The translations under genes were made by a program, and so were the position numbers. This document shows positions 1 through 64,000 of a DNA stretch of 64,000 bases, one piece after another. The DNA lies in contig CAXXVS010000002.1 of assembly GCA_963674755.2 (NCBI GenBank), forward strand, positions 768,001 to 832,000. Reading direction: 5' to 3'. Position 1 is the first letter of the stretch. Each line of letters begins with the position of its first letter. The DNA comes from Desulfobacterales bacterium (lineage in GTDB: Bacteria; Desulfobacterota; Desulfobacteria; Desulfobacterales; UBA5852). Under the pieces are notes generated by a model. That model was given only the letters and a program-made list of their open reading frames with translations, ran no database searches and was not told the origin of the DNA.

Positions 1-56
1 TTGGGCGGTTTATGAGAAATGCATCGGAATGTATCCGGACGGACGAATCTGGGAGG

Positions 57-632
57 ATGGTTGTGAATACCTTTACGGTCAAGGACTTGATGGTTCCCTT
101 ATCCGAGTATGCCACCGTGCCCTTAGGAACAACGCTCTTTGAGGCCATGCTCGCCCTTGAAAAAGCGCAGGAAGAATTCGATCACACCAAATACAAGCAC
201 CGCGGGATTCTCATCCTGGACGATTCGAAGCGGGTCATCGGCAAACTCAGCCATCTGCACGCCCTCAGCGCGCTGGAACCCAAAGCCGATGAGAGCAGCA
301 GTATTAAAGAGCTGGGGCAATTCGGCTTCAGCTCTGGCTTTATCCGGGGGTTGCGCAAAAAACGACGCCTGCAGGAGGCGCCGCTTAGCGATCTATGTCG
401 CAAAGCCGTGGAATTGAAGGTGGAAGACTTTATGCACATCACCGCCGAAGATGAATTTATCGATCACGCGGCCACGCTGGATATGGCCATCCATCAGCTG
501 GTCCAGGAAAAGCTGCTGGCGCTTTTGGTGACCCGCGACGGCCGCACCATCGGTATTCTCCGCGTGGCCGATGTCTTTGCCGCCGTTTACCATCACATGA
601 CCGAATGCACTCTCGAACAGGAAGGCCTATGA
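57..632 (+). CDS. CBS-domain pair protein
   Basis: VKDLMVP...ATV and VEDFM...IGILRVADVF CBS repeats; GGAGG at 52-56 favours a start at ATG57 or GTG63; stop overlaps next ATG (ATGA 629-632). Confidence 0.85.
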   Translation: MVVNTFTVKDLMVPLSEYATVPLGTTLFEAMLALEKAQEEFDHTKYKHRGILILDDSKRVIGKLSHLHALSALEPKADESSSIKELGQFGFSSGFIRGLRKKRRLQEAPLSDLCRKAVELKVEDFMHITAEDEFIDHAATLDMAIHQLVQEKLLALLVTRDGRTIGILRVADVFAAVYHHMTECTLEQEGL

Positions 633-2047
633 AAGCACTGCAAGCACTCTTCGACCGCATCGTGCAGCGCGTCAATATCAATCTGCGCGAACTCGCTATC
701 GACGTCCGGCCCTACGTCGATGGTCTGGTCCCCTTCGAACAGCTGACCAAATTCTACGCGTTTTACGGTGTTACACCCCACCACGCATTGGATTTGCAGT
801 TCCGCAAATCAAGCCTTGCGGGGAGCTATTTTTTGGGCAAGTGCTGTGCTACGGGTTCGATCCTTTACAAGACCGATATCCGGGGGGACGAACTCAAAAA
901 GGAAGGCGACATCTATTCTTACAAGACCTTCAATATTGCGATTTCCGAAGACGAGGCCATCCGCATTCAAGACAGTCTGCTGGTTAAAACCCTGGTTCAC
1001 AATTTTTCCCATGACCCGGAAACCCTCGAAAATTTTTTCATCACCAATACCGTATCGCTCCACTATGCCAATATTCACGGATCGCCCACCGACGGGAGCT
1101 ACCTGGGGCCCTTTGCGACCGTGGATTTAACGACCATGAACGACTGTGTCATCGGCGCCTTCTCCTACATCCAGGCGGGTGAGATCGGTCATCTCGATAT
1201 CGAACCCGGGACGGTATGGGTCCGCAATCCGGATCAATTCAATTTTTTATACCGCTATCCCCAGGAAAAGCTGCGCCCCTACATCCATTTTGCCGCCGGG
1301 CAGACACCGCACGGCGTTTTGATGGATTTCGTGGAGCAACGCAAGGAGGCCTTTCAACACGTTTTCGAAAAGGTCAACCTGGAACCGGTTGTGGTGCCCG
1401 ACACCAGCTCCCTGGATCGGTTTGCCGTGATCAAACCCAAGACGATCATCCGGGAGAATGTTCTGGTGGCCCAACGGGCCTATCTGGAAAATGCCTACCT
1501 GGGCAAGGGGGCCAATGCCCAGGAAAACTGCTACATCATCAATTCGCGCCTGGAAGGCAACAATGTGACCGCCCATGGCGGCAAGATCATCGAAGCCGAT
1601 CTGGAGCCCAACGTGTTTGTCGGGTTCAACAGTTTCCTGTACGGCCGTCCCGGAAGCCGGCTGACGATCGGCCAGGACTGCATTATCATGCCCCATACGA
1701 TTATCGATATCCAACAGCCCTTGGCCATCCCGGCGGGTCATCTCGTCTGGGGGCTCGTCACCGGCCAGGCCGATCTGGCGACGAACAGCATCCCTCTGGA
1801 AGCGCTATCCGAGGTCAAAGACAGCCAGTGCGTCGGCGACATGTACTTCGAAGGCGATGGCGGGCGCTTTGTGAAAGCCTTCCGGGACCGTATCCACCAC
1901 ATCCTGGAAGCCAATGGCGCTTTTTACGACGGAAGCAACCATAAGGGGCATGCCCAAAAAAACCAGAACATCTCGTTCAATACGATCCAGCCCTATCCGG
2001 AGGGTGAATTCAAGGGCTTATATCCGACCATTGTCATCCGACCCTGA
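629..2047 (+). CDS. Left-handed beta-helix (hexapeptide repeat) transferase / gamma-carbonic-anhydrase-like protein
   Basis: Hexapeptide-like repeats (AYLENAYLGKGANAQENCYIINSRLEGNNVTAHGGKII...NVFVGFNSFL...LTIGQDCIIMPHTII); ATGA coupling to the upstream CBS gene. Confidence 0.7.
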   Translation: MKALQALFDRIVQRVNINLRELAIDVRPYVDGLVPFEQLTKFYAFYGVTPHHALDLQFRKSSLAGSYFLGKCCATGSILYKTDIRGDELKKEGDIYSYKTFNIAISEDEAIRIQDSLLVKTLVHNFSHDPETLENFFITNTVSLHYANIHGSPTDGSYLGPFATVDLTTMNDCVIGAFSYIQAGEIGHLDIEPGTVWVRNPDQFNFLYRYPQEKLRPYIHFAAGQTPHGVLMDFVEQRKEAFQHVFEKVNLEPVVVPDTSSLDRFAVIKPKTIIRENVLVAQRAYLENAYLGKGANAQENCYIINSRLEGNNVTAHGGKIIEADLEPNVFVGFNSFLYGRPGSRLTIGQDCIIMPHTIIDIQQPLAIPAGHLVWGLVTGQADLATNSIPLEALSEVKDSQCVGDMYFEGDGGRFVKAFRDRIHHILEANGAFYDGSNHKGHAQKNQNISFNTIQPYPEGEFKGLYPTIVIRP

Positions 2048-2511
2048 TAGGGGGGGACCGGTCCTCCGTCGACCGGCACAGAGAGATATACGCCTGCCCG
2101 CTTTCGGCATTGATTATTGACTCCATCTGCTTTCTAGGCTAATTCCTGGTGGATTTGAATTCAACGTCGGAACCGCTTATGACCACAGGGACCGCAATGG
2201 CGACTGTTGCATGGATGGCATCCCGGGCCGCTTCGTCACTGTGGGATCAGATTTGGGCGTTTGATGGATCATTTCCTTACGGCCGCATGGATGGGACTTG
2301 AGAGGGAAAACGGCTTTTCCTTGCGCAGGGCTGCCACCTCGCCCCACTCCGATGGCCCCGTCCGACCCGCCTTCCCCCATGCTTGGCAATTTTTGGATGA
2401 CAGCACGATTCCCGGCCCGATAGGGCCCAAGCGTCCGCCACGAATACCTGCACCGTATTCTTGCCTATTTCTCAAGAAACCAAGACCGCTTTCAACGTTA
2501 AAGGGGAACCC

Positions 2512-3075
2512 ATGAAATCTCTCATCGTATCGGACCTGATGATTCCGTTAACAGAGTACGCCACGGTTTCGGAAGACGCGACCTTGTGCGATGCCATCCT
2601 GGCCCTGGAAAAGGCCCAGGGCGAATTCGACCAGTCCCGCTACCGGCACCGGGCCGTTTTAGTTTACAACAAACAGCATAAAATTGTCGGCAAGATCAGC
2701 CAGATTGATGCGCTCAAGGCTTTGGAACCCAAATACAAAGAGCTCTTGACGGATTCCAGCACGCGACACCTCGGCTTCAGCAACAAATATATCCAGGGGA
2801 TGCTGGACCAATTCTCGCTTTGGGCCAACCCTCTGGCGGATATTTGCACCAAGGCGGCCGATCGCAAGGTTGCCGATTTCATGTATACGCCTACCGAGGG
2901 AGAGTATGTACGACAGGATGCCGCCCTGGATGTGGCTATCCATCAGTTGATCATCGGTCACCATCAATCGTTGCTGGCAACGGATGCCGCCGGGGAGATT
3001 GTCGGGATCCTCCGGCTGACGGACGTCTTTGTCGCGGTTTTCCACAAACTCAAGGAATGCAAACAGGAGTGCTAA
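2512..3075 (+). CDS. CBS-domain pair protein (paralog of 57..632)
   Basis: DLMIPLTEYATVSEDATLCDAILALEKAQ aligns by eye with the first CBS gene; AAGGGGA RBS before ATG2512. Confidence 0.88.
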   Translation: MKSLIVSDLMIPLTEYATVSEDATLCDAILALEKAQGEFDQSRYRHRAVLVYNKQHKIVGKISQIDALKALEPKYKELLTDSSTRHLGFSNKYIQGMLDQFSLWANPLADICTKAADRKVADFMYTPTEGEYVRQDAALDVAIHQLIIGHHQSLLATDAAGEIVGILRLTDVFVAVFHKLKECKQEC

Positions 3076-3147
3076 AAGAGCCCCTTAGACCGGTCTGCAC
3101 AGCATCGGTCCCTATACTATCGTAATCTCACTGAGGAGGAAGGTGAT

Positions 3148-4620
3148 ATGACGGACGGTGTGGCTGGCATCCCAAGCCAGATTAACTGGAAGAAAATGCT
3201 GTTTCTGTTTACGGGCATCATCCTGTTCGCAGTGACCTACTATTCTCCCCCCTGGCCGGATGCCATCGATCCCTTGGGCAAGCATTTCGAACTGACCCGG
3301 GAGGGCAAAGGCGCCCTGGCGGTTTTTCTGCTGGCCGGCACCTGGTGGGTTTTTGAAGTGGTTCCCATCGGGATCACCAGCCTGGCCATCGGGGTCCTGC
3401 AGGCCCTTTTCCTTATCCGCCCTGCCAAGGTGGCGTTCAAGGACTTCATGGATCCTTCGGTCATGTTCATCTTCGCGTCGATCGTCATTGGCTTGGTGTT
3501 TACCAAGACCGGCCTGACCCGACGCCTGGCTTATAAAATGCTGGCCATCGTGGGGGAGAAGACCAGCATGATTTACCTGGGCTGCTTCGTGGTGACGGCC
3601 GCCCTGACCCATATCATGGCGCACACAGCGGTGGCGGCGACGATCTACCCGCTGCTGGTAGCTATCTATTCCCTTTACGGGGAGGGGGACAAGCCGACCA
3701 AATTCGGCAAGGGCCTTTTTATCGGGATGGCCTATGTCGCCGGGGCCGGCAGCATTGTCACGTTGCTGGGGGCGGCCCGGGGCGCCGTCGCCTTGGGCTT
3801 CTATTCGGACATCATCGGTGAGTCGATCTCCTTTTTTAAACTTACCTATTACATGTTTCCGGTGGGCTGGCTGATGACCTTCCTGTTGTGGGGGTTCTTC
3901 ATGGTTTTTTTCAAACCGGAAAAGGCCACCATTCCCGGTCTGCGCGAAAAAGCCAAGCGCCTCTATGCGGAACTCGGGCCGTTGCGGCGGGAAGAAATCA
4001 TTGCGGCGACCATCGTCGGGGCCTGTATCGTCGTCATGTCCCTGCGGTCTTTCGTGCCGATGTTAAAACCCTTGGACAAAACCGGTATCATTCTGATTTC
4101 GACCATCCTGTTTTTTATCACGGGTATTCTTGACATCGACGATCTGGAATCGGTGCCCTGGAACATCATCCTGCTGTTTGCCGGCGCCATGAGCATCGGC
4201 TTTTGCCTCTGGGAGACCGGGGCGGCCAAGTGGCTGGCGGTGAACTGGCTGGTCATGTTCAAAGAGGCCAACTGGTTTGTGTTCACCATGAGCATCGCCT
4301 TTTTCGTCCTGGTCATGACCAACTTTATCATGAACGTGGCCGCCATCGCCATTTCACTGCCGGTGGCTTTCGTCATCGCCCCCTACCTGGGGGTGGCGGC
4401 CGACGTCATCCTGTTCGCCGCGCTGGTGACGGCGGGAATGCCTTTTCTGCTGCTCGTGGGGGCAGCGCCCAATGCCATCGCGTATGACTCCAAGCAGTTT
4501 ACCGCCGGCGAGTTTTTCCTGTACGGGATTCCGGCCAGCATCATGCTAATGGCGGTTGTGGGGTTATTCGTTTTCCTGATTTGGCCTATGATGGGGATGC
4601 CCGTGACAATACCGACTTAA
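3148..4620 (+). CDS. SLC13/DASS family divalent anion:Na+ symporter
   Basis: Many TM helices; WWVFEVVPIGITSL, VPWNIILLFAGAMSIG and GAAPNAIAY motifs typical of DASS; GAGGAG/AAGGTG RBS. Confidence 0.88.
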   Translation: MTDGVAGIPSQINWKKMLFLFTGIILFAVTYYSPPWPDAIDPLGKHFELTREGKGALAVFLLAGTWWVFEVVPIGITSLAIGVLQALFLIRPAKVAFKDFMDPSVMFIFASIVIGLVFTKTGLTRRLAYKMLAIVGEKTSMIYLGCFVVTAALTHIMAHTAVAATIYPLLVAIYSLYGEGDKPTKFGKGLFIGMAYVAGAGSIVTLLGAARGAVALGFYSDIIGESISFFKLTYYMFPVGWLMTFLLWGFFMVFFKPEKATIPGLREKAKRLYAELGPLRREEIIAATIVGACIVVMSLRSFVPMLKPLDKTGIILISTILFFITGILDIDDLESVPWNIILLFAGAMSIGFCLWETGAAKWLAVNWLVMFKEANWFVFTMSIAFFVLVMTNFIMNVAAIAISLPVAFVIAPYLGVAADVILFAALVTAGMPFLLLVGAAPNAIAYDSKQFTAGEFFLYGIPASIMLMAVVGLFVFLIWPMMGMPVTIPT

Positions 4621-4669
4621 AGCTGATGACGCACCGTTTACGTGCGATGGCAGGCCTTATTCCAACAAT

Positions 4670-4707
4670 AGCCCCGGTTTCCTATGAGTGGAAAGCCGGG
4701 GCTTTTT
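4670..4707 (+). terminator. Intrinsic terminator after the DASS gene
   Basis: AGCCCCGGTTTCC-loop-GGAAAGCCGGGGCT stem followed by TTTT; lies between convergent genes. Confidence 0.75.
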
Positions 4708-4767
4708 AAGCTTTCTGGGCGGTGGGTTTTCCTGCGGGGAAGGCCACAGGCGGATGCCGCGTGCGGA

Positions 4768-5475
4768 TCAGGCCTTCTTTAGGTTGGCGGCGGCAAAATC
4801 CCAGTTGAGTAGGTGATCGAGGAAGGCCTCGATATAACGGTCGCGGCGGTTTTGATAGTCCAGGTAATAGGCATGCTCCCAGTCGTCGATCACCAGCAGG
4901 GGTTGCATATCCATCACGAAGGGCGTTACCGCATTGGCCGTGCTCAATACGTTGAGGCGGCCTTCGGCAAGCACAAGCCAGGTCCAGCCGCTTGCAAAGT
5001 GGTTTCGGGCGGATTCTGCGAACAGCGTGCGAAAGGTTGCATAGCTTCCGAAGGACTTGGTAATCCAATCCGCCATCACGCCCCGGGGTTGGCCGCCTCC
5101 CTTGGGTTTCATACTGTTCCAATAGAACGTATGATTGCAAACTTGGGCCGCGTTGTTGAAAAGGGCGCTCTGGACGCAGGCCTTGGGCTGATAGCTGCCT
5201 TGCAGAATATCTACGAGGGGCTGCCTTTTAAGCCCTGCTTCGCGCAAGAGACGGTTGGTGCTGTTGACGTACGCACGGTGGTGCCGGCCGTAGTGGATGC
5301 GAAGGGTTTCCGCTGAAAGGTAGGGCTCCAGGGCGTCGAGTTCATAGGGCAGGGACGGCAGGCGGATGAGCGGATCGTCATCCTGAGCATCCCGTGAACA
5401 GCCCCATCCCGTCATCGCCAGGGCCGTCAAGGCACCGGCCTGCAAGGACCATTTGAGAAAAGCGCGTCGCTGCAT
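4768..5475 (-). CDS. sodB: Fe-type superoxide dismutase with Tat signal and putative lipobox
   Basis: LPY..DALEPY, HYGRHHRAYV, FNNAAQVCNHTFYW, DDWEHAYY motifs; N-terminal MQRRAFLK twin-arginine then hydrophobic stretch and GWGC; GGAGGAGG RBS before ATG5475. Confidence 0.9.
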   Translation of the reverse strand: MQRRAFLKWSLQAGALTALAMTGWGCSRDAQDDDPLIRLPSLPYELDALEPYLSAETLRIHYGRHHRAYVNSTNRLLREAGLKRQPLVDILQGSYQPKACVQSALFNNAAQVCNHTFYWNSMKPKGGGQPRGVMADWITKSFGSYATFRTLFAESARNHFASGWTWLVLAEGRLNVLSTANAVTPFVMDMQPLLVIDDWEHAYYLDYQNRRDRYIEAFLDHLLNWDFAAANLKKA

Positions 5476-5718
5476 AACACCTCCTCCGGTGAAGAGAATT
5501 TTTGCATCAAGCCGATCAAGATGAAGCCACCGGATCTGGGTGGCGGTTGTGCACGATCGGTGCCCATCCCTAAATGGCATCTCTTGGCCCCTGTCGGCGT
5601 TTTCGCCCCCTGCGGGTCCTCGGCGTAGCCGGGCTACGCCGGTGGGCACCAGTCGGCTGCGGACTTGCCAGAAACCATAATCGACCACCTCGGGATGGCG
5701 CTATCGACGGGGCCCGAC

Positions 5719-6138
5719 CTACAGATCGTCCTGAGACGATTTTTCCGGCAGGGCCGGTCTTACCTTCAGGACGATTTCTTTGCGGATTTGAACCGTGCCC
5801 GGTTTGGCGCCGCGGGGTTTGCTCACGTAGCGGGCCCGTGTGGCCGAAACGGGCACGACGCCTCCCTGACGGGCTTTGCTGTGGTAGGCGGCAATGGCAG
5901 CGGCCTGTTTGAGAATGCTCCGATCCGGTTCCTGGTCGGAAGGGACCCGCAGGACCACATGGCTTCCGGGCAGGCCTTTGACGTGAAACCACCAGTCATT
6001 GGGGGCGGCCATGCGCAGGCTCAGTTGGTCGTTATCTTCATCCGTGCGGCCGGCCAGCACCTGCCAGCCCTGGGGGAGTTGGTATTCGAAGACGCTGGGC
6101 AACACCTGCCGCTCGTCCGCGCGTCGATAAGTTCGCAT
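5719..6138 (-). CDS. NFACT RNA-binding domain (DUF814) protein
   Basis: GRTDEDNDQLS...DWWFHVKGLPGSHVV...AAAIAAYHSKAR...VSKPRGAKPGTV motif set. Confidence 0.85.
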   Translation of the reverse strand: MRTYRRADERQVLPSVFEYQLPQGWQVLAGRTDEDNDQLSLRMAAPNDWWFHVKGLPGSHVVLRVPSDQEPDRSILKQAAAIAAYHSKARQGGVVPVSATRARYVSKPRGAKPGTVQIRKEIVLKVRPALPEKSSQDDL

Positions 6139-6241
6139 GAAAATCGTTTCCGTTCAAGGGGGGTTGCATGCCGTTGGGGCTCAGGCCGTAAGGGGAATGG
6201 TACCGTAGCCGAAAACAGATCGGATTTCAAGCTGGGAATCC

Positions 6242-8221
6242 TCAACGGATCGCATATTCGCGGGCAGTCGGCGGCCGGATGGACCGGTCGGACCGGAGCG
6301 CTTCGATGTGCTGGGCCTTGAGGCATGCCATGGTGTGTCCAAGGCTATAGGCCAGATAGTACGTTTTGATATTGGAGACGTACCGAACCGTTTCCGATCC
6401 GATCAGCCGCAGAGCGGCGATTTCGGTATTCTGAAACCAGCGATTGGGATCGTAGCCGAGTTTCAGCGCGAGACGGCGGCATTCCCGGATACGTGCGGGG
6501 CCTGCATTGTAAGCCGCCAGAATGAAACGAATGCGGTCATCCGGCTGAAGGCCGGGTTCGGCAAAGTAGGCATCACGCAGCAGCGCCAGATATTTGGCGC
6601 CGGCATGCACGTTGTTCTCCGGGTCGTCGATATCCTCGATATCCACGTTGCTGTCGCTGGAAGTCGAGGGCAGGACCTGCATCAGCCCGACCGCTCCGGA
6701 GTGGGAGCGGCTGTGGTGACTCATCCGCGATTCCTGGTAGGCGATGGCCGCCAAAAGCATCCAGTCAAACCCATACTGGGCACCGTATTTTCGAAAGAGG
6801 GGAACATAGCGGGAAAACTTGGCCCGGTCCGTCGGGGCCAGGGGATTGTTGATCCAGCGGGTCTGTTTGAAATATTGGCGGTAGTAAATATTGCCGAAAT
6901 GCGATCCGCGGCGTCGCTCCATAAGAAACCGGTTCAGACTGGCCTTGAGCTCGGGGTTGCTCTTGCGGACCATCCAGGCGATGGGGGTATGTTCACTGAC
7001 CTCGGGAAATTCGTGAATGGTAATGTTCGGCAGGGTTTGCGCCCAAATGTGGGCAATGTGGCTTTCGACGATGCTTAGCTCGATGAGGCCCTCGTTGATG
7101 AGGGAGAGAATATCTTCGCTGCTGAGAATGCCATCGGTTTCCGCCAATTCCACAGGCTTCAAGTTCTGCACCAGGAGGCGGGCGTTGATGCGCCGTAGGG
7201 TTTTGCTGGATCGCCATCCCGGCTGGATGGTGATGCGTCGCTGGCTCAAGTCCGCAATACTGCGAATCGGTTGGGCCGTGGCGTGGGAGACGAGGACTTC
7301 ACTGACATTCTGCAAATAGGGAATGGTAAAATCAACTTCGTTCATACGTTCCGGCGTTATGCGCACACCGGCGGCGACAATATCGCCGATACCGGCCTTG
7401 AGGCTGGAGAGCAGCAGATTTTTGGGGACCGGGATGAATTCCAGCACGATGGGCAACGTGCCGTAGCGGCGGGGCTGGTTGAGGGCGCGCTCATAGTCTT
7501 TCAAAAGGCGATATTCGAAGCCGCCTCCGCTGCCGCGGGAAATAAAATAGGTTGACGGGGCATAGGTGGTTAAGACCCGGATCGTTCGACGGCGCAGCAT
7601 ATCCGGAAGATCTTCGATGTGGGGGGACGGCACGCGGGAAAGTTGCGGGACAATGGTGCCCAGGACGCTCTGATTGTAGTCGAAATCCAGTTTGCAGAAT
7701 TCTTCGCTGAGTGAAATCCGGGGATCGCGTTCGTTTTGCTGGGCCGATTCCCAGACGTTTTCCATGTAATGGGAGTAGGGCTGCAAGAGGGGGGCGTAAA
7801 CATATCCCAAAGCCACGGCCTGTTTGCGGGTCGAGCTGTGCTTGTCGAAAACCGCCGCCCAATTGTTGCCGATCAAATCGGCGCGCACCCAGTCGCCGGG
7901 CTGCAGGATAAGCCGCACTTCGGATTCAATGCGGGGCGCGGCCATAACGGCCACCGGCGTGCTCACGGTGCGCAGATGCCCACCGGGCTGCGCCGATCCG
8001 GGCGACCAGATCCCCAGAACCGCAAGAAGCCCCGCTACTGTGGTCAATACCCTTTTAGACCCAACCTCAAAAAGGTTTTTTCGCCCGCTATCGGCGCTCA
8101 AGCCTCGTCTCAGGTCCTCGCCATACGTGCGTATGCCGGCGGGCTGATCCTCGGCTTCGCCGTGATCTCGAAGGAAAACCCCAATCTTGAGATGCGTTAT
8201 AGAACAGCCAACCATATCCAT
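6242..8221 (-). CDS. mltF: MltF-like lytic murein transglycosylase (SBP_bac_3 + SLT) with N-terminal SH3-like segment; true start probably downstream of 8221
   Basis: GFEYRLL/GDIVAAG/VDFTIPY binding-protein domain; AIAYQESR catalytic Glu, GAVGLMQV, AAYNAGP and ETVRYV SLT motifs. Confidence 0.8.
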   Translation of the reverse strand: MDMVGCSITHLKIGVFLRDHGEAEDQPAGIRTYGEDLRRGLSADSGRKNLFEVGSKRVLTTVAGLLAVLGIWSPGSAQPGGHLRTVSTPVAVMAAPRIESEVRLILQPGDWVRADLIGNNWAAVFDKHSSTRKQAVALGYVYAPLLQPYSHYMENVWESAQQNERDPRISLSEEFCKLDFDYNQSVLGTIVPQLSRVPSPHIEDLPDMLRRRTIRVLTTYAPSTYFISRGSGGGFEYRLLKDYERALNQPRRYGTLPIVLEFIPVPKNLLLSSLKAGIGDIVAAGVRITPERMNEVDFTIPYLQNVSEVLVSHATAQPIRSIADLSQRRITIQPGWRSSKTLRRINARLLVQNLKPVELAETDGILSSEDILSLINEGLIELSIVESHIAHIWAQTLPNITIHEFPEVSEHTPIAWMVRKSNPELKASLNRFLMERRRGSHFGNIYYRQYFKQTRWINNPLAPTDRAKFSRYVPLFRKYGAQYGFDWMLLAAIAYQESRMSHHSRSHSGAVGLMQVLPSTSSDSNVDIEDIDDPENNVHAGAKYLALLRDAYFAEPGLQPDDRIRFILAAYNAGPARIRECRRLALKLGYDPNRWFQNTEIAALRLIGSETVRYVSNIKTYYLAYSLGHTMACLKAQHIEALRSDRSIRPPTAREYAIR

Positions 8222-8454
8222 ACGTCGTTTCGGTAAGGTGCGTCCTTCGTCTTGCGGTAAAATCGTTCAAGGCCCTGCGAATCAAAGGAACGCCTACCGC
8301 CATGTTACAGATTATCCGTGGATCTCGGGAGGGTCAAGCCGAAAGCGTTCGGCCGGGAACCGCCCGCAAGGATTGATCGGCCTTCCCTGAACCCGTCCTC
8401 CATCCAGCGATTGAAGGATGTCTTTGATCAACAGGGGCCTTCCGGCCCACCTGC

Positions 8455-10140
8455 CTATTGTTTAACCCCTTTAAGAGCAACGCTTTGAATTGATTGCCAA
8501 AAAGATCTGGTCAGCCTGGTGTCTGTCGCGTGAATGAATACGGTGCCGCCTGGATCGACCCCCCGCAGGATGCCGTCTGCGAGGAACCAGCTCAGCAATT
8601 GGCGGCCCATGTCAAGGCGCGTTCCCCCAAGACGGCGCCCGTCGTAGGAGGACGGCTTCGGGAAAGGCTGCTCATCCTGTCGATCCACGCATTGTTTCAT
8701 GAAGTTCAGCAGCCGGGCCAGACGCAGGAGGGTCAGGCTTTCTTCGCGTCGGGTGGTGTCATCGATGGGCAGCGCGGTGGAGCGCCAGGCGAGCGGAGTG
8801 TCGGGCAGCAGACCTTCAGATTCACAGCGGCGAAAATCCAAGCTGTCCGGTGCCGGATAGAAAACGGAGAGACCGACCAGGGCCCGGCGTGCGGCAAGAA
8901 AAAGCAAGTCATCAAGGGAAGAGCGAGGCGATTGCCCGGGGGCCCCCACGATCAGATAGCCGACCGCCGTCATATCCAGTTGGCCGGCCCATGCCAGGGC
9001 GCGGTCAAACGCCGTGGTGAGGAGCGGGCGGCGGAAGCGGCGGGTTTGAACGGGGTGGGATGTCCCCAGGGAGAGGTTCAACTCTCGGAAGCCGGCCGTC
9101 TTCATAAGCGTAACCGTCTCCAGATCCAAAGCCTGGGGGAAAAGGCCGTTCATGGCCCGCAGCTCAGGCGGGCGGTTGCCGAAAAAGCGCACCAAGTGAT
9201 GCAGCAGATCAGTGAACCAGGCCCGATCCAAGACAATGTTTTCGTCTTCAAAGTCAATCAGACCGATATCGTGGTCTTGGGCGGCCTGTTTGATTTCGCG
9301 CATGACATGGGCGACTGTTCGCCGGCGGTAGGGGATGCGGGAGTGAGCGCCCATGCAGCAATAGGTGCATGCCATGGGGCAGCCCCGGCTGGCGGCGATG
9401 ACGAGGGTCGTGCGGCCCCAGCGGCGATAATAGCGGTTCTTGACAAGATCGGGGCTTGGCAGGGGCAGATGGTCCAAATCCGCCGTATAGGCCGCCGGGC
9501 GGATGCAAGGTGCGTTGTGGGCTCGTTTGTAGGCCACACCGGGGACGGCATCGAGCGGGGCCCCCTTGAGCAGGGCATCGGCCAGAGCGGGCATGCTTTC
9601 CTCGCCCTCGCCGCGCAAAACGATATCCACGGCCGACTGCGCCAGGAGACGCTCCGGAAAAGCGGTGGGGTGGTGGCCCCCCAGAACGATGGTCGCTTCG
9701 GGGCAACAGGCCTTTATCTCCCGGGCACAGGCCAGGGCCATGTCTTCATAGGCTGAAAACAGGGAGGAAATGCCGATCAGACGCGCGCCGTACTGCTGGG
9801 CTTGCTCGGCGATGGTTGCTAGGGCGTAACCGAAATGGCGATATTGATGAAAGAGGGCGAAAGGCGAGCCATCCGGAGGGCCATAGGTGGTCGCAAGATA
9901 CGTCAGTTCCTGGGGCAGCGGCATCGGCCGGGATTTTCCGGTGGCCAGGGCATCCAGGATGGCCACCCGGTAGCCTTTTTGCCGGCAGGCCGCGGCGATG
10001 GAGTTCAGACCATAGGGGATGGTCCGCTTGGCGGTCAGGTAGAAATCCCGGATAGGCGGCTGGACCAGCAGAATATCGCACGGCAGGACTTGCAGGGGGG
10101 TGATCCCGGGCGGCTGGGGTGCCTTTCGATGGCGGGGCAA
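8455..10140 (-). CDS. B12-binding-domain radical SAM protein; start uncertain
   Basis: IVLGGHHPT and VLRGEGE B12-binding domain; SRGCPMACTYC CxxxCxxC motif. Confidence 0.88.
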   Translation of the reverse strand: MPRHRKAPQPPGITPLQVLPCDILLVQPPIRDFYLTAKRTIPYGLNSIAAACRQKGYRVAILDALATGKSRPMPLPQELTYLATTYGPPDGSPFALFHQYRHFGYALATIAEQAQQYGARLIGISSLFSAYEDMALACAREIKACCPEATIVLGGHHPTAFPERLLAQSAVDIVLRGEGEESMPALADALLKGAPLDAVPGVAYKRAHNAPCIRPAAYTADLDHLPLPSPDLVKNRYYRRWGRTTLVIAASRGCPMACTYCCMGAHSRIPYRRRTVAHVMREIKQAAQDHDIGLIDFEDENIVLDRAWFTDLLHHLVRFFGNRPPELRAMNGLFPQALDLETVTLMKTAGFRELNLSLGTSHPVQTRRFRRPLLTTAFDRALAWAGQLDMTAVGYLIVGAPGQSPRSSLDDLLFLAARRALVGLSVFYPAPDSLDFRRCESEGLLPDTPLAWRSTALPIDDTTRREESLTLLRLARLLNFMKQCVDRQDEQPFPKPSSYDGRRLGGTRLDMGRQLLSWFLADGILRGVDPGGTVFIHATDTRLTRSFWQSIQSVALKGVKQ

Positions 10141-10143
10141 GGG

Positions 10144-10521
10144 TCAGGGCCCGCCACAACCGCAGCCGCAGTTTCCGCCGCAGCCGGCGGCTTCGGCGGT
10201 CTGGGCCATGGCGCGCACAACCTCGCGCGGCTCGGCATCGCTGACCGCCGAAACGGCGATGTCGAGATCGAGCGTTTTCGGCATTTCGGAGAGGGAGAGG
10301 GCTATGCACAGGGGCAGATGGAGGTGGGCAAAAATGCGTGGGGCCTCTGTCCGCGGTACGTTCAGGTGGAGTCGATCACCGACGGTTTTGTGCAGCAGTT
10401 CAAACTCGAAAGGGCACATACCGTCACTGGCAATGCCGAATATGAAGTCGAAAGGGACGGTTCGCTTGGCGAGTTGTATTTCCAGCCGGACCTTCTTCAA
10501 ATGATCGATGGTGTCGCTCAT
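10144..10521 (-). CDS. Hypothetical protein with Cys/Gly-rich C-terminus (putative metal binding)
   Basis: AAGGAG RBS; ends GCGGNCGCGCGGP; directly upstream of the radical SAM gene. Confidence 0.7.
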   Translation of the reverse strand: MSDTIDHLKKVRLEIQLAKRTVPFDFIFGIASDGMCPFEFELLHKTVGDRLHLNVPRTEAPRIFAHLHLPLCIALSLSEMPKTLDLDIAVSAVSDAEPREVVRAMAQTAEAAGCGGNCGCGCGGP

Positions 10522-10680
10522 CCTGTCTCCTTTGGGAACGGATAGGCCGTAATGGGTGGTTAGGATGCTAATTTAGGCACCTTTCGGTGAAAAGGCAACC
10601 CGCTGGCCGGGGCTTTGGGGGGAAGGAGGCTGCCGCCCAGACCGTCATTCGTTCTGCCCGTGCGGCGGGGGAAGGGAGGG

Positions 10681-11166
10681 TCAGGCGGCGCTGCCTTTGA
10701 TCCAGTTTACGAGGGCCTTGATGCGGTCCTCCTGGGGTTGGGTCAGCTTTTTGAATTGCACCCCGATGCCGTCCTCCGTGATATAGATAATATCGCCGTA
10801 AACACGGAAAATATCAGGGAATTTGGGGTGGGAAAAGGCCAGGGCCAGTTCGTCCCCGACTTTGAAATCTTCTTTGGTTCCGATAAACAGACCCGCCGGA
10901 TGGATGTCCTCGATATAGTCGGTATAGAAACGGTTTCCGGCGGAGAAATTGACGATCAGGGAGGATGGCTTGCGCGGATGATTCGGGCGGCTGCGGATAA
11001 TGGCACTGGTCTCGCGCGTGGTCTCGGGTTTTTTGTGCCGGTAAAGGAGTTCTTCGGCCAAACGCAGCATGATCAGCTGCTCTTTCTCGGACATACCGAC
11101 CACCGTCTGAATCAGACGGGAGAGCGTGACGTTGTATTTACGGCTCGCGTGGTCGGTGGGTTCCAT
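10681..11166 (-). CDS. PilZ-domain protein (degenerate c-di-GMP motifs)
   Basis: RPNHPRK...EDIHPAGLFI...GIGVQF PilZ barrel pattern; RxxxR and DxSxxG are both imperfect. Confidence 0.75.
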   Translation of the reverse strand: MEPTDHASRKYNVTLSRLIQTVVGMSEKEQLIMLRLAEELLYRHKKPETTRETSAIIRSRPNHPRKPSSLIVNFSAGNRFYTDYIEDIHPAGLFIGTKEDFKVGDELALAFSHPKFPDIFRVYGDIIYITEDGIGVQFKKLTQPQEDRIKALVNWIKGSAA

Positions 11167-11299
11167 TCCCTGTTCCTGTATCGCTAGATGGGGTTCTTGG
11201 AGGACCATAACGTCATTGATTGAATCATATTTTTGCTAATTTTACAAACGGGAAGACGGAGACTGGACGACAACCGATGCCGACCGGCGGCCGCCCCGC

Positions 11300-12184
11300 T
11301 CATATGTCGCGGCCGCGATTGAGGAAGATTTCCAGGCGTTCGATGCCCAGCGAACAGGAGAGGGTGAGTGTAAAGTAGAGCAGGGTGACCGTTATCCAGA
11401 TCTCGAAAGTTAGATAAGTGGAGGCCATGAGTTCCATGCCCTTGAAGGTCAGTTCGGGAATGGATATCACGGAGACGATCGCAGAGTCTTTGATGGTCGA
11501 AATGAATTGCCCTGAAAGGGGCGGCAGAATACGCCGGACCGCTTGGGGGCCGACCACATGGATCAATTGCTGGCGGCGGGAGAGTCCCAGGGCGGCGGAG
11601 GCTTCCCATTGGCCGATTTCGATGGACTGTATGCCGGCGCGGATAATTTCGGTGATATAGGCGCCTTCAAAGAGGGAAAGGGTGATCAGGGCGGAGAGAA
11701 AGGCCGTAAGGGTCGATGGCGGGGCCAGCAGCAGGGTCAGCCCCTTTTGGATGGAAGGGGGGGCAGCCTCGGCCAGCGCTTGAATGCCGAGGAGCGGCAT
11801 CACCTGATCGCTGACAAAAAAATAAAAAATAAAAATGAGGACCAGAGGCGGGGTGTTGCGGATCAGTTCAACGTAAGCCCCGCCCACCATGCGGCGGAAA
11901 GGGCGCAGACTGATGCGCGCCAATCCCATGCAGAGGCCGACGATGGCGGCCAGAATGGTTCCCCAGACACTGAGCCGGATCGTATTGAGAAATCCCAGCG
12001 AGAGGCTGTTCAGAACCCAGCGTTTTTCAGCGGGATCATAACGCAGAAGGTATTGGGGGATTCGATCCCAGTGCCAATTATAGTGAAGTCCGGAGGAGAG
12101 ACGATGAAAAACATAGACAGCGGTCCCCAGCAACAGCAGGCCAAGGACGATATCAATGGAGGATATGCGGCGGTTGAAGCGCAT
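11300..12184 (-). CDS. Polar amino acid ABC transporter permease
   Basis: YVELIRNTPPLV, AYITEIIRAGIQSI..GQWEA (EAA loop), IKDSA. Confidence 0.92.
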   Translation of the reverse strand: MRFNRRISSIDIVLGLLLLGTAVYVFHRLSSGLHYNWHWDRIPQYLLRYDPAEKRWVLNSLSLGFLNTIRLSVWGTILAAIVGLCMGLARISLRPFRRMVGGAYVELIRNTPPLVLIFIFYFFVSDQVMPLLGIQALAEAAPPSIQKGLTLLLAPPSTLTAFLSALITLSLFEGAYITEIIRAGIQSIEIGQWEASAALGLSRRQQLIHVVGPQAVRRILPPLSGQFISTIKDSAIVSVISIPELTFKGMELMASTYLTFEIWITVTLLYFTLTLSCSLGIERLEIFLNRGRDI

Positions 12185-12211
12185 CAGCGCTATAGGGCTC
12201 CCGGGGAATAG

Positions 12212-12256
12212 CCGTCCGCCGCCCGACGGTGTCGAAAACCGTCGGGCGGCGGACGG
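12212..12256. repeat. Perfect 19-bp inverted repeat (intercistronic hairpin)
   Basis: CCGTCCGCCGCCCGACGGT-gtcgaaa-ACCGTCGGGCGGCGGACGG. Confidence 0.9.
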
Positions 12257-12295
12257 ATGGCGGTATTATGGAAAAATGGCTGCCGCAGCGCGTGG

Positions 12296-13126
12296 CTACT
12301 GCAAACGATCTTTCCAGTCCTGGGTCATAAACCAGTAAGCCTTGCGCTCGGCCAGCCAGCCTTCCCCATTCACGTACTGAATCCAGTTGTTGAAGAAATT
12401 GAGGGTATCAAGGTCGCCCTTGCGCACGGCAAACCCGATGGGCTCTTTGGTAAAGGTTTCCTTGAACGGCAGGAAAAGCGTATCCGGATGGTCGATAGCC
12501 TGGAACGCCGGGGTCGGGGCCGAGGCCACGGCGGCATAGGCTTTTCCGTTGATGACTTCCTGGTATATCTGGGCTTCGCCGTCGAACTGGCGCAGGGTTG
12601 CTTTGGGCATGTACTTCTTGGCCGCCATGACCGAGGTGGAGCCGAGTTTGACCGCCAGGACGACCTCAGGCTTGTTGAAATCGGCAAGGGTCTTGAAGCC
12701 GGCCGCCAGTTTCTTGTTGGCCACCAGGGACATTCCGGAGAAGTCATAGGGCTGGGAAAAATTTACCTTCAGGTTGCGGCTGGGGACGATGCCCATGCCC
12801 CCGATAATCACATCGAATTTGCCGGTTAGCAGGGCCGGAATGATGCCGGACCATTTGGTGGGGACGAATTCCACCTTGACCCCCATATCGGCGGCCAGGC
12901 GGGTGGCCACATCGATTTCAAACCCGATCAGCTGTCCGGTCTTGTCCCGCATGGCCCAGGGCACGAAGGTGTCCATACCGACCCGCAGGACGCCTCTTTT
13001 TTGCACCTGCGCTATCGTGCTTTCCTCCACCAGCTGCTGTTGCAGGGATCCGGCCGAAAGGGGACCGGCCATTATCAGGAGGACGGCAATGAGTGCCAGG
13101 AGTTTAAGGATCGATGTTTTTTTCAT
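12296..13126 (-). CDS. Polar amino acid ABC transporter substrate-binding protein (SBP family 3)
   Basis: Signal peptide MKKTSILK...; GFEIDVA, WSGIIPALLTGKFDVIIGGM; AAGGAG RBS. Confidence 0.92.
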   Translation of the reverse strand: MKKTSILKLLALIAVLLIMAGPLSAGSLQQQLVEESTIAQVQKRGVLRVGMDTFVPWAMRDKTGQLIGFEIDVATRLAADMGVKVEFVPTKWSGIIPALLTGKFDVIIGGMGIVPSRNLKVNFSQPYDFSGMSLVANKKLAAGFKTLADFNKPEVVLAVKLGSTSVMAAKKYMPKATLRQFDGEAQIYQEVINGKAYAAVASAPTPAFQAIDHPDTLFLPFKETFTKEPIGFAVRKGDLDTLNFFNNWIQYVNGEGWLAERKAYWFMTQDWKDRLQ

Positions 13127-13241
13127 GGGAAGCTCCTTTGTCTTGCGGTGAGTTTGCAATATCGGATTCCAATGGATCGTTAGGGGGGGGGAGGCCGCAC
13201 GGCAAGGGGCCTCCGGGCTACCCGTCTATCCGGATGAGTCA

Positions 13242-14048
13242 TCAAACCGCCATCCGGAGGTGGCGCTCGAGAAGGTTGATCAGCAGCGACAGGGAAACCG
13301 TCATCACCAGATAAATGGCCGCCACCACAAACCAGATTTCGAATACCAGATAGGTTTCCGCAATGATGGACTGGGCCTGCATGGATAAATCATAAATGGC
13401 AATCATGCTGACCAGGGCCGAGTCCTTGATCAGTGAAATCGCCTGGCTGGCCAGGGGCGGCAGGATGCGCCGCGTGGCCTGGGGCAGAATCACGTGGCGA
13501 TAGGTCTGGGAGATACTGAGCCCCAGACTGTGGGCGGCTTCCCATTGGCCGCGGTGGATGGATACGATGCCGGCCCGGAAGATCTCCGAGGCATAGGCCC
13601 CTTCAAACAGGCTGAGCGCCATGACGGCCGAAGTGAAGCGGCTCATGTCAAAGACCGGTGCAACGACAAAGTAGATAAAGAACAATTGCACCAGCAAGGG
13701 GGTATTGCGGATGCTTTCCAGATAGCCGCGGGCCACGAGATTGCCCAGGAAAGAACGGGAGAGGCGCAAAAACGCGGCGGCCAGGCCGATCAGGGTGGCC
13801 AGCACGAGACTGATGGCCGTAATGCGCAGCGTGACGGCCAGGCCTTGCAGCAGGGGGCCGGCTACCCAATGGCCGCCCTCCACGGAGAAGAGATAGCGCG
13901 GAACGCGGTACCACTGCCAGTAATAGCCGAGCTTCTCGGAGCCGCGAAAGAGACCGAAAATCAGCAGTCCGGAAAGGGCTATGAATTTCAAACTGTCCAG
14001 CCATGGAAAACGGCGAAGCCAAGCCATTGATGTAATTGAGTGCGTCAT
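13242..14048 (-). CDS. Polar amino acid ABC transporter permease
   Basis: IRNTPLLVQL, AYASEIFRAGIVSI..GQWEAA, LIKDSAL. Confidence 0.92.
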   Translation of the reverse strand: MTHSITSMAWLRRFPWLDSLKFIALSGLLIFGLFRGSEKLGYYWQWYRVPRYLFSVEGGHWVAGPLLQGLAVTLRITAISLVLATLIGLAAAFLRLSRSFLGNLVARGYLESIRNTPLLVQLFFIYFVVAPVFDMSRFTSAVMALSLFEGAYASEIFRAGIVSIHRGQWEAAHSLGLSISQTYRHVILPQATRRILPPLASQAISLIKDSALVSMIAIYDLSMQAQSIIAETYLVFEIWFVVAAIYLVMTVSLSLLINLLERHLRMAV

Positions 14049-14237
14049 TTTGGGCGCGTCGTTCGAGGTCGCGATGCAATCGGGTGTTTAAGAATCGGGC
14101 AAGAAAGGTCAATGCTGCCGCCCGACGCGTATACGGAGCAATGCGATGGCCGGCCGCAGGCCAATGCTTCCGGCCAAGGCTCGGTCGGGCGCTTTATAAC
14201 AGTATCCGCGGGCAATGTAAAGCTGCGGGCACAGGGC

Positions 14238-16013
14238 TCATGGCTGTCCGCTCCGCTTTTTGCCATGCTTCTTCAGGGGGGGCGCCGGCGATCGCCGGCG
14301 GGACGGCAGGAGGACGTCTTTTTGGCACTGTTTACGGCGGATGTTCTTTTCGACAAAGAGTGGCTTGCCCTCCTCGAACGGGTCTTGTTCGGTGTGGTAC
14401 ATGAGCGTCGCGTAGGTGGAGGGCGTCGGCGTGAAGATCTGAACCTGTTGCGGAGCGATCTGCAGTTGGGTGCGCGTATAGCGGCGCAGCTGGTGCATAT
14501 CGTCCTGGGTGCACCCGGGATGGGCAGCGATGAAATAATAGCTGAGAAATTGATTGAGGCCGGCGCGCCGGGTCAGTTGGCCGAATCGCTCGCGGAAAGT
14601 GGTGCAAATCGCCGCCGGCGGTTTTCCCATGTGGGCCAGGACATGGGGCTCGCTGTGTTCGGGGGCGATCTTGAGTTGTCCGGAAACATGATGGCGGATG
14701 AGGTCGTCGAGGTACCGGTCGCCGGCCGCCGTGTCGGCCAGGATGAGATCGGGCCGCAGACCGGAAGCCACAAAGACTTTACGGATGCCCGGGATGTGAC
14801 GCAGCGACGCCATCAGGCGGCGCAGGCGGTCGTGGTTGACCGGCAGGTGCGGGCAGACCCGGGGGTAGAGGCAGCGCTTCTGGGGGCAGGCGCCTTTCTC
14901 CAGCTTGCGGGCGCATTCAAAGCCGTACATGTTGGCGGTCGGTCCGCCTAAATCCTGGATGATGCCCTTGAAGCGGGGATGGCTTGCCATGCGGCGGGCT
15001 TCGCGGATGAGGGAAGCTTCGCTGCGGCTGTAAACCGTACGCCCCTGGTGAACGGCAATGGCGCAGAAGTTACACTCGCCATAGCAGCCGCGGTGGGTGG
15101 TGAGCGCAAAGCCGATGGTGTCCAGCGCCCGTACAGCACCCTGGGTTTCATAATACGGGTGCTGCGCATAAGCGTAGGGCAGTTCGTAGATGGCGTCCAA
15201 GGCTTGGGTGGCGGGCGGATGGACCGGCGGGTTTTGTACCAGCCAGCGCGTGTCCTGCTGCTGGCAAAGGCCGATGGCGGTGTGCGGGTCGTTTTGCCGG
15301 TAGAACTGCTGAAACATGGCGGTGAAAGCCTGACGGTCGACGGCCACCGTTTCATGGGCGGGGAGGATATCGTAGCCCTCCCGGGGTTGAGGGGCAATAT
15401 AACAAAGCCCCCGCAGATCGCGGTAGTCGGCCTGCCGGTCCAGGGCTTCGGCCAGGGCCAGGACCGTTGTTTCGCCCATGCCGTAAATCAGCGCCTGGGC
15501 CCGGGCGTCGAACAGGATCGAGCGGCGGACCCGATCGGACCAGGCGTCGTAATGGGAGATGCGGCGCAGGCTGGCTTCCAGGCCTCCCAGGACGATGGGC
15601 ACGCCCGATCCGCTCCAGCGCCGGATCAGGTTGGCATAGACGATGACGGCCCGGTCCGGCCGGCGGTCGTTTTGCCCGCCGGGGGTGAAATCATCGTTTT
15701 GGCGTCGTTTGCCCAGGGCGGTATAGTTGGCCACCATGGAATCCACACTGCCGCCGGTAACCCCCCAGAAGAGGCGCGGCCGGCCCAGACGCATGATGTC
15801 GTCGGGGGATTGGACGTCGGGCTGCGCGATGAGCCCCACCCGGAAGCCGGCCGCCTGCAGGACGCGTCCGATGACGGCGGCGCCGATATAGGGACTGTCG
15901 ATATAGCTGTCACCCGTGACGATGATGACGTCCAGTGGGAGTCCGCCGTGGGCCCGGACTTCTCGGGGGGTGGTCGGAAGAAAAGCCGGAGATCTGGTAT
16001 CGCGTATTGACAT
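14238..16013 (-). CDS. ygiQ: YgiQ/UPF0313 family radical SAM protein
   Basis: [77 protein letters not shown]. Confidence 0.9.
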
Positions 16014-16074
16014 GATTTTCAATAATGGGTATCTGTCAACGTTTAACACTCTTAGCGATTTTCCGGAGGCCTCC

Positions 16075-18897
16075 ATGGATTACAAGAAGACCCTGAACCT
16101 GCCCAAAACGCAATTTCCCATGAAGGCGAACCTTGCCCAGCGCGAGCCGCAACGTCTCGCTGAATGGGAACAAAGCCATCTTTACGAGAACATCCGTACG
16201 CTCTCCCAGGGTCGCCCCCGGTTCATCCTGCACGACGGACCGCCCTATGCCAACGGGCATATCCATATTGGTACCGCACTGAACAAAATATTAAAAGATA
16301 TCATTGTACGCTCGCGCCAGATGATGGGCTTCGATGCGGTCTACGTACCGGGATGGGACTGCCACGGTCTGCCCATCGAACACAATGTGGACAAGGAACT
16401 GGGCCCCAAGAAAAAGGATCTCAGCCTGATCCAGGTGCGCCAGCGCTGTCGACAGTACGCCGAAAAATTCATCGATATTCAGCGGGCGGAATTCAAACGC
16501 CTGGGGGTGATGGGGGAATGGGACAATCCCTATCTCACCATGAGTTACGATTATGAAGCCACCATTGCCGGCCAATGCGGCCGCTTCGCGCTGGATGGCA
16601 GTTTGTTCCGCAGCAAGAAACCTATTCACTGGTGCTGCAGTTGCAAGACCGCCCTGGCGGAAGCCGAGATCGAATACGCGGACGAGGCTTCCCCATCCAT
16701 TTATGTGCGCTTTCCGTTTATCGACGATCTGGGTGACATCGATCCCGCGCTCAAAGACCGCCAGGTGGACTGCGTCATCTGGACCACCACGCCTTGGACC
16801 CTGCCGGCCAACCTGGCCATCGCCCTGCATCCGGACTTTGTCTACGCCGCGGTGGAAGCTGCCGATGGCCGTATCTATCTGCTGGCCAGGGATCTGGTGG
16901 ATGGCTGTATGGCCAAGTTTGGACTGAAGGACTACCGCATTCTCTGCGAACTGGCCGCGCCTTCTTTGGAGCGGCGGCGCTGCCGGCATCCCTTCTATGA
17001 CCGTGAATCCCTTGTCGTTCTGGGCGAACACGTCACGCTCGATGCCGGAACGGGCTGTGTACACACCGCGCCGGGACACGGCCGCGAAGACTACGACGTG
17101 GGCCTGGCCTACGGTCTGGATCCTTACTCACCGGTGGATGACCGCGGGGTTTTTAGCGACGATGTCGAATTGTTCAAGGGGCAGTTCGTTTTCGAGGCCA
17201 ACCGCGCGATTATCGAACACCTGCAGCAAAACGGATTCCTGCTGGCCCAGGAAGACCTTTCCCACAGCTACCCCCATTGCTGGCGCTGCAAGAAGCCGGT
17301 GATCTTCAGGGCCACACCCCAGTGGTTCATCTCCATGGAAAAGACCGGCCTGCGGGCCAAATCACTGGAGGAGATCGACCGCGTGGAATGGGTGCCCCAC
17401 TGGGGACGGGAACGGATTTACGGCATGATCGAAAACCGGCCGGACTGGTGCGTTTCCCGACAGCGGGCCTGGGGTGTGCCCATTGCCATTTTCTATTGCC
17501 GTGATTGCGGAAAGCTCTTTGTCGACGAGGCCCTGATCGGGCGTCTGGAAGCCCTGTTCGCAACCCATGGGGCCGATGTCTGGTTTACCGAGGAAGCTGA
17601 AAAGCTTTTGCCGGAAGACGCGGCCTGTGCCGGCTGTGGCGGGAAGTCTTTTGTAAAGGAAACGGATATCCTGGATGTCTGGTTCGACTCCGGGGTCAGC
17701 CATGCCGCCGTGCTTGCCAAACGGGACAATCTGCGCTGGCCGGCCGATCTGTATCTGGAGGGCAGCGACCAGCATCGGGGATGGTTCCACAGTTCGCTGC
17801 TGACCGCGGTGGGCTTGCGTGGGGCGGCCCCCTATCGGTCGGTGTTGACCCACGGTTTCGTGGTGGATGCCGACGGGCGGAAAATGTCCAAATCCCTGGG
17901 CAACGTGATCGCCCCCAAAGCGGTCATCGACAAATTCGGGGCGGAAATCCTGCGGCTATGGGTATCGGCAGCCGATTATCGGGACGATATCCGGATCTCG
18001 GACAGCATCCTGAAACAGCTCAGCGATGCCTATCGGCGCATTCGCAACACCAGCCGTTTCATGCTGGGCAATCTGGAAGACTTTCATCCGGAAGTTGACG
18101 CCGTGCCGTATGCCGATCTGCAGGACATCGACCGCTATATCCTGCACCGGCTCCAGCAATTGGTGACGCGCACCCGCAAGGCCTATGAAACCTACGAGTT
18201 TCATATCATCTACCATGCCCTGCACAATTTCTGCGTGCTGGATCTTTCGGCCTTTTACCTGGATATCCTGAAAGACCGCCTTTACACCTCACCGCCGGCC
18301 TCCCCGGAGCGCCGCGGCGCCCAGACGGTCATGCATCACCTGCTGAGCGCCATGGCACGCATGATGGCGCCCATTCTGGCCTTTACCGCCGACGAGATCT
18401 GGCAGCACATGCCGGATTGGCCGGACAAGGCTGCCAATGTCCATTTTGCCGCCTTGCCGGAACTCAACGGGGACTGGATGGATGATGTCCTGGCGGCCAA
18501 ATGGGGCAAGATGCTGGCCATCCGCGGCGAAGTGACCAAGGCCCTGGAAAACGCCCGGGTGAACAAGCTGATCGGTCATCCCCTGGATGCCGCCCTGACC
18601 CTATCGGCCGACGGCGAGATCTACGAGGTGCTGAAGGAATACCGCTCACAGCTACAGCGCTTGTTTATCGTCTCCCAGGTTTCGCTGGGGGAATCCGGCG
18701 CGGTCTTGCCGGGGGCCTATGCCGGTGAGGATGTCAAAGGCTTGCAGATTGCGGTAGCCAAGGCCGACGGTCAAAAATGCGAACGGTGCTGGGTGCATGA
18801 CCCCACGGTGGGGGACGATCATGCGCACCCGACGGTGTGCGCGCGCTGCCGGGCGCAGCTGACGGAAATCAACCCCGAGATGACGGCAACCGAATGA
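16075..18897 (+). CDS. ileS: Isoleucyl-tRNA synthetase (IleRS type 1)
   Basis: [10 protein letters not shown] start with GGAGG RBS; HIGT (HIGH), WTTTPWT editing domain, KMSKS, C-terminal CERCW..C.RC zinc finger. Confidence 0.98.
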
Positions 18898-19430
18898 TGA
18901 CATCCGATAGCGAGGCAGCCCCTGCCACCGTGGGCGAGACAGAATCCCCCGGAACGAAATATCGCCGTCTGGGGTGGATTGCGGGCAGCGTGGTGATTGC
19001 CGACCAGATCACCAAAGGCATCATTCTGGATCGGGTTGCGCTCTATCACAGCATACCGGTGGTGCCCGGCTTTTTTAACATCACCCACATCCAGAATCCC
19101 GGGGGGGCTTTCGGCTTCCTGGCCCATCAAAGTCCGACGGTGCGGGCCGTTGTCTTCCTTCTGATGTCTTTTCTGGCCGTAGGGCTGATTTTCTGGTTCT
19201 ATCGAAAGACCCCCGCGACCCATCGCTTTCTGGCCGCCGGTTTCGCATTGATCTTAGGCGGCGCCGTCGGCAATCTGATCGATCGTCTACGCTTCGGCAG
19301 CGTGGTGGATTTTCTCGACTTCTATATCGGTAGCTGGCATTGGCCGGCCTTCAACGTGGCCGACAGTGCCATTACCACCGGCATTGCCATTTTCCTCCTG
19401 CACGTCGTCACCGGCCGCATGCCGGATTAA
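18894..19430 (+). CDS. lspA: Lipoprotein signal peptidase II
   Basis: [37 protein letters not shown]; classic ileS-lspA synteny. Confidence 0.97.
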
Positions 19431-19509
19431 CGGTGGCGCTCGGCTGTTTTAGCGCCGGTGGGCGACCCGTTGCCGATATGGCGGCGCAACCCCTTGACAC
19501 TGGCCGATC

Positions 19510-21051
19510 ATGACTGAAATTACCTACCAGGAATTGGAGGCTTTCCTAAAAAAGGAGACGGCGCGCCGCCCCCCTTCCTTGCCGTCGATATGCCTGCTTT
19601 TCGGTGAAGAGGTGCTCTACAAGAAGGCTCAGGAGAAGCTTGTGGCCGCCATCCTGGGCGATCTGCCGCGGGAGATCCATTGCGAGTCGATCGAGGGCCT
19701 CAATGAAAACATGCCCGCCGCCCTGGAGCGCATCAACACCTATTCGCTGCTTTCGCAAAGCAAGATTATCGCTTTTACGGACGCCCGCCTTTTCCATTCG
19801 CGCCAGAACTTGGACTCCCTGTGGGGCAAGGCCGCCAAGGCCGGCCGGGCCGGCGAGATGAAAAAGGCGGCTCGCCTTTTCATGGATCTTTTAAGCGTCC
19901 AACAATTATCGATCGAGGATTTGAAAGGGGCTTCGCCGGAAACCGTTCTCCGTCCCCCTGGTAATGAAGACGATCTGGGCTGGGTTCCGTCGGTGCTCGA
20001 CTATTGCCGGCAGAACGGTTTGACGGTGCCGGTGGCCGTCGATCCGCAAAACGACCTGCTGATGGCCATCGAGAAGGGCTTTCCGCCCTCCCACCATTTG
20101 ATGATAACGGCCGCCCTGGTGGACAAACGCCGGGTCCTTTTTAAAACGATTCGTGAAAAGGGGTTGGTGGTAGACTGCGCGGTTCCCAAAGGCGACCGCC
20201 AGGCGGACCGCGCCGCCCAGGAGTCGCTGTTGAATGCCGCCGTGACCGAAGTCCTGCAACCTTACGGCAAACGGATGGACCCTGCGGCACGCCGGGTTCT
20301 TTATGATTTGACCGGGTTCGACCTGCGCATGGTGGCCAGCAATGCGGAAAAGCTGGTCCATTTCACCGGCGGGCGGGAGACGATCGGGGTGGACGATGTC
20401 CGCCAGACCTTACGGCGGACCCGCCAGGATCCCCTCTATGCCCTTACCGAAGCCGTCTCGAACCGCCAGCTGAGCCCGTCGCTTTTTTATCTCGACTCTT
20501 TGCTGACCGGCGGCGATTTTGATCATCCGTTGCCCCTGCTGGCGGCCATAACCAATCAGATGCGACGCCTGCTGGTGGCCAAGGATTTTACCGCAAGCCC
20601 CCATGGCCGCGTCTGGCATCCGGGATGTTCGTATCCCCAATTCCAATCCCAGGTGATGCCGGCCGTCAAGGCTTTTGACGAATCCCTGCAAACGCACCTG
20701 AAGGAATGGGGGCAAGCCCTCGCCAGCGCGTCTGCCCCAGACCAGCAGGGGCGCCGCGGGAAGGAAAAAAGCGCCCTGTCGTCCGACCTTTTCCTGGCCG
20801 GCAAGGGGCGCAGTCCGTATCCGATCTACAAAACGCTCCAGAAAACGGAGCGCTTTACCCGGCCGGAATTGCTGCGCATCATGCAAATACTCGCTGACGC
20901 CGATCGACGTTTGAAACGTTCCGGCGCGACGGGCCGCCTGGTGTTGGAGCACGCCATTCTATTCATTTGCCAAACCGACGCGGATGTTTCGTCCCCGGCC
21001 AAAAGCCATCTCCGGCCGGGGGGGCGGAAACCACGGGACAGCGGAAGGTGA
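19510..21051 (+). CDS. holA: DNA polymerase III delta subunit (unusually long)
   Basis: LLFGEE N-terminus, DKRRVLFK, GFDLRMVASNAEKL, DADRRLKRSG...LVLE C-terminus. Confidence 0.75.
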   Translation: MTEITYQELEAFLKKETARRPPSLPSICLLFGEEVLYKKAQEKLVAAILGDLPREIHCESIEGLNENMPAALERINTYSLLSQSKIIAFTDARLFHSRQNLDSLWGKAAKAGRAGEMKKAARLFMDLLSVQQLSIEDLKGASPETVLRPPGNEDDLGWVPSVLDYCRQNGLTVPVAVDPQNDLLMAIEKGFPPSHHLMITAALVDKRRVLFKTIREKGLVVDCAVPKGDRQADRAAQESLLNAAVTEVLQPYGKRMDPAARRVLYDLTGFDLRMVASNAEKLVHFTGGRETIGVDDVRQTLRRTRQDPLYALTEAVSNRQLSPSLFYLDSLLTGGDFDHPLPLLAAITNQMRRLLVAKDFTASPHGRVWHPGCSYPQFQSQVMPAVKAFDESLQTHLKEWGQALASASAPDQQGRRGKEKSALSSDLFLAGKGRSPYPIYKTLQKTERFTRPELLRIMQILADADRRLKRSGATGRLVLEHAILFICQTDADVSSPAKSHLRPGGRKPRDSGR

Positions 21052-21054
21052 CCC

Positions 21055-22458
21055 ATGCCGAAAACGAAAATCGTTTGTACCATTGGTCCGGCCAGCAGCT
21101 CGCCGGATACCATCCGCGCCATGATCAAGAGCGGCATGAACGTGGCGCGGCTCAATTTCTCCCACGGCACCCACGAGGATCATGCCGAGAAAATCAAGAT
21201 CATCCGGTCCCTGGCCGGGGAGCTCCATCAGCCGGTGGCCATCCTGCAGGATTTGTGCGGCCCCAAGATCCGGGTGGGCACGATCCCCGATCCGGGCATC
21301 CGTCTTAAATCCGGCGAAACCTTTGTCCTCACGGCTGAGGATATCGTCGGCAGCAATGAACGTGTTTCCGTCTCGTACCGCGGCCTTCCGGCCGATGTCC
21401 AAGCGGGCGATCGCCTGCTCCTGGCGGACGGCATGATGGAGCTGGTCGTGATGGGCAGCCAGGGGCCCGATATCATGACCCGGGTCGTCACCGGAGGTGT
21501 GCTGACCTCCCATAAAGGTGTCAACCTTCCCACGGGAAGCATGAAGCTCGAAACCATGACCGATAAGGATCGAAACGATCTCACTTTCGGTCTGGCCCAC
21601 GGGGTGGACTACGTGGCGCTCTCCTTCGTCCGTAGCGTGGAAGACATTCGCGAAATCAAAGGCCTGATTGCCGAACAAGGCCATCAGACACCTGTGGTGG
21701 CCAAGATCGAAAAGCATGAAGCCCTGGACCAGATCGATGAAATCGTCGATACGGCGGATGCCATCATGGTCGCCCGGGGCGATCTGGGCGTCGAAATCCC
21801 CCTGGAAAATGTCCCCAACATCCAGAAGATGATCGTTCAAAAAGCCAACCGACGGGGACGTCCGGTTATCATCGCCACCCAGATGCTGCGTTCCATGGTG
21901 GACGCGCCGCGTCCCACCCGGGCCGAAGCGGCCGATGTGGCCAATGGGGTCCTCGATGGTGCCGATGCGGTCATGCTTTCCGAGGAGACCGCCAGCGGCG
22001 GTTATCCGGTGGAAGCCGTGCAGTTCATGGCTAAAATTATCCGGGCGGCCGAAGAGCGGTTTCCCTACAAACGCTATCTGAAACAGATGCAGCATCTGAA
22101 CATTTCCCAATCCGTGGCCGCGGCGGCCTGCAATCTGGCGGAAAGTCTGAATGCCGCCGCCATCGTGGCCACCACCCGATCCGGCGCCACGGCGCGCCAC
22201 GTGGCGCGCTTCCGACCCCGTGGCCGCCTCATTGCCCTTTCGCCCAGTGAAAAAACCGTTCGACGCCTAAGTATGTGCTGGGGCTGCATTCCTTGCCATT
22301 TGAGCCTTGCCGACGACACGGATGAAATGATCGAATCCGCCGCTGAATCCGCGCTGCAAACCGGACATGTGCACAGTGGCGATCTGGTCGTGATCACCGG
22401 CGGGAGACCGCTTTATGCCGCCGGCACCACCAATATGCTGTGGGTCAAACGGCTCTAA
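21055..22458 (+). CDS. pyk: Pyruvate kinase
   Basis: TKIVCTIGPAS, ARLNFSHG, DLCGPKIR, AKIE, MVARGDLGVE, ATQML.SM, PTRAE. Confidence 0.98.
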   Translation: MPKTKIVCTIGPASSSPDTIRAMIKSGMNVARLNFSHGTHEDHAEKIKIIRSLAGELHQPVAILQDLCGPKIRVGTIPDPGIRLKSGETFVLTAEDIVGSNERVSVSYRGLPADVQAGDRLLLADGMMELVVMGSQGPDIMTRVVTGGVLTSHKGVNLPTGSMKLETMTDKDRNDLTFGLAHGVDYVALSFVRSVEDIREIKGLIAEQGHQTPVVAKIEKHEALDQIDEIVDTADAIMVARGDLGVEIPLENVPNIQKMIVQKANRRGRPVIIATQMLRSMVDAPRPTRAEAADVANGVLDGADAVMLSEETASGGYPVEAVQFMAKIIRAAEERFPYKRYLKQMQHLNISQSVAAAACNLAESLNAAAIVATTRSGATARHVARFRPRGRLIALSPSEKTVRRLSMCWGCIPCHLSLADDTDEMIESAAESALQTGHVHSGDLVVITGGRPLYAAGTTNMLWVKRL

Positions 22459-22530
22459 GGACATAGGGCGCAACCGCACGCGTCTTTAAGGCGTCAGGGG
22501 TGTGCGAAACCGCAGAGAGAAATCAGCGCT

Positions 22531-22740
22531 ATGGGATTCATCCGACGTCAGGAAGAAAAAATGGCCGCCCGCCTGATCCAATGGCACCTGTCGCAAAAGG
22601 ATTTGCCACCGCTGACCGCCGACGAACTAGCGCAGAAATCCTCGCATCTGGTGGCCGATGCCCATCGCGTGGCACGGCAGCGCGGCCAAAATGTGGTGGC
22701 CATTATGAAAGAAATGGTGGCCGAGGTCATGAAGCGTTAA
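22531..22740 (+). CDS. Small hypothetical protein
   Basis: 69-aa ORF with GC3-biased codons and helical amphipathic character, co-oriented after pyk. Confidence 0.55.
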   Translation: MGFIRRQEEKMAARLIQWHLSQKDLPPLTADELAQKSSHLVADAHRVARQRGQNVVAIMKEMVAEVMKR

Positions 22741-22878
22741 CCTCCCGCAAAGGGAGACCCCCTTCATTCATCTGCAGGTCTTACGAAAAACACAGCGAGC
22801 GGCGAATCTGAGAGCGGACCGGTGCCCAAGACACGTCGGCACTGAAGATGCCTCACTTTTCCGATGCCGACTTACATA

Positions 22879-22907
22879 TTGAAATATGGCCGGCGGCATG
22901 CTATGCA
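22879..22907 (+). promoter_or_regulatory. Candidate sigma70 promoter of the liv operon
   Basis: TTGAAA-N17-TATGCA with TG extended -10, about 85 nt upstream of livK. Confidence 0.3.
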
Positions 22908-22993
22908 CCCAAGCTTAAGCTGATATGGCCCACGCTTGCTGTTTTCTTTAACCGCTTCATCCCAAATAATAGGCAGAGCAAAAGGAGGTCGTG

Positions 22994-24157
22994 ATGCGAA
23001 AAGGTTTTCTATTGGTAACCGCCGTTCTGATTCTTGGGCTGGCACTTGCGCCGGGCGCTTGGTCGGCCGACCAGATCAACATTGGTTTCAACATCCCTTT
23101 GACGGGCGACAACCCGGATGTCGGCGCGTCCTCCAAAAATGCCGCCGAAATGTATATCAAGAACAACCCCACGGTGAACGTGGGCGGCAAGACCTATGCC
23201 CTCAATTTTATTTATGAGGACAACGAATACAAGGCTGAATCCGCCGTGAAGGCGATGACCAAACTGATTCAGGTGGACAACGTACTCGGCGTTATCGGCC
23301 CCCAGTCCTCGAGCCAGGCCGTGCCGGCCGGCGAAGTGGCCAACAACGATAAAACCCCTATGATCAGCCCTTGGTCCACCAACCCCAACACGACTCTTGA
23401 TCGGCCTTACGTCTTCCGGGGCTGCTTCCTGGATCCCTTCCAGGGACCGGTAGCCGCTGATTTCGCCACGGAAGAACTCGGTGCAAAGACGGCGGCGGTG
23501 CTCTATGACATCGCGGCCGACTATCCCAAAGGCCTGGCCGAATTCTTCAAGGCTGCTTTTGAAGCCCTGCATGGCAAAGGTTCGGTGGTGGCCTTTGAAT
23601 CCTTCACGACCGGTGACAAGGACTTTTCAGCCCAGATGACCAATATCGTGGCCTCGGGCGCGGATGTCCTGTTCGTGCCCCAATACTACTCGGAAGTCCC
23701 CCTGATCGTTCAGAGCGCCAAAGAGATGGGCTGGGACAAACCCATCCTGGGCTCCGATTCCTGGGGCGGCGGCGACCTGATGGGCCTTTGCGGCGATGCC
23801 TGCAAGGGCTATTATTTCTCCACCCACTATGCAGCCGCCGGCGCCAAGGGCGCTACCAAGGATTTCATCGATGCCTACCAGGCCGCCTATGGCAAAACGC
23901 CTGACGACGTTGCCGCCCTTACTTGGGATTCCTTGGGGCTGATGATTCGCGCCATCCAGGACACCGAAGGCCTATCGGGCGACATCGCGACCGATCGCAC
24001 CAAGGTCAAGGATGCCCTAGCGACCATCAAAAACTTTCCCGGCATCACCGGTGAGATGACCTTTACCCCGGAAGGGGATCCGAAGAAGTGTGCCGTGATC
24101 GTCAAGATTAACGGCGAGGGACAGTTCGAATTTTACAAGTCCGTATGCCCGAAGTGA
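22994..24157 (+). CDS. livK: Branched-chain amino acid ABC transporter substrate-binding protein
   Basis: Signal peptide; IGFNIPLTG, VIGPQSS, ISPWSTNP, YVFRGCFLDPFQG; AGGAGG RBS. Confidence 0.9.
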   Translation: MRKGFLLVTAVLILGLALAPGAWSADQINIGFNIPLTGDNPDVGASSKNAAEMYIKNNPTVNVGGKTYALNFIYEDNEYKAESAVKAMTKLIQVDNVLGVIGPQSSSQAVPAGEVANNDKTPMISPWSTNPNTTLDRPYVFRGCFLDPFQGPVAADFATEELGAKTAAVLYDIAADYPKGLAEFFKAAFEALHGKGSVVAFESFTTGDKDFSAQMTNIVASGADVLFVPQYYSEVPLIVQSAKEMGWDKPILGSDSWGGGDLMGLCGDACKGYYFSTHYAAAGAKGATKDFIDAYQAAYGKTPDDVAALTWDSLGLMIRAIQDTEGLSGDIATDRTKVKDALATIKNFPGITGEMTFTPEGDPKKCAVIVKINGEGQFEFYKSVCPK

Positions 24158-24289
24158 TTCGTCCATCCAACTGATCACTGCCGCACCGGCCGACGAGCCT
24201 ATGGGCATGGACCGGTGCGCGGCATCCAATCAAGGGGCCCGGGTAAAGCCCTCCTGGGCCTCTTGCTATATCTCAGGGAGCGCGTCGGA

Positions 24290-25255
24290 ATGACTTTCAG
24301 CTTTTTCATGCAGAACATGGTCAATGCCCTGCAATGGGGGAGTTTCTATGCCCTCATTGCGCTGGGCTATTCCATGGTTTACAGCATCTTGATGCTCTTC
24401 AATTTTGCGCACGGTGATATTTTCATGGTGGGGGCCTACATCGGTTTGTTCGTGGCCACCGGCCTGATTGCGCTCTTTGGTGCCGGGGCAGGCGCCATGC
24501 TACCGGGGTGGGTGATCCTGGTGATCACCATTCTGGCGTCGATGATGCTGACGGCGTTGGTGGGCGTGATCGTCGAGCGGGTGGGCTACCGGCCGCTGCG
24601 AGACGCACCCCGGGCCTCGGCCGCCATCACGGGATTGATGATCGGGATTATCCTGGAGACCTTGAACATCATTTTCCTCGGAGGACAGCGCCTCAAGTTC
24701 CCCTCGTTGATCGAATCCCATACCTATAACATCGGCGGGGTTTTCGTTACCAACAAGAAAATCATGATCGTTCTGGTTTCGCTGCTGCTGATGACGCTCC
24801 TGCACCAGTTCGTGACGCGCACCAAATGGGGGATGGCCATGCGGGCCATGGCCTTTGATTTCGTGGTGGTGCCCCTGGTGGGCGTTCCGCTCAACACCAT
24901 TGCCGCCATGACCTTTGCCATCGGCTCCGCTTTGGCGGCGGCGGCCGGGATTCTCTTCGGCCTGGCCTATCCGGTGCTCGATCCCTATATGGGGGTCGCC
25001 CTGGGTTGGAAGGCCTTCGTGGCCGCTATATTAGGTGGGCGGGGCTCCATCTTGGGGGCTTGTCTCGCCGGATTCATGCTCGGGTTTATCGAAATCATGA
25101 CGGTGCCGGCCATCCAGATCATAAACCGGCTCTTCGCATTGAATATCGGTTCCAACCTGCGCGACCTGATTGCCTATTCCATTGTTTTGCTAATTCTTAT
25201 TTTTCGGCCTCATGGGTTGTTTGGCGAAGTCTACAGCGCCAAGCTCAGGTTGTAA
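24290..25255 (+). CDS. livH: Branched-chain amino acid ABC transporter permease
   Basis: GSFYALIALGYSMVY..L.LFNFAHGD, TKWGMAMRA, KAFVAAILGG. Confidence 0.93.
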   Translation: MTFSFFMQNMVNALQWGSFYALIALGYSMVYSILMLFNFAHGDIFMVGAYIGLFVATGLIALFGAGAGAMLPGWVILVITILASMMLTALVGVIVERVGYRPLRDAPRASAAITGLMIGIILETLNIIFLGGQRLKFPSLIESHTYNIGGVFVTNKKIMIVLVSLLLMTLLHQFVTRTKWGMAMRAMAFDFVVVPLVGVPLNTIAAMTFAIGSALAAAAGILFGLAYPVLDPYMGVALGWKAFVAAILGGRGSILGACLAGFMLGFIEIMTVPAIQIINRLFALNIGSNLRDLIAYSIVLLILIFRPHGLFGEVYSAKLRL

Positions 25256-25302
25256 GTCATCCCCAAATCGCATAAACCGCTTTCGCAACAGGACATACCC
25301 GA

Positions 25303-26655
25303 ATGGCGACCAATTCAACTCAACCCCCTGCACATGGCTGGCGAGGCACGTTGCAGCAGTTTCTGGCCCCGATACCGGCGCTTGGATTTTTGCTCGGCAT
25401 GCTGGCGTGCGTTTTAATTGAAAAAGGCGCCGGAGAAGGACTGGCCGGCCTCCTGGGACTGCCCAAAATCCCTATCCTGTTCGGCCTCGTCAATATCTTC
25501 AACGTCATTGGCGGGGTGGTCCATATGATAAAGGGAGCGCCTTTCGAAGTGGCCAGCCTGCTTCAGATCCCGGCCTCGCTGGCCTATTTCGCACTGGTTT
25601 ATTTACTCCCGCTGGCGATTGTAGCGCGGCTGCTCGCCAAACCGGCCAATCAAGTGGCCGGCGGGCTGCAAGGACGTTCTCTGCTGATTTCAGTCCTGAT
25701 TCACCTGGCCCTGCTTTACGCGGTTCTCCATCTATGGACCACCGTGAACGACTATCGGCTGATTACCCTAAAAATCATGCTGGTGGCAGTCCTCTTTACC
25801 TTGAGTCTCAATGTCATCAATGGCTACATGGGCGAGTTTTCCTGCTCCCATCCCGGTTTCATGGCCATTGGCGCCTACATGTCATCCCTGTTTACAGTCG
25901 GTCTTTTTGTGGATGACAAGGTGCTGGGGGCAGCCAAATTGGGATTTTCCATGGCCTATCTCACCTTCCCGCTGGCCTTGATTTTCGGGGGCATCGCGGC
26001 CGCTTTGGCTGCTCTGATCGTGGCGATACCGTCCTTCAAGACACGGGGCGACTATCTGGCCATCATCTCACTGGCCTTCCTGTTTATCGTCAAAAGCCTC
26101 TTTGAAAATTTGCAGGGGCTGGGTGGCGCCCGCGGGATTTCCGGCCAACCGGATTGGGCTTCCCTGCCGGTCATTTTCATCGTCGTCGTGGTCGGTATCT
26201 GGGTCATCAATAATTTTGTGACCTCTTCCCTGGGCAAGGCCCTCAATGCGGTTCGTGACGACGAATCCGCCGCCGAGGCCATGACCGTCAATACCCGCAA
26301 GACCAAGATGGCGGCTTTCATGTTCGGCGCTTTCTGGGCCGGAATGGCCGGTGGTCTGCTGGCCCATGTGCTGCGCTACGTCAACCCGGCCATGTTCGGC
26401 ATCCAGAAGCTGGCCGAAGTTCTGGCGATGGTCTATTTCGGTGGTCTCAACTCCGTGGTCGGTTCCATCGTCGGAGCGGTTTCCATCAGCCTCCTGGGAG
26501 AAGCGCTGCGGCCGCTGGAGATTTTCAAATGGATCGTGATACCGCTGCTGCTCATCCTGGTCATGATCTACCGGCCCACGGGATTGATTGCTTTCCGGGA
26601 GTTCGACATTCGCAAGATCCTGCGACCCAAGGGGTCCCTGGACGAGGAGGTTTAG
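25303..26655 (+). CDS. livM: Branched-chain amino acid ABC transporter permease with extended N-terminal TM region
   Basis: SLNVINGYMGEFS..HPGFMAIGAY, RGDYLAIISL, GKALNAVRDDESAA. Confidence 0.9.
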   Translation: MATNSTQPPAHGWRGTLQQFLAPIPALGFLLGMLACVLIEKGAGEGLAGLLGLPKIPILFGLVNIFNVIGGVVHMIKGAPFEVASLLQIPASLAYFALVYLLPLAIVARLLAKPANQVAGGLQGRSLLISVLIHLALLYAVLHLWTTVNDYRLITLKIMLVAVLFTLSLNVINGYMGEFSCSHPGFMAIGAYMSSLFTVGLFVDDKVLGAAKLGFSMAYLTFPLALIFGGIAAALAALIVAIPSFKTRGDYLAIISLAFLFIVKSLFENLQGLGGARGISGQPDWASLPVIFIVVVVGIWVINNFVTSSLGKALNAVRDDESAAEAMTVNTRKTKMAAFMFGAFWAGMAGGLLAHVLRYVNPAMFGIQKLAEVLAMVYFGGLNSVVGSIVGAVSISLLGEALRPLEIFKWIVIPLLLILVMIYRPTGLIAFREFDIRKILRPKGSLDEEV

Positions 26656-26656
26656 G

Positions 26657-27430
26657 GTGGCACTGCTTCAAATCAACCATATGACGCATTACTTTGGTGG
26701 CTTGCGTGCCGTCAGCGACTTCAATCTGTCCATCGAAGCGGGGCAAATCCGGGGCCTGATCGGACCCAACGGCGCGGGAAAGACGACCATTTTTAACTTG
26801 ATCACCGGCATTTATACGCCTACCGAAGGTCAGGTCGAGTTCAAGGGCGAGTCTATCCTGGGGCTGCAACCCAACCAGATCGCTTCGCGCGGCATTGGCC
26901 GCACCTTTCAGGATTTGCGTCTCTGGCGGCACATGACCGTGCTCGAACACGTCAAGCTGGCGCGTTATTCAAAGCTGACCTATGGATTGATGGGGGCCTT
27001 TTTCGACACGCCCCATCGCAACCGGGAAGAGCACGAAAGCGAAGCACGCGCCCGGGAATTGTTGCAGCTCCTGGGAATCGAACATCTGGCCGATCAAATC
27101 GTGACCAATCTTCCTTACGGGGCCCAGCGCCGGGTCGAGATGGCGCGCGCCCTGGCCATCGAGCCGCAGATTCTTTTTCTCGACGAACCCACGGTCGGTA
27201 TGACCCCTGAGGAATTGACGCAGATCATGGACGTGATCCGATCGATCCACAGCAAACTGGGATTGGCCATTTTCCTGATCGAACACCGGCTGAAATTCGT
27301 CATGGAACTCTGCGAGCGGATTCAATGCCTGGTTTTCGGCGAAGCGATTGCCGAGGGGACCCCCGATGAGATCCAGAACAATCCCCAGGTGATCGAAGCC
27401 TATCTGGGAAAAGACATGGTGGAGACATAA
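26657..27430 (+). CDS. livG: Branched-chain amino acid ABC transporter ATP-binding protein
   Basis: GTG start after [45 protein letters not shown]. Confidence 0.95.
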
Positions 27431-28140
27431 TGCTGACCATCGAAAATTTACGTGTGAATTACGGTAATATCCGTGCGTTGCACGGTATCAGTCTGACCAT
27501 CGAAGAAGGCGAAATCGTCACCATTATCGGCGCCAACGGGGCCGGCAAGAGCACGACCCTGCGGGCCATCTCCGGTCTCGTACCGATCGCGGCGGAGTCG
27601 CACCTGACCTTCCAGGGGCAGGATTTAAAACGCTTTGCGGCGGACAAGATCGTCAGCAAGATGGGGATTTCCCATGTGCCCGAGGGGCGGCGCTTGTTCG
27701 GGAATCTGACGGTGCTGGAAAACCTTAAGCTGGCCACCTTCGCACGCAAAGATAAGGATGGCATCGCCAACGATATGAAACGGGTCTTCACCATTTTCCC
27801 CCGGCTGGATGAAAGAAAGCATCAAAAGGCCGGCACGCTTAGCGGCGGAGAGCAGCAAATGCTCGCCATCGGCCGTGCTTTCATGAGCGGGCGCCGCATG
27901 ATGCTGCTGGATGAGCCGTCCATGGGTCTGGCTCCACTGCTGATGATGAACGTCTTCGATGCCCTCAAGGAGATCAACAAGGAGGGGACCACGATTTTGC
28001 TCGTGGAACAGAATGCGCGGCTGGCCCTGCAGTTTTCCCAGCGCGGGTATGTTTTAGAAACCGGCAAATTGGTTCTGGAAGGGCCGTCAGCCGAGCTGCT
28101 GAACAATCCTGAAGTTCAAAAAGCCTACCTCGGTGGATAA
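27430..28140 (+). CDS. livF: Branched-chain amino acid ABC transporter ATP-binding protein
   Basis: GANGAGKST, HVPEGRR, LSGGEQQMLA, LDEPSMGLAP. Confidence 0.95.
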   Translation: MLTIENLRVNYGNIRALHGISLTIEEGEIVTIIGANGAGKSTTLRAISGLVPIAAESHLTFQGQDLKRFAADKIVSKMGISHVPEGRRLFGNLTVLENLKLATFARKDKDGIANDMKRVFTIFPRLDERKHQKAGTLSGGEQQMLAIGRAFMSGRRMMLLDEPSMGLAPLLMMNVFDALKEINKEGTTILLVEQNARLALQFSQRGYVLETGKLVLEGPSAELLNNPEVQKAYLGG

Positions 28141-28166
28141 TCCCGCCCGCTAACCGCCAACGCGAT

Positions 28167-28204
28167 CGCCCGGATGCTTTCCAAGCACCGGGCGCTTTTT
28201 GTTT
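28167..28204 (+). terminator. Intrinsic terminator after livF
   Basis: CGCCCGG-ATGCT..AGCA-CCGGGCG stem followed by CTTTTTGTTT. Confidence 0.7.
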
Positions 28205-28328
28205 GTAGCCGGGCCGACTTGCCAAGGGCCAGTTGGTTCCTATCATGAGATCAAACCGAACCATCGCATCGACCATGAAAATTCGCCTGTGCAGGTCTCG
28301 GGCGGAATATCGTGAAAGGAGACTTATT

Positions 28329-29243
28329 GTGAGAACCGATTGTCGATCCGTCGTTCTGGCGTCCCTGGCTGCCGATGCGCTCGCCCTGGGCGCCCATTGG
28401 ATATACGATACCCATCAGATTGATGCCCAAATCGGTCGGGTGGACCAGTTGCGAACCCCGCTGCCCTCATCGTTCCATACTAACAAGAAGCGCGGGGACT
28501 TTACGCATTATGGGGATCAAACGGTTTTGCTGCTAGATTTTCTTGCGGAGACCGGCCGTTTTGACGGCCCTTTATTTTCACGGCGGTGGCAGGACTATTT
28601 CAAGGATTATACCGGCTACCGGGACCACGCCACCAAAGAAACGTTGCAGGGGCTTGAAGAAGGGCGGTCTCCCGAAGAGGCCGGATCGGCATCCTCCGAT
28701 CTGGGTGGGGCGGCCCGCATTGCACCGCTGGTCTTTCGCTACCACGCAGATGAGGATGCTTTGGCGGCGGCTGTCCGGCAACAGACCGCCCTGACCCACC
28801 GGCATCCGGATGTCGTTGACAGTGCCGCCTTCTGGGCACGGGTGACGACGGCCGTCCTGGGGGGCCAGACACCCTTGCAGGCCTTGCAGGACGTCCTCCA
28901 ATCCTATTATAATCGTTCCCCTTTCGACCGCTGGGTGACCCGCGGCATCGACAGCCGCGAAATGACTACCCGGGCGGCCATCGGGCAATTCGGTCAGGCC
29001 TGCGATGTGGGCGCCGCTTTCCCCGGTGTCGTTCACCTGATTGCCAAATATCAGGACGATCCCCGTAGCGGGCTAGTCGCGAACGTCATGGCCGGCGGCG
29101 ATTCGGCCGCGCGGGGATTGCTGGCGGGAATGGTTTTCGGCGCTTTTGCCGGAAGGGAAGCGGTCGACCCCGATTGGGTGACAGGCTTGAACGACCTTCG
29201 CCGGATTGAATCGGATCTGGATCGGCTGTCGTCGGCGGGGTGA
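28329..29243 (+). CDS. ADP-ribosylglycohydrolase family protein
   Basis: ADALALGAHW, HYGDQT, GGAARIAPL, TALTH, NVMAGGDSAARG; AAGGAG RBS before GTG28329. Confidence 0.85.
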   Translation: MRTDCRSVVLASLAADALALGAHWIYDTHQIDAQIGRVDQLRTPLPSSFHTNKKRGDFTHYGDQTVLLLDFLAETGRFDGPLFSRRWQDYFKDYTGYRDHATKETLQGLEEGRSPEEAGSASSDLGGAARIAPLVFRYHADEDALAAAVRQQTALTHRHPDVVDSAAFWARVTTAVLGGQTPLQALQDVLQSYYNRSPFDRWVTRGIDSREMTTRAAIGQFGQACDVGAAFPGVVHLIAKYQDDPRSGLVANVMAGGDSAARGLLAGMVFGAFAGREAVDPDWVTGLNDLRRIESDLDRLSSAG

Positions 29244-29246
29244 AAT

Positions 29247-29687
29247 ATGAAATGGCTGCTGGCCATCCTGGCAATGGTTTATGTCTTGGTTCCCTGGGAT
29301 GTGCTGCCGGATTTTTTGGTCGGCTTGGGCTGGCTGGATGATCTCCTGCTGGCCGGTCTGGTCTGGTATTTCTTTTTCAGAAGGAGCGAAAGACCCACTG
29401 GGCAAAACGATCCGGGGGCGAACAGCGGTTCAGCGCACAGGCACCAACAGTCGCAGCAAAAGACGGCCAATGAAGCCGGCGATGCCGAAGCGGCACGGGA
29501 TCCCTATCGTATTCTGGAATTACAACCCGGTGCCGGTCAGACGGAAATCCGGGCGGCTTATCGTCGATTGGCCACCCGCTATCATCCGGATAAAGTGGCC
29601 CATCTGGGGGAAGATTTCCAAGCCCTGGCCGAAAAAAAATTCAAAGCCATTCAAGCGGCTTACGACATGCTGCGCCAGCACCGCTAA
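29247..29687 (+). CDS. DUF1232 (YkvA-like) membrane domain fused to a DnaJ domain
   Basis: YVLVPWDVLPDF.VGLGWLDD N-terminus; DPYRIL...YHPDKV...F..IQ.AY J-domain with HPD motif. Confidence 0.85.
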   Translation: MKWLLAILAMVYVLVPWDVLPDFLVGLGWLDDLLLAGLVWYFFFRRSERPTGQNDPGANSGSAHRHQQSQQKTANEAGDAEAARDPYRILELQPGAGQTEIRAAYRRLATRYHPDKVAHLGEDFQALAEKKFKAIQAAYDMLRQHR

Positions 29688-29703
29688 AGGTCCTAACAAC
29701 CGT

Positions 29704-30405
29704 CTAGTCAGGCTCGTTGATGAGCATGGTGGCCGGGTCGAAGCGTACGGCTGTATTGCACCGGAGATTTTCAAACCCCTTGAGGATACAGATGTGGATG
29801 TCCTGGCCCTCCGGCTGCAATTGCACCGCCACCTCGAACAGATCCTGCAGGGATGACAACTGCGGGGGCATACCGTCCGGCAGCGGTGTTTCATGGCGAT
29901 GGGTCCGCACCGTAAACCAGCATCGTACCCCGGTCTCGACGCTCAATTCTTTCAGCTCTTCGAGCTGGCCGCGGATATCGCCTTCAAAGGGCATTCCGTC
30001 CACGATGAGGGTGTGCGGCCGGAAGATACTCTGCTCCATCAAATCGGTCATCCGTTCCCTGAGTTTCGGTACACTGAAGCCTTCCACCTTGAAGGTCATG
30101 ATGAAACGGCGGGGCAGCACGTCGTCCCACAAGGGGGAGGACGCCTTCAAATGACGCTTTTGCGTCAACAGATTAAAAACCTCCTGGTACCACAGGGTGA
30201 CCTTATCCACCGGGTCTTCCAGGCTGACATGCAGAACGTTGCGATCCTGCAGCATGGTATACAGGGCAATCTGAACCAGGAAGGCGGTTTTGCCGATACC
30301 GGCGCGGGCCAGGACTGCTCCGAAAGCGCCGTCCGGCAAACTGTCCTCCGAAGTCAGGCCCAATTGGTGAAGCGGATTTTTTAACAACAGGTCCTTTTTC
30401 ATCAT
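29704..30405 (-). CDS. RecA/KaiC-like P-loop ATPase, function unknown
   Basis: Walker A ARAGIGKT, VLHVSLE, Walker B LIVDG. Confidence 0.75.
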   Translation of the reverse strand: MMKKDLLLKNPLHQLGLTSEDSLPDGAFGAVLARAGIGKTAFLVQIALYTMLQDRNVLHVSLEDPVDKVTLWYQEVFNLLTQKRHLKASSPLWDDVLPRRFIMTFKVEGFSVPKLRERMTDLMEQSIFRPHTLIVDGMPFEGDIRGQLEELKELSVETGVRCWFTVRTHRHETPLPDGMPPQLSSLQDLFEVAVQLQPEGQDIHICILKGFENLRCNTAVRFDPATMLINEPD

Positions 30406-30623
30406 GGTCAGGTTCCTTTTCCTGATGGTGATGAGTCGTCCGCAGGGCCCCCGGGAGGCGGATTCAAGGCAGGGGACCGATGTCGTTCCGACAGGTTGTG
30501 CTCGAACGGGCAAGGGCCGTACAAACGGTGATAGCGTGCCTTTCAACAACCCGTCTCCTTTGAGCGTTGGTAAGAGGTGCGGGGCGCCTGGTCGTGCTCC
30601 CGCGACCGATCAGATCGCTGCCA

Positions 30624-32711
30624 TCAGGCCACTTTTTTCTTTTCCGCCTGGCGCTGTTTCTCAAGCTCCTCGGCCACGGATTGCGGCACTTGCCGGTAGG
30701 TCGCAAATTCCATGGTAAATTGCGCCTTGCCCTGGGTAAGGGAGCGCAGCACCGTGGAATACCCGAACATCTCGGCCAACGGCACCTGGGACTCGATGGC
30801 GCACTGGATGCCCTCGTCCTGGGAGCCCACGATCATTCCGCGGCGCTGGTTCAGTGATCCCATCACCGCCCCCTGAAATTCGGTGGGGGTTTCGACGACC
30901 ACCTTCATGACCGGCTCCTGGATGATGGGTTTGGCCTTGGCATAGCCCTGCAGAAAAGCCCCTCGGGCAGCGGCCTGAAAGGCCATATCGGAAGAATCCA
31001 CCGCGTGGGAGGCGCCGTCGTTGATGACAACCCGGACACCGGTGACCGGGAATTCCATCTTAGGGCCCTTGGCCAGACAATTGCGAAAGCCTTTTTCGCA
31101 GGCCGGAATATATTGCGTCGGAATCGATCCGCCCACGACCTTGCTCTCGAATTCGAATTCACCCTCGGCCAGAGGCTCCAGATAACCGGCCACACGGCCG
31201 TACTGGCCGGCCCCGCCGGTCTGTTTCTTGTGGATGTAATCGAATTCCGCCTGGGCCGTAATGGTTTCGCGATAGGCCACCTGGGGCTTGCCGGTGGTGA
31301 CTGAAGCGGCATATTCCCGTTTCATCCGTTCGACGTAAACTTCCAGGTGGAGCTCCCCCATTCCCGATATGATCGTGTCACCGGTTTCCTCGCTGACATA
31401 GGTTTTAAAGGTGGGATCCTCCTTGGTAAAGCGGTTCAAGGCCTTTGACATGTTGATTTCGGCCTTATGATCGTCCGGCTTGATGGCCAGCGAAATGACC
31501 GGTTCCGGCACATACATGGAGGTCATGGTGAGGCTGTGGCCCGGCGTTACAAAGGTGTCTCCGGAAGCACAGTCGATACCGAACAGGGCGCCGATGTAGC
31601 CGGCCGGAATCGCTCCGATGTCTTCCATCTGGTCGGCATGCATCCGAACCACACGGCCGATTTTGACTTTCTTTCCGGTGCGCACGTTGATGACGGTATC
31701 GCCCTTGGCGAGGCGGCCCTGATAGACCCGGATATAGGTCAATTGACCATACTGCCCGTCTTCAAGCTTGAAGGCCAGGGACACCAGGGGATCGTTTTGC
31801 TTGACACTCAGGGTGACGGGCGCTTCCTCATGCTCGGTATCCAGAGCGGTATTTTCCACGTCGGCCGGGCAGGGGAGATAGGCGGAGACAGCGTCCAGCA
31901 AGGGCTGAACCCCCTTGTTTTTATAAGCCGACCCCATGAGGACCGGGGTAATGCCGCGTTGCAAAACACCTTCCCGCAAGGCGTCATAGATCAGCTCGGC
32001 CGGGATGTCCTGCTCTTCCAACACGGCTTCCATGAGGGCGTCGGAAAACATGGTGGCGGCATCGATGAGTTCCTCACGCCGCTGGGCAGCTTCTTCCTGC
32101 AGGGATTCCGGAATGGCATCCAGGTGGAGGGTTTCGCCGTTGTCGCCATCGAAGTAAATGGCCTGCATGCGCACCAGGTCGACAACCCCTTCGAAATCCG
32201 CCTCCAGGCCGATGGGAATCTGGAGCGCGATCGGTTGGTGGCCCAGTTTGTTGCGCAATTGGTCGATCACGCGGAATGGATTGGCCCCGCTGCGGTCGCA
32301 CTTGTTGATAAAGGCGATCGAGGGCACCTTGTAACGCTTCATTTGCTGATCGACGGTGATGGACTGGGATTGCACCCCGCCCACGGCGCACAATACGAGG
32401 ATGCCGCCGTCGAGCACCCGCAAAGACCGTTCCACTTCGATGGTAAAATCCACATGGCCCGGGGTGTCGATGATGTTGATCTCGTGACCCTGCCATTCAC
32501 AATAGGTCGCCGCCGAAGCAATGGTAATTCCGCGTTCCTTCTCGAGCTCCATCGAATCCATGGTGGCGCCCACGCCGTCTTTGCCCTTGACGTCGTGGAT
32601 GGCGTGGATGCGCTGGGTATAGAACAGGATGCGTTCCGTGAGCGTGGTCTTGCCGGAATCGATGTGAGCGCTGATGCCGATATTCCTAACCTTTTGAATG
32701 TCCGCTTTCAT
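30624..32711 (-). CDS. fusA: Elongation factor G (stand-alone, spd/mtEFG1-like subtype)
   Basis: [68 protein letters not shown] signature. Confidence 0.97.
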
Positions 32712-32801
32712 CTTGCAATCCTTTTGCAATCCTTATGGTATTGGGTGGTCAGGCTATCCCTCGGCGGGCAGGGTACGATCCCGCTCCTCCGAGAAGACCA
32801 T

Positions 32802-32835
32802 AAAAAAATCACCCGGACCAAGGATCCGGGCGATG
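32802..32835 (-). terminator. Intrinsic terminator-like hairpin in the fusA 5' leader (possible attenuator)
   Basis: Minus strand ATCGCCCGGA-TCCTTGG-TCCGGGTGAT followed by a T run, about 90 nt upstream of the fusA start. Confidence 0.65.
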
Positions 32836-32867
32836 CATAACTGACATATCAATATTAGAAATAAATT

Positions 32868-32895
32868 AATATATAATAAAAATAATGTTTGTCAA
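32868..32895 (-). promoter_or_regulatory. Candidate sigma70 promoter for fusA
   Basis: Minus strand TTGACA-N16-TATATT in a very AT-rich patch. Confidence 0.5.
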
Positions 32896-33192
32896 TCAAA
32901 ATTTGGGAGGGACGTTAGCCTTGATGTATAATTGTCGCATTGCGGACCACACTCTGCCGTCGCCGCTTTCGACAAGTTACAGTAACTGGCGCCTAAGACC
33001 GCCGCTTCCAGTCGCATTGCGGTCACATCCGCTTGCCTGATTTGTGCGGCTGCGCAGAAGAACGTAGGTCGCTCGGACGCCCCCGTCACAATGGCGAGCG
33101 CTGGTGCAGGCCAATACCCCTTTGCGCCACCTCCCCCGATTCAGTCATTGGACGAGCCGTGATTTAAGAACCGGTTCATCCGGCGTAGGCTT

Positions 33193-33546
33193 TTAGAGCT
33201 CCGGTGCGCCGGACGGAATCAGGCAGGCAAATACCAGTTTTTTGGCACTGCGATTGCGGACCTGATGCAATTCATTCCCCGGGATAAACACGACCGAGCC
33301 CGGTTTGACCGTTTGCCATTCGCCGTTCTGGTAGACGTCTCCCTCACCGGAATGGAAAAAGATTTCGTGCTCCCATTCGTGCTGGTGGCGAGGGGTAAAG
33401 CCCTCAGGAGAAAGCTCGAAGACCCGCATACAGAAATTGGCCGCTCCGTCAGCCTGTCCTATGACGACGCGACCTGTGACGCCGCGTACCTGCTCGCCAT
33501 CAAATGATTGCGGGGTTGCATCGGTATAATGGACGATTTTCATCAT
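33193..33546 (-). CDS. Cupin domain protein
   Basis: TPRHQHEWEHEIF...G and VFIPGNELHQ cupin motifs. Confidence 0.9.
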   Translation of the reverse strand: MMKIVHYTDATPQSFDGEQVRGVTGRVVIGQADGAANFCMRVFELSPEGFTPRHQHEWEHEIFFHSGEGDVYQNGEWQTVKPGSVVFIPGNELHQVRNRSAKKLVFACLIPSGAPEL

Positions 33547-33911
33547 GGGTTTCCTTTGCGAAGCAATCAGGGGTATGAGATTATCCTCGGCTCGCCCGCC
33601 GCCCCCTGGGGCAGCCGGGACGCTTCGTGGATGATGCCGCCGGCAGAGTGCTCATTTCATCTACGGTACCCATGGTAACCCCTTGGGCTTGGCTTGGCAA
33701 CGGTTATGACGCGATCGGTGGAACTCTTCCTAAAGTTTGAGGTGCAGGCAACCGAATAGATTTTCTGCCCCCAGATGATGCTTTGGTGCTCCCAGCGAGG
33801 ACGACCGTCGCGCGCCCTGTATTTGGAAGGCAGGCATTGCTTGACTAAGCTACGGTTTTGGGATCAAATAATGCTCATCTCAGTCCGGTATTGATGACTA
33901 AGGAGCCTGGC

Positions 33912-35783
33912 ATGGATATCAATGTTTGTTGTCCCGAAAAAGTGGTCTCGGCCGAAGAGGCCATTGCTAAAATCAAGCGGGGCAGCCGTGTGTTTGTCGG
34001 TACCGGATGCGGTGAACCCCAGCATCTCATTCGGAGTATGGTAAAAAACCCCCAATTACAGGACATCATGCTCTATCAGATGCTGTCTTACACCTTTGCG
34101 GACTACGTGGATGATCCAACCTTCGCGAATCGGTTCAATCTCAAGCTGTTTTTTATCAGCAAAATCATGCGCAAGGCCGCTTTCGAAGGCAAGATCGATT
34201 ATATCCCGGCCTATTTATCCAAGATTCCCCGTCTGTTTGCCAGCCATCGCATCGGTCTGGATGTCGCCTTGGTGCAGGTCAGCCCCCCCGACCATTTCGG
34301 TTATTGCAGTCTGGGCGTTTCCATCGATATTACCCGCTCGGCCATGGAACATGCCCATCTCGTCATTGCCCAAGTCAACCCTTGCATGCCGCGCACCTGG
34401 GGTGACAGTTTCGTGCATGTTGACGAGATCGACTATCTGGTTCCGAAGGACGAGCCTCTGGTCGAAACGATGGTCGATGTCGGGGATAACGAGATATCCA
34501 AGCGTATTGGCCATTTCGTCTCGGAGTTGGTAGAGGACGGCGCCACACTGCAAATCGGGTTCGGCTATTTGCCCAATGCTATTCTGCGCTATCTGGATCA
34601 TAAGCATGATCTCGGCATTCACACTCAGCTCATTACCGACGGTCTCCTGCCGCTTTTTAATAAAGGGGTCATCACCAATAAGAAGAAGACGCTTTTGCCT
34701 GGGAGAGTGGTTGCCTCCCTTTGCATGGGGTCGGAACAACTTTATCAGTTCGTGGACAACAACCCGGCCTTTTATTTCCGATCCTCGGAGTTCGTGAACG
34801 ATCCCACTGTTATTGCCCGTAATGATAACCTCGTTTCCATCAGTAGTGCCCTCGAAGTGGATCTCACCGGACAGGTCTGCTCGGATTCCATGGGCCACCT
34901 CTTTTACAGCGGTATCGGTGATCAGGTTGATTTCTTACGTGGTAGCGCCATGTCCAAAGGAGGGTTCTCCATCATTGCAATGCCCTCCACGGCTTGCAAC
35001 GGCAATGTATCGCGTATCGTTCCCTATCTCAGCGAAGGTTCCGGGGTGGCCACGACACGTGCCGATGTGAATTTCGTTGTTACTGAATACGGTATTGCCG
35101 AACTTCAGGGAAAAAGTATTTTTCAGCGTGTAATGGAACTCACCCAGATTGCCCACCCCAAGTTTCGTGATCAGCTAATCCAGACGGCCAAGGGCCGACA
35201 CTATATTTTCGCCGATCAATTGACGCCTACCCAAGAAGACCTTTTGTTTCTGGAAGGTTACAAATCGACGTTGAAGATTAAAAATGGAAAAACGTTGCAT
35301 TTTCGTCCGTTGCTGCCATCAGATGAATTTGCCTATCGCAATTTCTTCTACTCACTTCAGGAAGAGACTATTTATTACCGTTTCTTTTACCAAATGAAGT
35401 TGTTTTCCCATGAAGTCATCCAGAAGCAATGGGCTAGTGTCGACTACCGAAAAAATATGTCGATGATCGGATTGGTTCAAAGGGGTGGTCATCAGGAGAT
35501 TGTCGCGATCGGCACCTATGCCCAGGAAGACGCTACTAGCGCCGAGGTGGCTTTTGTGGTGCGCGAGGATTTTCAAGGTATGGGAATCGCGTCTTATTTG
35601 CTCAAAATATTGGAGGGGATTGCTAAGGAAAATGACTATGCGCGATTTACTGCAACGGTTTTGCAGGATAACCCGGGCATGTTGTCCGTATTCCGAAAAC
35701 GTTACCCGAAGGCCGAATTGAAAGCCACCGGAGGCAACGAGATCGCTGTCAAAATGGATTTCACACCCAGCGAGGAACCATAA
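33912..35783 (+). CDS. Acetyl-CoA hydrolase/CoA-transferase (4-hydroxybutyrate CoA-transferase-like) fused to a C-terminal GNAT domain
   Basis: DVALVQVSPPD..GYCSLG, DGATLQIG.G, LEVDLTGQV, SGIGDQVDF, VVTEYGIA; C-terminal AEVAFVVREDFQGMGIAS GNAT motif; AAGGAG RBS. Confidence 0.9.
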   Translation: MDINVCCPEKVVSAEEAIAKIKRGSRVFVGTGCGEPQHLIRSMVKNPQLQDIMLYQMLSYTFADYVDDPTFANRFNLKLFFISKIMRKAAFEGKIDYIPAYLSKIPRLFASHRIGLDVALVQVSPPDHFGYCSLGVSIDITRSAMEHAHLVIAQVNPCMPRTWGDSFVHVDEIDYLVPKDEPLVETMVDVGDNEISKRIGHFVSELVEDGATLQIGFGYLPNAILRYLDHKHDLGIHTQLITDGLLPLFNKGVITNKKKTLLPGRVVASLCMGSEQLYQFVDNNPAFYFRSSEFVNDPTVIARNDNLVSISSALEVDLTGQVCSDSMGHLFYSGIGDQVDFLRGSAMSKGGFSIIAMPSTACNGNVSRIVPYLSEGSGVATTRADVNFVVTEYGIAELQGKSIFQRVMELTQIAHPKFRDQLIQTAKGRHYIFADQLTPTQEDLLFLEGYKSTLKIKNGKTLHFRPLLPSDEFAYRNFFYSLQEETIYYRFFYQMKLFSHEVIQKQWASVDYRKNMSMIGLVQRGGHQEIVAIGTYAQEDATSAEVAFVVREDFQGMGIASYLLKILEGIAKENDYARFTATVLQDNPGMLSVFRKRYPKAELKATGGNEIAVKMDFTPSEEP

Positions 35784-36010
35784 AAGAAGGCGCTTTGGTC
35801 AGCTTCAATTTAGCATGAACGGGAGGGAAGCGGCGCTGATTTGAATCGGGTTTACCCTGTTGAGGGGGATGAGAAATTTGAGTTTTTCCTTGATAAAGCG
35901 CTATTTTTTCTGCTATTTATGAAAAATCATGCGTCAATTTGGCATTTGTATCAGGTTTGGAAAAAAGGCCTGTAGGCCTTTTGACAGGCATAAGCCAAAA
36001 CGTGACCACG

Positions 36011-36038
36011 TTCGCATGCAATGCAAGATGCATGCGAA
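36011..36038. promoter_or_regulatory. Inverted repeat upstream of mglB (possible operator or leader hairpin)
   Basis: TTCGCATGCA-N8-TGCATGCGAA; a second repeat AAAAGGCC-tgta-GGCCTTTT lies at about 35963-35982. Confidence 0.4.
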
Positions 36039-36184
36039 ATTTCGCCAGCGTAGGTTATTCTTGAAACCGAAACCGCAGGATACCATGGATTTGCTTAAAA
36101 GGCTGGCCGTCAAAAGATCGATCGAACAAAAGATTACGAACCCTTACAGGGCGTGACCCATACATATTTAGGGAGGTACTTCAA

Positions 36185-36589
36185 TTGTCATATACGCTTG
36201 GGCAGAAACAGCTTGATAGTATAGACGAAATCCTTCAGACCGATTTGGTGGATATTGGCGTGCATTGCGTTTTCCTTATCGATATGTCTGGCAATATTAT
36301 TGCCAGTTTAGATGATGGTGAGAATAGACACGATATTTATTCGCTCGCGGCTCTGGCGGCCGGTAACTTTGGTGCGGTGAGCGCGATGGCCAAGATCATC
36401 GGTGAGGGCGAATTTTCATTGCTGTTTCATAAAGGTAAAAAAGAAAATATCCACTTTAGCAAGGTTTTGACCGAATTTTTATTGATTACGCTTTTTGGTA
36501 ATGACCTTTCGCTTGGTTTCTTGCGGTTGAAGGTTGCCGAATCGGTTGAAAAAATAAAAAAGATTTTAGAACCGATTCACACCCCATAA
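36185..36589 (+). CDS. mglB: MglB-type roadblock/LC7 protein (GAP for MglA)
   Basis: VFLIDMSGNII, SLAALAAGNF..VSAMAKIIGEGEF..LFHKG, SLGFLRL resemble MglB; GGAGG then TTG start; directly upstream of mglA. Confidence 0.88.
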   Translation: MSYTLGQKQLDSIDEILQTDLVDIGVHCVFLIDMSGNIIASLDDGENRHDIYSLAALAAGNFGAVSAMAKIIGEGEFSLLFHKGKKENIHFSKVLTEFLLITLFGNDLSLGFLRLKVAESVEKIKKILEPIHTP

Positions 36590-36644
36590 CGCGCCGTTCT
36601 ATATCAATATAAATGACCGACCGCAAACGCTAGGTATAATCTCA

Positions 36645-37250
36645 ATGGCATTCGTCAATCTAAAGAAAAAAGAAGTTCAGGTTAAAATCGTCTATTATGG
36701 TCCCGGTAGAGGCGGAAAAACGACAAATCTTGAGTATATCTATGCAAAGTTCAATGAACGAATTCAGACTGAGATGGTGACCGTCAAGACACATGGTGAC
36801 CGAACGTTGTTCTTTGATTTTTTGCCGATCGATATCGGTAAAATTAATGGATATACCGCTAAGATGCAACTCTATACCGTACCGGGACAGGTCAAATACA
36901 ACGCAACGCGGCGGTTGGTTTTAAGAGGCGTCGATGGAATAGTGTTTGTGGCTGACTCAATGGCGGTGAGAAGAGAAAAGAATATTCTTTCGCTCAAGAA
37001 TCTTCATGAAAACTTAAAAAATTATAAAAAAAGTATTTTTTCCATCCCCTTGGTTTTTCAATACAACAAGGTCGATTTGGCCGAACAGGGGATACCGTTG
37101 CTGCCGTTTGCGACCATGGAAAAAGATCTCAACAGTCAACTCAAACGCCCTGCTTTCGAAGCCAGCGCGGTAACGGGATCAAATGTTGTTCCTACCCTGA
37201 AAAAGATTATTACAATGACCATGGCCTCGATAAAGGACGAATTAAAATAG
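36645..37250 (+). CDS. mglA: MglA-type small Ras-like GTPase
   Basis: KIVYYGPGRGGKTTNL (G1), T..DRTLFFDF (intrinsic Arg), TVPGQ (G3), NKVD (G4), EASA (G5). Confidence 0.95.
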   Translation: MAFVNLKKKEVQVKIVYYGPGRGGKTTNLEYIYAKFNERIQTEMVTVKTHGDRTLFFDFLPIDIGKINGYTAKMQLYTVPGQVKYNATRRLVLRGVDGIVFVADSMAVRREKNILSLKNLHENLKNYKKSIFSIPLVFQYNKVDLAEQGIPLLPFATMEKDLNSQLKRPAFEASAVTGSNVVPTLKKIITMTMASIKDELK

Positions 37251-37260
37251 GAGGATACTG

Positions 37261-37950
37261 TTGAAGAGCGATGCCAAACAAAGCAAAGTAGATAGCGATT
37301 TGGCGGATCGACTTGATACCCTTTTTGATGAAACCGATTCAGATGAGAGTTCCGCCCACAAAAAAGGCCAATCGAATGATCCTCTGGATGAACTCAAGTC
37401 GCTGGTCATGTCGATTGAATGGGAAATTACCGATGAGGTGATGGAGCGCTTCCTATCCCAAATTGATTTCCTTAAAACGCGTTTTGAAGAAGACCGCATT
37501 CTGGTCATGTTCCTTCAGTTGTTGGGCTCGCTTGGGTTGTATATCAAGACGAATAAGGGCAAGGCGCATCCCAACGCTTTCAAACTATTGAATTCCGTGT
37601 ATTCAGGTTTTGAAGATGCCACCTCGCCGGGGAAATTGTCCCCTTCGGAAAAGAAGAAACTGCTTTATGTCGAGCTGAACAAATACAAAGAACTAAAGGA
37701 ACAGATCGAATCAACGCGGAGCCCTGAAAACGAACCGCCGCGAATACCAGAGACGGTTGCCGGACGAGGCAGTGGACAAAAAGCAGCTGCCAATGAAACC
37801 CGTCAAATGGCCAACGTTAGCGAATCAGCACATAGTGGCCTGCTATCCCAAGCACATTTCGATGAAGTTGTAGATGCGATGAAAGCATTGATTTTGAAAG
37901 AACTATCCGGAATACGCGAAGATATAGCACGTTTGGCTAAGTCCAAATAA
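37261..37950 (+). CDS. Hypothetical all-helical protein in the mgl operon
   Basis: AGGAGG then TTG start; acidic N-terminus, helical core (LKSLVMSIEWEITDE...AHPNAFKLL), low-complexity linker, C-terminal amphipathic helix. Confidence 0.8.
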   Translation: MKSDAKQSKVDSDLADRLDTLFDETDSDESSAHKKGQSNDPLDELKSLVMSIEWEITDEVMERFLSQIDFLKTRFEEDRILVMFLQLLGSLGLYIKTNKGKAHPNAFKLLNSVYSGFEDATSPGKLSPSEKKKLLYVELNKYKELKEQIESTRSPENEPPRIPETVAGRGSGQKAAANETRQMANVSESAHSGLLSQAHFDEVVDAMKALILKELSGIREDIARLAKSK

Positions 37951-38058
37951 ACGCATGCGATTTTGTGAGTGTTATAGCGATTAAGTTCATAGACATAGGA
38001 GGAGCTAATAACGACTGGCAATTGCGACGCGATGTTGAAGAATATAGGGAGGTAAACG

Positions 38059-38529
38059 ATGGATTTTGCGTCCGGTGATATTTCTGTGCTCGTTTTCAAA
38101 CCAGTCGTAAGGGACGATGTAGGGAATTTTTCCCTCGATGGCCACATGTTGAGCGTCCTCATGGCGTTGGATGGAGAAAAAACGCTTGGCCAAATTGCCC
38201 AGCAGGCCAACCTAAACATGGCGACGATCAGGGAGGCTGTCAGAAAACTTTTCGAGCTTAAACTGGTCGAAATCATAAAACAAGATATTCAGTTTCTCGA
38301 CCAGGATTTTATATCGTTTTTAATTTCCGAAATGTCGCTCGCCATCGGCCCCCTCGGAGAGGTGATTGTCGAGGATGGTATCGAGGATCTGGGGTATAGC
38401 AAAACCACCTTTCCAACGAACCGCGCGGCCGAGTTAATCAACATGCTGGCGCGAGAAATCCAAAGGGATGAAAAGAGAACCGAATTCAAGCAGAGCATGG
38501 TAAACAAAATTAGAGAAAAAGGCTACTGA
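38059..38529 (+). CDS. Hypothetical protein: winged-helix-like N-terminal domain plus helical IGP-motif domain
   Basis: VLMALDGEKTLGQIAQQANL....REAVRKLFELKLVE wHTH pattern; AIGPLGEVIVED C-terminal module; GGAGG RBS. Confidence 0.78.
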   Translation: MDFASGDISVLVFKPVVRDDVGNFSLDGHMLSVLMALDGEKTLGQIAQQANLNMATIREAVRKLFELKLVEIIKQDIQFLDQDFISFLISEMSLAIGPLGEVIVEDGIEDLGYSKTTFPTNRAAELINMLAREIQRDEKRTEFKQSMVNKIREKGY

Positions 38530-38673
38530 AGAGAATGTATCTAAAATCCGAACTGATAGTACAGGGCACTGACGGTTGTCTGGAAAATGGAGAAACGAAA
38601 TTTATTCCGAGAAATGTAAAAAATGTTCTGCTATGTTGTCGATACAGCGATACCGTAGATAAGGAGTGCGGCT

Positions 38674-40029
38674 ATGATCGTTATTTGTGAAGAGTGCGGA
38701 AAAAAATATAAAATCGACCCCGCGAAAATTAAAGGCGAACAAGCACGATTCAAATGCAAAGCGTGCTCGCATATTATTACCGTAAAAAAGCAAGAACCAG
38801 TTGAACAGAGCGTACCCGAACTGGAACCTGTATTCGAATCCCAACCGGTGCTTGAAGATGTCGACAAAAGTAGTGGTTATCAGGCCGAAGAGACAACGCC
38901 GGACCAAGCCGCGGAGCCGTCAGCACCTTCAACCGCTAAGCGGGTCGCGCGTCGCAAAAAAAAGACGGGCATGGGACTCACCAGCAAGGTCATTCTGTTG
39001 ATGCTTCTGGTCAGCTTGGTGCCGGGCGCGATTTATTTTATCATTTCCTTCAAACAGACCAATGATCGCATCGTGCAAGACACCACGCGTTTTGGTACCC
39101 AAACCACGAATGCCTTGGCCAATGAAGTCAGCGAATGGGTCGATAAGAATGTTCGCGTCCTTAATACTGTGGCTCAGCTGCCAGGTATTCAATCAATGAA
39201 TCGATTCGAGCAAGAGATTCTTCTCAAGGCCGTGCAGAAGGAATACCCCTGGATGTATCTTGTTTTTACGACGGATATCAATGGAATGAATATCGCCCGT
39301 AATGACGACAAGGACCTTAGAGACTATTCCGACCGGCAATATGTTCAAGACATTACCTCCGGCAAGGCACTTGCCTGGCAGAATTTGATCGGGAAAACAT
39401 CTAAACAGCCAGCTTTGGTTATCGCTGTTCCCATTCAAAAAAACGGCCAGACGATCGGTGTAATGGCCGCGGCAATGACACGTGACACCATCAGCAAAAG
39501 AATTGCGAACTGGCGTGAAGGTAAAACCGGATATGCGTTTTTGGTCGATCAAGACGGCAAGGCGTTGGCTCATCCTAAAAAGGCATTTGTCGAGCAGCAG
39601 AAAGATTTAAGCCAGGATCCTCTGGTTAAGGCTGCGCAAGCCCGAAAGAGCGGCCTGATAGAGTTTACCGATGCCGACGGACAGGCCGAAATAGGCTTTG
39701 CCCAGAAAACCCCCCTGGGATGGACACTTGCCATTCAACAATCGAAGGCAGAGGCTTTTGCTCTTCTTAAAGAAGCACAAATATTTGCGCTTATTTTGAT
39801 GGGGGCCACTTTCATCATCGTTGTGGCGATCGCCTATATTGCGAGCCGTGCTATAGTAATGCCCATCCGCAAGTTGACGGATGCCGCGAACCGCATCAGT
39901 GTCGGCGAGTTAGGGGTTGAAATAAAAACGACGTCGAAGGATGAAATCGGTGATTTGGCGGAAGCTATTACGCGCATGCAGGATAGTATCCGCTTGTCCA
40001 TTGAAAGGCTTAGACGTCGTCGAAGGTGA
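38674..40029 (+). CDS. Zinc-ribbon - TM - dCache - TM - HAMP membrane receptor lacking kinase/MCP/cyclase output
   Basis: CEEC...CKAC zinc ribbon; TM1 VILLMLLVSLVPGAIYFIISF; Cache motifs YSDRQYV and GYAFLVDQDG.ALAHP; TM2; HAMP PIRKLTDAANRISVGEL...DEIGDLAEAITRM then stop. Confidence 0.85.
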   Translation: MIVICEECGKKYKIDPAKIKGEQARFKCKACSHIITVKKQEPVEQSVPELEPVFESQPVLEDVDKSSGYQAEETTPDQAAEPSAPSTAKRVARRKKKTGMGLTSKVILLMLLVSLVPGAIYFIISFKQTNDRIVQDTTRFGTQTTNALANEVSEWVDKNVRVLNTVAQLPGIQSMNRFEQEILLKAVQKEYPWMYLVFTTDINGMNIARNDDKDLRDYSDRQYVQDITSGKALAWQNLIGKTSKQPALVIAVPIQKNGQTIGVMAAAMTRDTISKRIANWREGKTGYAFLVDQDGKALAHPKKAFVEQQKDLSQDPLVKAAQARKSGLIEFTDADGQAEIGFAQKTPLGWTLAIQQSKAEAFALLKEAQIFALILMGATFIIVVAIAYIASRAIVMPIRKLTDAANRISVGELGVEIKTTSKDEIGDLAEAITRMQDSIRLSIERLRRRRR

Positions 40030-40126
40030 CGTTATCGGTCGATTACGGGATACTCATGAAACCCAGCCCAATTTATAAAATACAATCAGGCTGGGAAACG
40101 ACCCCACCAATTGGAAAGTGTAGTTA

Positions 40127-41128
40127 ATGATTGTAATACCTAAAGAGAACCCTGTTATCGCTAACTTAAACAGTTACTATGTTCAGGTTGATCGGCTTAT
40201 CGAGCACTTTCAAGGCGAAGTCGGGTGCGGTTGCTTGCATTTTCACTCACTATCGTCGGAAGGGATTTTGTTTTTTGATAAAGACGAAGTCCTCAACGGA
40301 CTATTTTTACAGAAGAAAGGAACAATATCAGGTAAGCCAGCTATTGACGCCCTAATCAAATCGTCTGCAGAAACCAATTATGCTTTAAACGTCTATATTC
40401 TACGGTCAGAAGATATCTACTTCTGGTCGACGATTCCGGAGGCTAAGAGAATTTATCAGGACCTTACCACGGAATTTACCGATCTAGAAGGTTTGATAAA
40501 AAAAATGACCTCCGAAGGGCTAACCGGGTTTATTGAAGTGGTTATTAAGGAAAACAATGGGGGCGGGCTCGTTTTTTTTAACAATGGCGGTATTTCCGGT
40601 GGCTCCTATTCATGGGGCAGAGGTGATAGTACCAGGGGAAAAGCTGACCATGACAGACTAATCCAATTAACCAAGGACTATGGCGGTGCTTTTCATGTGA
40701 GCCGTATATCGATGACCGGAAACGATAAGCCTCTTGAAGAAGACGTTGATCTGGAACCAGAAGAACTTAGTGAAAAGCCTTCCAGCAGGATTGTAACCGC
40801 AATGGGAGAAATGATTGCCATATTTGAACGCACTGTCAAATCTATGAAAAATGTGAATTCTGATTTTGCAACTATGTTAAATCGCAAATTTGTTGAGAAA
40901 GCAGATCGTTATCCTTTTCTAGATCCTTTTGCCGCCGAGTTCAAATATGCAAACGAGGAAATTGTTTTTGATGGTGTTACAACCGACGAGGAATTGACGA
41001 GAGGCATCCTGGAGTCTATTGCCGAACTATCCGTTGAGTTAAACGTCTCGCAACAATTCAAAAATAACCTCATCACATGGATGAAGAAATATAAGGAAGA
41101 GGTCCAAACCTACGGCATTAGCTTTTAA
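40127..41128 (+). CDS. Hypothetical protein with two tandem DUF4388/PATAN-like (DUF2226-like) domains
   Basis: Repeat 1 GCLHF...EGILFFDKDEVLNG; repeat 2 LTGFIEV...GLVFFNNGGISGG; C-terminal FLDPFAAEF helical domain. Confidence 0.7.
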   Translation: MIVIPKENPVIANLNSYYVQVDRLIEHFQGEVGCGCLHFHSLSSEGILFFDKDEVLNGLFLQKKGTISGKPAIDALIKSSAETNYALNVYILRSEDIYFWSTIPEAKRIYQDLTTEFTDLEGLIKKMTSEGLTGFIEVVIKENNGGGLVFFNNGGISGGSYSWGRGDSTRGKADHDRLIQLTKDYGGAFHVSRISMTGNDKPLEEDVDLEPEELSEKPSSRIVTAMGEMIAIFERTVKSMKNVNSDFATMLNRKFVEKADRYPFLDPFAAEFKYANEEIVFDGVTTDEELTRGILESIAELSVELNVSQQFKNNLITWMKKYKEEVQTYGISF

Positions 41129-41412
41129 TCGTCAGTCCAAAATCAGCTGTCTTTCGCTTCTTCATTGATATCCGAAATCCATAAAAGGGTTTTGGACCTC
41201 ATCCTTACAGAAGCCAATTATGATTCTGTTAAATGCTGAGGAAGGGGGCCGGAATGACCGGCTTAAAAAGTCTACAACCTTTTTACGGCAGTTTCCTTTC
41301 CAGTGGTTTGAAACGCTTCATCAATAAGGGAGTGCCTAAAAGGAATTGGCTCTATTTGCGACGTTTATGAGAATGGATGCTTCTCTCAGCTTACGCCAAG
41401 TGCTAGGACGCC

Positions 41413-42444
41413 ATGGACAAGACGGCATTTTCTAAAATAGATGCTTCCCTGAGAAGCTACGCGGAATTCGTAAGGAATTTACCGGTTGCCGTATATCGGA
41501 CCACACTTGAAGGCAGAATCGCATTTTGCAACGACCCCTTTGCACGTATTTTCGGTTTCGACTCGGTAAACGATGTCATCGGTTTTCCAGAAATTAAACT
41601 TTACCGCAACAAAAAGGACCGGGGAACTCTGGTGCAATCCGTCATGCAGCGCGGAATCATCAGCGAAATGCCAGTTGCTTTTACAAAACGCGACCACATG
41701 CCCATTTGGTGCGCCGTAACGACTAAAGCCACCATCGATGACGATGGTGAAGTGGCCTTTTTAGATGGACTTGTCAGAGATATTACTGGAGAAATTGAAG
41801 AAACGCAGCGTCATGATAACGGCATTGATCATATAAACGCGATCAATGTCCCGGCGTTCATTTTCGACGCACAAGGAATTGTTCTGGACGCGAATAAATC
41901 CGGAGCACAAATTCTTGGATGCCCTGCAAGCAATTTAAAAGGGAAATCCTTCGCTGATTATCTAACCAACGATGACCAACAGCTATTTTTCCTTTTTTTA
42001 GGTGATACAATCCGTATCGGCGGGGAAGAAATTATCCTTCAAATACCAGTCGATAGGAAAGAAAGGAAATATGTACGACTACATGCCGCTGTTGTAAAAT
42101 CGGATGGTGGCACGAGACAGATCAATTGCATCGTGAATGATGTTACCGAGCGTATAAAAACGATCCGCGAAAAGACTAACAGGGATAAATTTCAGGGCGT
42201 TCTCGAAATGGCTGGGGGTGTGGCCCATCGCATTAACCAGCCTTTGACCATCGTTAATAACATAATTAACGAAGCCTTCACAGGGCTTACGGCCGAAGAT
42301 CATCTTTATGATAGCCTTGTTAAAATGCGCACTCAAATACAGAAGCTGAATGAGATTACTAAAAAAGTCGGTAGTATAAAAAAGTATGAAGCGATCGATT
42401 ATGTCGCCGGGGTCAAAATTGTCGATATCGATAAGGCTTCTTAA
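41413..42444 (+). CDS. PAS-PAS-HisKA protein lacking the HATPase domain
   Basis: Two PAS domains (GRIAFCNDPFARIFGF; GIVLDANKSGAQILG, each ending in DIT/DVT); H-box MAGGVAHRINQPL; stops about 70 aa later with no N/G boxes. Confidence 0.82.
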   Translation: MDKTAFSKIDASLRSYAEFVRNLPVAVYRTTLEGRIAFCNDPFARIFGFDSVNDVIGFPEIKLYRNKKDRGTLVQSVMQRGIISEMPVAFTKRDHMPIWCAVTTKATIDDDGEVAFLDGLVRDITGEIEETQRHDNGIDHINAINVPAFIFDAQGIVLDANKSGAQILGCPASNLKGKSFADYLTNDDQQLFFLFLGDTIRIGGEEIILQIPVDRKERKYVRLHAAVVKSDGGTRQINCIVNDVTERIKTIREKTNRDKFQGVLEMAGGVAHRINQPLTIVNNIINEAFTGLTAEDHLYDSLVKMRTQIQKLNEITKKVGSIKKYEAIDYVAGVKIVDIDKAS

Positions 42445-42464
42445 AACAATTTAAGGTGAAATTA

Positions 42465-43487
42465 ATGATACGCAGTGTCCTTTTTGTAGATGACGACAGG
42501 GAAATGCTGCAGGCCCTGAAAGAGGGCCTGGAGAAGTATCGCGAAACTTTCAGTGTCGTATTGGCCGAGGACGGCACGGATGCGGTTGGCAAGCTTAAAA
42601 ACAACAAAATTTCGCTTGTCGTAACGGATCTAAAGATGCCGAACATGGACGGCTTTAGCCTGCTTGCCCACGTTATGGAAAAATATCCCGATATCCCTGT
42701 AATTATTATTACAGGGTACAGTACGTCAGAAATGAAAAGGCTGGCGCAAGAGGGAGGGGCCGTAGGCTATATCAGCAAGCCTTTTCTTATTGAAGACCTT
42801 GCCAAGCAAATTATGAAAACCTTACGGAAAGAGTCTGACGGTGGCACGTTGCACGGCGTATCCTCAGGCATGTTTCTGCAGTTGATGGAAATGGAAGAGC
42901 GAACCTGTACGATTCGCCTGACTGATCGCACAAGTCAAAAATCCGGCGTATTGTTTTTTCGCGATGGAACTCTTTTAGATGCACGGGCTGGTGACATGCA
43001 GGGTTTAGATGCCGCCTATGTTATTTTCAGCTGGGAAGAAGTGACCCTGTCCATACAGAATGAATGTCTGCAAAAGGATAATAAGATTAACTCCGACCTG
43101 CAACCGATCATCTTGGAAGCAATGCGGTTGAAGGATGAAGCCGAAGATGATGAGAATGAATTGGGCATAGATGAGACGATTGAAGAAATCGAGATTGTTG
43201 ACGCTGAGGAATCATTCGTTGACAAAGTAAAAGGGCTTTTAAACAAGAATGTTGGCGATCGCTGCGGGCTTGAAGATATTTACCAAGATAACAGTATGCA
43301 AAAAGTCGTCAATGCCGTTGCAGAACTGGGACCGATTTTCCAAATTGGTATGTTTAAAATTGGCTACCTTGATCATGGTGCCAATACCGACACCATCGTT
43401 TTGAACGGGAATCCGGCGACGACTATAAGCGTCAACCCGAAATGCCCTCGCGATAAAATTATTCAAGTGTTGAATGACGCCTTATAG
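42465..43487 (+). CDS. Response regulator: REC + DUF4388 (PATAN-like) + C-terminal domain
   Basis: VLFVDDD, LVVTDLKMP (phosphoacceptor Asp), ITG, ISKPF; G.L.GVS...FLQLMEMEERTC.....GVLFFRDG.L.DA DUF4388 pattern. Confidence 0.88.
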   Translation: MIRSVLFVDDDREMLQALKEGLEKYRETFSVVLAEDGTDAVGKLKNNKISLVVTDLKMPNMDGFSLLAHVMEKYPDIPVIIITGYSTSEMKRLAQEGGAVGYISKPFLIEDLAKQIMKTLRKESDGGTLHGVSSGMFLQLMEMEERTCTIRLTDRTSQKSGVLFFRDGTLLDARAGDMQGLDAAYVIFSWEEVTLSIQNECLQKDNKINSDLQPIILEAMRLKDEAEDDENELGIDETIEEIEIVDAEESFVDKVKGLLNKNVGDRCGLEDIYQDNSMQKVVNAVAELGPIFQIGMFKIGYLDHGANTDTIVLNGNPATTISVNPKCPRDKIIQVLNDAL

Positions 43488-43547
43488 ACCGAACATTGCG
43501 AATCGAAAATGGTGGTTTCGTCTATGATCTAGTAAAAAAGGGCTAAT

Positions 43548-43895
43548 ATGGAAGCGCATTTCAAAGATATTATGGCGATTAAAGGTGTTCAGGGTGTCAT
43601 TTTACTGGATGCCGACGGAAAGGTTGTTTTTGAGTCTGTGCCCTCTTTGCGAACGGAAATGAGACAACGCTATACGAACTGGAAAAAGCTCATCGATACG
43701 CTTGGAAACATACGGGAAGCCGATTTTGTATTTGATAACGGAAGAGTGTATCTACGACAGAGCGAAAATGGCTACTTGATTATCAGCATGCAATCGTTCG
43801 CTTCCATTGCGATGGTAAAGTTAAACTGCGATATTTTGCTTCCTCAGTTAAAATACGACAAGAGCAAAGGCTTGAAGGCTCTCTTTCGAAGATAA
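43548..43895 (+). CDS. Second roadblock/LC7-like protein
   Basis: IMAIKGVQGVILLDADGKVV...FVFDNGRVYL...GYLII......ASIAMVKL roadblock pattern. Confidence 0.72.
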   Translation: MEAHFKDIMAIKGVQGVILLDADGKVVFESVPSLRTEMRQRYTNWKKLIDTLGNIREADFVFDNGRVYLRQSENGYLIISMQSFASIAMVKLNCDILLPQLKYDKSKGLKALFRR

Positions 43896-44031
43896 TGATT
43901 GTTATTACAATGAATTTAGCCGGATAACATTGCAGAACATATTCGATGTATTTTCGATAATGAGTTGATGATAGTTACTATTGCCAGTGACGCATCAAAT
44001 TGCACTGGTCTTCAATTGTTGAGAGTGAAAA

Positions 44032-46413
44032 ATGCCTAAAGCGGAACAGTCCATAAAATCTGATACGAATGCTAAAATCAATGAAGCGGAAGTATGCTTC
44101 TCGATGGGGCTTCTTGATGAGGCATTAGCGATATTTAATAAAGTCCTTCAGGAAGCTGCTGATCTTGATGAAAACAACAGAGAAAAAATTGTTGCCAAGG
44201 TTGCGGAAATTAGTAAGCAAATCGAAGAACAGAAAAACGATGAGGCCGTGAGCGTTTCAACTGAAGAAATATCGATGTTGAAAAAGTCGCTATCCGGTGA
44301 GGAAGATGCAACCGCAATAATAGATAGCGCATCGGCTTTCAAGGATTTGGGACTCTATGAAGAAGCATTGTCGGAGTACGAAAAACTGCTTGTTTTAGAA
44401 AAACCGACGGAAAAAGTTGTCCCGGACATTGTTGACTGCCTTCTGAAATTATTTTCACCTAACGATTTATTCGATAAAATTCTTAAGATCGTGGGCGACC
44501 AGAGATTGGAGGCGGAAAAACGGGGAATTGCCAAATACTATTTTGGCCTTGAAATGGAAAAGCGTGACTATCGCGACTTAGGGTTAGACCTCTATGAAGA
44601 AGCAGAAAAAGATATTCCGGATGACCCTGAGCTACAGAAACGAATAGAAACGCTACGATCCCGGCTATCTAGTGGATCCAAGTATGATTTCCTTTTGCGT
44701 CAGCAGATGGTCACAACTGAACAACTTCAAAAAGCGGCTTCGCTTTCCAAACAGACGCGTAAAAGTGTCGAAGCGGTTCTGATTGAAAATTTTGGAATTA
44801 AAAAGGAAGATATCGGAAAATCCTTTGCTCAATTTTACGGCTGCACCTTTCACCCTTATGCGGAAGATTTGGTAACACCATACGAGCTTTTAGGAAATCT
44901 GAAAAAAGCCTTTCTGCTACATGAACTCTGGGTGCCGCTGAATTGGGGCAAAGATGGCGTCGAGGTGCTCGTAGACGATCCGCGTGATCTAAACAAGACC
45001 GATAACATCAAGGCCTTGATGAAAACCGGTAAAATCAACTTCTGTGTTGCGATCAGAGAAGACATAGAAGCTTATATCAAGCGGTTTTATTCAACTGATC
45101 AGTATAGCGATATGGGGCAGGGGGGGGAAGCCCTCGACAATTTCGACGACATCCTAGATGTGTCTTTTGAAGAAGAGGACGAGGTCGACGAAGCGATTGA
45201 CGAGCTTGATGAAAGCTCTAGCAAAGTCGTCAAGCTTGTTGATCAATGCCTCATTGCGGCCTATCGCAAAAATGCATCCGACATCCATATTGAGCCCTCA
45301 CCCCAAACCAAATCGACAAATATTCGGTTTAGAATGGACGGCGTCTGCCAGGATTATATCAAAGTTCCCAATTCGCTTGCCAGAGGTCTTCTGAGTCGAA
45401 TCAAAATTATGTCGAATCTTGATATCGCCGAGCGGCGATTGCCGCAAGATGGCAAAATTAAATTTAAAAGAAAGGGCATTCCGCCTTTTGAACTCCGTGT
45501 GGCTACCCTTCCAACCGCAGGCGGCTATGAGGACGCGGTTTTGCGAATTCTAGCTACGGCCGGAGCTATGAAACTTGAAGATATGGGTTTGGAAGACCGC
45601 AATTATAAAGTTCTCACCAGCGCCATCGCCAAACCATACGGTCTTGTATTGTGCGTGGGTCCCACCGGTTCCGGTAAAACAACCACTCTGCACGCCGCCT
45701 TAGGGCATATCAACAAACCCGGAGTTAAAATATGGACCGCTGAAGACCCCGTAGAAATTACACAACTCGGGTTGCGGCAAGTTGAAGCCAAACCGAAAAT
45801 CGGGTTGGATTTTGCGAGAATTATGCGCGCGTTCCTGCGTGCCGACCCCGATGTGATCATGATCGGTGAGATGCGTGACGAGGAAACCGCCTCCATCGGT
45901 GTAGAAGCTTCCCTTACCGGGCATCTCGTATTTTCAACCCTTCATACGAACAGCGCCCCTGAAACGGTTACACGGCTGCTCGACATGGGGCTCAACCCGC
46001 TCAACTTTTCAGATGCTTTCCTGGGGGTGTTGGCCCAAAGGCTTGTTCGGCGACTTTGTACATGTAAAAAAGAATATCATCCCACCAAGGATGAGTTCGA
46101 ACAAATTGTGGAAGACTACGGATCCGCTTATTTCCCGAAATCGGGCATTGAGTACAGCGAAGACCTCACGATCTATCGCGCGGGGAGCTGTGAGAAATGT
46201 TCCGGAACCGGATACAAAGGACGCATGGGAATCCATGAATTGATGGATGGCAGTAAAACCATCAAAAGACTCATCAAACAGGCCGCTCCCACAGACCAAC
46301 TTTTTGAACAAGCCATCGAGGAAGGCATGTCTACCTTGAAACAGGACGGCATCCATAAGGCCTTCAGAGGCATTACTGATTTGGTGGAGGTGAGACGCGT
46401 GTGCATCAGTTAG
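44032..46413 (+). CDS. PilB/GspE-family secretion/pilus assembly ATPase with N-terminal TPR-like region
   Basis: ASDIHIEP, LDIAERRLPQDG, GPTGSGKTTT, EDPVE, LRADPDVIMIGEMRD, TGHLVFSTLHTN, Cys motif LCTC...CEKC; N-terminal AEVCFSMGLLDEAL and ASAFKDLGLYEEALSEYEK TPR-like repeats. Confidence 0.93.
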   Translation: MPKAEQSIKSDTNAKINEAEVCFSMGLLDEALAIFNKVLQEAADLDENNREKIVAKVAEISKQIEEQKNDEAVSVSTEEISMLKKSLSGEEDATAIIDSASAFKDLGLYEEALSEYEKLLVLEKPTEKVVPDIVDCLLKLFSPNDLFDKILKIVGDQRLEAEKRGIAKYYFGLEMEKRDYRDLGLDLYEEAEKDIPDDPELQKRIETLRSRLSSGSKYDFLLRQQMVTTEQLQKAASLSKQTRKSVEAVLIENFGIKKEDIGKSFAQFYGCTFHPYAEDLVTPYELLGNLKKAFLLHELWVPLNWGKDGVEVLVDDPRDLNKTDNIKALMKTGKINFCVAIREDIEAYIKRFYSTDQYSDMGQGGEALDNFDDILDVSFEEEDEVDEAIDELDESSSKVVKLVDQCLIAAYRKNASDIHIEPSPQTKSTNIRFRMDGVCQDYIKVPNSLARGLLSRIKIMSNLDIAERRLPQDGKIKFKRKGIPPFELRVATLPTAGGYEDAVLRILATAGAMKLEDMGLEDRNYKVLTSAIAKPYGLVLCVGPTGSGKTTTLHAALGHINKPGVKIWTAEDPVEITQLGLRQVEAKPKIGLDFARIMRAFLRADPDVIMIGEMRDEETASIGVEASLTGHLVFSTLHTNSAPETVTRLLDMGLNPLNFSDAFLGVLAQRLVRRLCTCKKEYHPTKDEFEQIVEDYGSAYFPKSGIEYSEDLTIYRAGSCEKCSGTGYKGRMGIHELMDGSKTIKRLIKQAAPTDQLFEQAIEEGMSTLKQDGIHKAFRGITDLVEVRRVCIS

Positions 46414-46439
46414 AATTTCTGCACATCCGGCAATCGTTC

Positions 46440-46490
46440 AACGGCGAAGGTCTTCGGCACTATCATCAAACCCTTCGCCGTTTATTATTT
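46440..46490 (+). terminator. Intrinsic terminator-like hairpin closing the mgl-ATPase cluster
   Basis: AACGGCGAAGG...CCTTCGCCGTT stem followed by TATTATTT. Confidence 0.6.
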
Positions 46491-46500
46491 GGGATTAACG

Positions 46501-47229
46501 ATGACCGCCACCCCCAGTCTCCTGATGGACACCTCGCTTGATATTTTAAAATGGCGCCGCCTTCTTGAAGAGAGCGCATCCGTTTTCGATTTGCAGTTTT
46601 CCGAAACGCAGATCGCGTGCTTTTATCAGCATATGACCGCTTTGATGGCGTGGTCCTCGAAAATAAACCTTACGGCCATTGACGATCCCTATGAGATGGC
46701 CCTTAAGCACTTCGTAGACTCGATTGCGCCTATCCGATATTGTAATCCCATGTCACGCGTTCTTGACATGGGGGCCGGGGCAGGCTTCCCAGGGTTGCCG
46801 CTTAAAGTCTGGCATCCGGATATTGAGTTGACCATGGTGGACGCCGTTCGCAAAAAGGTTAGCTTTCTCAAGCATGTCGTTCGGCTACTGGGTGTGAAGA
46901 ACACCCGGGTTTTTCATGCACGTGTAGAAGATATCACGCACGATCCGACCTTTAAGGCATTCGACACCATTGTCTGCCGCGCTTTTGGCAGCTTGAAGTA
47001 TATTGTCGAATGCGCGCTGCCCCTGTTAGCGGGAGATGGGCAGATTCTCATCTGGAAAGGCCATAAACCTGAGAAGGAATTGCAGGTGCTGAGCCCCTTA
47101 TTGGAACGGTCTCCAGGCGGATTGTCGCTTCGAATGAAATTCTATCGATTGCCGCTTATTGAAGCGCAAAGAACCCTAGTGATAATAAGCGTTCAGCAAA
47201 AAGAAGCGAATCCCACCGCTATTTCTTAA
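46501..47229 (+). CDS. rsmG: 16S rRNA m7G527 methyltransferase
   Basis: W..KINLTAI, KHFVDS, LDMGAGAGFPGLPL, KKVSFL, CRAF. Confidence 0.93.
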   Translation: MTATPSLLMDTSLDILKWRRLLEESASVFDLQFSETQIACFYQHMTALMAWSSKINLTAIDDPYEMALKHFVDSIAPIRYCNPMSRVLDMGAGAGFPGLPLKVWHPDIELTMVDAVRKKVSFLKHVVRLLGVKNTRVFHARVEDITHDPTFKAFDTIVCRAFGSLKYIVECALPLLAGDGQILIWKGHKPEKELQVLSPLLERSPGGLSLRMKFYRLPLIEAQRTLVIISVQQKEANPTAIS

Positions 47230-47252
47230 CACCATCACCCGGAGAACCATTT

Positions 47253-48203
47253 GTGACAATGCCCCGACCTCACCAACAGCCCTATCCTCCCCGCAAGCCA
47301 TCGGCTCTGTTTCCCAGGAAAGCGTTGACCCTTTTTGCCAAGGGATTTTGTATGGGAGCCTCCGATGTCGTGCCCGGAGTATCCGGTGGCACCATGGCTT
47401 TAATTCTCGGCATCTATGAAGAGCTCATCGCCGCCATCAAAGCTTTCGATGCCACCTTTGTGCGCGACCTTCTGCAAAGACGTTTAAAAAAAGCCCTGGG
47501 CGCGGTGCCCTTTGCTTTTCTGATTTCTCTCGGCCTTGGCATCCTGACCGCTATTTTTACGCTTGCCCGAGGTCTGAGCTGGCTGTTGGTGCATCACCCC
47601 ATTGCGATATGGTCCTTTTTTTTCGGACTTGTGTTGGCCTCCGCCGTGGTGGTCGCCCGGCGCATTCAGCACTGGTTGCCGACAACCTTCATCAGTTTGT
47701 TGCTTTTCACAGCAGGGGCTTACCTGCTGGTGGGGCTGGTACCGGTCCATACGCCCGAAACGCTGCCGTTCATCTTCCTATGCGGGGCCATTGCCATCTG
47801 TGCCATGATCCTGCCCGGCATATCCGGTTCTTTTATTTTGGTTTTGTTGGGAAAATACCAATATATCCTGGATGCGGTCGGGCGGTTCGATTTGGTCGTA
47901 CTGAGCGTTTTTGCAGCAGGCACGGCTGTCGGCATAACGTTGTTCGTGCGCCTGCTCAACTGGATGCTCACGCATCATCATGACCTCGCAATGGCGGCTC
48001 TGACAGGCCTAATGATCGGTTCGCTTAGGAAGATCTGGCCATGGAAAGCCATACGCCATATGGCGCCCGGCAATTTGAGCGAGCCCCATGTGTTCGTCAA
48101 TATTCTCCCTGATCATGTGTCGACCGAATTGTTTGTGGCTGTAGGGCTGGCGATAGCGGGCGGGATGCTGGTGTTGCTTTTACAGCGGATTGCCGACCGG
48201 TAG
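47253..48203 (+). CDS. DUF368 family membrane protein
   Basis: GFCMGASDVVPGVSGGTMALILGIY and repeated AICAMILPGISGSFIL motif. Confidence 0.9.
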   Translation: MTMPRPHQQPYPPRKPSALFPRKALTLFAKGFCMGASDVVPGVSGGTMALILGIYEELIAAIKAFDATFVRDLLQRRLKKALGAVPFAFLISLGLGILTAIFTLARGLSWLLVHHPIAIWSFFFGLVLASAVVVARRIQHWLPTTFISLLLFTAGAYLLVGLVPVHTPETLPFIFLCGAIAICAMILPGISGSFILVLLGKYQYILDAVGRFDLVVLSVFAAGTAVGITLFVRLLNWMLTHHHDLAMAALTGLMIGSLRKIWPWKAIRHMAPGNLSEPHVFVNILPDHVSTELFVAVGLAIAGGMLVLLLQRIADR

Positions 48204-48353
48204 CCATTTGCAGGATGAATTGACGTGCTGATACCCTGACGCCGGAGCCTGCGGCAGGGTTATGGTATTCGGACCAACCATATCGGCGAATGCATTCGCA
48301 AGGATCAAGGGGCATGCTGTTTGCGGGATGGGCGCCTTGGGACGGCGGGGCAT

Positions 48354-48920
48354 TCAAAGGGATCGTTTGGAGGGCGCCGATCGCCGGATCTCATTGGCGT
48401 GCTCAAAAGCCATAATCGTTTTCAGGCCGGCATCATCAATACCCGGTACGGCGATGACCGGTCTTATACGCCGTGTCCAGCGTTTGAAGATGCCTGCACT
48501 GCCTTGCGTTTCGACCTCCAAAATCCCCAGCAACGTATAGGCGGATCTTGCGGCGCCGAGCAACTTCAGGATATCGGGAGAGCAGCGCAACGCATTGATA
48601 AACAAGTCAAGTTCATTACGGGTCCATCGCGGGCTGAAGACAAGCTGGCTCATTTTTCCGAAATAGCCCCTTAACAGCCAATGCCTGGCGCGGCGATTGT
48701 TCAACAACGCCACGGCCGAAAAGGCTGTTTGCACGGTGTCATCTTCAACGACCTGTCGGTTGTAGCTCAGATAGCGCAGATTCTGCGTTTCTTCCGGCAT
48801 GCCGCTGATGATAAGAATTTCCTTGAGAGAAGCCCCATCAGGTGTGAAGACACGATGAACCGCTTGGAGGAGATCGTCTATGAAATTCGCACCCATAGTA
48901 GTAAAAAATTCCTCCTGCAA
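48354..48920 (-). CDS. Hypothetical protein
   Basis: 188-aa ORF co-oriented with the upstream phosphoesterase; no recognised motif. Confidence 0.55.
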   Translation of the reverse strand: MQEEFFTTMGANFIDDLLQAVHRVFTPDGASLKEILIISGMPEETQNLRYLSYNRQVVEDDTVQTAFSAVALLNNRRARHWLLRGYFGKMSQLVFSPRWTRNELDLFINALRCSPDILKLLGAARSAYTLLGILEVETQGSAGIFKRWTRRIRPVIAVPGIDDAGLKTIMAFEHANEIRRSAPSKRSL

Positions 48921-48968
48921 ATGGTTTGCCTTCTATCTGAAGGATCTCAACCGCTTGGCTGAGCACGG

Positions 48969-49469
48969 TTAAAAATGAATATGACGATATGCAAAACGGT
49001 CACCTACGATTTCGATCTGCGCCATGCTGGGCTTATGCCCATCCCGCGGGAAGGAAGGGCTTCCGGGGTTTAGGTAGAGCACCCCATTTTGTTGCACCGC
49101 GGCCGGGCGATGGGTATGGCCGCTGATGACAATGCGAACATCGGCACTCGCCGGGTCGATGCTGATCCTATGCAAGTCATGAATCACATAGATGAGGATA
49201 TCACCCGCCTCCACAAATTCTTCATAAGGCAGCCCTTGCGACCATTGGCCCAAGTCCATGTTGCCACGAACGGCCTTGACCTTATCGGGTTTGCCAAGAG
49301 CTTGCAGGATCTCCGGTCTGTCAATGTCACCGGCGTGGAGAACAAGATCCATATGGCATAGACAATCCATCACGTTAGGGGCAAGCCGGCCGTGCGTATC
49401 GGATAGCACGCCGATGGTCAGCGGAGAGGGGCGGCCACTAGGATCGGCGTGGTGGTCTTTAAGGCGCAT
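48969..49469 (-). CDS. Metallophosphoesterase (YfcE/Vps29-like)
   Basis: SDTHG, HAGD, VRGNMD, SGHTH, NPGS motifs. Confidence 0.92.
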   Translation of the reverse strand: MRLKDHHADPSGRPSPLTIGVLSDTHGRLAPNVMDCLCHMDLVLHAGDIDRPEILQALGKPDKVKAVRGNMDLGQWSQGLPYEEFVEAGDILIYVIHDLHRISIDPASADVRIVISGHTHRPAAVQQNGVLYLNPGSPSFPRDGHKPSMAQIEIVGDRFAYRHIHF

Positions 49470-50574
49470 GGTAGAGATTATCGGCAAAAACAAGCAGCAA
49501 CCCGCTTAAGTGCGGGGGCATGCTGTTAAATTCAATCCCAACCGCCTGGGAATCGCGGCCCTCATTGGAGATGGTTTGCGACCAAACAATCGTGCCCTTT
49601 ATGCTCAAAGCCATGACATCGTTCGGCGGCCCCATCAAAATGTTGACCGTTTTCCCGATCAGCAAGTGGGATGGTGGTGATTGGGAACTCTCTTCAAGGA
49701 CGAGACAGGCACCACCGATGGACAGGTCCCGGGTAACCCCATAGAGGTCGGCCATCGGCGTTATGCCATCATCCTCAAACACTTTTAGTGAAATCTGCAC
49801 CGGGATAGTGTGCCGACGCATTTTCCGCTCGACAAACGGGGCGGGCGCCAATTTGCGGCAGTTTTCAAACAATTCCCTGACAGCGGTTCCTACCGAAGGA
49901 AACGCCTTACTGATTTCCAACAGATTTTCGCGCCCTATCTTGGCCAATTCCACCCGGGTCGCTGTTTCCGTATAGGATTGCGAATAGCGCTCTTTATCGA
50001 GAGGGCACACATCACCAAAGACCTCTTCTGCGATGTTTTCAATGATAGGATTCTGATCCTCATCGCTACGAACGGAAGGGTAGATACGGCGATGGAGCCT
50101 ACCGGAAACCACCATGAAAAGGGTGTTTTCGGGGTCCCCGAATTTTTTAACCATTTTCCCCGCCGGCAGAACGATGCGTTCCAGGCGGGTCACCACCGCA
50201 ATAAATTCCCGGAATGAAAGCCCGGCAAAGAACATGTTTAACGGTGTTGAGCGTGGGTTGTTTTCGATGAGGCTATGATAGAACGTCTTGATGGACTTGA
50301 AGGAAGGTTTAACGATTTGCCATTGAAGCATTTTGGCGACAACCGCCTGGAGGACGTGCCCCGATTCCACGAATAGACCGGCGGCTTTTTTAAAATATTC
50401 AGCGGCGGCGGAGGACTTGCGTTTGACCAATAAATCGGCCAAAGCGCGGTGGAGATGCGGGTTGCCCGGAAAAATCTTCAGCATGCTCTGGAATTCACCG
50501 ATCGAATCAATGGTGATTGAGCCGTCGATAATTTGCTTCACGATGCTGCTTTGCATTTTAACGGGTTCGGTCAT
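49459..50574 (-). CDS. cNMP-binding-like + PilZ domain protein
   Basis: FGDPENTLFMVVSGRL...FGD cNMP-fold pattern; ERKMRR (RxxxR) and RDLSIGG (DxSxxG) PilZ motifs; GIEF. Confidence 0.8.
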   Translation of the reverse strand: MTEPVKMQSSIVKQIIDGSITIDSIGEFQSMLKIFPGNPHLHRALADLLVKRKSSAAAEYFKKAAGLFVESGHVLQAVVAKMLQWQIVKPSFKSIKTFYHSLIENNPRSTPLNMFFAGLSFREFIAVVTRLERIVLPAGKMVKKFGDPENTLFMVVSGRLHRRIYPSVRSDEDQNPIIENIAEEVFGDVCPLDKERYSQSYTETATRVELAKIGRENLLEISKAFPSVGTAVRELFENCRKLAPAPFVERKMRRHTIPVQISLKVFEDDGITPMADLYGVTRDLSIGGACLVLEESSQSPPSHLLIGKTVNILMGPPNDVMALSIKGTIVWSQTISNEGRDSQAVGIEFNSMPPHLSGLLLVFADNLYHAP

Positions 50575-50585
50575 GGCTCCCTGAT

Positions 50586-51164
50586 CTAACGACGTCGCTT
50601 TTTCTTCTTCCGATGTGGCTTGGCCTTCTCCAGTTTCTTGGCCAGATTGATTTTCTTCTCTTCAAGTTTGTGCTGAATCGAAGCGCGGTATTCGACAATC
50701 GTTTTAAGCGCAAAAAAATAAGCTGCGGCGGCCAGCGGCAGCCCTACAACGACGCCTCCCACCAGTAAAATACCGATGATTTCCGGTGCGCTGCGAAGGG
50801 TGTATAACAGGGCATCGAGGTTGAACTCCGTGGGCAGCTTATAACCGTTCTGGATAAATAATACCTTCTCGCCAATATAGTAGGTAATGCCGTATACGAC
50901 GGGCGCCGATAAAGGATTGGAAATCCAGACGGCCAAAGCGGCCGAAAACTTATTCCACTTCAACAGTGCCGCCAGCGGTACGGCGATTGCCGTATGCAAT
51001 CCCATAAAGGGCGTCATGCCCACAAAAATACCCAATGCGAAACCCAGCGCAATTTCCCGGGGATTCCCGCGGATTTTGAGAAACCGAAAATAAGCTTTTT
51101 TTATAGGTTCCGTCCAGCGGCTAAAGTTGCCGCGCGGTTTGTTCTGAGGCAGATCTTCCAACAT
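50586..51164 (-). CDS. DUF2062 family membrane protein
   Basis: PREIALGFALGIFVGMTPFMGLHT...WISNPL motif. Confidence 0.88.
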   Translation of the reverse strand: MLEDLPQNKPRGNFSRWTEPIKKAYFRFLKIRGNPREIALGFALGIFVGMTPFMGLHTAIAVPLAALLKWNKFSAALAVWISNPLSAPVVYGITYYIGEKVLFIQNGYKLPTEFNLDALLYTLRSAPEIIGILLVGGVVVGLPLAAAAYFFALKTIVEYRASIQHKLEEKKINLAKKLEKAKPHRKKKKRRR

Positions 51165-51435
51165 AGATCGATATCTGGACCTGATAATTGCGGTTACAAT
51201 GCTCCATGGGCAGATGGAAAATCTAAAAACGCCTTGTTAGAACCGCGGAGCTGTCGACGTACGAAGTTACAAAGCCGCCGATGGGTTTAACAACCCTTTT
51301 ATCAAACGCCGAATCGGCTTTTTATTGAACCATTTCACCCCCGATTTGTAAAGCAATTACCACAAAATCATTGGAGGCAAAAGCACCATGGAAGCACGCG
51401 AAGATGGCGAAAATAACGACGCCATCCGGAATCGA

Positions 51436-52389
51436 TCAGGCGGATGTCGAACGTAACGGTTTCGGGCGAGGGGAGCATCCAATGGTCGTCAGCTTGACGA
51501 GTGCCCAGAGGGTGAACAACGGGATGAGGATGGTCTGGAGGATAAATACGACCATCAGGCGAACGGTATCTTTCGTGAAGTGCTCCAACTTAGCACTCAG
51601 ATGGTCGATTTTTTGGCGAAGATCGAACCACTTCTGGGTTTCGGTCAGCCAGCGGCGCACTCCGGCTAATTTGCCGGTTGTTGACGGTGCCGTCTCATTG
51701 GTGGCGGTGGGATCCACCTGTTTGAGCTCGTCATTGATGTGCGTGAGGGTCTGGGTCGCTTCCTCATATTGAATGTTCAGAAAGCGGTCATAAATCGTTT
51801 CACTGGCCAGGGCCACGGCTGGGATCAGCAGCCGTACCACGATCGCCAGTAACACCAGACGCGCGCCCAACGCGTGTAGATCGACGGCGCCCCAAAACCG
51901 TTTCCAGACGGATACGGCCAACAGGAGCATACCGGCGGACAGAACCACCTGCAACCCCAGCCAATCGCTCATTTCCATCAGAATGCGTTGAATCCCCAGA
52001 GAGGTCGTGCTGACGAGCATGACCCACGAAAAGCGTTCGGCAAGATCGTTGATCGGGTCCAATATTTCCCCGACTGACAATGTCAGTCCGATACCGGCGG
52101 GCGAAACCGCAACTTCCGTACCCTGGATCACAGAAATCATGCCGTTGAGTCCCCTGACCATGGCAAAGGTATAAGCTGCCCTGGCCATGGTTTTTTCAAC
52201 ATAGGATTCTGCACGCCGGTCCAGTCGGACGAGCGGTGTTTTTGTCAAAAGGACACCCAATGTCGAGCTGCCGGCCAAAATCGCCACAACAAGCCAGATC
52301 AGAGTGGCGGCGCCTTTACGCTGTAAGGGGGATAATTTTCGCAATGCTGGAAGGCCTTTCGATAAATGAGGCCGCGTCTTGGCAGCCAT
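51436..52389 (-). CDS. Hypothetical multi-pass membrane protein; start uncertain
   Basis: Several TM segments; RGLNGMISVIQGTE...GEILDPINDLAERFSWVML block. Confidence 0.7.
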   Translation of the reverse strand: MAAKTRPHLSKGLPALRKLSPLQRKGAATLIWLVVAILAGSSTLGVLLTKTPLVRLDRRAESYVEKTMARAAYTFAMVRGLNGMISVIQGTEVAVSPAGIGLTLSVGEILDPINDLAERFSWVMLVSTTSLGIQRILMEMSDWLGLQVVLSAGMLLLAVSVWKRFWGAVDLHALGARLVLLAIVVRLLIPAVALASETIYDRFLNIQYEEATQTLTHINDELKQVDPTATNETAPSTTGKLAGVRRWLTETQKWFDLRQKIDHLSAKLEHFTKDTVRLMVVFILQTILIPLFTLWALVKLTTIGCSPRPKPLRSTSA

Positions 52390-52690
52390 TGTGAGCAGGC
52401 ACGCATTGCTATCTGCGTCCTGCAATGGGGCATTATAAGGAAATCCACTGTCTGTCGTCAATCGTGGCGCCTTTAACGGCATTATGCACTGATACGATGA
52501 CATCCTTCCGCCAATCCAGCCTGCCGGCGGCCGACGCGAAGACCCGGAATATTCCAGGATAAAAGATGGATAGGGGGTTGGAATTGTGCTATGAACCCGT
52601 CGACGTAAAAGGCGCTGCCGCGTTCATCTCGGCGTTAAGGCGGGTTTTGCTCCCCACTTCGTTGCCGCAAGCGATTCAACGCAGAACGAT

Positions 52691-52885
52691 TTGGACTGTC
52701 AGACCCATCTGCTGATTCGAGGGATTGACGCCGGTGAGGATGTGGTCCGTTTTGCCGCCGATCACAATGTCGAAGAAATTGTCATTGGGGTGCGCCGACG
52801 GTCCAAAGTGGGGAAGCTGATTTTCGGATCCACCGCCCAATATGTCATTCTGAATGCGCCGTGCCCGGTGGTGACCGTTCGCTAA
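52691..52885 (+). pseudogene. Universal stress protein remnant (C-terminal half only)
   Basis: G..AGEDVVRFAADHNVEEIVIGVRRRSKVGKLIFGSTAQYVILNAPCPVVTVR; upstream in-frame stop at 52592 with no ATG/GTG and no USP N-terminal half. Confidence 0.7.
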
Positions 52886-53019
52886 ATACCGATACGTCAA
52901 TGAGTTATAGCAAAAGGCTTCCCCTCGGCGGGGACCACTGAAAGCCAGGATACCGGACAACATGCCGTGGCTCGGTTTTCGGGTTGCTGACATTCTCCTG
53001 GGTTGAAAGGAGCTTTGCC

Positions 53020-53985
53020 ATGAAAAAAAGGATTGCTTGCGCTGTACTGCTGATGTTGACATGGACAGCGGCCGCGCTCGGCGCTGAGAGCTACCGTATT
53101 TCGGTAAGTCAGTTTGTGGAGCATCCGGCCCTGGATGCCGTTTTGAAAGGGTTTCAGGATTATCTGGCCGAAGAGGACCTCGCTGCAACTTACATGGTTC
53201 ATAATGCCCAGGCCAATATGGCGACCGCCGGGCAGATCGGCACCCAGATCATGGGCGAGCAGCCCGATCTCATTCTGGCCATTGCCACGCCCACGGCCCA
53301 GGCAGTGGCCCAGGCCTTCAAAAAAGCGCCCCACATGAAGACCACCCCCTTTCTGTTCACAGCCATCACCGATCCCGTCGAGGCGGGGCTGGTCAGCGAT
53401 TGGCAGCACCCCGGAGGCCATACGACTGGTGTTTCGGACCGCTTGCCCCTTGACGCGCACATGGGGATGGTGCTGCGCTTCTATCCGAACCTAAAGAAGC
53501 TCGGTGTCCTCTATAATGCGGGGGAGGCCAATTCCAAAACCACGGTGCAGGGAATGCGCGCCATCGGGCAAGCGCAGGGCTTTGAAGTCATCGACGCGAC
53601 GGTCTCCAAATCGAGCGATGTCTACCAGGCCACCAAGAGCCTCGTGGGGCGCGTCGATGCGGTCTTCGTTCCTACGGACAACACGGTGGTATCCGCTCTG
53701 GAATCCGCTGTTAAAGTCTGCACGGAGGCCAAGCTGGCCCTGTTCTGTGCGGATGTGGACAGTGTCAAACGGGGCGCCGTAGCGGCCATGGGGTTCGACT
53801 ATTACCAACATGGCCGTCAGACCGGTGCCATGGCCAAACGTATTTTTGAGGGGGCCCGGCCCGGCGATATGCCGGTGGAAACCCAAAAAGAACTGGAACT
53901 GCATCTCAACCTGGTGTCGGCGCGACAAATGGGCGTCACCGTCCCACCGGCTTTGGTCGAAGAAGCCGACAAGATCTATGAATAG
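53020..53985 (+). CDS. ABC transporter substrate-binding protein (ABC_sub_bind / aromatic amino acid type)
   Basis: Signal peptide; QFVEHPALD, AIATPTAQA, AITDPV.AGLV, TGVSD, PTDNTV; AAGGAG RBS. Confidence 0.9.
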   Translation: MKKRIACAVLLMLTWTAAALGAESYRISVSQFVEHPALDAVLKGFQDYLAEEDLAATYMVHNAQANMATAGQIGTQIMGEQPDLILAIATPTAQAVAQAFKKAPHMKTTPFLFTAITDPVEAGLVSDWQHPGGHTTGVSDRLPLDAHMGMVLRFYPNLKKLGVLYNAGEANSKTTVQGMRAIGQAQGFEVIDATVSKSSDVYQATKSLVGRVDAVFVPTDNTVVSALESAVKVCTEAKLALFCADVDSVKRGAVAAMGFDYYQHGRQTGAMAKRIFEGARPGDMPVETQKELELHLNLVSARQMGVTVPPALVEEADKIYE

Positions 53986-54000
53986 GGCGGCGCGGTTTTC

Positions 54001-54891
54001 ATGATTTCCTGGTATGCGGCGGTGGGTGCCGTGGAGCAGGGGCTGCTCTACGGCATCATGGTGGTGGGGGTCTTCTTGACCTTTCGGGTGCTGGATTTTC
54101 CGGACCTTACCGTGGACGGCAGCCTGCCGTTGGGCGCGGCGGTTTCGGCCGTGGCCATTACCCACGGTATCCATCCCCTGGCGGCGCTCGTTCTGGCGAT
54201 GGCGGCCGGTTTCATGGCCGGAATGGTTACGGCCCTGTTGAATACGAAGCTTAACATCCTGCATTTGCTGGCTTCGATTCTCACCATGATCGCGCTGTAT
54301 TCGATCAATATTCGCATCATGGACGGCCCCAATATCTCTCTTCTCGGCGCCCGTACGCTGCTGGACCTGCTGCCCGAAACGGGATTGGTTGGCTATGGCG
54401 CCGCGGTTGTGCTTTATGGCGTTCTGGCCACCGGTGTTACCGCATTCGTTATCTGGTTTCTGCACACCGAACTGGGATTGGCGGTTCTGGCCACCGGGGA
54501 CAACCCGCGCATGATTACCGCCCAGGGGGTCAACACCCATTCCATCATTCTGCTGGGGGTCGGGCTGTCCAATGCGCTGGTCGCCTTGAGCGGCGCCCTG
54601 GTGGCCCAGAATCAGGGGGCTGCCGACGTCAATATGGGCGTCGGCACCATCATCGCCGGCCTGGCCTCGGTGATTGTGGGGGAAACGGTTTTCGGCCGGG
54701 GCGGTATTGCTCGCGGCTGCATTGCCGCTCTGTTGGGCTCCATCCTCTATCGGGTGGCCATCGCCCTGGCCCTGGGCCTCAAATGGGGCGCCTTCGCCTT
54801 TACGCCCAGTGACCTGAATTTGATCACGGCCCTCATCGTGGTGGTGGCGCTGATGACCCCTTTCATCAAAAAGCGGTGGGCCCGGTTATGA
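54001..54891 (+). CDS. ABC transporter permease
   Basis: TFRVLDFPDLTVDGS, ATGDN, GAADVNMGVG. Confidence 0.9.
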   Translation: MISWYAAVGAVEQGLLYGIMVVGVFLTFRVLDFPDLTVDGSLPLGAAVSAVAITHGIHPLAALVLAMAAGFMAGMVTALLNTKLNILHLLASILTMIALYSINIRIMDGPNISLLGARTLLDLLPETGLVGYGAAVVLYGVLATGVTAFVIWFLHTELGLAVLATGDNPRMITAQGVNTHSIILLGVGLSNALVALSGALVAQNQGAADVNMGVGTIIAGLASVIVGETVFGRGGIARGCIAALLGSILYRVAIALALGLKWGAFAFTPSDLNLITALIVVVALMTPFIKKRWARL

Positions 54892-55682
54892 TTCGGATTG
54901 AGGCCTATACCCAGTATTTCCACCGGGGGAGCGTCAACGAGGTCCGCGCCCTCCAGCACATCGATCTCGATCTTGCCAAGGGGGACTTCGTAACCCTGAT
55001 CGGATCCAACGGCGCCGGCAAGTCGACGCTGCTCAACGGGCTGGCGGGGGTGCACCGCCCGGATGCCGGGCGTTTCTATATCGGCGATCGCGATGTGACC
55101 CAATGGCCGGAGCACCGGCGGGCCGCCTGCATCGGGCGGGTGTTCCAAGACCCCTTGGTGGGCACCTGCGCCACGCTTAGCATTGAGCAGAATCTGGCCC
55201 TGGCTGTCAAACGGGGGCAGCGCAGGGGGCTGGGGAAGGGCGTCAGAAGACGGCAGCGGAATTTTTTTGCCGACCAGCTTCGCATTCTCGATCTGGGGCT
55301 TGAAAAGCGGCTCAAGGCATCCGTCGGTTTGTTATCCGGCGGCCAGCGTCAGGCTTTGACCATGGTAATGGCGACCCTGATGGAACCGGAGGTGCTTCTG
55401 CTGGATGAGCACACGGCCGCCCTGGACCCTAAAACAGCCCGGCAGATCATCGACCTGACCGAACGGCTTGTCGCCGCCCGGCAATTGACCACCCTGATGG
55501 TCACCCATAACATGGCCCAGGCGCTGGCCCTTGGCAATCGTCTGATCATGCTGCATCAGGGACGCATCATTCTCGATGTCAGGGGCGAGGAAAAGGCGGG
55601 TTTGACGCTGGAGGATCTCCTGGAACGCTTTTATACCGCCCAGGGAGAGGCCTTTAGCATGGATCGTGCGCTCCTGTGTTGA
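54888..55682 (+). CDS. ABC transporter ATP-binding protein
   Basis: GSNGAGKST, LSGGQRQ, LLDEHTAALDP, VTH. Confidence 0.93.
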   Translation: MIRIEAYTQYFHRGSVNEVRALQHIDLDLAKGDFVTLIGSNGAGKSTLLNGLAGVHRPDAGRFYIGDRDVTQWPEHRRAACIGRVFQDPLVGTCATLSIEQNLALAVKRGQRRGLGKGVRRRQRNFFADQLRILDLGLEKRLKASVGLLSGGQRQALTMVMATLMEPEVLLLDEHTAALDPKTARQIIDLTERLVAARQLTTLMVTHNMAQALALGNRLIMLHQGRIILDVRGEEKAGLTLEDLLERFYTAQGEAFSMDRALLC

Positions 55683-55750
55683 AGCAAATCGGCTGCGCGC
55701 CATTACAGGGGGATGACATTTCCCTTGAACCTGCTGGCCTGGTGTGCGGG

Positions 55751-57124
55751 CTAATTTTTCAGGCTGTGAATCGGGGCCGGAATTCGGCCGCCGTGCAGGA
55801 CAAAGGGATTGCCTCCGCGGGCGTTGTTCACCGGCATGATGACCGACTGGCCCAGCAGGCCGCCGAAATGGGCGTTTTCACCGGCCTGCTTGCCCGGTAC
55901 CGGAATGAGCCGGGTGGCGGTGGTTTTGCAGTTGATGACGCCGATGGCCATTTCGTCGGCAATCATGGCGGCGATGGTTTCGGTGCTGGTATCTCCGGGG
56001 ATGGCCACCATATCGAGCCCCACCGAGCAGACGCTTGTCATGGCCTCCAGTTTTTCGACGGTCAGGTGCCCCTGCCGGGCGGCTTCGGCAATGTTGAGAT
56101 CCTCACTGACCGGTATGAAGGCGCCGCTCAGCCCCCCGACATGTGAGCTGGCAAACGCCCCTCCTTTCTTGACGGCATCGTTGAGCATGGCCAGGGCGGC
56201 CGTGCTGCCGGGCACACCGATGTTCAACAATCCAAGGCTCTGGAAAATTTCTCCGACGCTGTCGCCCACATTGGGGGTCGGTGCCAGGCTGAGATCCACT
56301 GCCCCGAATTCAATGCCCATATTATCGGCCACTTCCCGGCCGATGAGCTCCCCCACCCGGGTGACCTTATAGGCCGTCTGCTTGATCAATTCGGAAATCT
56401 GGCCCAGATCCCAGCCGGGGTGCTGGGTAAGGGCCCGGTCGATGGCCTTGCGCACTACGCCAGGTCCGCTGACGCCGACATTGATGACCGCATCCGGTTC
56501 ACCGATGCCTAGATAGGCCCCGGCCATGAAGGGCACATCCTGGGGGATGTTGGCAAAGACACATAGTTTGGCCGCCGCCAGACCGTCCTGGGCGGAGGTC
56601 TTTTCCGCTGCGGCTTTGACCACTTCACCCATCATCAAAACCGCGTCCATGTTGATGCCGGCCCGGGTGCTGGCCACGTTTACCGAGGCGCACACCCGCT
56701 CGGTGGAGGCCAGGGCCTCGGGGATGGCCTCGATCAGGGCGCGATCCCCGCGTGCCAGACCTTTTTCGACCAGCGCCGAGAAGCCGCCGATGAAATCCAC
56801 GTTGACTTCGGCGGCCACCTCGTTAAGGGTCTGCGCCACCGTGACCATTTGGCGGGCATCGAAGGGGGCCGCCACGATGGCAATCGGGCTCACGGAAATG
56901 CGCTTGTTGACCACGGGGATACCGTATTTGTCGCCCACCCGGTTGCAGGTGGACACCAAGTGACGTGACAGGGTGGTAATCTTGCTGCGAATATTGCGGC
57001 ACAACCTGACGGGATCGTCACTGGTGCAATCCATCAGATTGATGCCCAGAGTGACGGTGCGCAGGTCCAGGTGTTCGCTTTGCAGCATTTCCAGGGTGGT
57101 GACGATTTCGCGGCTTGTCAGCAT
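55751..57124 (-). CDS. DUF711/UPF0210 (PFL-like) family protein
   Basis: LDLRTVTLGI, PVVNKRISVSP, PFMAGA, GVSGPGVV, GGLSGAFIPVSED, KLEAMTSVCSVGLDM. Confidence 0.9.
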   Translation of the reverse strand: MLTSREIVTTLEMLQSEHLDLRTVTLGINLMDCTSDDPVRLCRNIRSKITTLSRHLVSTCNRVGDKYGIPVVNKRISVSPIAIVAAPFDARQMVTVAQTLNEVAAEVNVDFIGGFSALVEKGLARGDRALIEAIPEALASTERVCASVNVASTRAGINMDAVLMMGEVVKAAAEKTSAQDGLAAAKLCVFANIPQDVPFMAGAYLGIGEPDAVINVGVSGPGVVRKAIDRALTQHPGWDLGQISELIKQTAYKVTRVGELIGREVADNMGIEFGAVDLSLAPTPNVGDSVGEIFQSLGLLNIGVPGSTAALAMLNDAVKKGGAFASSHVGGLSGAFIPVSEDLNIAEAARQGHLTVEKLEAMTSVCSVGLDMVAIPGDTSTETIAAMIADEMAIGVINCKTTATRLIPVPGKQAGENAHFGGLLGQSVIMPVNNARGGNPFVLHGGRIPAPIHSLKN

Positions 57125-57186
57125 GCTATGCCTCGATGACGTGATTGAAAAAATGCCGAATTTTTAGATGATTTTCCCAAGCGGCC

Positions 57187-57741
57187 TCAGATGCGGTTCA
57201 AGGTCATGAAAATTTCCCGGTGCTGAATGCTGACACTGAGGTTCAACTCGGCTCCCCCGGCTCTGAGGTCCTGAAACAATGCCTGCTGTTGGGTCTGGGG
57301 CGGGATGTCCACTTCATAGATCATGATATTGTCATGGGGGTCATCGCCCCCCTTGAACACGGCCTGGCAGTTGGTGATGTTGACCTGGTGGCGGGCGATG
57401 ATTTCGGTAATGCGGGCCACCAGGCCCTTCTGATCGGGGCCGCGGGTGGTGATGACAAAGGATTCGACGCCTTGGGCATTGGATTCCTCATGGCGGGGCT
57501 CCACCGGTTTGACATGCACCTGGAGCTCCATGGGCGCCAACGTTGCAGCGAGTTTTTCCTCCAGTTCGGGCAGCGGCATTCGTTTGGGAATGGTAGCGAT
57601 GAAAATACCGGCGAACTCGGATTGCAGACTGGTCTGGCTGACATTTTCAATGTTGCTGTCATTCTCGTAGAGCAGCCGCGAAACGGCCGCGATGATGCCG
57701 GGGCGGTCATTACCCAGGACGGAGATAATAATTTTTTTCAT
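57187..57741 (-). CDS. Tandem ACT-domain protein (GcvR-like)
   Basis: G.DRPGII...NI and GPDQKGLVA...NI ACT repeats; QHREIF end typical of the DUF711 partner. Confidence 0.85.
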   Translation of the reverse strand: MKKIIISVLGNDRPGIIAAVSRLLYENDSNIENVSQTSLQSEFAGIFIATIPKRMPLPELEEKLAATLAPMELQVHVKPVEPRHEESNAQGVESFVITTRGPDQKGLVARITEIIARHQVNITNCQAVFKGGDDPHDNIMIYEVDIPPQTQQQALFQDLRAGGAELNLSVSIQHREIFMTLNRI

Positions 57742-57768
57742 GGCGTCCTTGTCTCGAAGCGCAATGGG

Positions 57769-58788
57769 TCAGGCCGCCGGCGACCGCAAAATATCCGGGC
57801 GAACGGCCGTTACATCCGGGCAGCCGGTCAAGACCATGGCCGATTGCAGCTCGTTTTTGATCTGGTCGATATAGGTGGTCACGCCTTCCACGAGGCCGCC
57901 CATGGTGGCAATGGAAAAGGGGCGGCCGATCAAGACGGCGTTCGCTCCCAAGGCGAGCATCTTGAGGATGTCGACCCCGGAGCGGATACCACCGTCGGTC
58001 AGGATGGCGATTTGCCCCCGCACGGCGGCGGCAATTTCCGGCAGCACCTCGGCCGCTCCCGGGGCATGATCCAGGACGCGGCCGCCATGGTTGGAGACCA
58101 CAATGGCCCGGGCGCCTACATCGACAGCCAGACGCGCCTGATCCGCGGTCATGATGCCTTTGAGGATAAAGGGCACCGGCACCCGTTCGATGATGACCTT
58201 CATCTGGGCCGGGGATTTCGGGCTCACAGGACGTCCCATTTGCCGCAGGGTCACCAGTCCGGCAGCATCGATATCCATACCCACAGCCGGAGCACCAGTG
58301 GCCACGGCCGCCTCTAACTTGGCGAACAATTCCTCGTCTTCCCAGGGTTTGATGAAGGGGATGCCGTGTCCCTCAAGGGCGCGTATGGCGGCAAAGGCCG
58401 CTTCATGGATAAAGGCGGGGACACCGTCCCCGGTGGCGCCAATGATGCCGCGTGCCCGGCAGCCCTCCAGTTTGGACCGGATATAGTCGTCTTCCGATAG
58501 GGCCCCGCCCATGTTGAAGGAGACCCCGCCGATGGGGGCCGCCAGAACTGGCAGGTCCAATGTCAGGCCGAGGAGGGAAACAGCGGTTTTGGGGGTTGTG
58601 ACTTCATGGAGGAGGCGCATCTCCAGCCGATAGGCCGCCAAGGCCTCGAGGTTGGCGCGAAATGAGGCGCCGCTGCCGAGCCCGCCCATTCCCGGGACTT
58701 CTCCGGCGCAGGCCACGCCATTGCAAACCGGGCATACCCGGCAATGACCTTTCATGGACTTTCGGGCAGCAGCGCGGATGGTCTTCAT
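57769..58788 (-). CDS. FMN-dependent alpha-hydroxy acid dehydrogenase
   Basis: PFILKGI, VVSNHGGRVLD, DGGIRSG.D..K.LALGA, IGRP; N-terminal CRVCPVCNGVAC. Confidence 0.9.
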   Translation of the reverse strand: MKTIRAAARKSMKGHCRVCPVCNGVACAGEVPGMGGLGSGASFRANLEALAAYRLEMRLLHEVTTPKTAVSLLGLTLDLPVLAAPIGGVSFNMGGALSEDDYIRSKLEGCRARGIIGATGDGVPAFIHEAAFAAIRALEGHGIPFIKPWEDEELFAKLEAAVATGAPAVGMDIDAAGLVTLRQMGRPVSPKSPAQMKVIIERVPVPFILKGIMTADQARLAVDVGARAIVVSNHGGRVLDHAPGAAEVLPEIAAAVRGQIAILTDGGIRSGVDILKMLALGANAVLIGRPFSIATMGGLVEGVTTYIDQIKNELQSAMVLTGCPDVTAVRPDILRSPAA

Positions 58789-58929
58789 CGTAATCGTTCT
58801 CCATTTTAATCGAGGTGTACAGTCCCGCGGCCTTGTGGTATGGAATCCACTTCGGCCCGCCAGCCATTGCCCGGTGTGGGGCGCCGGCCGGAAGAAAACA
58901 GCGCACCATACAACCAGAAGGGCCGTCAA

Positions 58930-59817
58930 ATGTCAAAAAAAAATCTCATGACGATTATCAGGGAGCATCGCTCCCTGTTCATCGTGATCGCCGTGGGGTT
59001 GTTTCTGATCGAATTGGAGATCTTCGTCCTGGCGGCCATGAAGTCGGGCCGCAAGTCCGTCATTCAGGTGAAGAACGCCGCCGGTGATGTTATCTACGAA
59101 TCCGACGGGAATAATCTCAGCCAATTCGACCGCTACTACTTCGAACAGAACTTCGGCCCCCTGGAAAACTATCAGCTCGGACTGGTGACGCGCGAGGTGC
59201 CCTTTCCCTTTCGGGCCTGGTTCGTGGCCGCTTTCGGGCTGCCGGTGGGCGGGGTTCTGCTGTTTGCCTTTGTGGTACGGGCCTATTTGGCGATCTTCTA
59301 TCCCGATCAACTGAACGCGGCTTCCCGCACGGCCGATTCGGACGGCGGATCAGGGCTGGAACGGTTTCTGCTGCGGGTCAGCCGCTACAATGTCTTCATT
59401 ATCGGGTTTCTGGTGCTGATGGGCATCCTGGCCTATTGGGTGGTACCCAACGTGATCGTCTACGTCGGCCGGGTGAGCGTGGAGACCATTGTCCGCTACA
59501 AGTGGTTTTTTATCGCTGCCGCTGCCATCTGCCTGGGGCTTCTGATCTGGGTGATCTATCTGCGCTATCTTCTGGCCCGCAAAAGCATCGAAAGCCGGAC
59601 GGAAGTGGAAAAACACCGTCTTGAATTGGCGTATAAATATGACGGCAAAGCCCCCCCAGGCCTGACGCACGAAAACCACGCCGGACTTGTGACCTGGGAA
59701 GGCGAGATTATGGCGGAGCGGCCGGACGAGGAGGAGGGCGATGGCCCGGAAGAAACAATTCCTGAAGCATTAGACAACCGCACGATGCGACCCGATGCAG
59801 ATCGTCACCACCCATAA
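58930..59817 (+). CDS. Hypothetical membrane protein
   Basis: About 4 TM helices and an acidic C-terminus; overlaps the next gene. Confidence 0.7.
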   Translation: MSKKNLMTIIREHRSLFIVIAVGLFLIELEIFVLAAMKSGRKSVIQVKNAAGDVIYESDGNNLSQFDRYYFEQNFGPLENYQLGLVTREVPFPFRAWFVAAFGLPVGGVLLFAFVVRAYLAIFYPDQLNAASRTADSDGGSGLERFLLRVSRYNVFIIGFLVLMGILAYWVVPNVIVYVGRVSVETIVRYKWFFIAAAAICLGLLIWVIYLRYLLARKSIESRTEVEKHRLELAYKYDGKAPPGLTHENHAGLVTWEGEIMAERPDEEEGDGPEETIPEALDNRTMRPDADRHHP

Positions 59818-61093
59818 GAACTGTGATTTCGACGGCCTGGCCTCGGCCATTGCCGTCACCCTGCTGCACCCCGGCACGGTCGTGGTCATCCCCAAGGCCG
59901 TCAATCCCAATGTGAGGGCCTTTCTTTCCATGCATAAGGACGTTTTCGACGTCCGCCCACCGGCCGAAATCGATCTGGAGGCAGTGACCGCGCTCTTTGT
60001 GGTCGATGTAGCCCAGTGGCACCGCCTGGACGGCCTGGCCGCGTTGCGGGAGAAACCGGATCTCGCCATCAAGATCTGGGACCATCACCCCGGCCAGGAG
60101 AACATCGATACCGCCGCTATCTGCCAGGAACCGATGGGGGCCTGTATCACCCTGCTCATTCGGGAGCTCATGGCCTGCCGGACCATCCTGACCCCTATCC
60201 AGGCCACTTTGTTCATCACCGGCCTTTATGAAGATACCGGCCGCTTGACCTTTCCCTCCACCAGGGCCGAAGATGCCCGGGCGGCCGCCTACCTGCTGGA
60301 AAACGGCGCCGATTTATCCATCGCCGGAAGGATTTTGCGGCCTTTTTACGGTGAAAAGCAAAAGGATATCCTGCACGCCATGCTGCAGGAGACCCGACGT
60401 TTGAAAATCGACGGCTACAGCATCGGTATCGGGCGAATCGAGATCCGCGGTCATGTAGACAGCCTGGCCTTGGTGGTGCGGCTCATTCGGGAGCTGTTGA
60501 ATGTGGACGCCGCCATCGGGCTCTTTCATCATCCGGAACGGGATCAGTGCATGGTGATTGGAAGAAGCGCGGTGGAAGAATTGAACATCGGCGCCATCAT
60601 GCGGCATCTGGGCGGTGGCGGACACCCGGGCGCCGGATCGGCCCTGCTGAAGGGCGTCAATCCGCGCGCCATCGAAGAAATGGTACTGGGGCTGATCGAG
60701 GGTAACCAGCAGGCCTCTGTCCGGGTGAGCGACCTGATGTCGTTTCCGGTGGCCAGCGTCACCTCGACCACGCCCATGGAAGTCGTGGCCCGAATCCTGC
60801 GCACCAAGGGCTGTACGGGGCTGCCGGTCATCGATGACGGCCACCTCAAGGGCGTTATTTCGCGGCGCGATTTCAAACGGGTGCGCAAAAAAAAGCAGCT
60901 CGCGGCCCCGGTCAAGGCCTTCATGACGGACCAGGTCCATACCATCACGCCGGACAAAAGCCCGGGCCAGGCCGTCGGTCTGATGATCAAACACGATATC
61001 GGCCGTCTGCCGGTGGTGGAAAACGGGAAAGTCATCGGTATTGTGACCCGCACGGACGCCATGCTCTATTTTTATGATATGCTGCCCGACTAA
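59795..61093 (+). CDS. DHH/DHHA1 phosphoesterase with C-terminal CBS pair
   Basis: H..CDFDGLAS, VVD, DHH, EDTG, GGGH motifs; VSDLM/VKAFM CBS pair. Confidence 0.88.
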   Translation: MQIVTTHKNCDFDGLASAIAVTLLHPGTVVVIPKAVNPNVRAFLSMHKDVFDVRPPAEIDLEAVTALFVVDVAQWHRLDGLAALREKPDLAIKIWDHHPGQENIDTAAICQEPMGACITLLIRELMACRTILTPIQATLFITGLYEDTGRLTFPSTRAEDARAAAYLLENGADLSIAGRILRPFYGEKQKDILHAMLQETRRLKIDGYSIGIGRIEIRGHVDSLALVVRLIRELLNVDAAIGLFHHPERDQCMVIGRSAVEELNIGAIMRHLGGGGHPGAGSALLKGVNPRAIEEMVLGLIEGNQQASVRVSDLMSFPVASVTSTTPMEVVARILRTKGCTGLPVIDDGHLKGVISRRDFKRVRKKKQLAAPVKAFMTDQVHTITPDKSPGQAVGLMIKHDIGRLPVVENGKVIGIVTRTDAMLYFYDMLPD

Positions 61094-61197
61094 ATTCCCG
61101 GGAGATTTCCAAGGGCTGTGCAAACCGTCACCCTGCTAGACCGCTAACCGATCGTGCTGCGTGCAGCGCCTATCGCCGACCTAAATGAGGATTGCCA

Positions 61198-61803
61198 ATG
61201 AACGCCGAAGAAACCTACCCTTTCTATGAAATGGTCGAATTCCCAAACATCCTGCTGGAAACGCCTGGTTTTCAGGAAACCCTGGAGCACCTGACGGAAT
61301 TGTGCCGGGTACCCCGTTTCCTGGCCGGAACCGGACTTACGCTGACCCCCGAGGCGGAACGCCGGCTGCGGCTGAAACTGGTGGCACACCTTCTGGACCA
61401 GATGACCACCGACCGTGTGGATGCGCCTTATATTTCGGTGTGGGAAAGCGGGCGCCACCAGGAAGTCAAGATGGTCTACATCAATCCGGCCATCGCGAAG
61501 ATGACCGGGTTCAGCGCCCAGCAGGTCCTCAAGGTGGGCTTCAGTATCTTTGTGCCGGATGATACCATTACCCGCTTCGACCGCAAGGACGGCGCCCTGG
61601 CGAAGGTTGACGTGCCTATTGAAAAGGCCCGCCAGGACCGGCAGCGGCGGCAGATCGGCGGGCGTTGGGAGCGTGTCTATGAGATCCTGAAAAAAGAGGG
61701 CAGCGGGTATGTCCGGGATGTCGCCGTGATCGAGGAAGTCGGGAATCTGTGCATCTCCACCGGCATTCTGATGGACGCCAGCCTCGAATTCGAGTCCCGT
61801 TGA
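61198..61803 (+). CDS. Hypothetical protein with PAS-like segment
   Basis: MVYINPAIAKMTGFSAQQV PAS-like N-cap; GAGG RBS. Confidence 0.55.
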   Translation: MNAEETYPFYEMVEFPNILLETPGFQETLEHLTELCRVPRFLAGTGLTLTPEAERRLRLKLVAHLLDQMTTDRVDAPYISVWESGRHQEVKMVYINPAIAKMTGFSAQQVLKVGFSIFVPDDTITRFDRKDGALAKVDVPIEKARQDRQRRQIGGRWERVYEILKKEGSGYVRDVAVIEEVGNLCISTGILMDASLEFESR

Positions 61804-61924
61804 CCGCCGTCTCGCGCAACTGGCTTGGCGCGTCGGCCCTGACATGACGCCCCACGGGATCCGGCAAGGCGCCGACCCATGGGGTTCGCTCCTCCATGAT
61901 CCGGACGACTCGATGGGGATGGGA

Positions 61925-62431
61925 TCAGGCCTGGTGCTCCCTGATCATGCGGTCGATCTCACCGGTAATGAAGTCCGCCAGGCTTTCGGCTTCAGCGCGG
62001 GTGATGGTGGCTACGCTTTGGGCCAGTCCGGCGATTTTCTCTTCCGGAAGGTCGGTGGTTTTGTTGATCATGAATTCATCGACTTCACCTTCTTCCAAGA
62101 GCCGGCCGCAGCCCCCGGCAGCACCGATGAATTCCCCCTGGAAGAAAATCGGCACCACCACTTTGATCAGTCCGGCATCACATTCCTCGATAACGGGAGC
62201 CCGGTCGTTCTTGGCCATGGCTGCCATGTTCTGATGGGCCACCGCGCAGATATAGGTCTGGCCCCTGCCGGTAGCCCGGAGGGCGGAGCACAATTCGTTG
62301 GCTTGGCGGGATTGGCCGGTAATACCGATGCCGTTCACATCGTAAATGCTGGCGCGCATGCCTGAGCGCTGACGAATGGCTTCTTCCAGGGCGACCCATT
62401 TTTCAAGCGGTTGCAGATCGGTCAGCTTCAT
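61925..62431 (-). CDS. Stand-alone PocR ligand-binding domain protein
   Basis: N.LC...C....M...A.....PVIEECDAGL...VVPI...GE..G PocR pattern; AAGGAG RBS. Confidence 0.8.
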   Translation of the reverse strand: MKLTDLQPLEKWVALEEAIRQRSGMRASIYDVNGIGITGQSRQANELCSALRATGRGQTYICAVAHQNMAAMAKNDRAPVIEECDAGLIKVVVPIFFQGEFIGAAGGCGRLLEEGEVDEFMINKTTDLPEEKIAGLAQSVATITRAEAESLADFITGEIDRMIREHQA

Positions 62432-62594
62432 TGCAAATGACTCCTTTTAAGCGAGATGAGATGGATAGAATTCCCGGGTTACAGGGTCGGGCAAGCAGGC
62501 ATTGGCCGTCATCTTTCAGATCGACTTGCCGCTCCGCGGCGATTGGCAGTTTTGCCCTATACGCGGCTGATTTTGAACACGGTTCTCTGCTTTT

Positions 62595-63599
62595 TTAGCG
62601 GTTGTCGCCATCGATCAGGCCGCCCAGGGAGCCCAGGATCGACCCTTCGCCCTGGCTGCCGCCGCGCTGGGGGGCGGCCTGGAGCATGCGGCCCGCCAGC
62701 CGGGAAAAGGGCAGGGATTGCAGCCAGATTTTGCCGGGTCCCTGCAGGACTGCGAAGAAGAGGCCTTCGCCGCCGAACAGCGCTGTTTTGATATTGCCGG
62801 CCTGTTCGATATTGAAGCCGACGCTGGATTCGAAAGCTACGACGCAGCCCGTATCCACATGAACCACTTCACCGGGCGCCAGTTCGCGTTCCACCACCGT
62901 GCCCCCGGCGTGCACGAAAATATGCCCGTCGCCCTCCAGTTTCTGCATCACGAAGCCTTCCCCGCCAAAAAGCCCTGTAAGAATACGGCGTTGAAAATAG
63001 ATGCCGATGGAAACGCCTTTGGCGGCGCACAGGAAGCTGTCCTTCTGACAGATCAGGCAGCCGTTCACGCTGGGCAGGGCAATGGGGATGATATTGCCGG
63101 GGTAGGGCGCCCCGAAAGCCACATGGGCCTTGCCGCGTCCGTTGTGGGAGAAAACGGTCATAAACAGACTCTCGCCGGTCAGCAGGCGTTTGCCGGCCCC
63201 CAGGAGCTTGTCCATGAAGCCGCCGCCGGCGCTGGCGTGGGAGCCGTCGCCGAAGACCGTTTCCATGACGATGGAGGGATCTTTGTACATCATGGCGCCG
63301 GCTTCGGCCACCGCACTTTCGCCCGGATCGAGTTCCACTTCCACAAACTGCATCTCTGCGCCGAAGATTTTGAAGTCGATCTCATCGGCCAACCGGCGCC
63401 GGCTGCGGGGCGGAGGCGGTGCCGCCGGCGAGGTTTGCGGCGAGGAGGCTAGTTCGGCGATCTGGGAAATGGGCACCCAATCGGCAAACCCCTCGCGCCA
63501 GGCATAACCGTTGGGGTCAAGCTGGGCCTGGGCGGCCGCCCGGGCCTGGTCCAAGGGACCGCTTTGTTGACCGTCGTAGCTCAGATACCATTGGGCCAT
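62595..63599 (-). CDS. TIGR00266/AIM24 family protein with N-terminal GYF_2 domain
   Basis: WY....GQQSGP...WREGFADWVPI GYF_2; MQFVEVELDPGE, TGESLF, FGGEGF repeats. Confidence 0.9.
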   Translation of the reverse strand: MAQWYLSYDGQQSGPLDQARAAAQAQLDPNGYAWREGFADWVPISQIAELASSPQTSPAAPPPPRSRRRLADEIDFKIFGAEMQFVEVELDPGESAVAEAGAMMYKDPSIVMETVFGDGSHASAGGGFMDKLLGAGKRLLTGESLFMTVFSHNGRGKAHVAFGAPYPGNIIPIALPSVNGCLICQKDSFLCAAKGVSIGIYFQRRILTGLFGGEGFVMQKLEGDGHIFVHAGGTVVERELAPGEVVHVDTGCVVAFESSVGFNIEQAGNIKTALFGGEGLFFAVLQGPGKIWLQSLPFSRLAGRMLQAAPQRGGSQGEGSILGSLGGLIDGDNR

Positions 63600-63600
63600 G

Positions 63601-63999
63601 TCAAGCTCCTTTTGCCGATGCGCGACCGCCTGAGGTGATCGAGCGGAGTTTATTCTCGATACTGTCGACCGTTTGGGAGTCTAAATGCAGCGCCTGAGCG
63701 AGGCCCTGCAAATACTGTCGCTCGGCCTCACTGTCGACCGTCATGACCAGCCGTGACAAGGCATAGACCTGCAAGGCTTGCTTCCGGTCTGCCACCCCCT
63801 GCGCAATATCCTCCAGCGCGGCCGGTGAAAGCAGTTCCCGGGACAGAAACGCCTGTTCCTCGGCGTTGAGGTCGACGGCCCGCCATTGCTTTAAAATGCG
63901 TTGGCGCTCCTTTGCGTCCATATGGCCGTCCGCATGGGCGGCGGCGATCATGGCGCGGATCAGCAGCACGGACGGGTTGTTGCCTTGGCTCCGGGCTGA
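63601..63999 (-). CDS. DUF533 / TerB-like protein (5' end outside the window)
   Basis: LLIRAMIAAAHADGHMD..ER..I ... ERQYL..LAQAL.L motif. Confidence 0.82.
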   Translation of the reverse strand, partial: SARSQGNNPSVLLIRAMIAAAHADGHMDAKERQRILKQWRAVDLNAEEQAFLSRELLSPAALEDIAQGVADRKQALQVYALSRLVMTVDSEAERQYLQGLAQALHLDSQTVDSIENKLRSITSGGRASAKGA

Positions 64000-64000
64000 T

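Follow-up and report, generated by a model that had tools for sequence, protein, structure and literature searches.

TPR proteins with an effect on PilB or on pili are among the binding partners of MglA-GTP (PMC7519303, PMC7668184, PMC3983030). In Myxococcus xanthus, a Group 1 MglA with its partner MglB has the TPR protein SgmX as effector of the GTP-bound state and PilB as output (PMC7519303, PMC7668184); SgmX, with 14 TPRs, is a separate protein whose gene lies elsewhere, and PMC11580455 reports direct SgmX-PilB contact as undetected and leaves open how MglA-GTP and the TPR effector activate PilB. Bdellovibrio MglA binds the ~350-aa TPR protein Bd2492 1:1, which is encoded in the tamAB operon, away from mglA and unfused to an ATPase (PMC3983030). 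Cyanobacterial PatA-type response regulators join REC to PATAN (DUF4388), PATAN binds the PilB1 N-terminus, and both MglA/MglB in the vicinity of PATAN genes and fusions of DUF4388 to GspE_N are on record (10.1101/2021.06.11.447907). Actinobacterial conservons (AGPS) cluster a membrane sensor, a roadblock protein, a wHTH-like gene and a small GTPase (PMC4316618, PMC13343842). Group 1 neighbourhoods have been called variable (PMC4316618); Table S2 of that work records a PATAN gene close to mglA/mglB in Desulfatibacillum (Dalk_2485) and a PATAN-mglA pair in Desulfococcus (Dole_2371), the rows consulted naming just MglA, MglB and PATAN, and its text names neither a P1-like gene nor a TPR-ATPase. 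The searched literature yielded neither a description of the cluster analysed here nor a direct GTPase-to-PilB contact.

We analysed a 64-kb stretch of a Desulfobacterales genome (hereafter the window). Ten open reading frames lie on the + strand at 36185-46413 with intergenic gaps of 10-284 bp, as the initial annotation had described, and its placement of the cluster in a sulfate reducer also holds, given a dsrA match over cut-off in the host genome and relatives named Desulfobacterales or Desulfobacteraceae. In the Desulfobacterales cluster a PilB-type ATPase carries a fused TPR domain of ~200 aa and is encoded with mglBA, different from the Myxococcus arrangement; compared with the cyanobacterial PATAN systems, it has a REC-PATAN protein with an extra domain, an added tandem PATAN protein and a GTPase within the cluster.

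A hairpin that had been taken for a terminator is present at 46440-46482 (+ strand; 11-bp stem, 21-nt loop, then an A/T run; single copy in the genome) but makes a weak candidate (z -2.4, with 4 of 200 shuffles folding equally well), and it is absent from the list of a terminator scan. Hairpins 3′ of orthologous pilB genes vary from -9 to -37 kcal/mol (16 loci, folded without shuffle control) and those of like strength are not constant, so a constant terminator was rejected. The rsmG start lies 75 bp past the cluster's stop on the same strand; across a survey of 52 loci, the flanks include rsmG in 20 and acetyl-CoA hydrolase in 17. Promoter-like sites occur at chance level (18 found, 22.6 expected). 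As to co-transcription, one RNA run contained a fraction of 0.15 of the words; 28 short contig pieces were placed, 43% continue unlike the stretch, and none of the eight listed spans two genes. Cluster GC (0.447) falls in the lowest 2.3% of 1338 windows of DNA; because the cluster is poorer in GC than its flanks at each of 13 orthologous loci, and these flanks show synteny inside the family, low GC is an old trait and recent horizontal transfer was rejected.

The first gene, mglB (36185..36589, +), encodes a 134-aa roadblock protein (Robl_LC7 E 3e-7; NCBIfam MglB 52 bits, under the cut-off of 200) from a TTG start codon preceded by GGAGG. It is the sole MglB-type gene in the genome by local profile (one match), occurs in 51 of 52 loci and, from its family membership, likely encodes the GAP of MglA. 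The 201-aa product of mglA (36645..37250, +) is a Group 1 small GTPase with intact G1-G5, including TVPGQ at G3 and NKxD at G4, and an arginine finger, R53 (102 of 108 sequences; Q82 in 107 of 108), beside the G2 threonine T54, the feature given for Group 1 in PMC4316618. This sets the cluster apart from the conservons with which it had been compared, whose MglA is described as Group 2 (GTPGQ and lacking the arginine finger) and which use DUF742 and a CvnA kinase (PMC4316618), none of them present here. HATPase is found in 0 of the 10 proteins and the membrane receptor ends after HAMP, unlike CvnA; no PF05331 (DUF742, CvnC) match occurs in the 97% complete genome, in a search that lacks a positive control since no control genome passed the cut-off either.

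The last gene (44032..46413, +) encodes a 793-aa protein with a TPR domain (about residues 8-212), a degenerate MshEN domain and a PilB-type ATPase (T2SSE). The link between MglA and this ATPase, put forward in the initial annotation, is strengthened by the most lasting pairing of genes and by a complex model. Built from custom alignments paired by neighbourhood and with the ligand included, the MglA(GTP)-TPR model scored 0.73, against 0.00 for the best of three controls; 116 of 157 solved complexes come up to this mark, as do 2 of 215 mismatched pairs, a calibration that holds only roughly for such alignments with a ligand. Small GTPase-TPR complexes are a known type, which may raise the model score. 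At least 64% of contacts recur between model runs, with partner pLDDT of at least 80, and the predicted interface lies on residues 14-106 of the ATPase and includes, on MglA, R22 and the insertion 148-151. Among the mglA paralogues of the genome, one is TPR-linked and shares 20 of the 29 interface residues (59% overall); the third, TPR-less, shares 9 of them (38% overall), with neither R22 nor the insertion. The second mglA locus (free TPR - mglA - PATAN-cNMP - PilZ, without mglB) resembles the MglB-less arrangement described for Bdellovibrio (PMC3983030), and in a clade of mglA paralogues (14 rows, support 99) a free-standing homologue of the ATPase's TPR lies beside mglA, without mglB or ATPase. 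We consider binding of MglA to the TPR domain likely, and the predicted docking site fused to the ATPase suggests that the switch acts on the motor directly, not via a separate adaptor as in myxobacteria.

A gene-neighbourhood survey, which the initial annotation had proposed, found the cluster to be co-conserved. Gene order is kept across many Desulfobacterales families even as the flanking genes vary, with mglA in 34 of 34 independently anchored loci; the 52 surveyed loci contain mglA in 52, the P1-like gene in 52, REC-PATAN in 51 and the TPR-ATPase in 44 (two short forms included), the ATPase being absent from the locus in 8. These loci were hand-picked, and related genomes among them are not independent; two further loci from a wHTH-based search, both with all ten genes in order, were excluded from the counts. 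Of 20 order-level TPR-ATPase loci chosen for absence of the tandem-PATAN gene, 13 have mglA in the same run and 4 have it directly adjacent. Outside the order, mglA is found at 10 of 12 fused loci, six being a bare four-gene operon and one having mglA directly adjacent. In total, mglA directly precedes the ATPase in 5 genomes, and such adjacency is seen in four distinct parts of the MglA tree (FastTree). Receptor, wHTH and PAS genes can be lost. Because these reduced versions exist in relatives, the receptor circuit is not part of the core unit, which is mglB - mglA - CheA-P1-like scaffold - TPR-PilB.

The same survey bears on the reading that the cluster is an old, loosely coupled island of co-regulated motility-regulation genes without direct MglA-ATPase contact. 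Several gaps above 100 bp permit internal promoters, parts are shuffled or separately lost, and each part is also found alone. Fused TPR-ATPases lack a nearby mglA in 5 of 20 order-level and 1 of 12 outside loci, as do 3 of 8 free TPRs plus one in this genome (C3:500757). However, mglA and TPR remain together through repeated reduction and duplication, and the complex model passes where the controls give nothing; we regard such an island as the least probable of the alternatives.

If MglA does bind, pilus extension is the quite probable output. The closest PDB matches of the TPR-ATPase are PilB 3jc8 and 5tsg, both extension ATPases, and full-length orthologues (n=65) keep Walker A in 64, the Asp box in 65, Walker B in 64, the His box in 64 and CxxC in 65, the tetracysteine zinc site of PilB/GspE extension ATPases being present in the family. 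An unlikely alternative is that MglA binds an ATPase that acts as a regulatory subunit, either helping like TfpB or competing with canonical PilB, or in a non-pilus role such as polar positioning; the kept catalytic motifs and zinc-binding CxxC pairs and the extension-type relatives argue against it. In its favour, the c-di-GMP motif RLG of MshEN is lost (0 of 65 orthologues, KYD/RYD in its place; NF053729 21 bits against a cut-off of 38), and in a quick tree the protein forms a long-branch clade with an orphan GAF-fused ATPase, apart from all machinery-linked ATPases. It scores below the equivalog cut-offs for PilB (TIGR02538, 497 of 676 bits) and GspE (TIGR02533, 462 of 630 bits). Furthermore, no pilC, pilin or secretin lies beside it in the window or in scanned neighbours, and each of the four machinery loci of the genome, which has five PilC/GspF matches, already has its own ATPases. 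The description of the ATPase as dedicated is thus unsupported, and the cluster is not self-contained, as it holds no kinase catalytic domain, PilC, pilin or secretin. Within the order, 79 of 201 genomes encode the fused TPR-ATPase and 199 encode PilC/GspF, so co-occurrence has no power to name the machine served. Against the PDB, the TPR profile found generic TPRs only among the 60 matches listed of 100.

The helical scaffold of the initial annotation is indeed encoded directly 3′ of mglA (37261..37950, +; 229 aa, without Pfam match), but its fold had been missed. An AF2 model shows the five-helix fold of CheA P1 (Hpt) at residues 41-153: the best six VIA matches are all CheA P1 or P1-derived (Z 10.1-12.1, rmsd 2.8-3.4, 109-115 aligned). 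This likeness of a predicted model (Z 10-12) is structural only, and Z below 13 on a helical bundle can reflect a common arrangement; the profile had no match to PDB sequences or to the genome's own CheA Hpt. The family has no conserved acceptor His on helix B (no column from 58 to 74 shows His in more than 2 of 90), and a His at 103 in 73 of 90 maps to the start of helix D, judging from the aligned ranges. The gene is a constant mglBA neighbour, also found at 26 of 26 mglA-orthologue loci. The family comprises 1167 clusters at 50% identity, often with tandem copies (1-3 strong copies per protein), and is joined to CheW in two genomes (G393 and G296); the best 150 representatives include no fusion to MglA, TPR or ATPase, and a Pfam scan of 24 of them returned zero families over cut-off. 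Pseudomonas FimL and the ChpA Hpt-like repeats share an Hpt-like domain without acceptor His, often in tandem, and a type IV pili link (PMC3019171). FimL differs in that our protein does not match the FimL Pfam families in sequence (the one Atlas lead stands at 0.76) and in that FimL is not known in a position 3′ of mglA. From the modelled fold, we infer a FimL-like pseudo-Hpt scaffold.

The remaining genes encode putative inputs. The 156-aa wHTH and helical domain protein (38059..38529, +; 49 of 52 loci) has a weak wHTH match below cut-off; DUF4388-wHTH-helical fusions exist in six genomes, and it is probably a detached PATAN-protein tail rather than a transcription factor or CvnC. Its C-domain has no match to that of the 333-aa tandem PATAN protein, nor a usable one in Atlas. 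The membrane receptor (38674..40029, +; 49 of 52 loci) comprises a cytoplasmic Zn-ribbon, TM 102-127, dCache_1, TM 367-398 and HAMP and is output-less, ending at most 4 residues from the HAMP profile in 57 of 60 with an arginine-rich, conserved tail; its sensor domain varies between families. The tandem PATAN (DUF4388-like) protein (40127..41128, +) has a helical C-terminal domain and was recognized by hhalign (92% and 95% to the PATAN profile, internal repeat 99%) and by a model with two similar alpha/beta units. This copy has no Pfam match, 6 of 19 orthologues match weakly and the G345 homologue carries a Pfam DUF4388 match; 67 of 201 genomes in the order contain a match to its profile, and its fold has no clear PDB match (best Z 6.5). 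The REC-PATAN(DUF4388) response regulator (42456..43487, +), with PATAN over cut-off, has an intact receiver site (D58 in 62 of 66, K108 in 65 of 66) and a further ~90-aa domain, for which a roadblock assignment is unsupported (hhalign 5% and 0.4%). A second, divergent roadblock protein (43548..43895, +; 115 aa; hhalign to MglB 87%, E 4e-6; 50 of 52 loci) follows it, and G393 encodes a REC-DUF4388-Roadblock fusion.

The accessory protein annotated as PAS-HisKA (41413..42444, +; 23 of 52 loci) does contain PAS-PAS and a HisKA-like hairpin but is not a histidine kinase: it has no HATPase, with 69-84 residues between the H-box NQP motif and the C-terminus, and H272, kept in 27 of 27, is followed by R/S/K/Q, never E or D. 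The cluster therefore holds no kinase. This weighs against the initial proposal that ligand binding by the Cache receptor, together with a PAS-HisKA/REC phosphorelay, sets the MglA nucleotide state in a GPCR-like manner to switch the ATPase. The receptor's conserved output-less tail and presence in 49 of 52 full loci, the conserved DHp His and REC Asp, and a true hybrid kinase within the run of three reduced loci fit that circuit. However, the receptor is missing from the six four-gene operons and most reduced loci, the PAS protein occurs in under half of the 52 loci, the genome has two wHTH paralogues, each before a HAMP membrane protein gene, without MglA, and none of the analyses connects the receptor with MglA. 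We consider the proposal improbable, if less so than the loosely coupled island.

On balance, we slightly favour the view that these genes specify a type IV pilus extension motor gated by MglA. In its GTP form, MglA would bind the TPR domain at the N-terminus of the PilB-type ATPase, and the bound ATPase may then be placed or licensed, in trans, at a pilus or secretion machine whose genes lie outside the cluster, with MglB presumably switching MglA off as in its family. The arrangement would correspond to the MglA-SgmX-PilB relay of Myxococcus, its adaptor and motor merged into one polypeptide, the TPR input possibly taking over from the c-di-GMP control whose motif is lost. The P1-fold protein, as an unphosphorylated scaffold like FimL, might tie MglA/MglB to receiver or chemosensory proteins. 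Accessory inputs may come from the output-less Cache receptor, the PAS-DHp protein, the second roadblock, the wHTH piece and the PATAN proteins, whose PATAN domains might also contact the PilB N-terminus, as in Synechocystis. A kinase outside the cluster would have to supply the REC phosphoryl group.

Somewhat more tentatively, at a little short of even confidence, we propose a Desulfobacterota polarity or motility switch in which a small GTPase would directly bind the pilus extension motor via a fused TPR, with a CheA-P1-derived scaffold linking the GTPase to chemosensory input. The natural TPR-PilB fusion encoded with mglBA, its predicted interface residues named, offers a two-protein system for reconstituting PilB activation and, if this proposal is true, would show how the SgmX-to-PilB step may work. 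The P1-like proteins would define an unannotated pseudo-Hpt family joining MglA signalling to chemosensory proteins, and small-GTPase control of pili would extend to the dominant sulfate reducers of sediments.

All ten open reading frames of the co-oriented cluster proposed in the initial annotation (window 36185-46413, +) are present on one strand, in the order mglB, mglA, a gene for a 229-aa helical scaffold protein (P1-like), wHTH, Cache-HAMP receptor, tandem PATAN (DUF4388-like), PAS-DHp, REC-PATAN, second roadblock and a 793-aa TPR-MshEN-PilB/GspE fusion (TPR-ATPase), with intergenic gaps of 55, 10, 108, 144, 97, 284, 11, 60, and 136 bp. The domain assignments stand overall, although the PAS protein terminates in a DHp-like hairpin and has no HATPase domain. 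The reported closing hairpin exists (46440-46482), but it is weak as a terminator, and the next gene, rsmG, lies on the same strand. A dsrA match above cut-off agrees with a sulfate-reducing host.

The cluster is real and widely conserved, its gene content, order, conservation, and motif presence or loss being directly observed. Of 41 related genomes, 39 contain an MglA match, and among the loci fetched via MglA (26 orthologue and 14 paralogue), the 229-aa helical gene follows mglA in 26 of 26 orthologue loci. Within the order Desulfobacterales, 67 of 201 genomes gave a match to the tandem-PATAN profile, and 40 of these places, spread across families, were fetched; seven of the 59 tandem-PATAN loci were left out at contig ends and 52 were counted. 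In this gene-neighborhood survey mglA was identified in 52 loci, the P1-like gene in 52, mglB in 51, REC-PATAN in 51, the second roadblock in 50, wHTH in 49, the receptor in 49, the TPR-ATPase in 44 (two of them short, G113 and G114), and PAS-DHp in 23. Because mglA had served as the anchor for 18 of the loci, its independent count is 34/34; some of the apparent absences reflect split or short ORFs (the receptor in G099, PAS in G009). The complete ten-gene set occurs in 17 of the 52 loci and nine genes without PAS in 37. As a flank control, the GNAT-fused acetyl-CoA hydrolase/transferase immediately 5′ of the cluster (33858-35783, +) is kept in 17 loci and rsmG in 20. No statistical test was applied to these counts because kin are not independent.

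Elsewhere in the window, a cNMP-binding and PilZ protein lies 3 kb 3′ of the cluster (49459-50574, −), with a same-length, same-strand ORF in several family members, and a GYF_2 domain, recurrent in myxobacterial motility proteins, is fused to AIM24 (62595-63599, −). Four ORFs of 188-355 aa (29704-30549, −; 9835-11187, +; 48354-48920, −; 51436-52503, −) had no Pfam match at E 1e-5; the first contains a P-loop-like GxGKT stretch.

Of the 201 genomes of the order, 92 contain a match to the fused-TPR profile, and by open-frame length 79 encode the fused TPR-ATPase, 55 of them together with a tandem-PATAN gene. Of 20 sampled fused loci of the order without a tandem-PATAN gene in the vicinity, 13 carry mglA in the same run, four of them directly before the ATPase (G038, G103, G152, and G167); five have no mglA nearby, one (G201) retains mglB and the P1-like gene but mglA was not detected there, and one (G050) stops at a contig edge. 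Phylum-wide, 35 of 301 genomes gave a match to the TPR profile and 47 to the P1-like profile. Twelve fused loci were fetched outside the order, of which ten contain mglA, one lacks it, and one is cut; six of these ten contain nothing but mglB-mglA-P1-like-TPR-ATPase, one places mglA immediately ahead of the ATPase, and the remaining three are full clusters in rearranged form. When the P1-like gene served as the anchor, 18 of 20 loci (two of the 20 from the same order) carried mglA in the run. Direct mglA-ATPase adjacency appears at four separate places of the MglA tree (FastTree; 83 of 125 rows after thinning out 42 order-level rows). The adjacency, reduced-locus, and phylum counts therefore identify mglA, the P1-like gene, and the TPR-ATPase as the lasting parts; the receptor, wHTH, PAS, and PATAN genes are variable parts, gained or lost between loci. 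At reduced loci L047:6134-6622, L048:7892-8392, and L051:5267-5752, mglB-mglA-mglB-P1-like is followed by an FHA-domain gene, and in L140 a TPR-Ser/Thr kinase follows the P1-like gene.

A profile built from ATPase residues 8-212 revealed a free-standing TPR homologue directly upstream of the second mglA of the source genome (contig C2:983787). This locus (L121:1797-5190 = G000:C2:983796-987189) reads TPR, mglA, DUF4388/cNMP-binding, PilZ, without mglB, which suggests a cyclic-nucleotide input for the second MglA. The locus is conserved, being present with its free TPR at 10 of the 14 mglA paralogue loci sampled within the order and also in two extra-order genomes; the paralogue clade (14 rows, support 99) excludes the four paralogue loci without TPR. 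However, free TPRs with no mglA nearby were found at three of eight free-TPR loci and at C3:500757 in the source genome (L124:3758-4519; G000:C3:500757-501518), beside a histidine kinase and a sigma-54 regulator. A divergent third mglA (C2:1735770, in L115; G000:C2:1728998-1740238) lies among several REC-domain genes and two genes ahead of a PilB-like ATPase fused to REC, forming a second, independent mglA-ATPase neighborhood.

Structure prediction supports binding of MglA to the ATPase TPR. The modeled complex of MglA, GTP, and Mg with TPR 8-212 (27-row alignment for each) scored 0.73 vs. 0.00 for the best of three controls. Of 157 solved complexes 116 attained this mark, as did 2 of 215 mismatched pairs; these counts apply only roughly to a model built with custom alignments and a ligand. 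Runs shared at least 64% of contacts, with partner pLDDT of at least 80. In the best predicted contacts the first TPR (17-30) meets MglA at R22, 106-109, and 145-151; weaker contacts extend to the switch regions (R53 and 87-96), which makes GTP dependence of binding plausible. R22 is conserved in 116 of 122 MglAs. The TPR-linked paralogue shares 20 of 29 interface residues with the cluster MglA and the TPR-less third MglA 9 of 29, the latter having neither R22 nor the 148-151 insertion. TPR interface columns show a conservation of 0.51 vs. 0.43 elsewhere in fused forms (53 of 2000 random sets as high) and 0.51 vs. 0.36 in free forms (0 of 2000), a check not independent of the alignments supplied to the model. 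Solved small GTPase-TPR complexes exist, and the model may have passed through likeness to some such pair, because MglA structures are present in the PDB and matches of the TPR profile to the PDB were generic TPRs alone among 60 of 100.

The closest solved structures to the TPR-ATPase are PilB of 3jc8 and 5tsg, and it scores under both equivalog cut-offs, PilB and GspE. The catalytic motifs are preserved in 64-65 of 65 TPR-ATPases, and none of the 65 carries the c-di-GMP motif. On a quick tree it pairs on a long branch (support 100) with its closest paralogue (49% identity), the genome's orphan GAF-MshEN-ATPase (L113:2950-5268; G000:C2:894949-897267), which is followed by a GAF/PAS hybrid kinase; this points to sensor-fused PilB-like ATPases as a subfamily. 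The genome has four machinery loci, each with its own ATPase, and elsewhere a lone pilB near pilY1, pilT/pilU-type genes, and the REC-ATPase beside the third mglA. The ten-gene cluster contains no platform, pilin, or secretin gene, and therefore the motor must act in trans.

The 229-aa protein is confidently predicted as a five-helix bundle, and when its fold was compared with 48,161 chains, the six top-ranking matches were to CheA P1 or to designs derived from P1 (Z 10.1-12.1, rmsd 2.8-3.4, 109-115 aligned). The family has no conserved His on helix B. Two homologues are fused to CheW, and five four-gene operons outside the order face a cluster of one shared layout (in G280: HDOD, CheB, CheB, PATAN-REC-CheB, REC, CheA); the source genome encodes CheA and PATAN-REC-CheB at C2:2048-2054 kb. 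Together these features fit a FimL-like pseudo-Hpt that would tie MglA to a chemosensory kinase (FimL as described in PMC3019171). The predicted likeness to CheA P1 is structural only. Many P1-like homologues (P0121-P0270) are 600-1350 aa with repeated domain copies, and no Pfam family passed the cut-off in 24 of them scanned.

The receptor has two TM helices, ends right after HAMP in 57 of 60 cases, and differs in Cache type among loci. In six distant genomes the wHTH protein follows DUF4388 within a single fusion, and it is therefore better read as a detached PATAN tail. Of the proposed PAS-HisKA/REC phosphorelay, an invariant DHp His and a phosphorylatable REC are kept, but the cluster has no kinase; a true hybrid kinase lies within the run at three reduced loci. 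Two further wHTH and HAMP membrane-protein pairs without mglA (L122:1058-4393 and L123:1058-3141), one followed by two phosphonate-type binding proteins, point to a mobile output-less receptor module. In rearranged extra-order clusters, a multiheme cytochrome c follows the Cache-HAMP receptor (L141:10476-10985, Pfam-checked; L169:11995-12504), hinting at redox sensing by that receptor.

The MglA/MglB-PATAN neighborhood is already on record in PMC4316618 and 10.1101/2021.06.11.447907. The literature searched, which covered few subscription papers and included PMC11580455, PMC3983030, PMC11656802, PMC7519303, PMC7668184, and PMC13343842, yielded nothing on the cluster, a TPR-PilB fusion with MglA, or the P1-like neighbor, and the cluster is apparently undescribed. 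Control of the MglA nucleotide state by an extracellular ligand, as initially proposed, was graded unsupported. In the mechanism considered here, MglB would be the GAP, MglA would contact the TPR of the TPR-ATPase as modeled, and the ATPase would act on a pilus machine. The P1 fold of the scaffold and the tandem PATAN fold are likewise predicted from models; PATAN may contact the ATPase, and the phosphoryl group may come from a chemosensory source. The best reading is that an MglA-TPR-PilB relay has been merged into a single putative operon and a single fusion protein, to which a pseudo-Hpt scaffold is added.

Follow-up and report, generated by a model that had tools for sequence, protein, structure and literature searches.

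An operon for the small GTPase MglA in a Desulfobacterales bacterium contains a receptor that is best filed as a variant of the Af1503-like receptors described from archaea. The protein carries an N-terminal zinc ribbon, two transmembrane segments around a periplasmic dCache sensor and a HAMP domain, and it stops shortly after HAMP, as do its homologues. Its HAMP tail is homologous to that of Af1503, and the gene next upstream, with which it is coupled across genomes, encodes a winged-helix-STAC (wHTH-STAC) adaptor homologous in its C-terminal domain to Af1502. This adaptor gene, not mglB, is the receptor's tightest partner, and the likeliest route for the receptor's signal leads from its conserved C-terminus to this neighbouring adaptor. 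The analysis covered a 64,000-nucleotide stretch of contig CAXXVS010000002.1 (the window), whose relevant features are collected in Table 1; statements taken from the cited literature refer to those parts of the papers that were available to us.

Table 1. Features of the receptor and its operon, in window coordinates
Feature	Position	Strand	Basis or remark
MglB roadblock GAP, 134 aa, lacking the C-terminal helix of Myxococcus MglB	36185..36589	+	Pfam, alignment
MglA small GTPase, Thermus/Myxococcus (group 1) type, TVPGQ G3 motif	36645..37250	+	
229-aa protein, no known family, 3' of mglA; candidate zinc-ribbon ligand	37261..37950	+	
156-aa adaptor: winged helix (~aa 5-77), DUF8082/STAC four-helix domain (~aa 80-156)	38059..38529	+	
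Af1503-like HAMP-terminal receptor, 451 aa	38674..40029	+	Zinc ribbon, linker, TM1, dCache_1, TM2, HAMP, short basic tail
N-terminal cytoplasmic zinc ribbon, aa 1-36, GltJ/ZitP (MJ0042) type	38674..38781	+	Pfam
Periplasmic dCache_1 sensor, aa 133-354	39070..39735	+	Pfam
HAMP and tail, aa 391-451, the receptor's most conserved part	39844..40026	+	Proposed STAC docking site
333-aa PATAN-like protein	40127..41128	+	No Pfam match; DUF2226 and DUF4388 matches in two homologues
Double-PAS protein	41413..42444	+	Kinase models match no further than the dimerisation region; ATPase domain not detected
Receiver and DUF4388 (PATAN) protein	42456..43487	+	Pfam
Second, divergent roadblock protein, 115 aa	43548..43895	+	
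TPR-like region, MshEN and PilB/GspE-type ATPase, 793 aa; candidate end effector	44032..46413	+	

The receptor ends after its HAMP domain

The receptor gene is a single open frame, preceded immediately by a ribosome-binding-like AAGGAG and closing with the residues ERLRRRRR and a TGA stop. In Pfam its N-terminus matches Zn_ribbon_4 (E 2e-10), with C5, C8, C28 and C31 forming a CxxC-x19-CxxC pattern, its sensor matches dCache_1 (E 2e-23) and HAMP is found at residues 391-440 (E 3e-13); the scan of all 451 residues gave no domain C-terminal to HAMP, nor any DHp, HATPase or GYF domain. Hydropathy places two transmembrane segments, starting near residues 106 and 370, the first of which comes straight after the linker. 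A preliminary description of this DNA had read the same order, from zinc ribbon to HAMP and stop, and is borne out in this respect. Its statement that no kinase, MCP or GGDEF domain follows holds for the protein, in which no domain lies beyond HAMP, but the receptor gene is followed by separate genes for a response regulator and a PAS protein.

That orthologues should also end after HAMP was the check proposed with that description, and they do. A search over proteins of 248-790 residues found 1884 homologues, and in 119 of the best 120 listed the stop lies 28-32 residues past the DE[IVLF]G motif of HAMP, the remaining one being a C-terminal fragment. Searching longer proteins with the receptor returned 30 matches, at an identity of no more than 37% throughout, and zinc-ribbon family annotation was absent from all 30. 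When the HAMP-tail profile was run against 1.84 billion representatives, the best 150 matches comprised 28 poly-HAMP proteins and 122 others, and each of the 122 ends within 30 residues of the match. We rejected truncation or frameshift of the receptor, since homologues share its stop position and longer relatives are only distant, and likewise the label of methyl-accepting chemotaxis protein that databases attach to many homologues, as no MCP signalling domain follows HAMP. The architecture is real and conserved, and these results support a non-enzymatic receptor.

HAMP tail and adaptor are homologous to Af1503 and Af1502

Among solved structures, the best relatives of the HAMP-tail profile were chains of Af1503, the protein from which the standard HAMP structures came (E 4e-16, with other HAMPs at 1e-9 or worse), and the alignment runs to near the ends of both proteins. 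In 51 divergent homologues selected on the score of the whole protein, identity to the window receptor was 0.87 in the tail and 0.86 in HAMP, followed by the ribbon (0.72), dCache (0.64) and the linker (0.16); tail conservation was measured on this homologue-search set because the 79 loci compared below were picked by HAMP/tail patterns. In the description of PMC4834066, Af1503-like receptors are archaeal, end in HAMP, have no effector that can be recognised and are frequently coupled to genes for STAC proteins, for example Af1502.

The 156-residue product of the gene upstream of the receptor consists of a winged helix and DUF8082 (structural model, pLDDT 86.8). Af1502 (5A1Q) was the top PDB match to the profile of its C-terminal domain and the sole one below E 0.1 (E 8e-4). 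The adaptor model covers all 68 Af1502 residues with an rmsd of 3.0 and a Z of 6.8, which falls inside the range of common helical bundles, and Foldseek gave a TM of 0.69 on the target but an E-value of 0.89. The STAC motif is of the LGPx(x)A type, and its Gly-Pro does not vary over 49 aligned rows. As the sequence and fold matches are each modest and agree, DUF8082 is probably STAC, and, judged by homology, the receptor and its wHTH-STAC adaptor are the bacterial counterpart of the Af1503/Af1502 pair.

Receptor and STAC genes are inherited together

In counts over 151 genomes of the host's order, which are partly circular since the search profiles share rows with some of the loci searched, the receptor tail occurs in 62 genomes and STAC in 61, with both in 59 and neither in 87; the two are together in 59 of the 64 genomes with either. 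MglB occurs in 94 of the 151, namely 60 of the 62 receptor-bearing genomes and 34 receptor-less ones; the receptor is thus matched far more closely by STAC than by MglB. A STAC gene lies at most 2.5 kb upstream of 76 of 104 receptor matches and within 7 kb of 8 more; the other 20, some of them near contig ends, have none inside 7 kb. These counts are tallies rather than tests, as kin are not independent, and adjacency of genes can yield co-inheritance without binding.

The search of 201 genomes of the phylum with the 156-aa protein is free of this circularity, as is the inspection of the 28 loci it yielded. All 28 STAC-positive genomes also have the receptor tail (a count that is again partly circular), and in 22 of the 28 STAC loci from other genomes a HAMP-terminal receptor adjoins; at one further locus the receptor runs past the locus edge and was confirmed separately. 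Only 2 of the 22 adjoining receptors bear a zinc ribbon, and ribbon-less receptors also occur within mglA operons (loci L149-L152 and L154). The title of the preliminary description made the ribbon the only cytoplasmic output, which is an interpretation rather than an observation, and it did not hold: HAMP and tail are conserved more than the ribbon, and the other 20 of these 22 receptors do without a ribbon, several of them in mglA operons. Against the pairing with STAC, a Motiliproteus locus (L061) carries two HAMP-terminal receptors and no STAC match.

With the MglA query used here, MglA was matched in 119 of the 201 phylum genomes and in 24 of the 28 receptor-plus-STAC genomes, leaving four with no match. 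The link of the receptor to MglA is not obligate, because there are pairs without an MglA match, 34 receptor-less genomes with MglB, and pilB at only 32 of 52 related loci (below). The source genome has three STAC genes, each directly 5' of a HAMP-terminal receptor, and only the window pair adjoins mglAB. Of the pairs lying elsewhere, one (C3) has the ribbon and is followed by two phosphonate-type binding-protein genes, and the other (C1) has no ribbon.

These two pairs away from mglAB, one of them beside binding-protein genes, together with weak matches of the adaptor's winged helix to MarR/TrmB/IclR-type families, would fit a receptor that holds wHTH-STAC at the membrane until ligand frees the adaptor as a transcription factor, the MglA operon being one setting of several. 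We consider this unlikely: the recognition helix is poorly conserved save for structural residues and one Arg/Lys position, the net charge of the domain ranges from -5 to +4 over 32 rows, and its best fold matches are the protein-binding winged helices of GATOR1/SEA (Z 9.6-9.7). Moreover, in many other, ribbon-less lineages the adaptor takes the form of a PATAN-wHTH-STAC fusion, and PATAN is a protein-interaction domain.

A predicted contact between HAMP tail and STAC

Complex prediction for a HAMP-tail dimer with STAC, which was fed with our own alignments and returned a score but no interface, gave 0.54 against 0.11 for the best control, with runs agreeing in at least 92% of contacts and a partner pLDDT of at least 84. 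Among 157 solved complexes, 116 attained the prediction mark, as did 2 among 215 mismatches; at or below 0.60, however, those attaining it were only 18 of the solved complexes and both mismatches, and 0.54 sits in a band that is more often wrong than right unless there is a good prior. The prediction weakly supports a contact of the HAMP tail with STAC. No solved STAC-HAMP complex was among the PDB matches to the STAC and HAMP-tail profiles.

Distance correlation over 29 loci, which is confounded by adjacency and kinship and to which we give little weight, had both the ribbon and the tail tracking STAC best (partial r 0.50 and 0.39, respectively), with the ribbon at -0.11 against MglB and -0.25 against the 229-aa protein. 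It does not favour the 229-aa protein as the ribbon's partner.

The surrounding operon

The genes of Table 1 lie on the same strand in the order mglB, mglA, 229-aa, 156-aa, receptor, 333-aa, double-PAS, receiver-DUF4388, 115-aa roadblock and TPR-PilB ATPase. We compared 79 related loci, mostly titled Desulfobacterales or Desulfocapsaceae and picked by two HAMP/tail peptide patterns, scoring the presence of each gene only at loci with enough flank. The 156-aa gene was present at 63 of 67 such loci, receiver-DUF4388 and the roadblock gene each at 53 of 56, mglA at 41, mglB at 40 and pilB at 32 of 52. The operon is split in Desulfocapsaceae, with mglB-mglA-229aa sitting elsewhere in four of the five genomes checked. 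The closest solved relatives of the window MglA are those of Thermus and Myxococcus, and its TVPGQ G3 motif places it in group 1; PATAN genes near group 1 mglA have been recorded before (PMC4316618).

A promoter scan gave nothing beyond shuffled sequence (15 sites against 17.8 in shuffles), and of the terminator-like sites (19 against 12.1) none was convincing between genes on the plus strand. In one RNA library, short contigs match parts of the receptor gene, but contigs of this kind carry no information on whether, on which strand or with which neighbours the gene is transcribed.

Transport genes are frequent neighbours of Af1503-like receptors, and a role in regulating solute transport has been proposed for STAC (PMC4834066); in CbrA, STAC docks on a transporter (its SLC5 domain), not on a HAMP, and the role of the domain is still called unclear (PMC13022988). 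As several homologues of our receptor are likewise flanked by binding-protein genes, it could be a regulatory subunit acting in trans on transport or on other signalling proteins, the partner being a solute-binding protein, a transporter or the PAS protein that has no ATPase domain. This is improbable in our view, since no transporter gene is conserved across the 79 loci, where the neighbours that are kept are MglA/MglB, PATAN, roadblock and PilB; the window operon itself has no enrichment of transport genes, though binding-protein genes stand beside a paralogue and some homologues.

The zinc ribbon and its candidate partners

The ribbon profile matched the GltJ ribbon of Myxococcus (7ZOK, E 1e-9) and ZitP (2NB9, E 9e-6), and the cysteine positions are the same as in GltJ, in agreement with the kinship to GltJ that the preliminary description had named. 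The ribbon is lineage-specific, being present in this lineage and absent from most relatives elsewhere in the phylum. In Myxococcus, the GltJ ribbon binds the C-terminal helix of MglB and raises its GAP efficiency fourfold, and removing the helix abolishes both binding and GAP stimulation (PMC11135422). On this precedent, ligand might free the ribbon to bind MglB or the 115-aa roadblock protein and so tune GAP activity on MglA, making the receptor a non-enzymatic G-protein-coupled receptor.

Several observations accord with such a role: the homology itself, mglB at 40 of the 52 loci with enough upstream DNA and in nearly all receptor-bearing genomes, and ribbon genes that remain beside mglAB in some genomes without the receptor. 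Yet the window MglB aligns only to residue 132 of the 160-residue Myxococcus chain, with four residues remaining, and ends at about residue 136, and 45 of 46 MglBs from related loci end 19-26 residues past the last conserved motif. Because the window MglB lacks the helix that the GltJ ribbon binds, the precedent, going by sequence, cannot apply to this MglB as it stands. Moreover, a linker of 16% identity and variable length is a poor conduit for a transmembrane signal, most receptors elsewhere in the phylum lack the ribbon even in mglA operons, the partial correlation between ribbon and MglB is negative, and the same ribbon family binds PopZ in ZitP, indicating that its partners vary. We regard regulation of MglB by the ribbon as improbable. 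Of the earlier proposal of a non-enzymatic receptor wired to MglB, the absence of enzyme domains, the conserved mglB-mglA operon and the presence of MglB in 60 of 62 receptor genomes stand, but the wiring itself meets an MglB without the GltJ-bound helix and a closest-tracking gene that is the upstream wHTH-STAC gene.

The ribbon nevertheless seems to be tied to the module of MglB, MglA and the 229-aa protein. At 5 of 22 mglB loci from receptor-less genomes, a ribbon gene lies directly 3' of the 229-aa gene, with the ribbon alone, fused to another domain or, three times, fused to FHA; five of the 22 loci end at contig edges. One such fused domain (at L162) was considered as roadblock-like and rejected, the profile comparison being not significant (probability 0.8). 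The 229-aa protein, for which the ESM Atlas gave no family, has an N-terminal helix that ends in D/E-x-L-F, much like the C-terminal helix of MglB. Applied strictly, the pattern R-L-D/E-x-L-F fits 32 of 46 rows, and most of the rest have a close variant; the MglB helix carries Asp154, Leu156 and Phe157 (PMC6785124). From this resemblance we infer that the helix of the 229-aa protein may stand in for the missing MglB helix; ribbon-less operons carry a 229-aa homologue too.

An exchangeable sensor

The AlphaFold model of the periplasmic region (pLDDT 91.5) matches dCache sensor domains at a TM of about 0.7-0.8. The dCache_1AA motif for amino acids consists, in PctA numbering, of Y121/R126/W128 and Y144/D173 (PMC8915833). 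In a profile alignment to PctA, whose register comes from low identity, Tyr218, Arg221 and Tyr223 of the receptor fall on the carboxyl-binding half of this motif, and the positions of Y144 and D173 in the amino-binding half are Leu and Ala. An amino-acid ligand is disfavoured, as the amino-binding half is missing; amino-acid receptors head the fold search, at about 20% identity, only because they are the most frequent among dCache structures. The ligand is probably a carboxylate, to judge from the residues kept.

The periplasmic sensor is exchangeable among relatives: of 75 ribbon-bearing rows, 33 have a dCache-sized sensor, 37 a smaller Cache-like one and 5 a short loop. Such free swapping, and the fact that both solved ribbon relatives are localisation proteins, could mean that the receptor chiefly serves, as ZitP or GltJ does, to anchor the MglA module constitutively at the membrane or pole, its periplasmic domain being secondary. 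Against this, which we hold to be improbable, the dCache pocket residues are well conserved inside the subfamily, HAMP is intact and highly conserved, and genomes carry two to four receptor copies with different sensors, as inputs would.

A model for signalling from the receptor

We propose a pathway that runs from dCache via the HAMP tail to the STAC adaptor and on to a PilB-type motor controlled by PATAN, roadblock and MglA, the ribbon serving as an extra anchor; as a whole, we judge it about evenly balanced between right and wrong. A small ligand, probably a carboxylate, would bind dCache, and the resulting change would travel via TM2 to the HAMP bundle and the conserved tail. No enzyme follows, and the HAMP tail would itself form a ligand-switched docking surface for the STAC domain of the adaptor encoded upstream. 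The adaptor would then relay the signal to the roadblock/MglB/MglA switch and the PilB-type ATPase, the outcome probably being where or when a pilus-type motor works. This onward route is suggested because PATAN-wHTH-STAC fusions exist, PATAN (DUF4388) binds PilB1 in Synechocystis (bioRxiv 10.1101/2021.06.11.447907) and PATAN genes lie near mglA; here, the PATAN proteins are separate genes of the operon. The lineage-specific ribbon may give the receptor a second hold on the MglB-MglA-229aa module, and its likeliest grip is on the acidic helix of the 229-aa protein, not on MglB.

A reading in which STAC reads HAMP directly as the effector of Af1503-type receptors, a family of enzyme-free inputs with exchangeable sensors switches a Ras-like GTPase and a pilus motor in Desulfobacterota, and the 229-aa protein provides in trans, gated by the ribbon, the helix missing from MglB is tentative and rather doubtful; if true, it would amount to a bacterial route from receptor through adaptor to G protein that needs neither kinase nor second messenger. 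Af1503 has been described as lacking a recognisable effector, and here receptor and STAC are tightly co-inherited in bacteria, with STAC fusions pointing to a defined pathway of PATAN, MglA/MglB and PilB. The co-inherited pair makes direct binding testable with two small soluble fragments, and, if the tail-STAC model holds, it would explain signalling by enzyme-less HAMP receptors and show how a periplasmic ligand can act on a bacterial small GTPase without phosphorylation.

Relation to known systems

The receptor shares with Af1503/Af1502 of Archaeoglobus fulgidus (PMC4834066) an extracellular sensor held between two transmembrane segments, a terminal HAMP domain, a homologous tail and an adjacent STAC-domain gene. 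It differs in being bacterial, in having a dCache sensor and in its N-terminal ribbon, owing to which HAMP is not its sole cytosolic part, as it is in the ribbon-less relatives; furthermore, STAC is here fused to a winged helix (and elsewhere to PATAN) and encoded upstream of the receptor, with MglA, MglB, PATAN and PilB as neighbours instead of an MgtE-type transporter. PATAN domains and a PilB-type ATPase also belong to one system in Synechocystis (10.1101/2021.06.11.447907), where, however, the input is a chemosensory kinase rather than an enzyme-less receptor with an MglA switch; the PATAN-PilB contact in the present operon is putative.

Signalling from sensor to G protein has already been described for the actinobacterial conservons CvnA-D, which combine a HAMP membrane sensor, a roadblock GAP, a small accessory protein and a Ras-like GTPase in one operon (PMC13343842, PMC4316618). 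The receptor works like a conservon input, yet it does not belong among them, because it has no kinase domains and its GTPase is of group 1: CvnA is a histidine kinase that contains a DHp and an ATPase domain, both absent here, and conservon GTPases are of group 2. The accessory protein here is wHTH-STAC, with no match to DUF742. In our literature search, no paper linked MglA operons with STAC or with Af1503-like receptors; the original STAC paper (PubMed 26321252) may cover bacterial STAC fusions or binding.

The N-terminal ribbon, flexible linker and membrane anchor recall Caulobacter ZitP and the ZnR-linker-GYF arrangement of Myxococcus xanthus GltJ (PMC11135422), the latter also set in an MglA/MglB context. 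Unlike GltJ, the receptor has no GYF domain and is paired with an MglB devoid of the GltJ-bound helix, and a Cache-HAMP body takes the place of the motility-machine parts.

Related receptor modules in the same genome and elsewhere

The genome that holds the window (G000) encodes two further receptor-adaptor pairs (Table). The receptor of the second pair may sense via binding proteins. Its gene run contains no ABC permease gene, and two phosphonate-type periplasmic binding-protein genes lie downstream of the pair. In the third, a ribbon-less HAMP-terminal receptor follows the wHTH-STAC gene, and between them is encoded a secreted-looking 217-aa protein similar to the receptor's own sensor region. 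The same genome carries two further mglA copies, neither with an adjoining mglB match; one precedes a gene for a DUF4388-like protein, and the other is near that of a receiver-bearing PilB/GspE ATPase.

Five loci (L039, L041, L057, L029 and L030) hold two receptors each, in tandem or nearby, with differing sensor domains; in L029 and L030 the second receptor gene comes after an ABC-type binding-protein gene. A binding-protein gene is also present in the Motiliproteus locus, where no STAC match was found in the 10 kb of locus sequence covered. Ribbon-less operons of a single family place a gene for a multiheme cytochrome c directly 3' of the receptor (Pfam scan for L107), hinting at redox sensing.

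The receptor's type of zinc ribbon also occurs fused to a ParA/MinD-type ATPase, whose gene is followed by one for a short HAMP protein, and this combination is another ribbon-bearing localisation module. Ribbon genes moreover appear in receptor-less genomes directly 3' of homologues of the 229-aa gene, encoding the ribbon by itself, together with FHA or joined to an unassigned domain.

Features of the neighbouring operon proteins

The 229-aa protein, whose gene comes after mglA, belongs to a family without a recognised domain. The window MglB lacks the C-terminal helix known from MglB, and the N-terminal helix of the 229-aa protein is similar to that helix. In longer homologues (L085-L088 and L162) the core of the 229-aa protein is duplicated.

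In structure comparison, the adaptor's winged helix best matched those of the GATOR1/SEA complexes (Z 9.6-9.7). GATOR1 is a GAP for roadblock-bearing Rag GTPases, making this a curious parallel, which may reflect generic fold similarity.

In the double-PAS protein, conserved in 38 loci, kinase-model matches end at the dimerisation region and no ATPase domain was found.

In 21 loci, mglB is closely preceded by an acetyl-CoA hydrolase/transferase-GNAT fusion gene; this neighbour would fit a carboxylate-related signal, but its placement may be plain synteny.

Table. Coordinates of the features described (C1-C3, parts of G000; L, retrieved loci)
Feature	Location	Position in G000
Acetyl-CoA hydrolase/transferase-GNAT fusion	window 33858-35783	
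229-aa protein	window 37261-37950	
Adaptor winged helix	window 38059-38290	
Double-PAS protein	window 41413-42444	
Second wHTH-STAC and ribbon-sensor-HAMP receptor pair	L080:6058-9393	C3 about 1696057-1699392
Third receptor-adaptor pair	L081:5058-7141	C1 about 760057-762140
Further mglA copies	L082:4996-6806, L083:5771-10239	
Ribbon-ParA/MinD-type ATPase fusion	L084:14950-15912; also L178, L179	C2 2054949-2055911 (L084)
Two convergent ribbon-less HAMP-terminal receptors, Motiliproteus	L061:1344-3322	
Multiheme cytochrome c genes	L107:68-577, L100:2778-3287	
Zinc-ribbon genes, receptor-less genomes	L184:2120-2608, L185:5626-6099, L188:3425-3973, L161:9720-9920, L162:8699-9208
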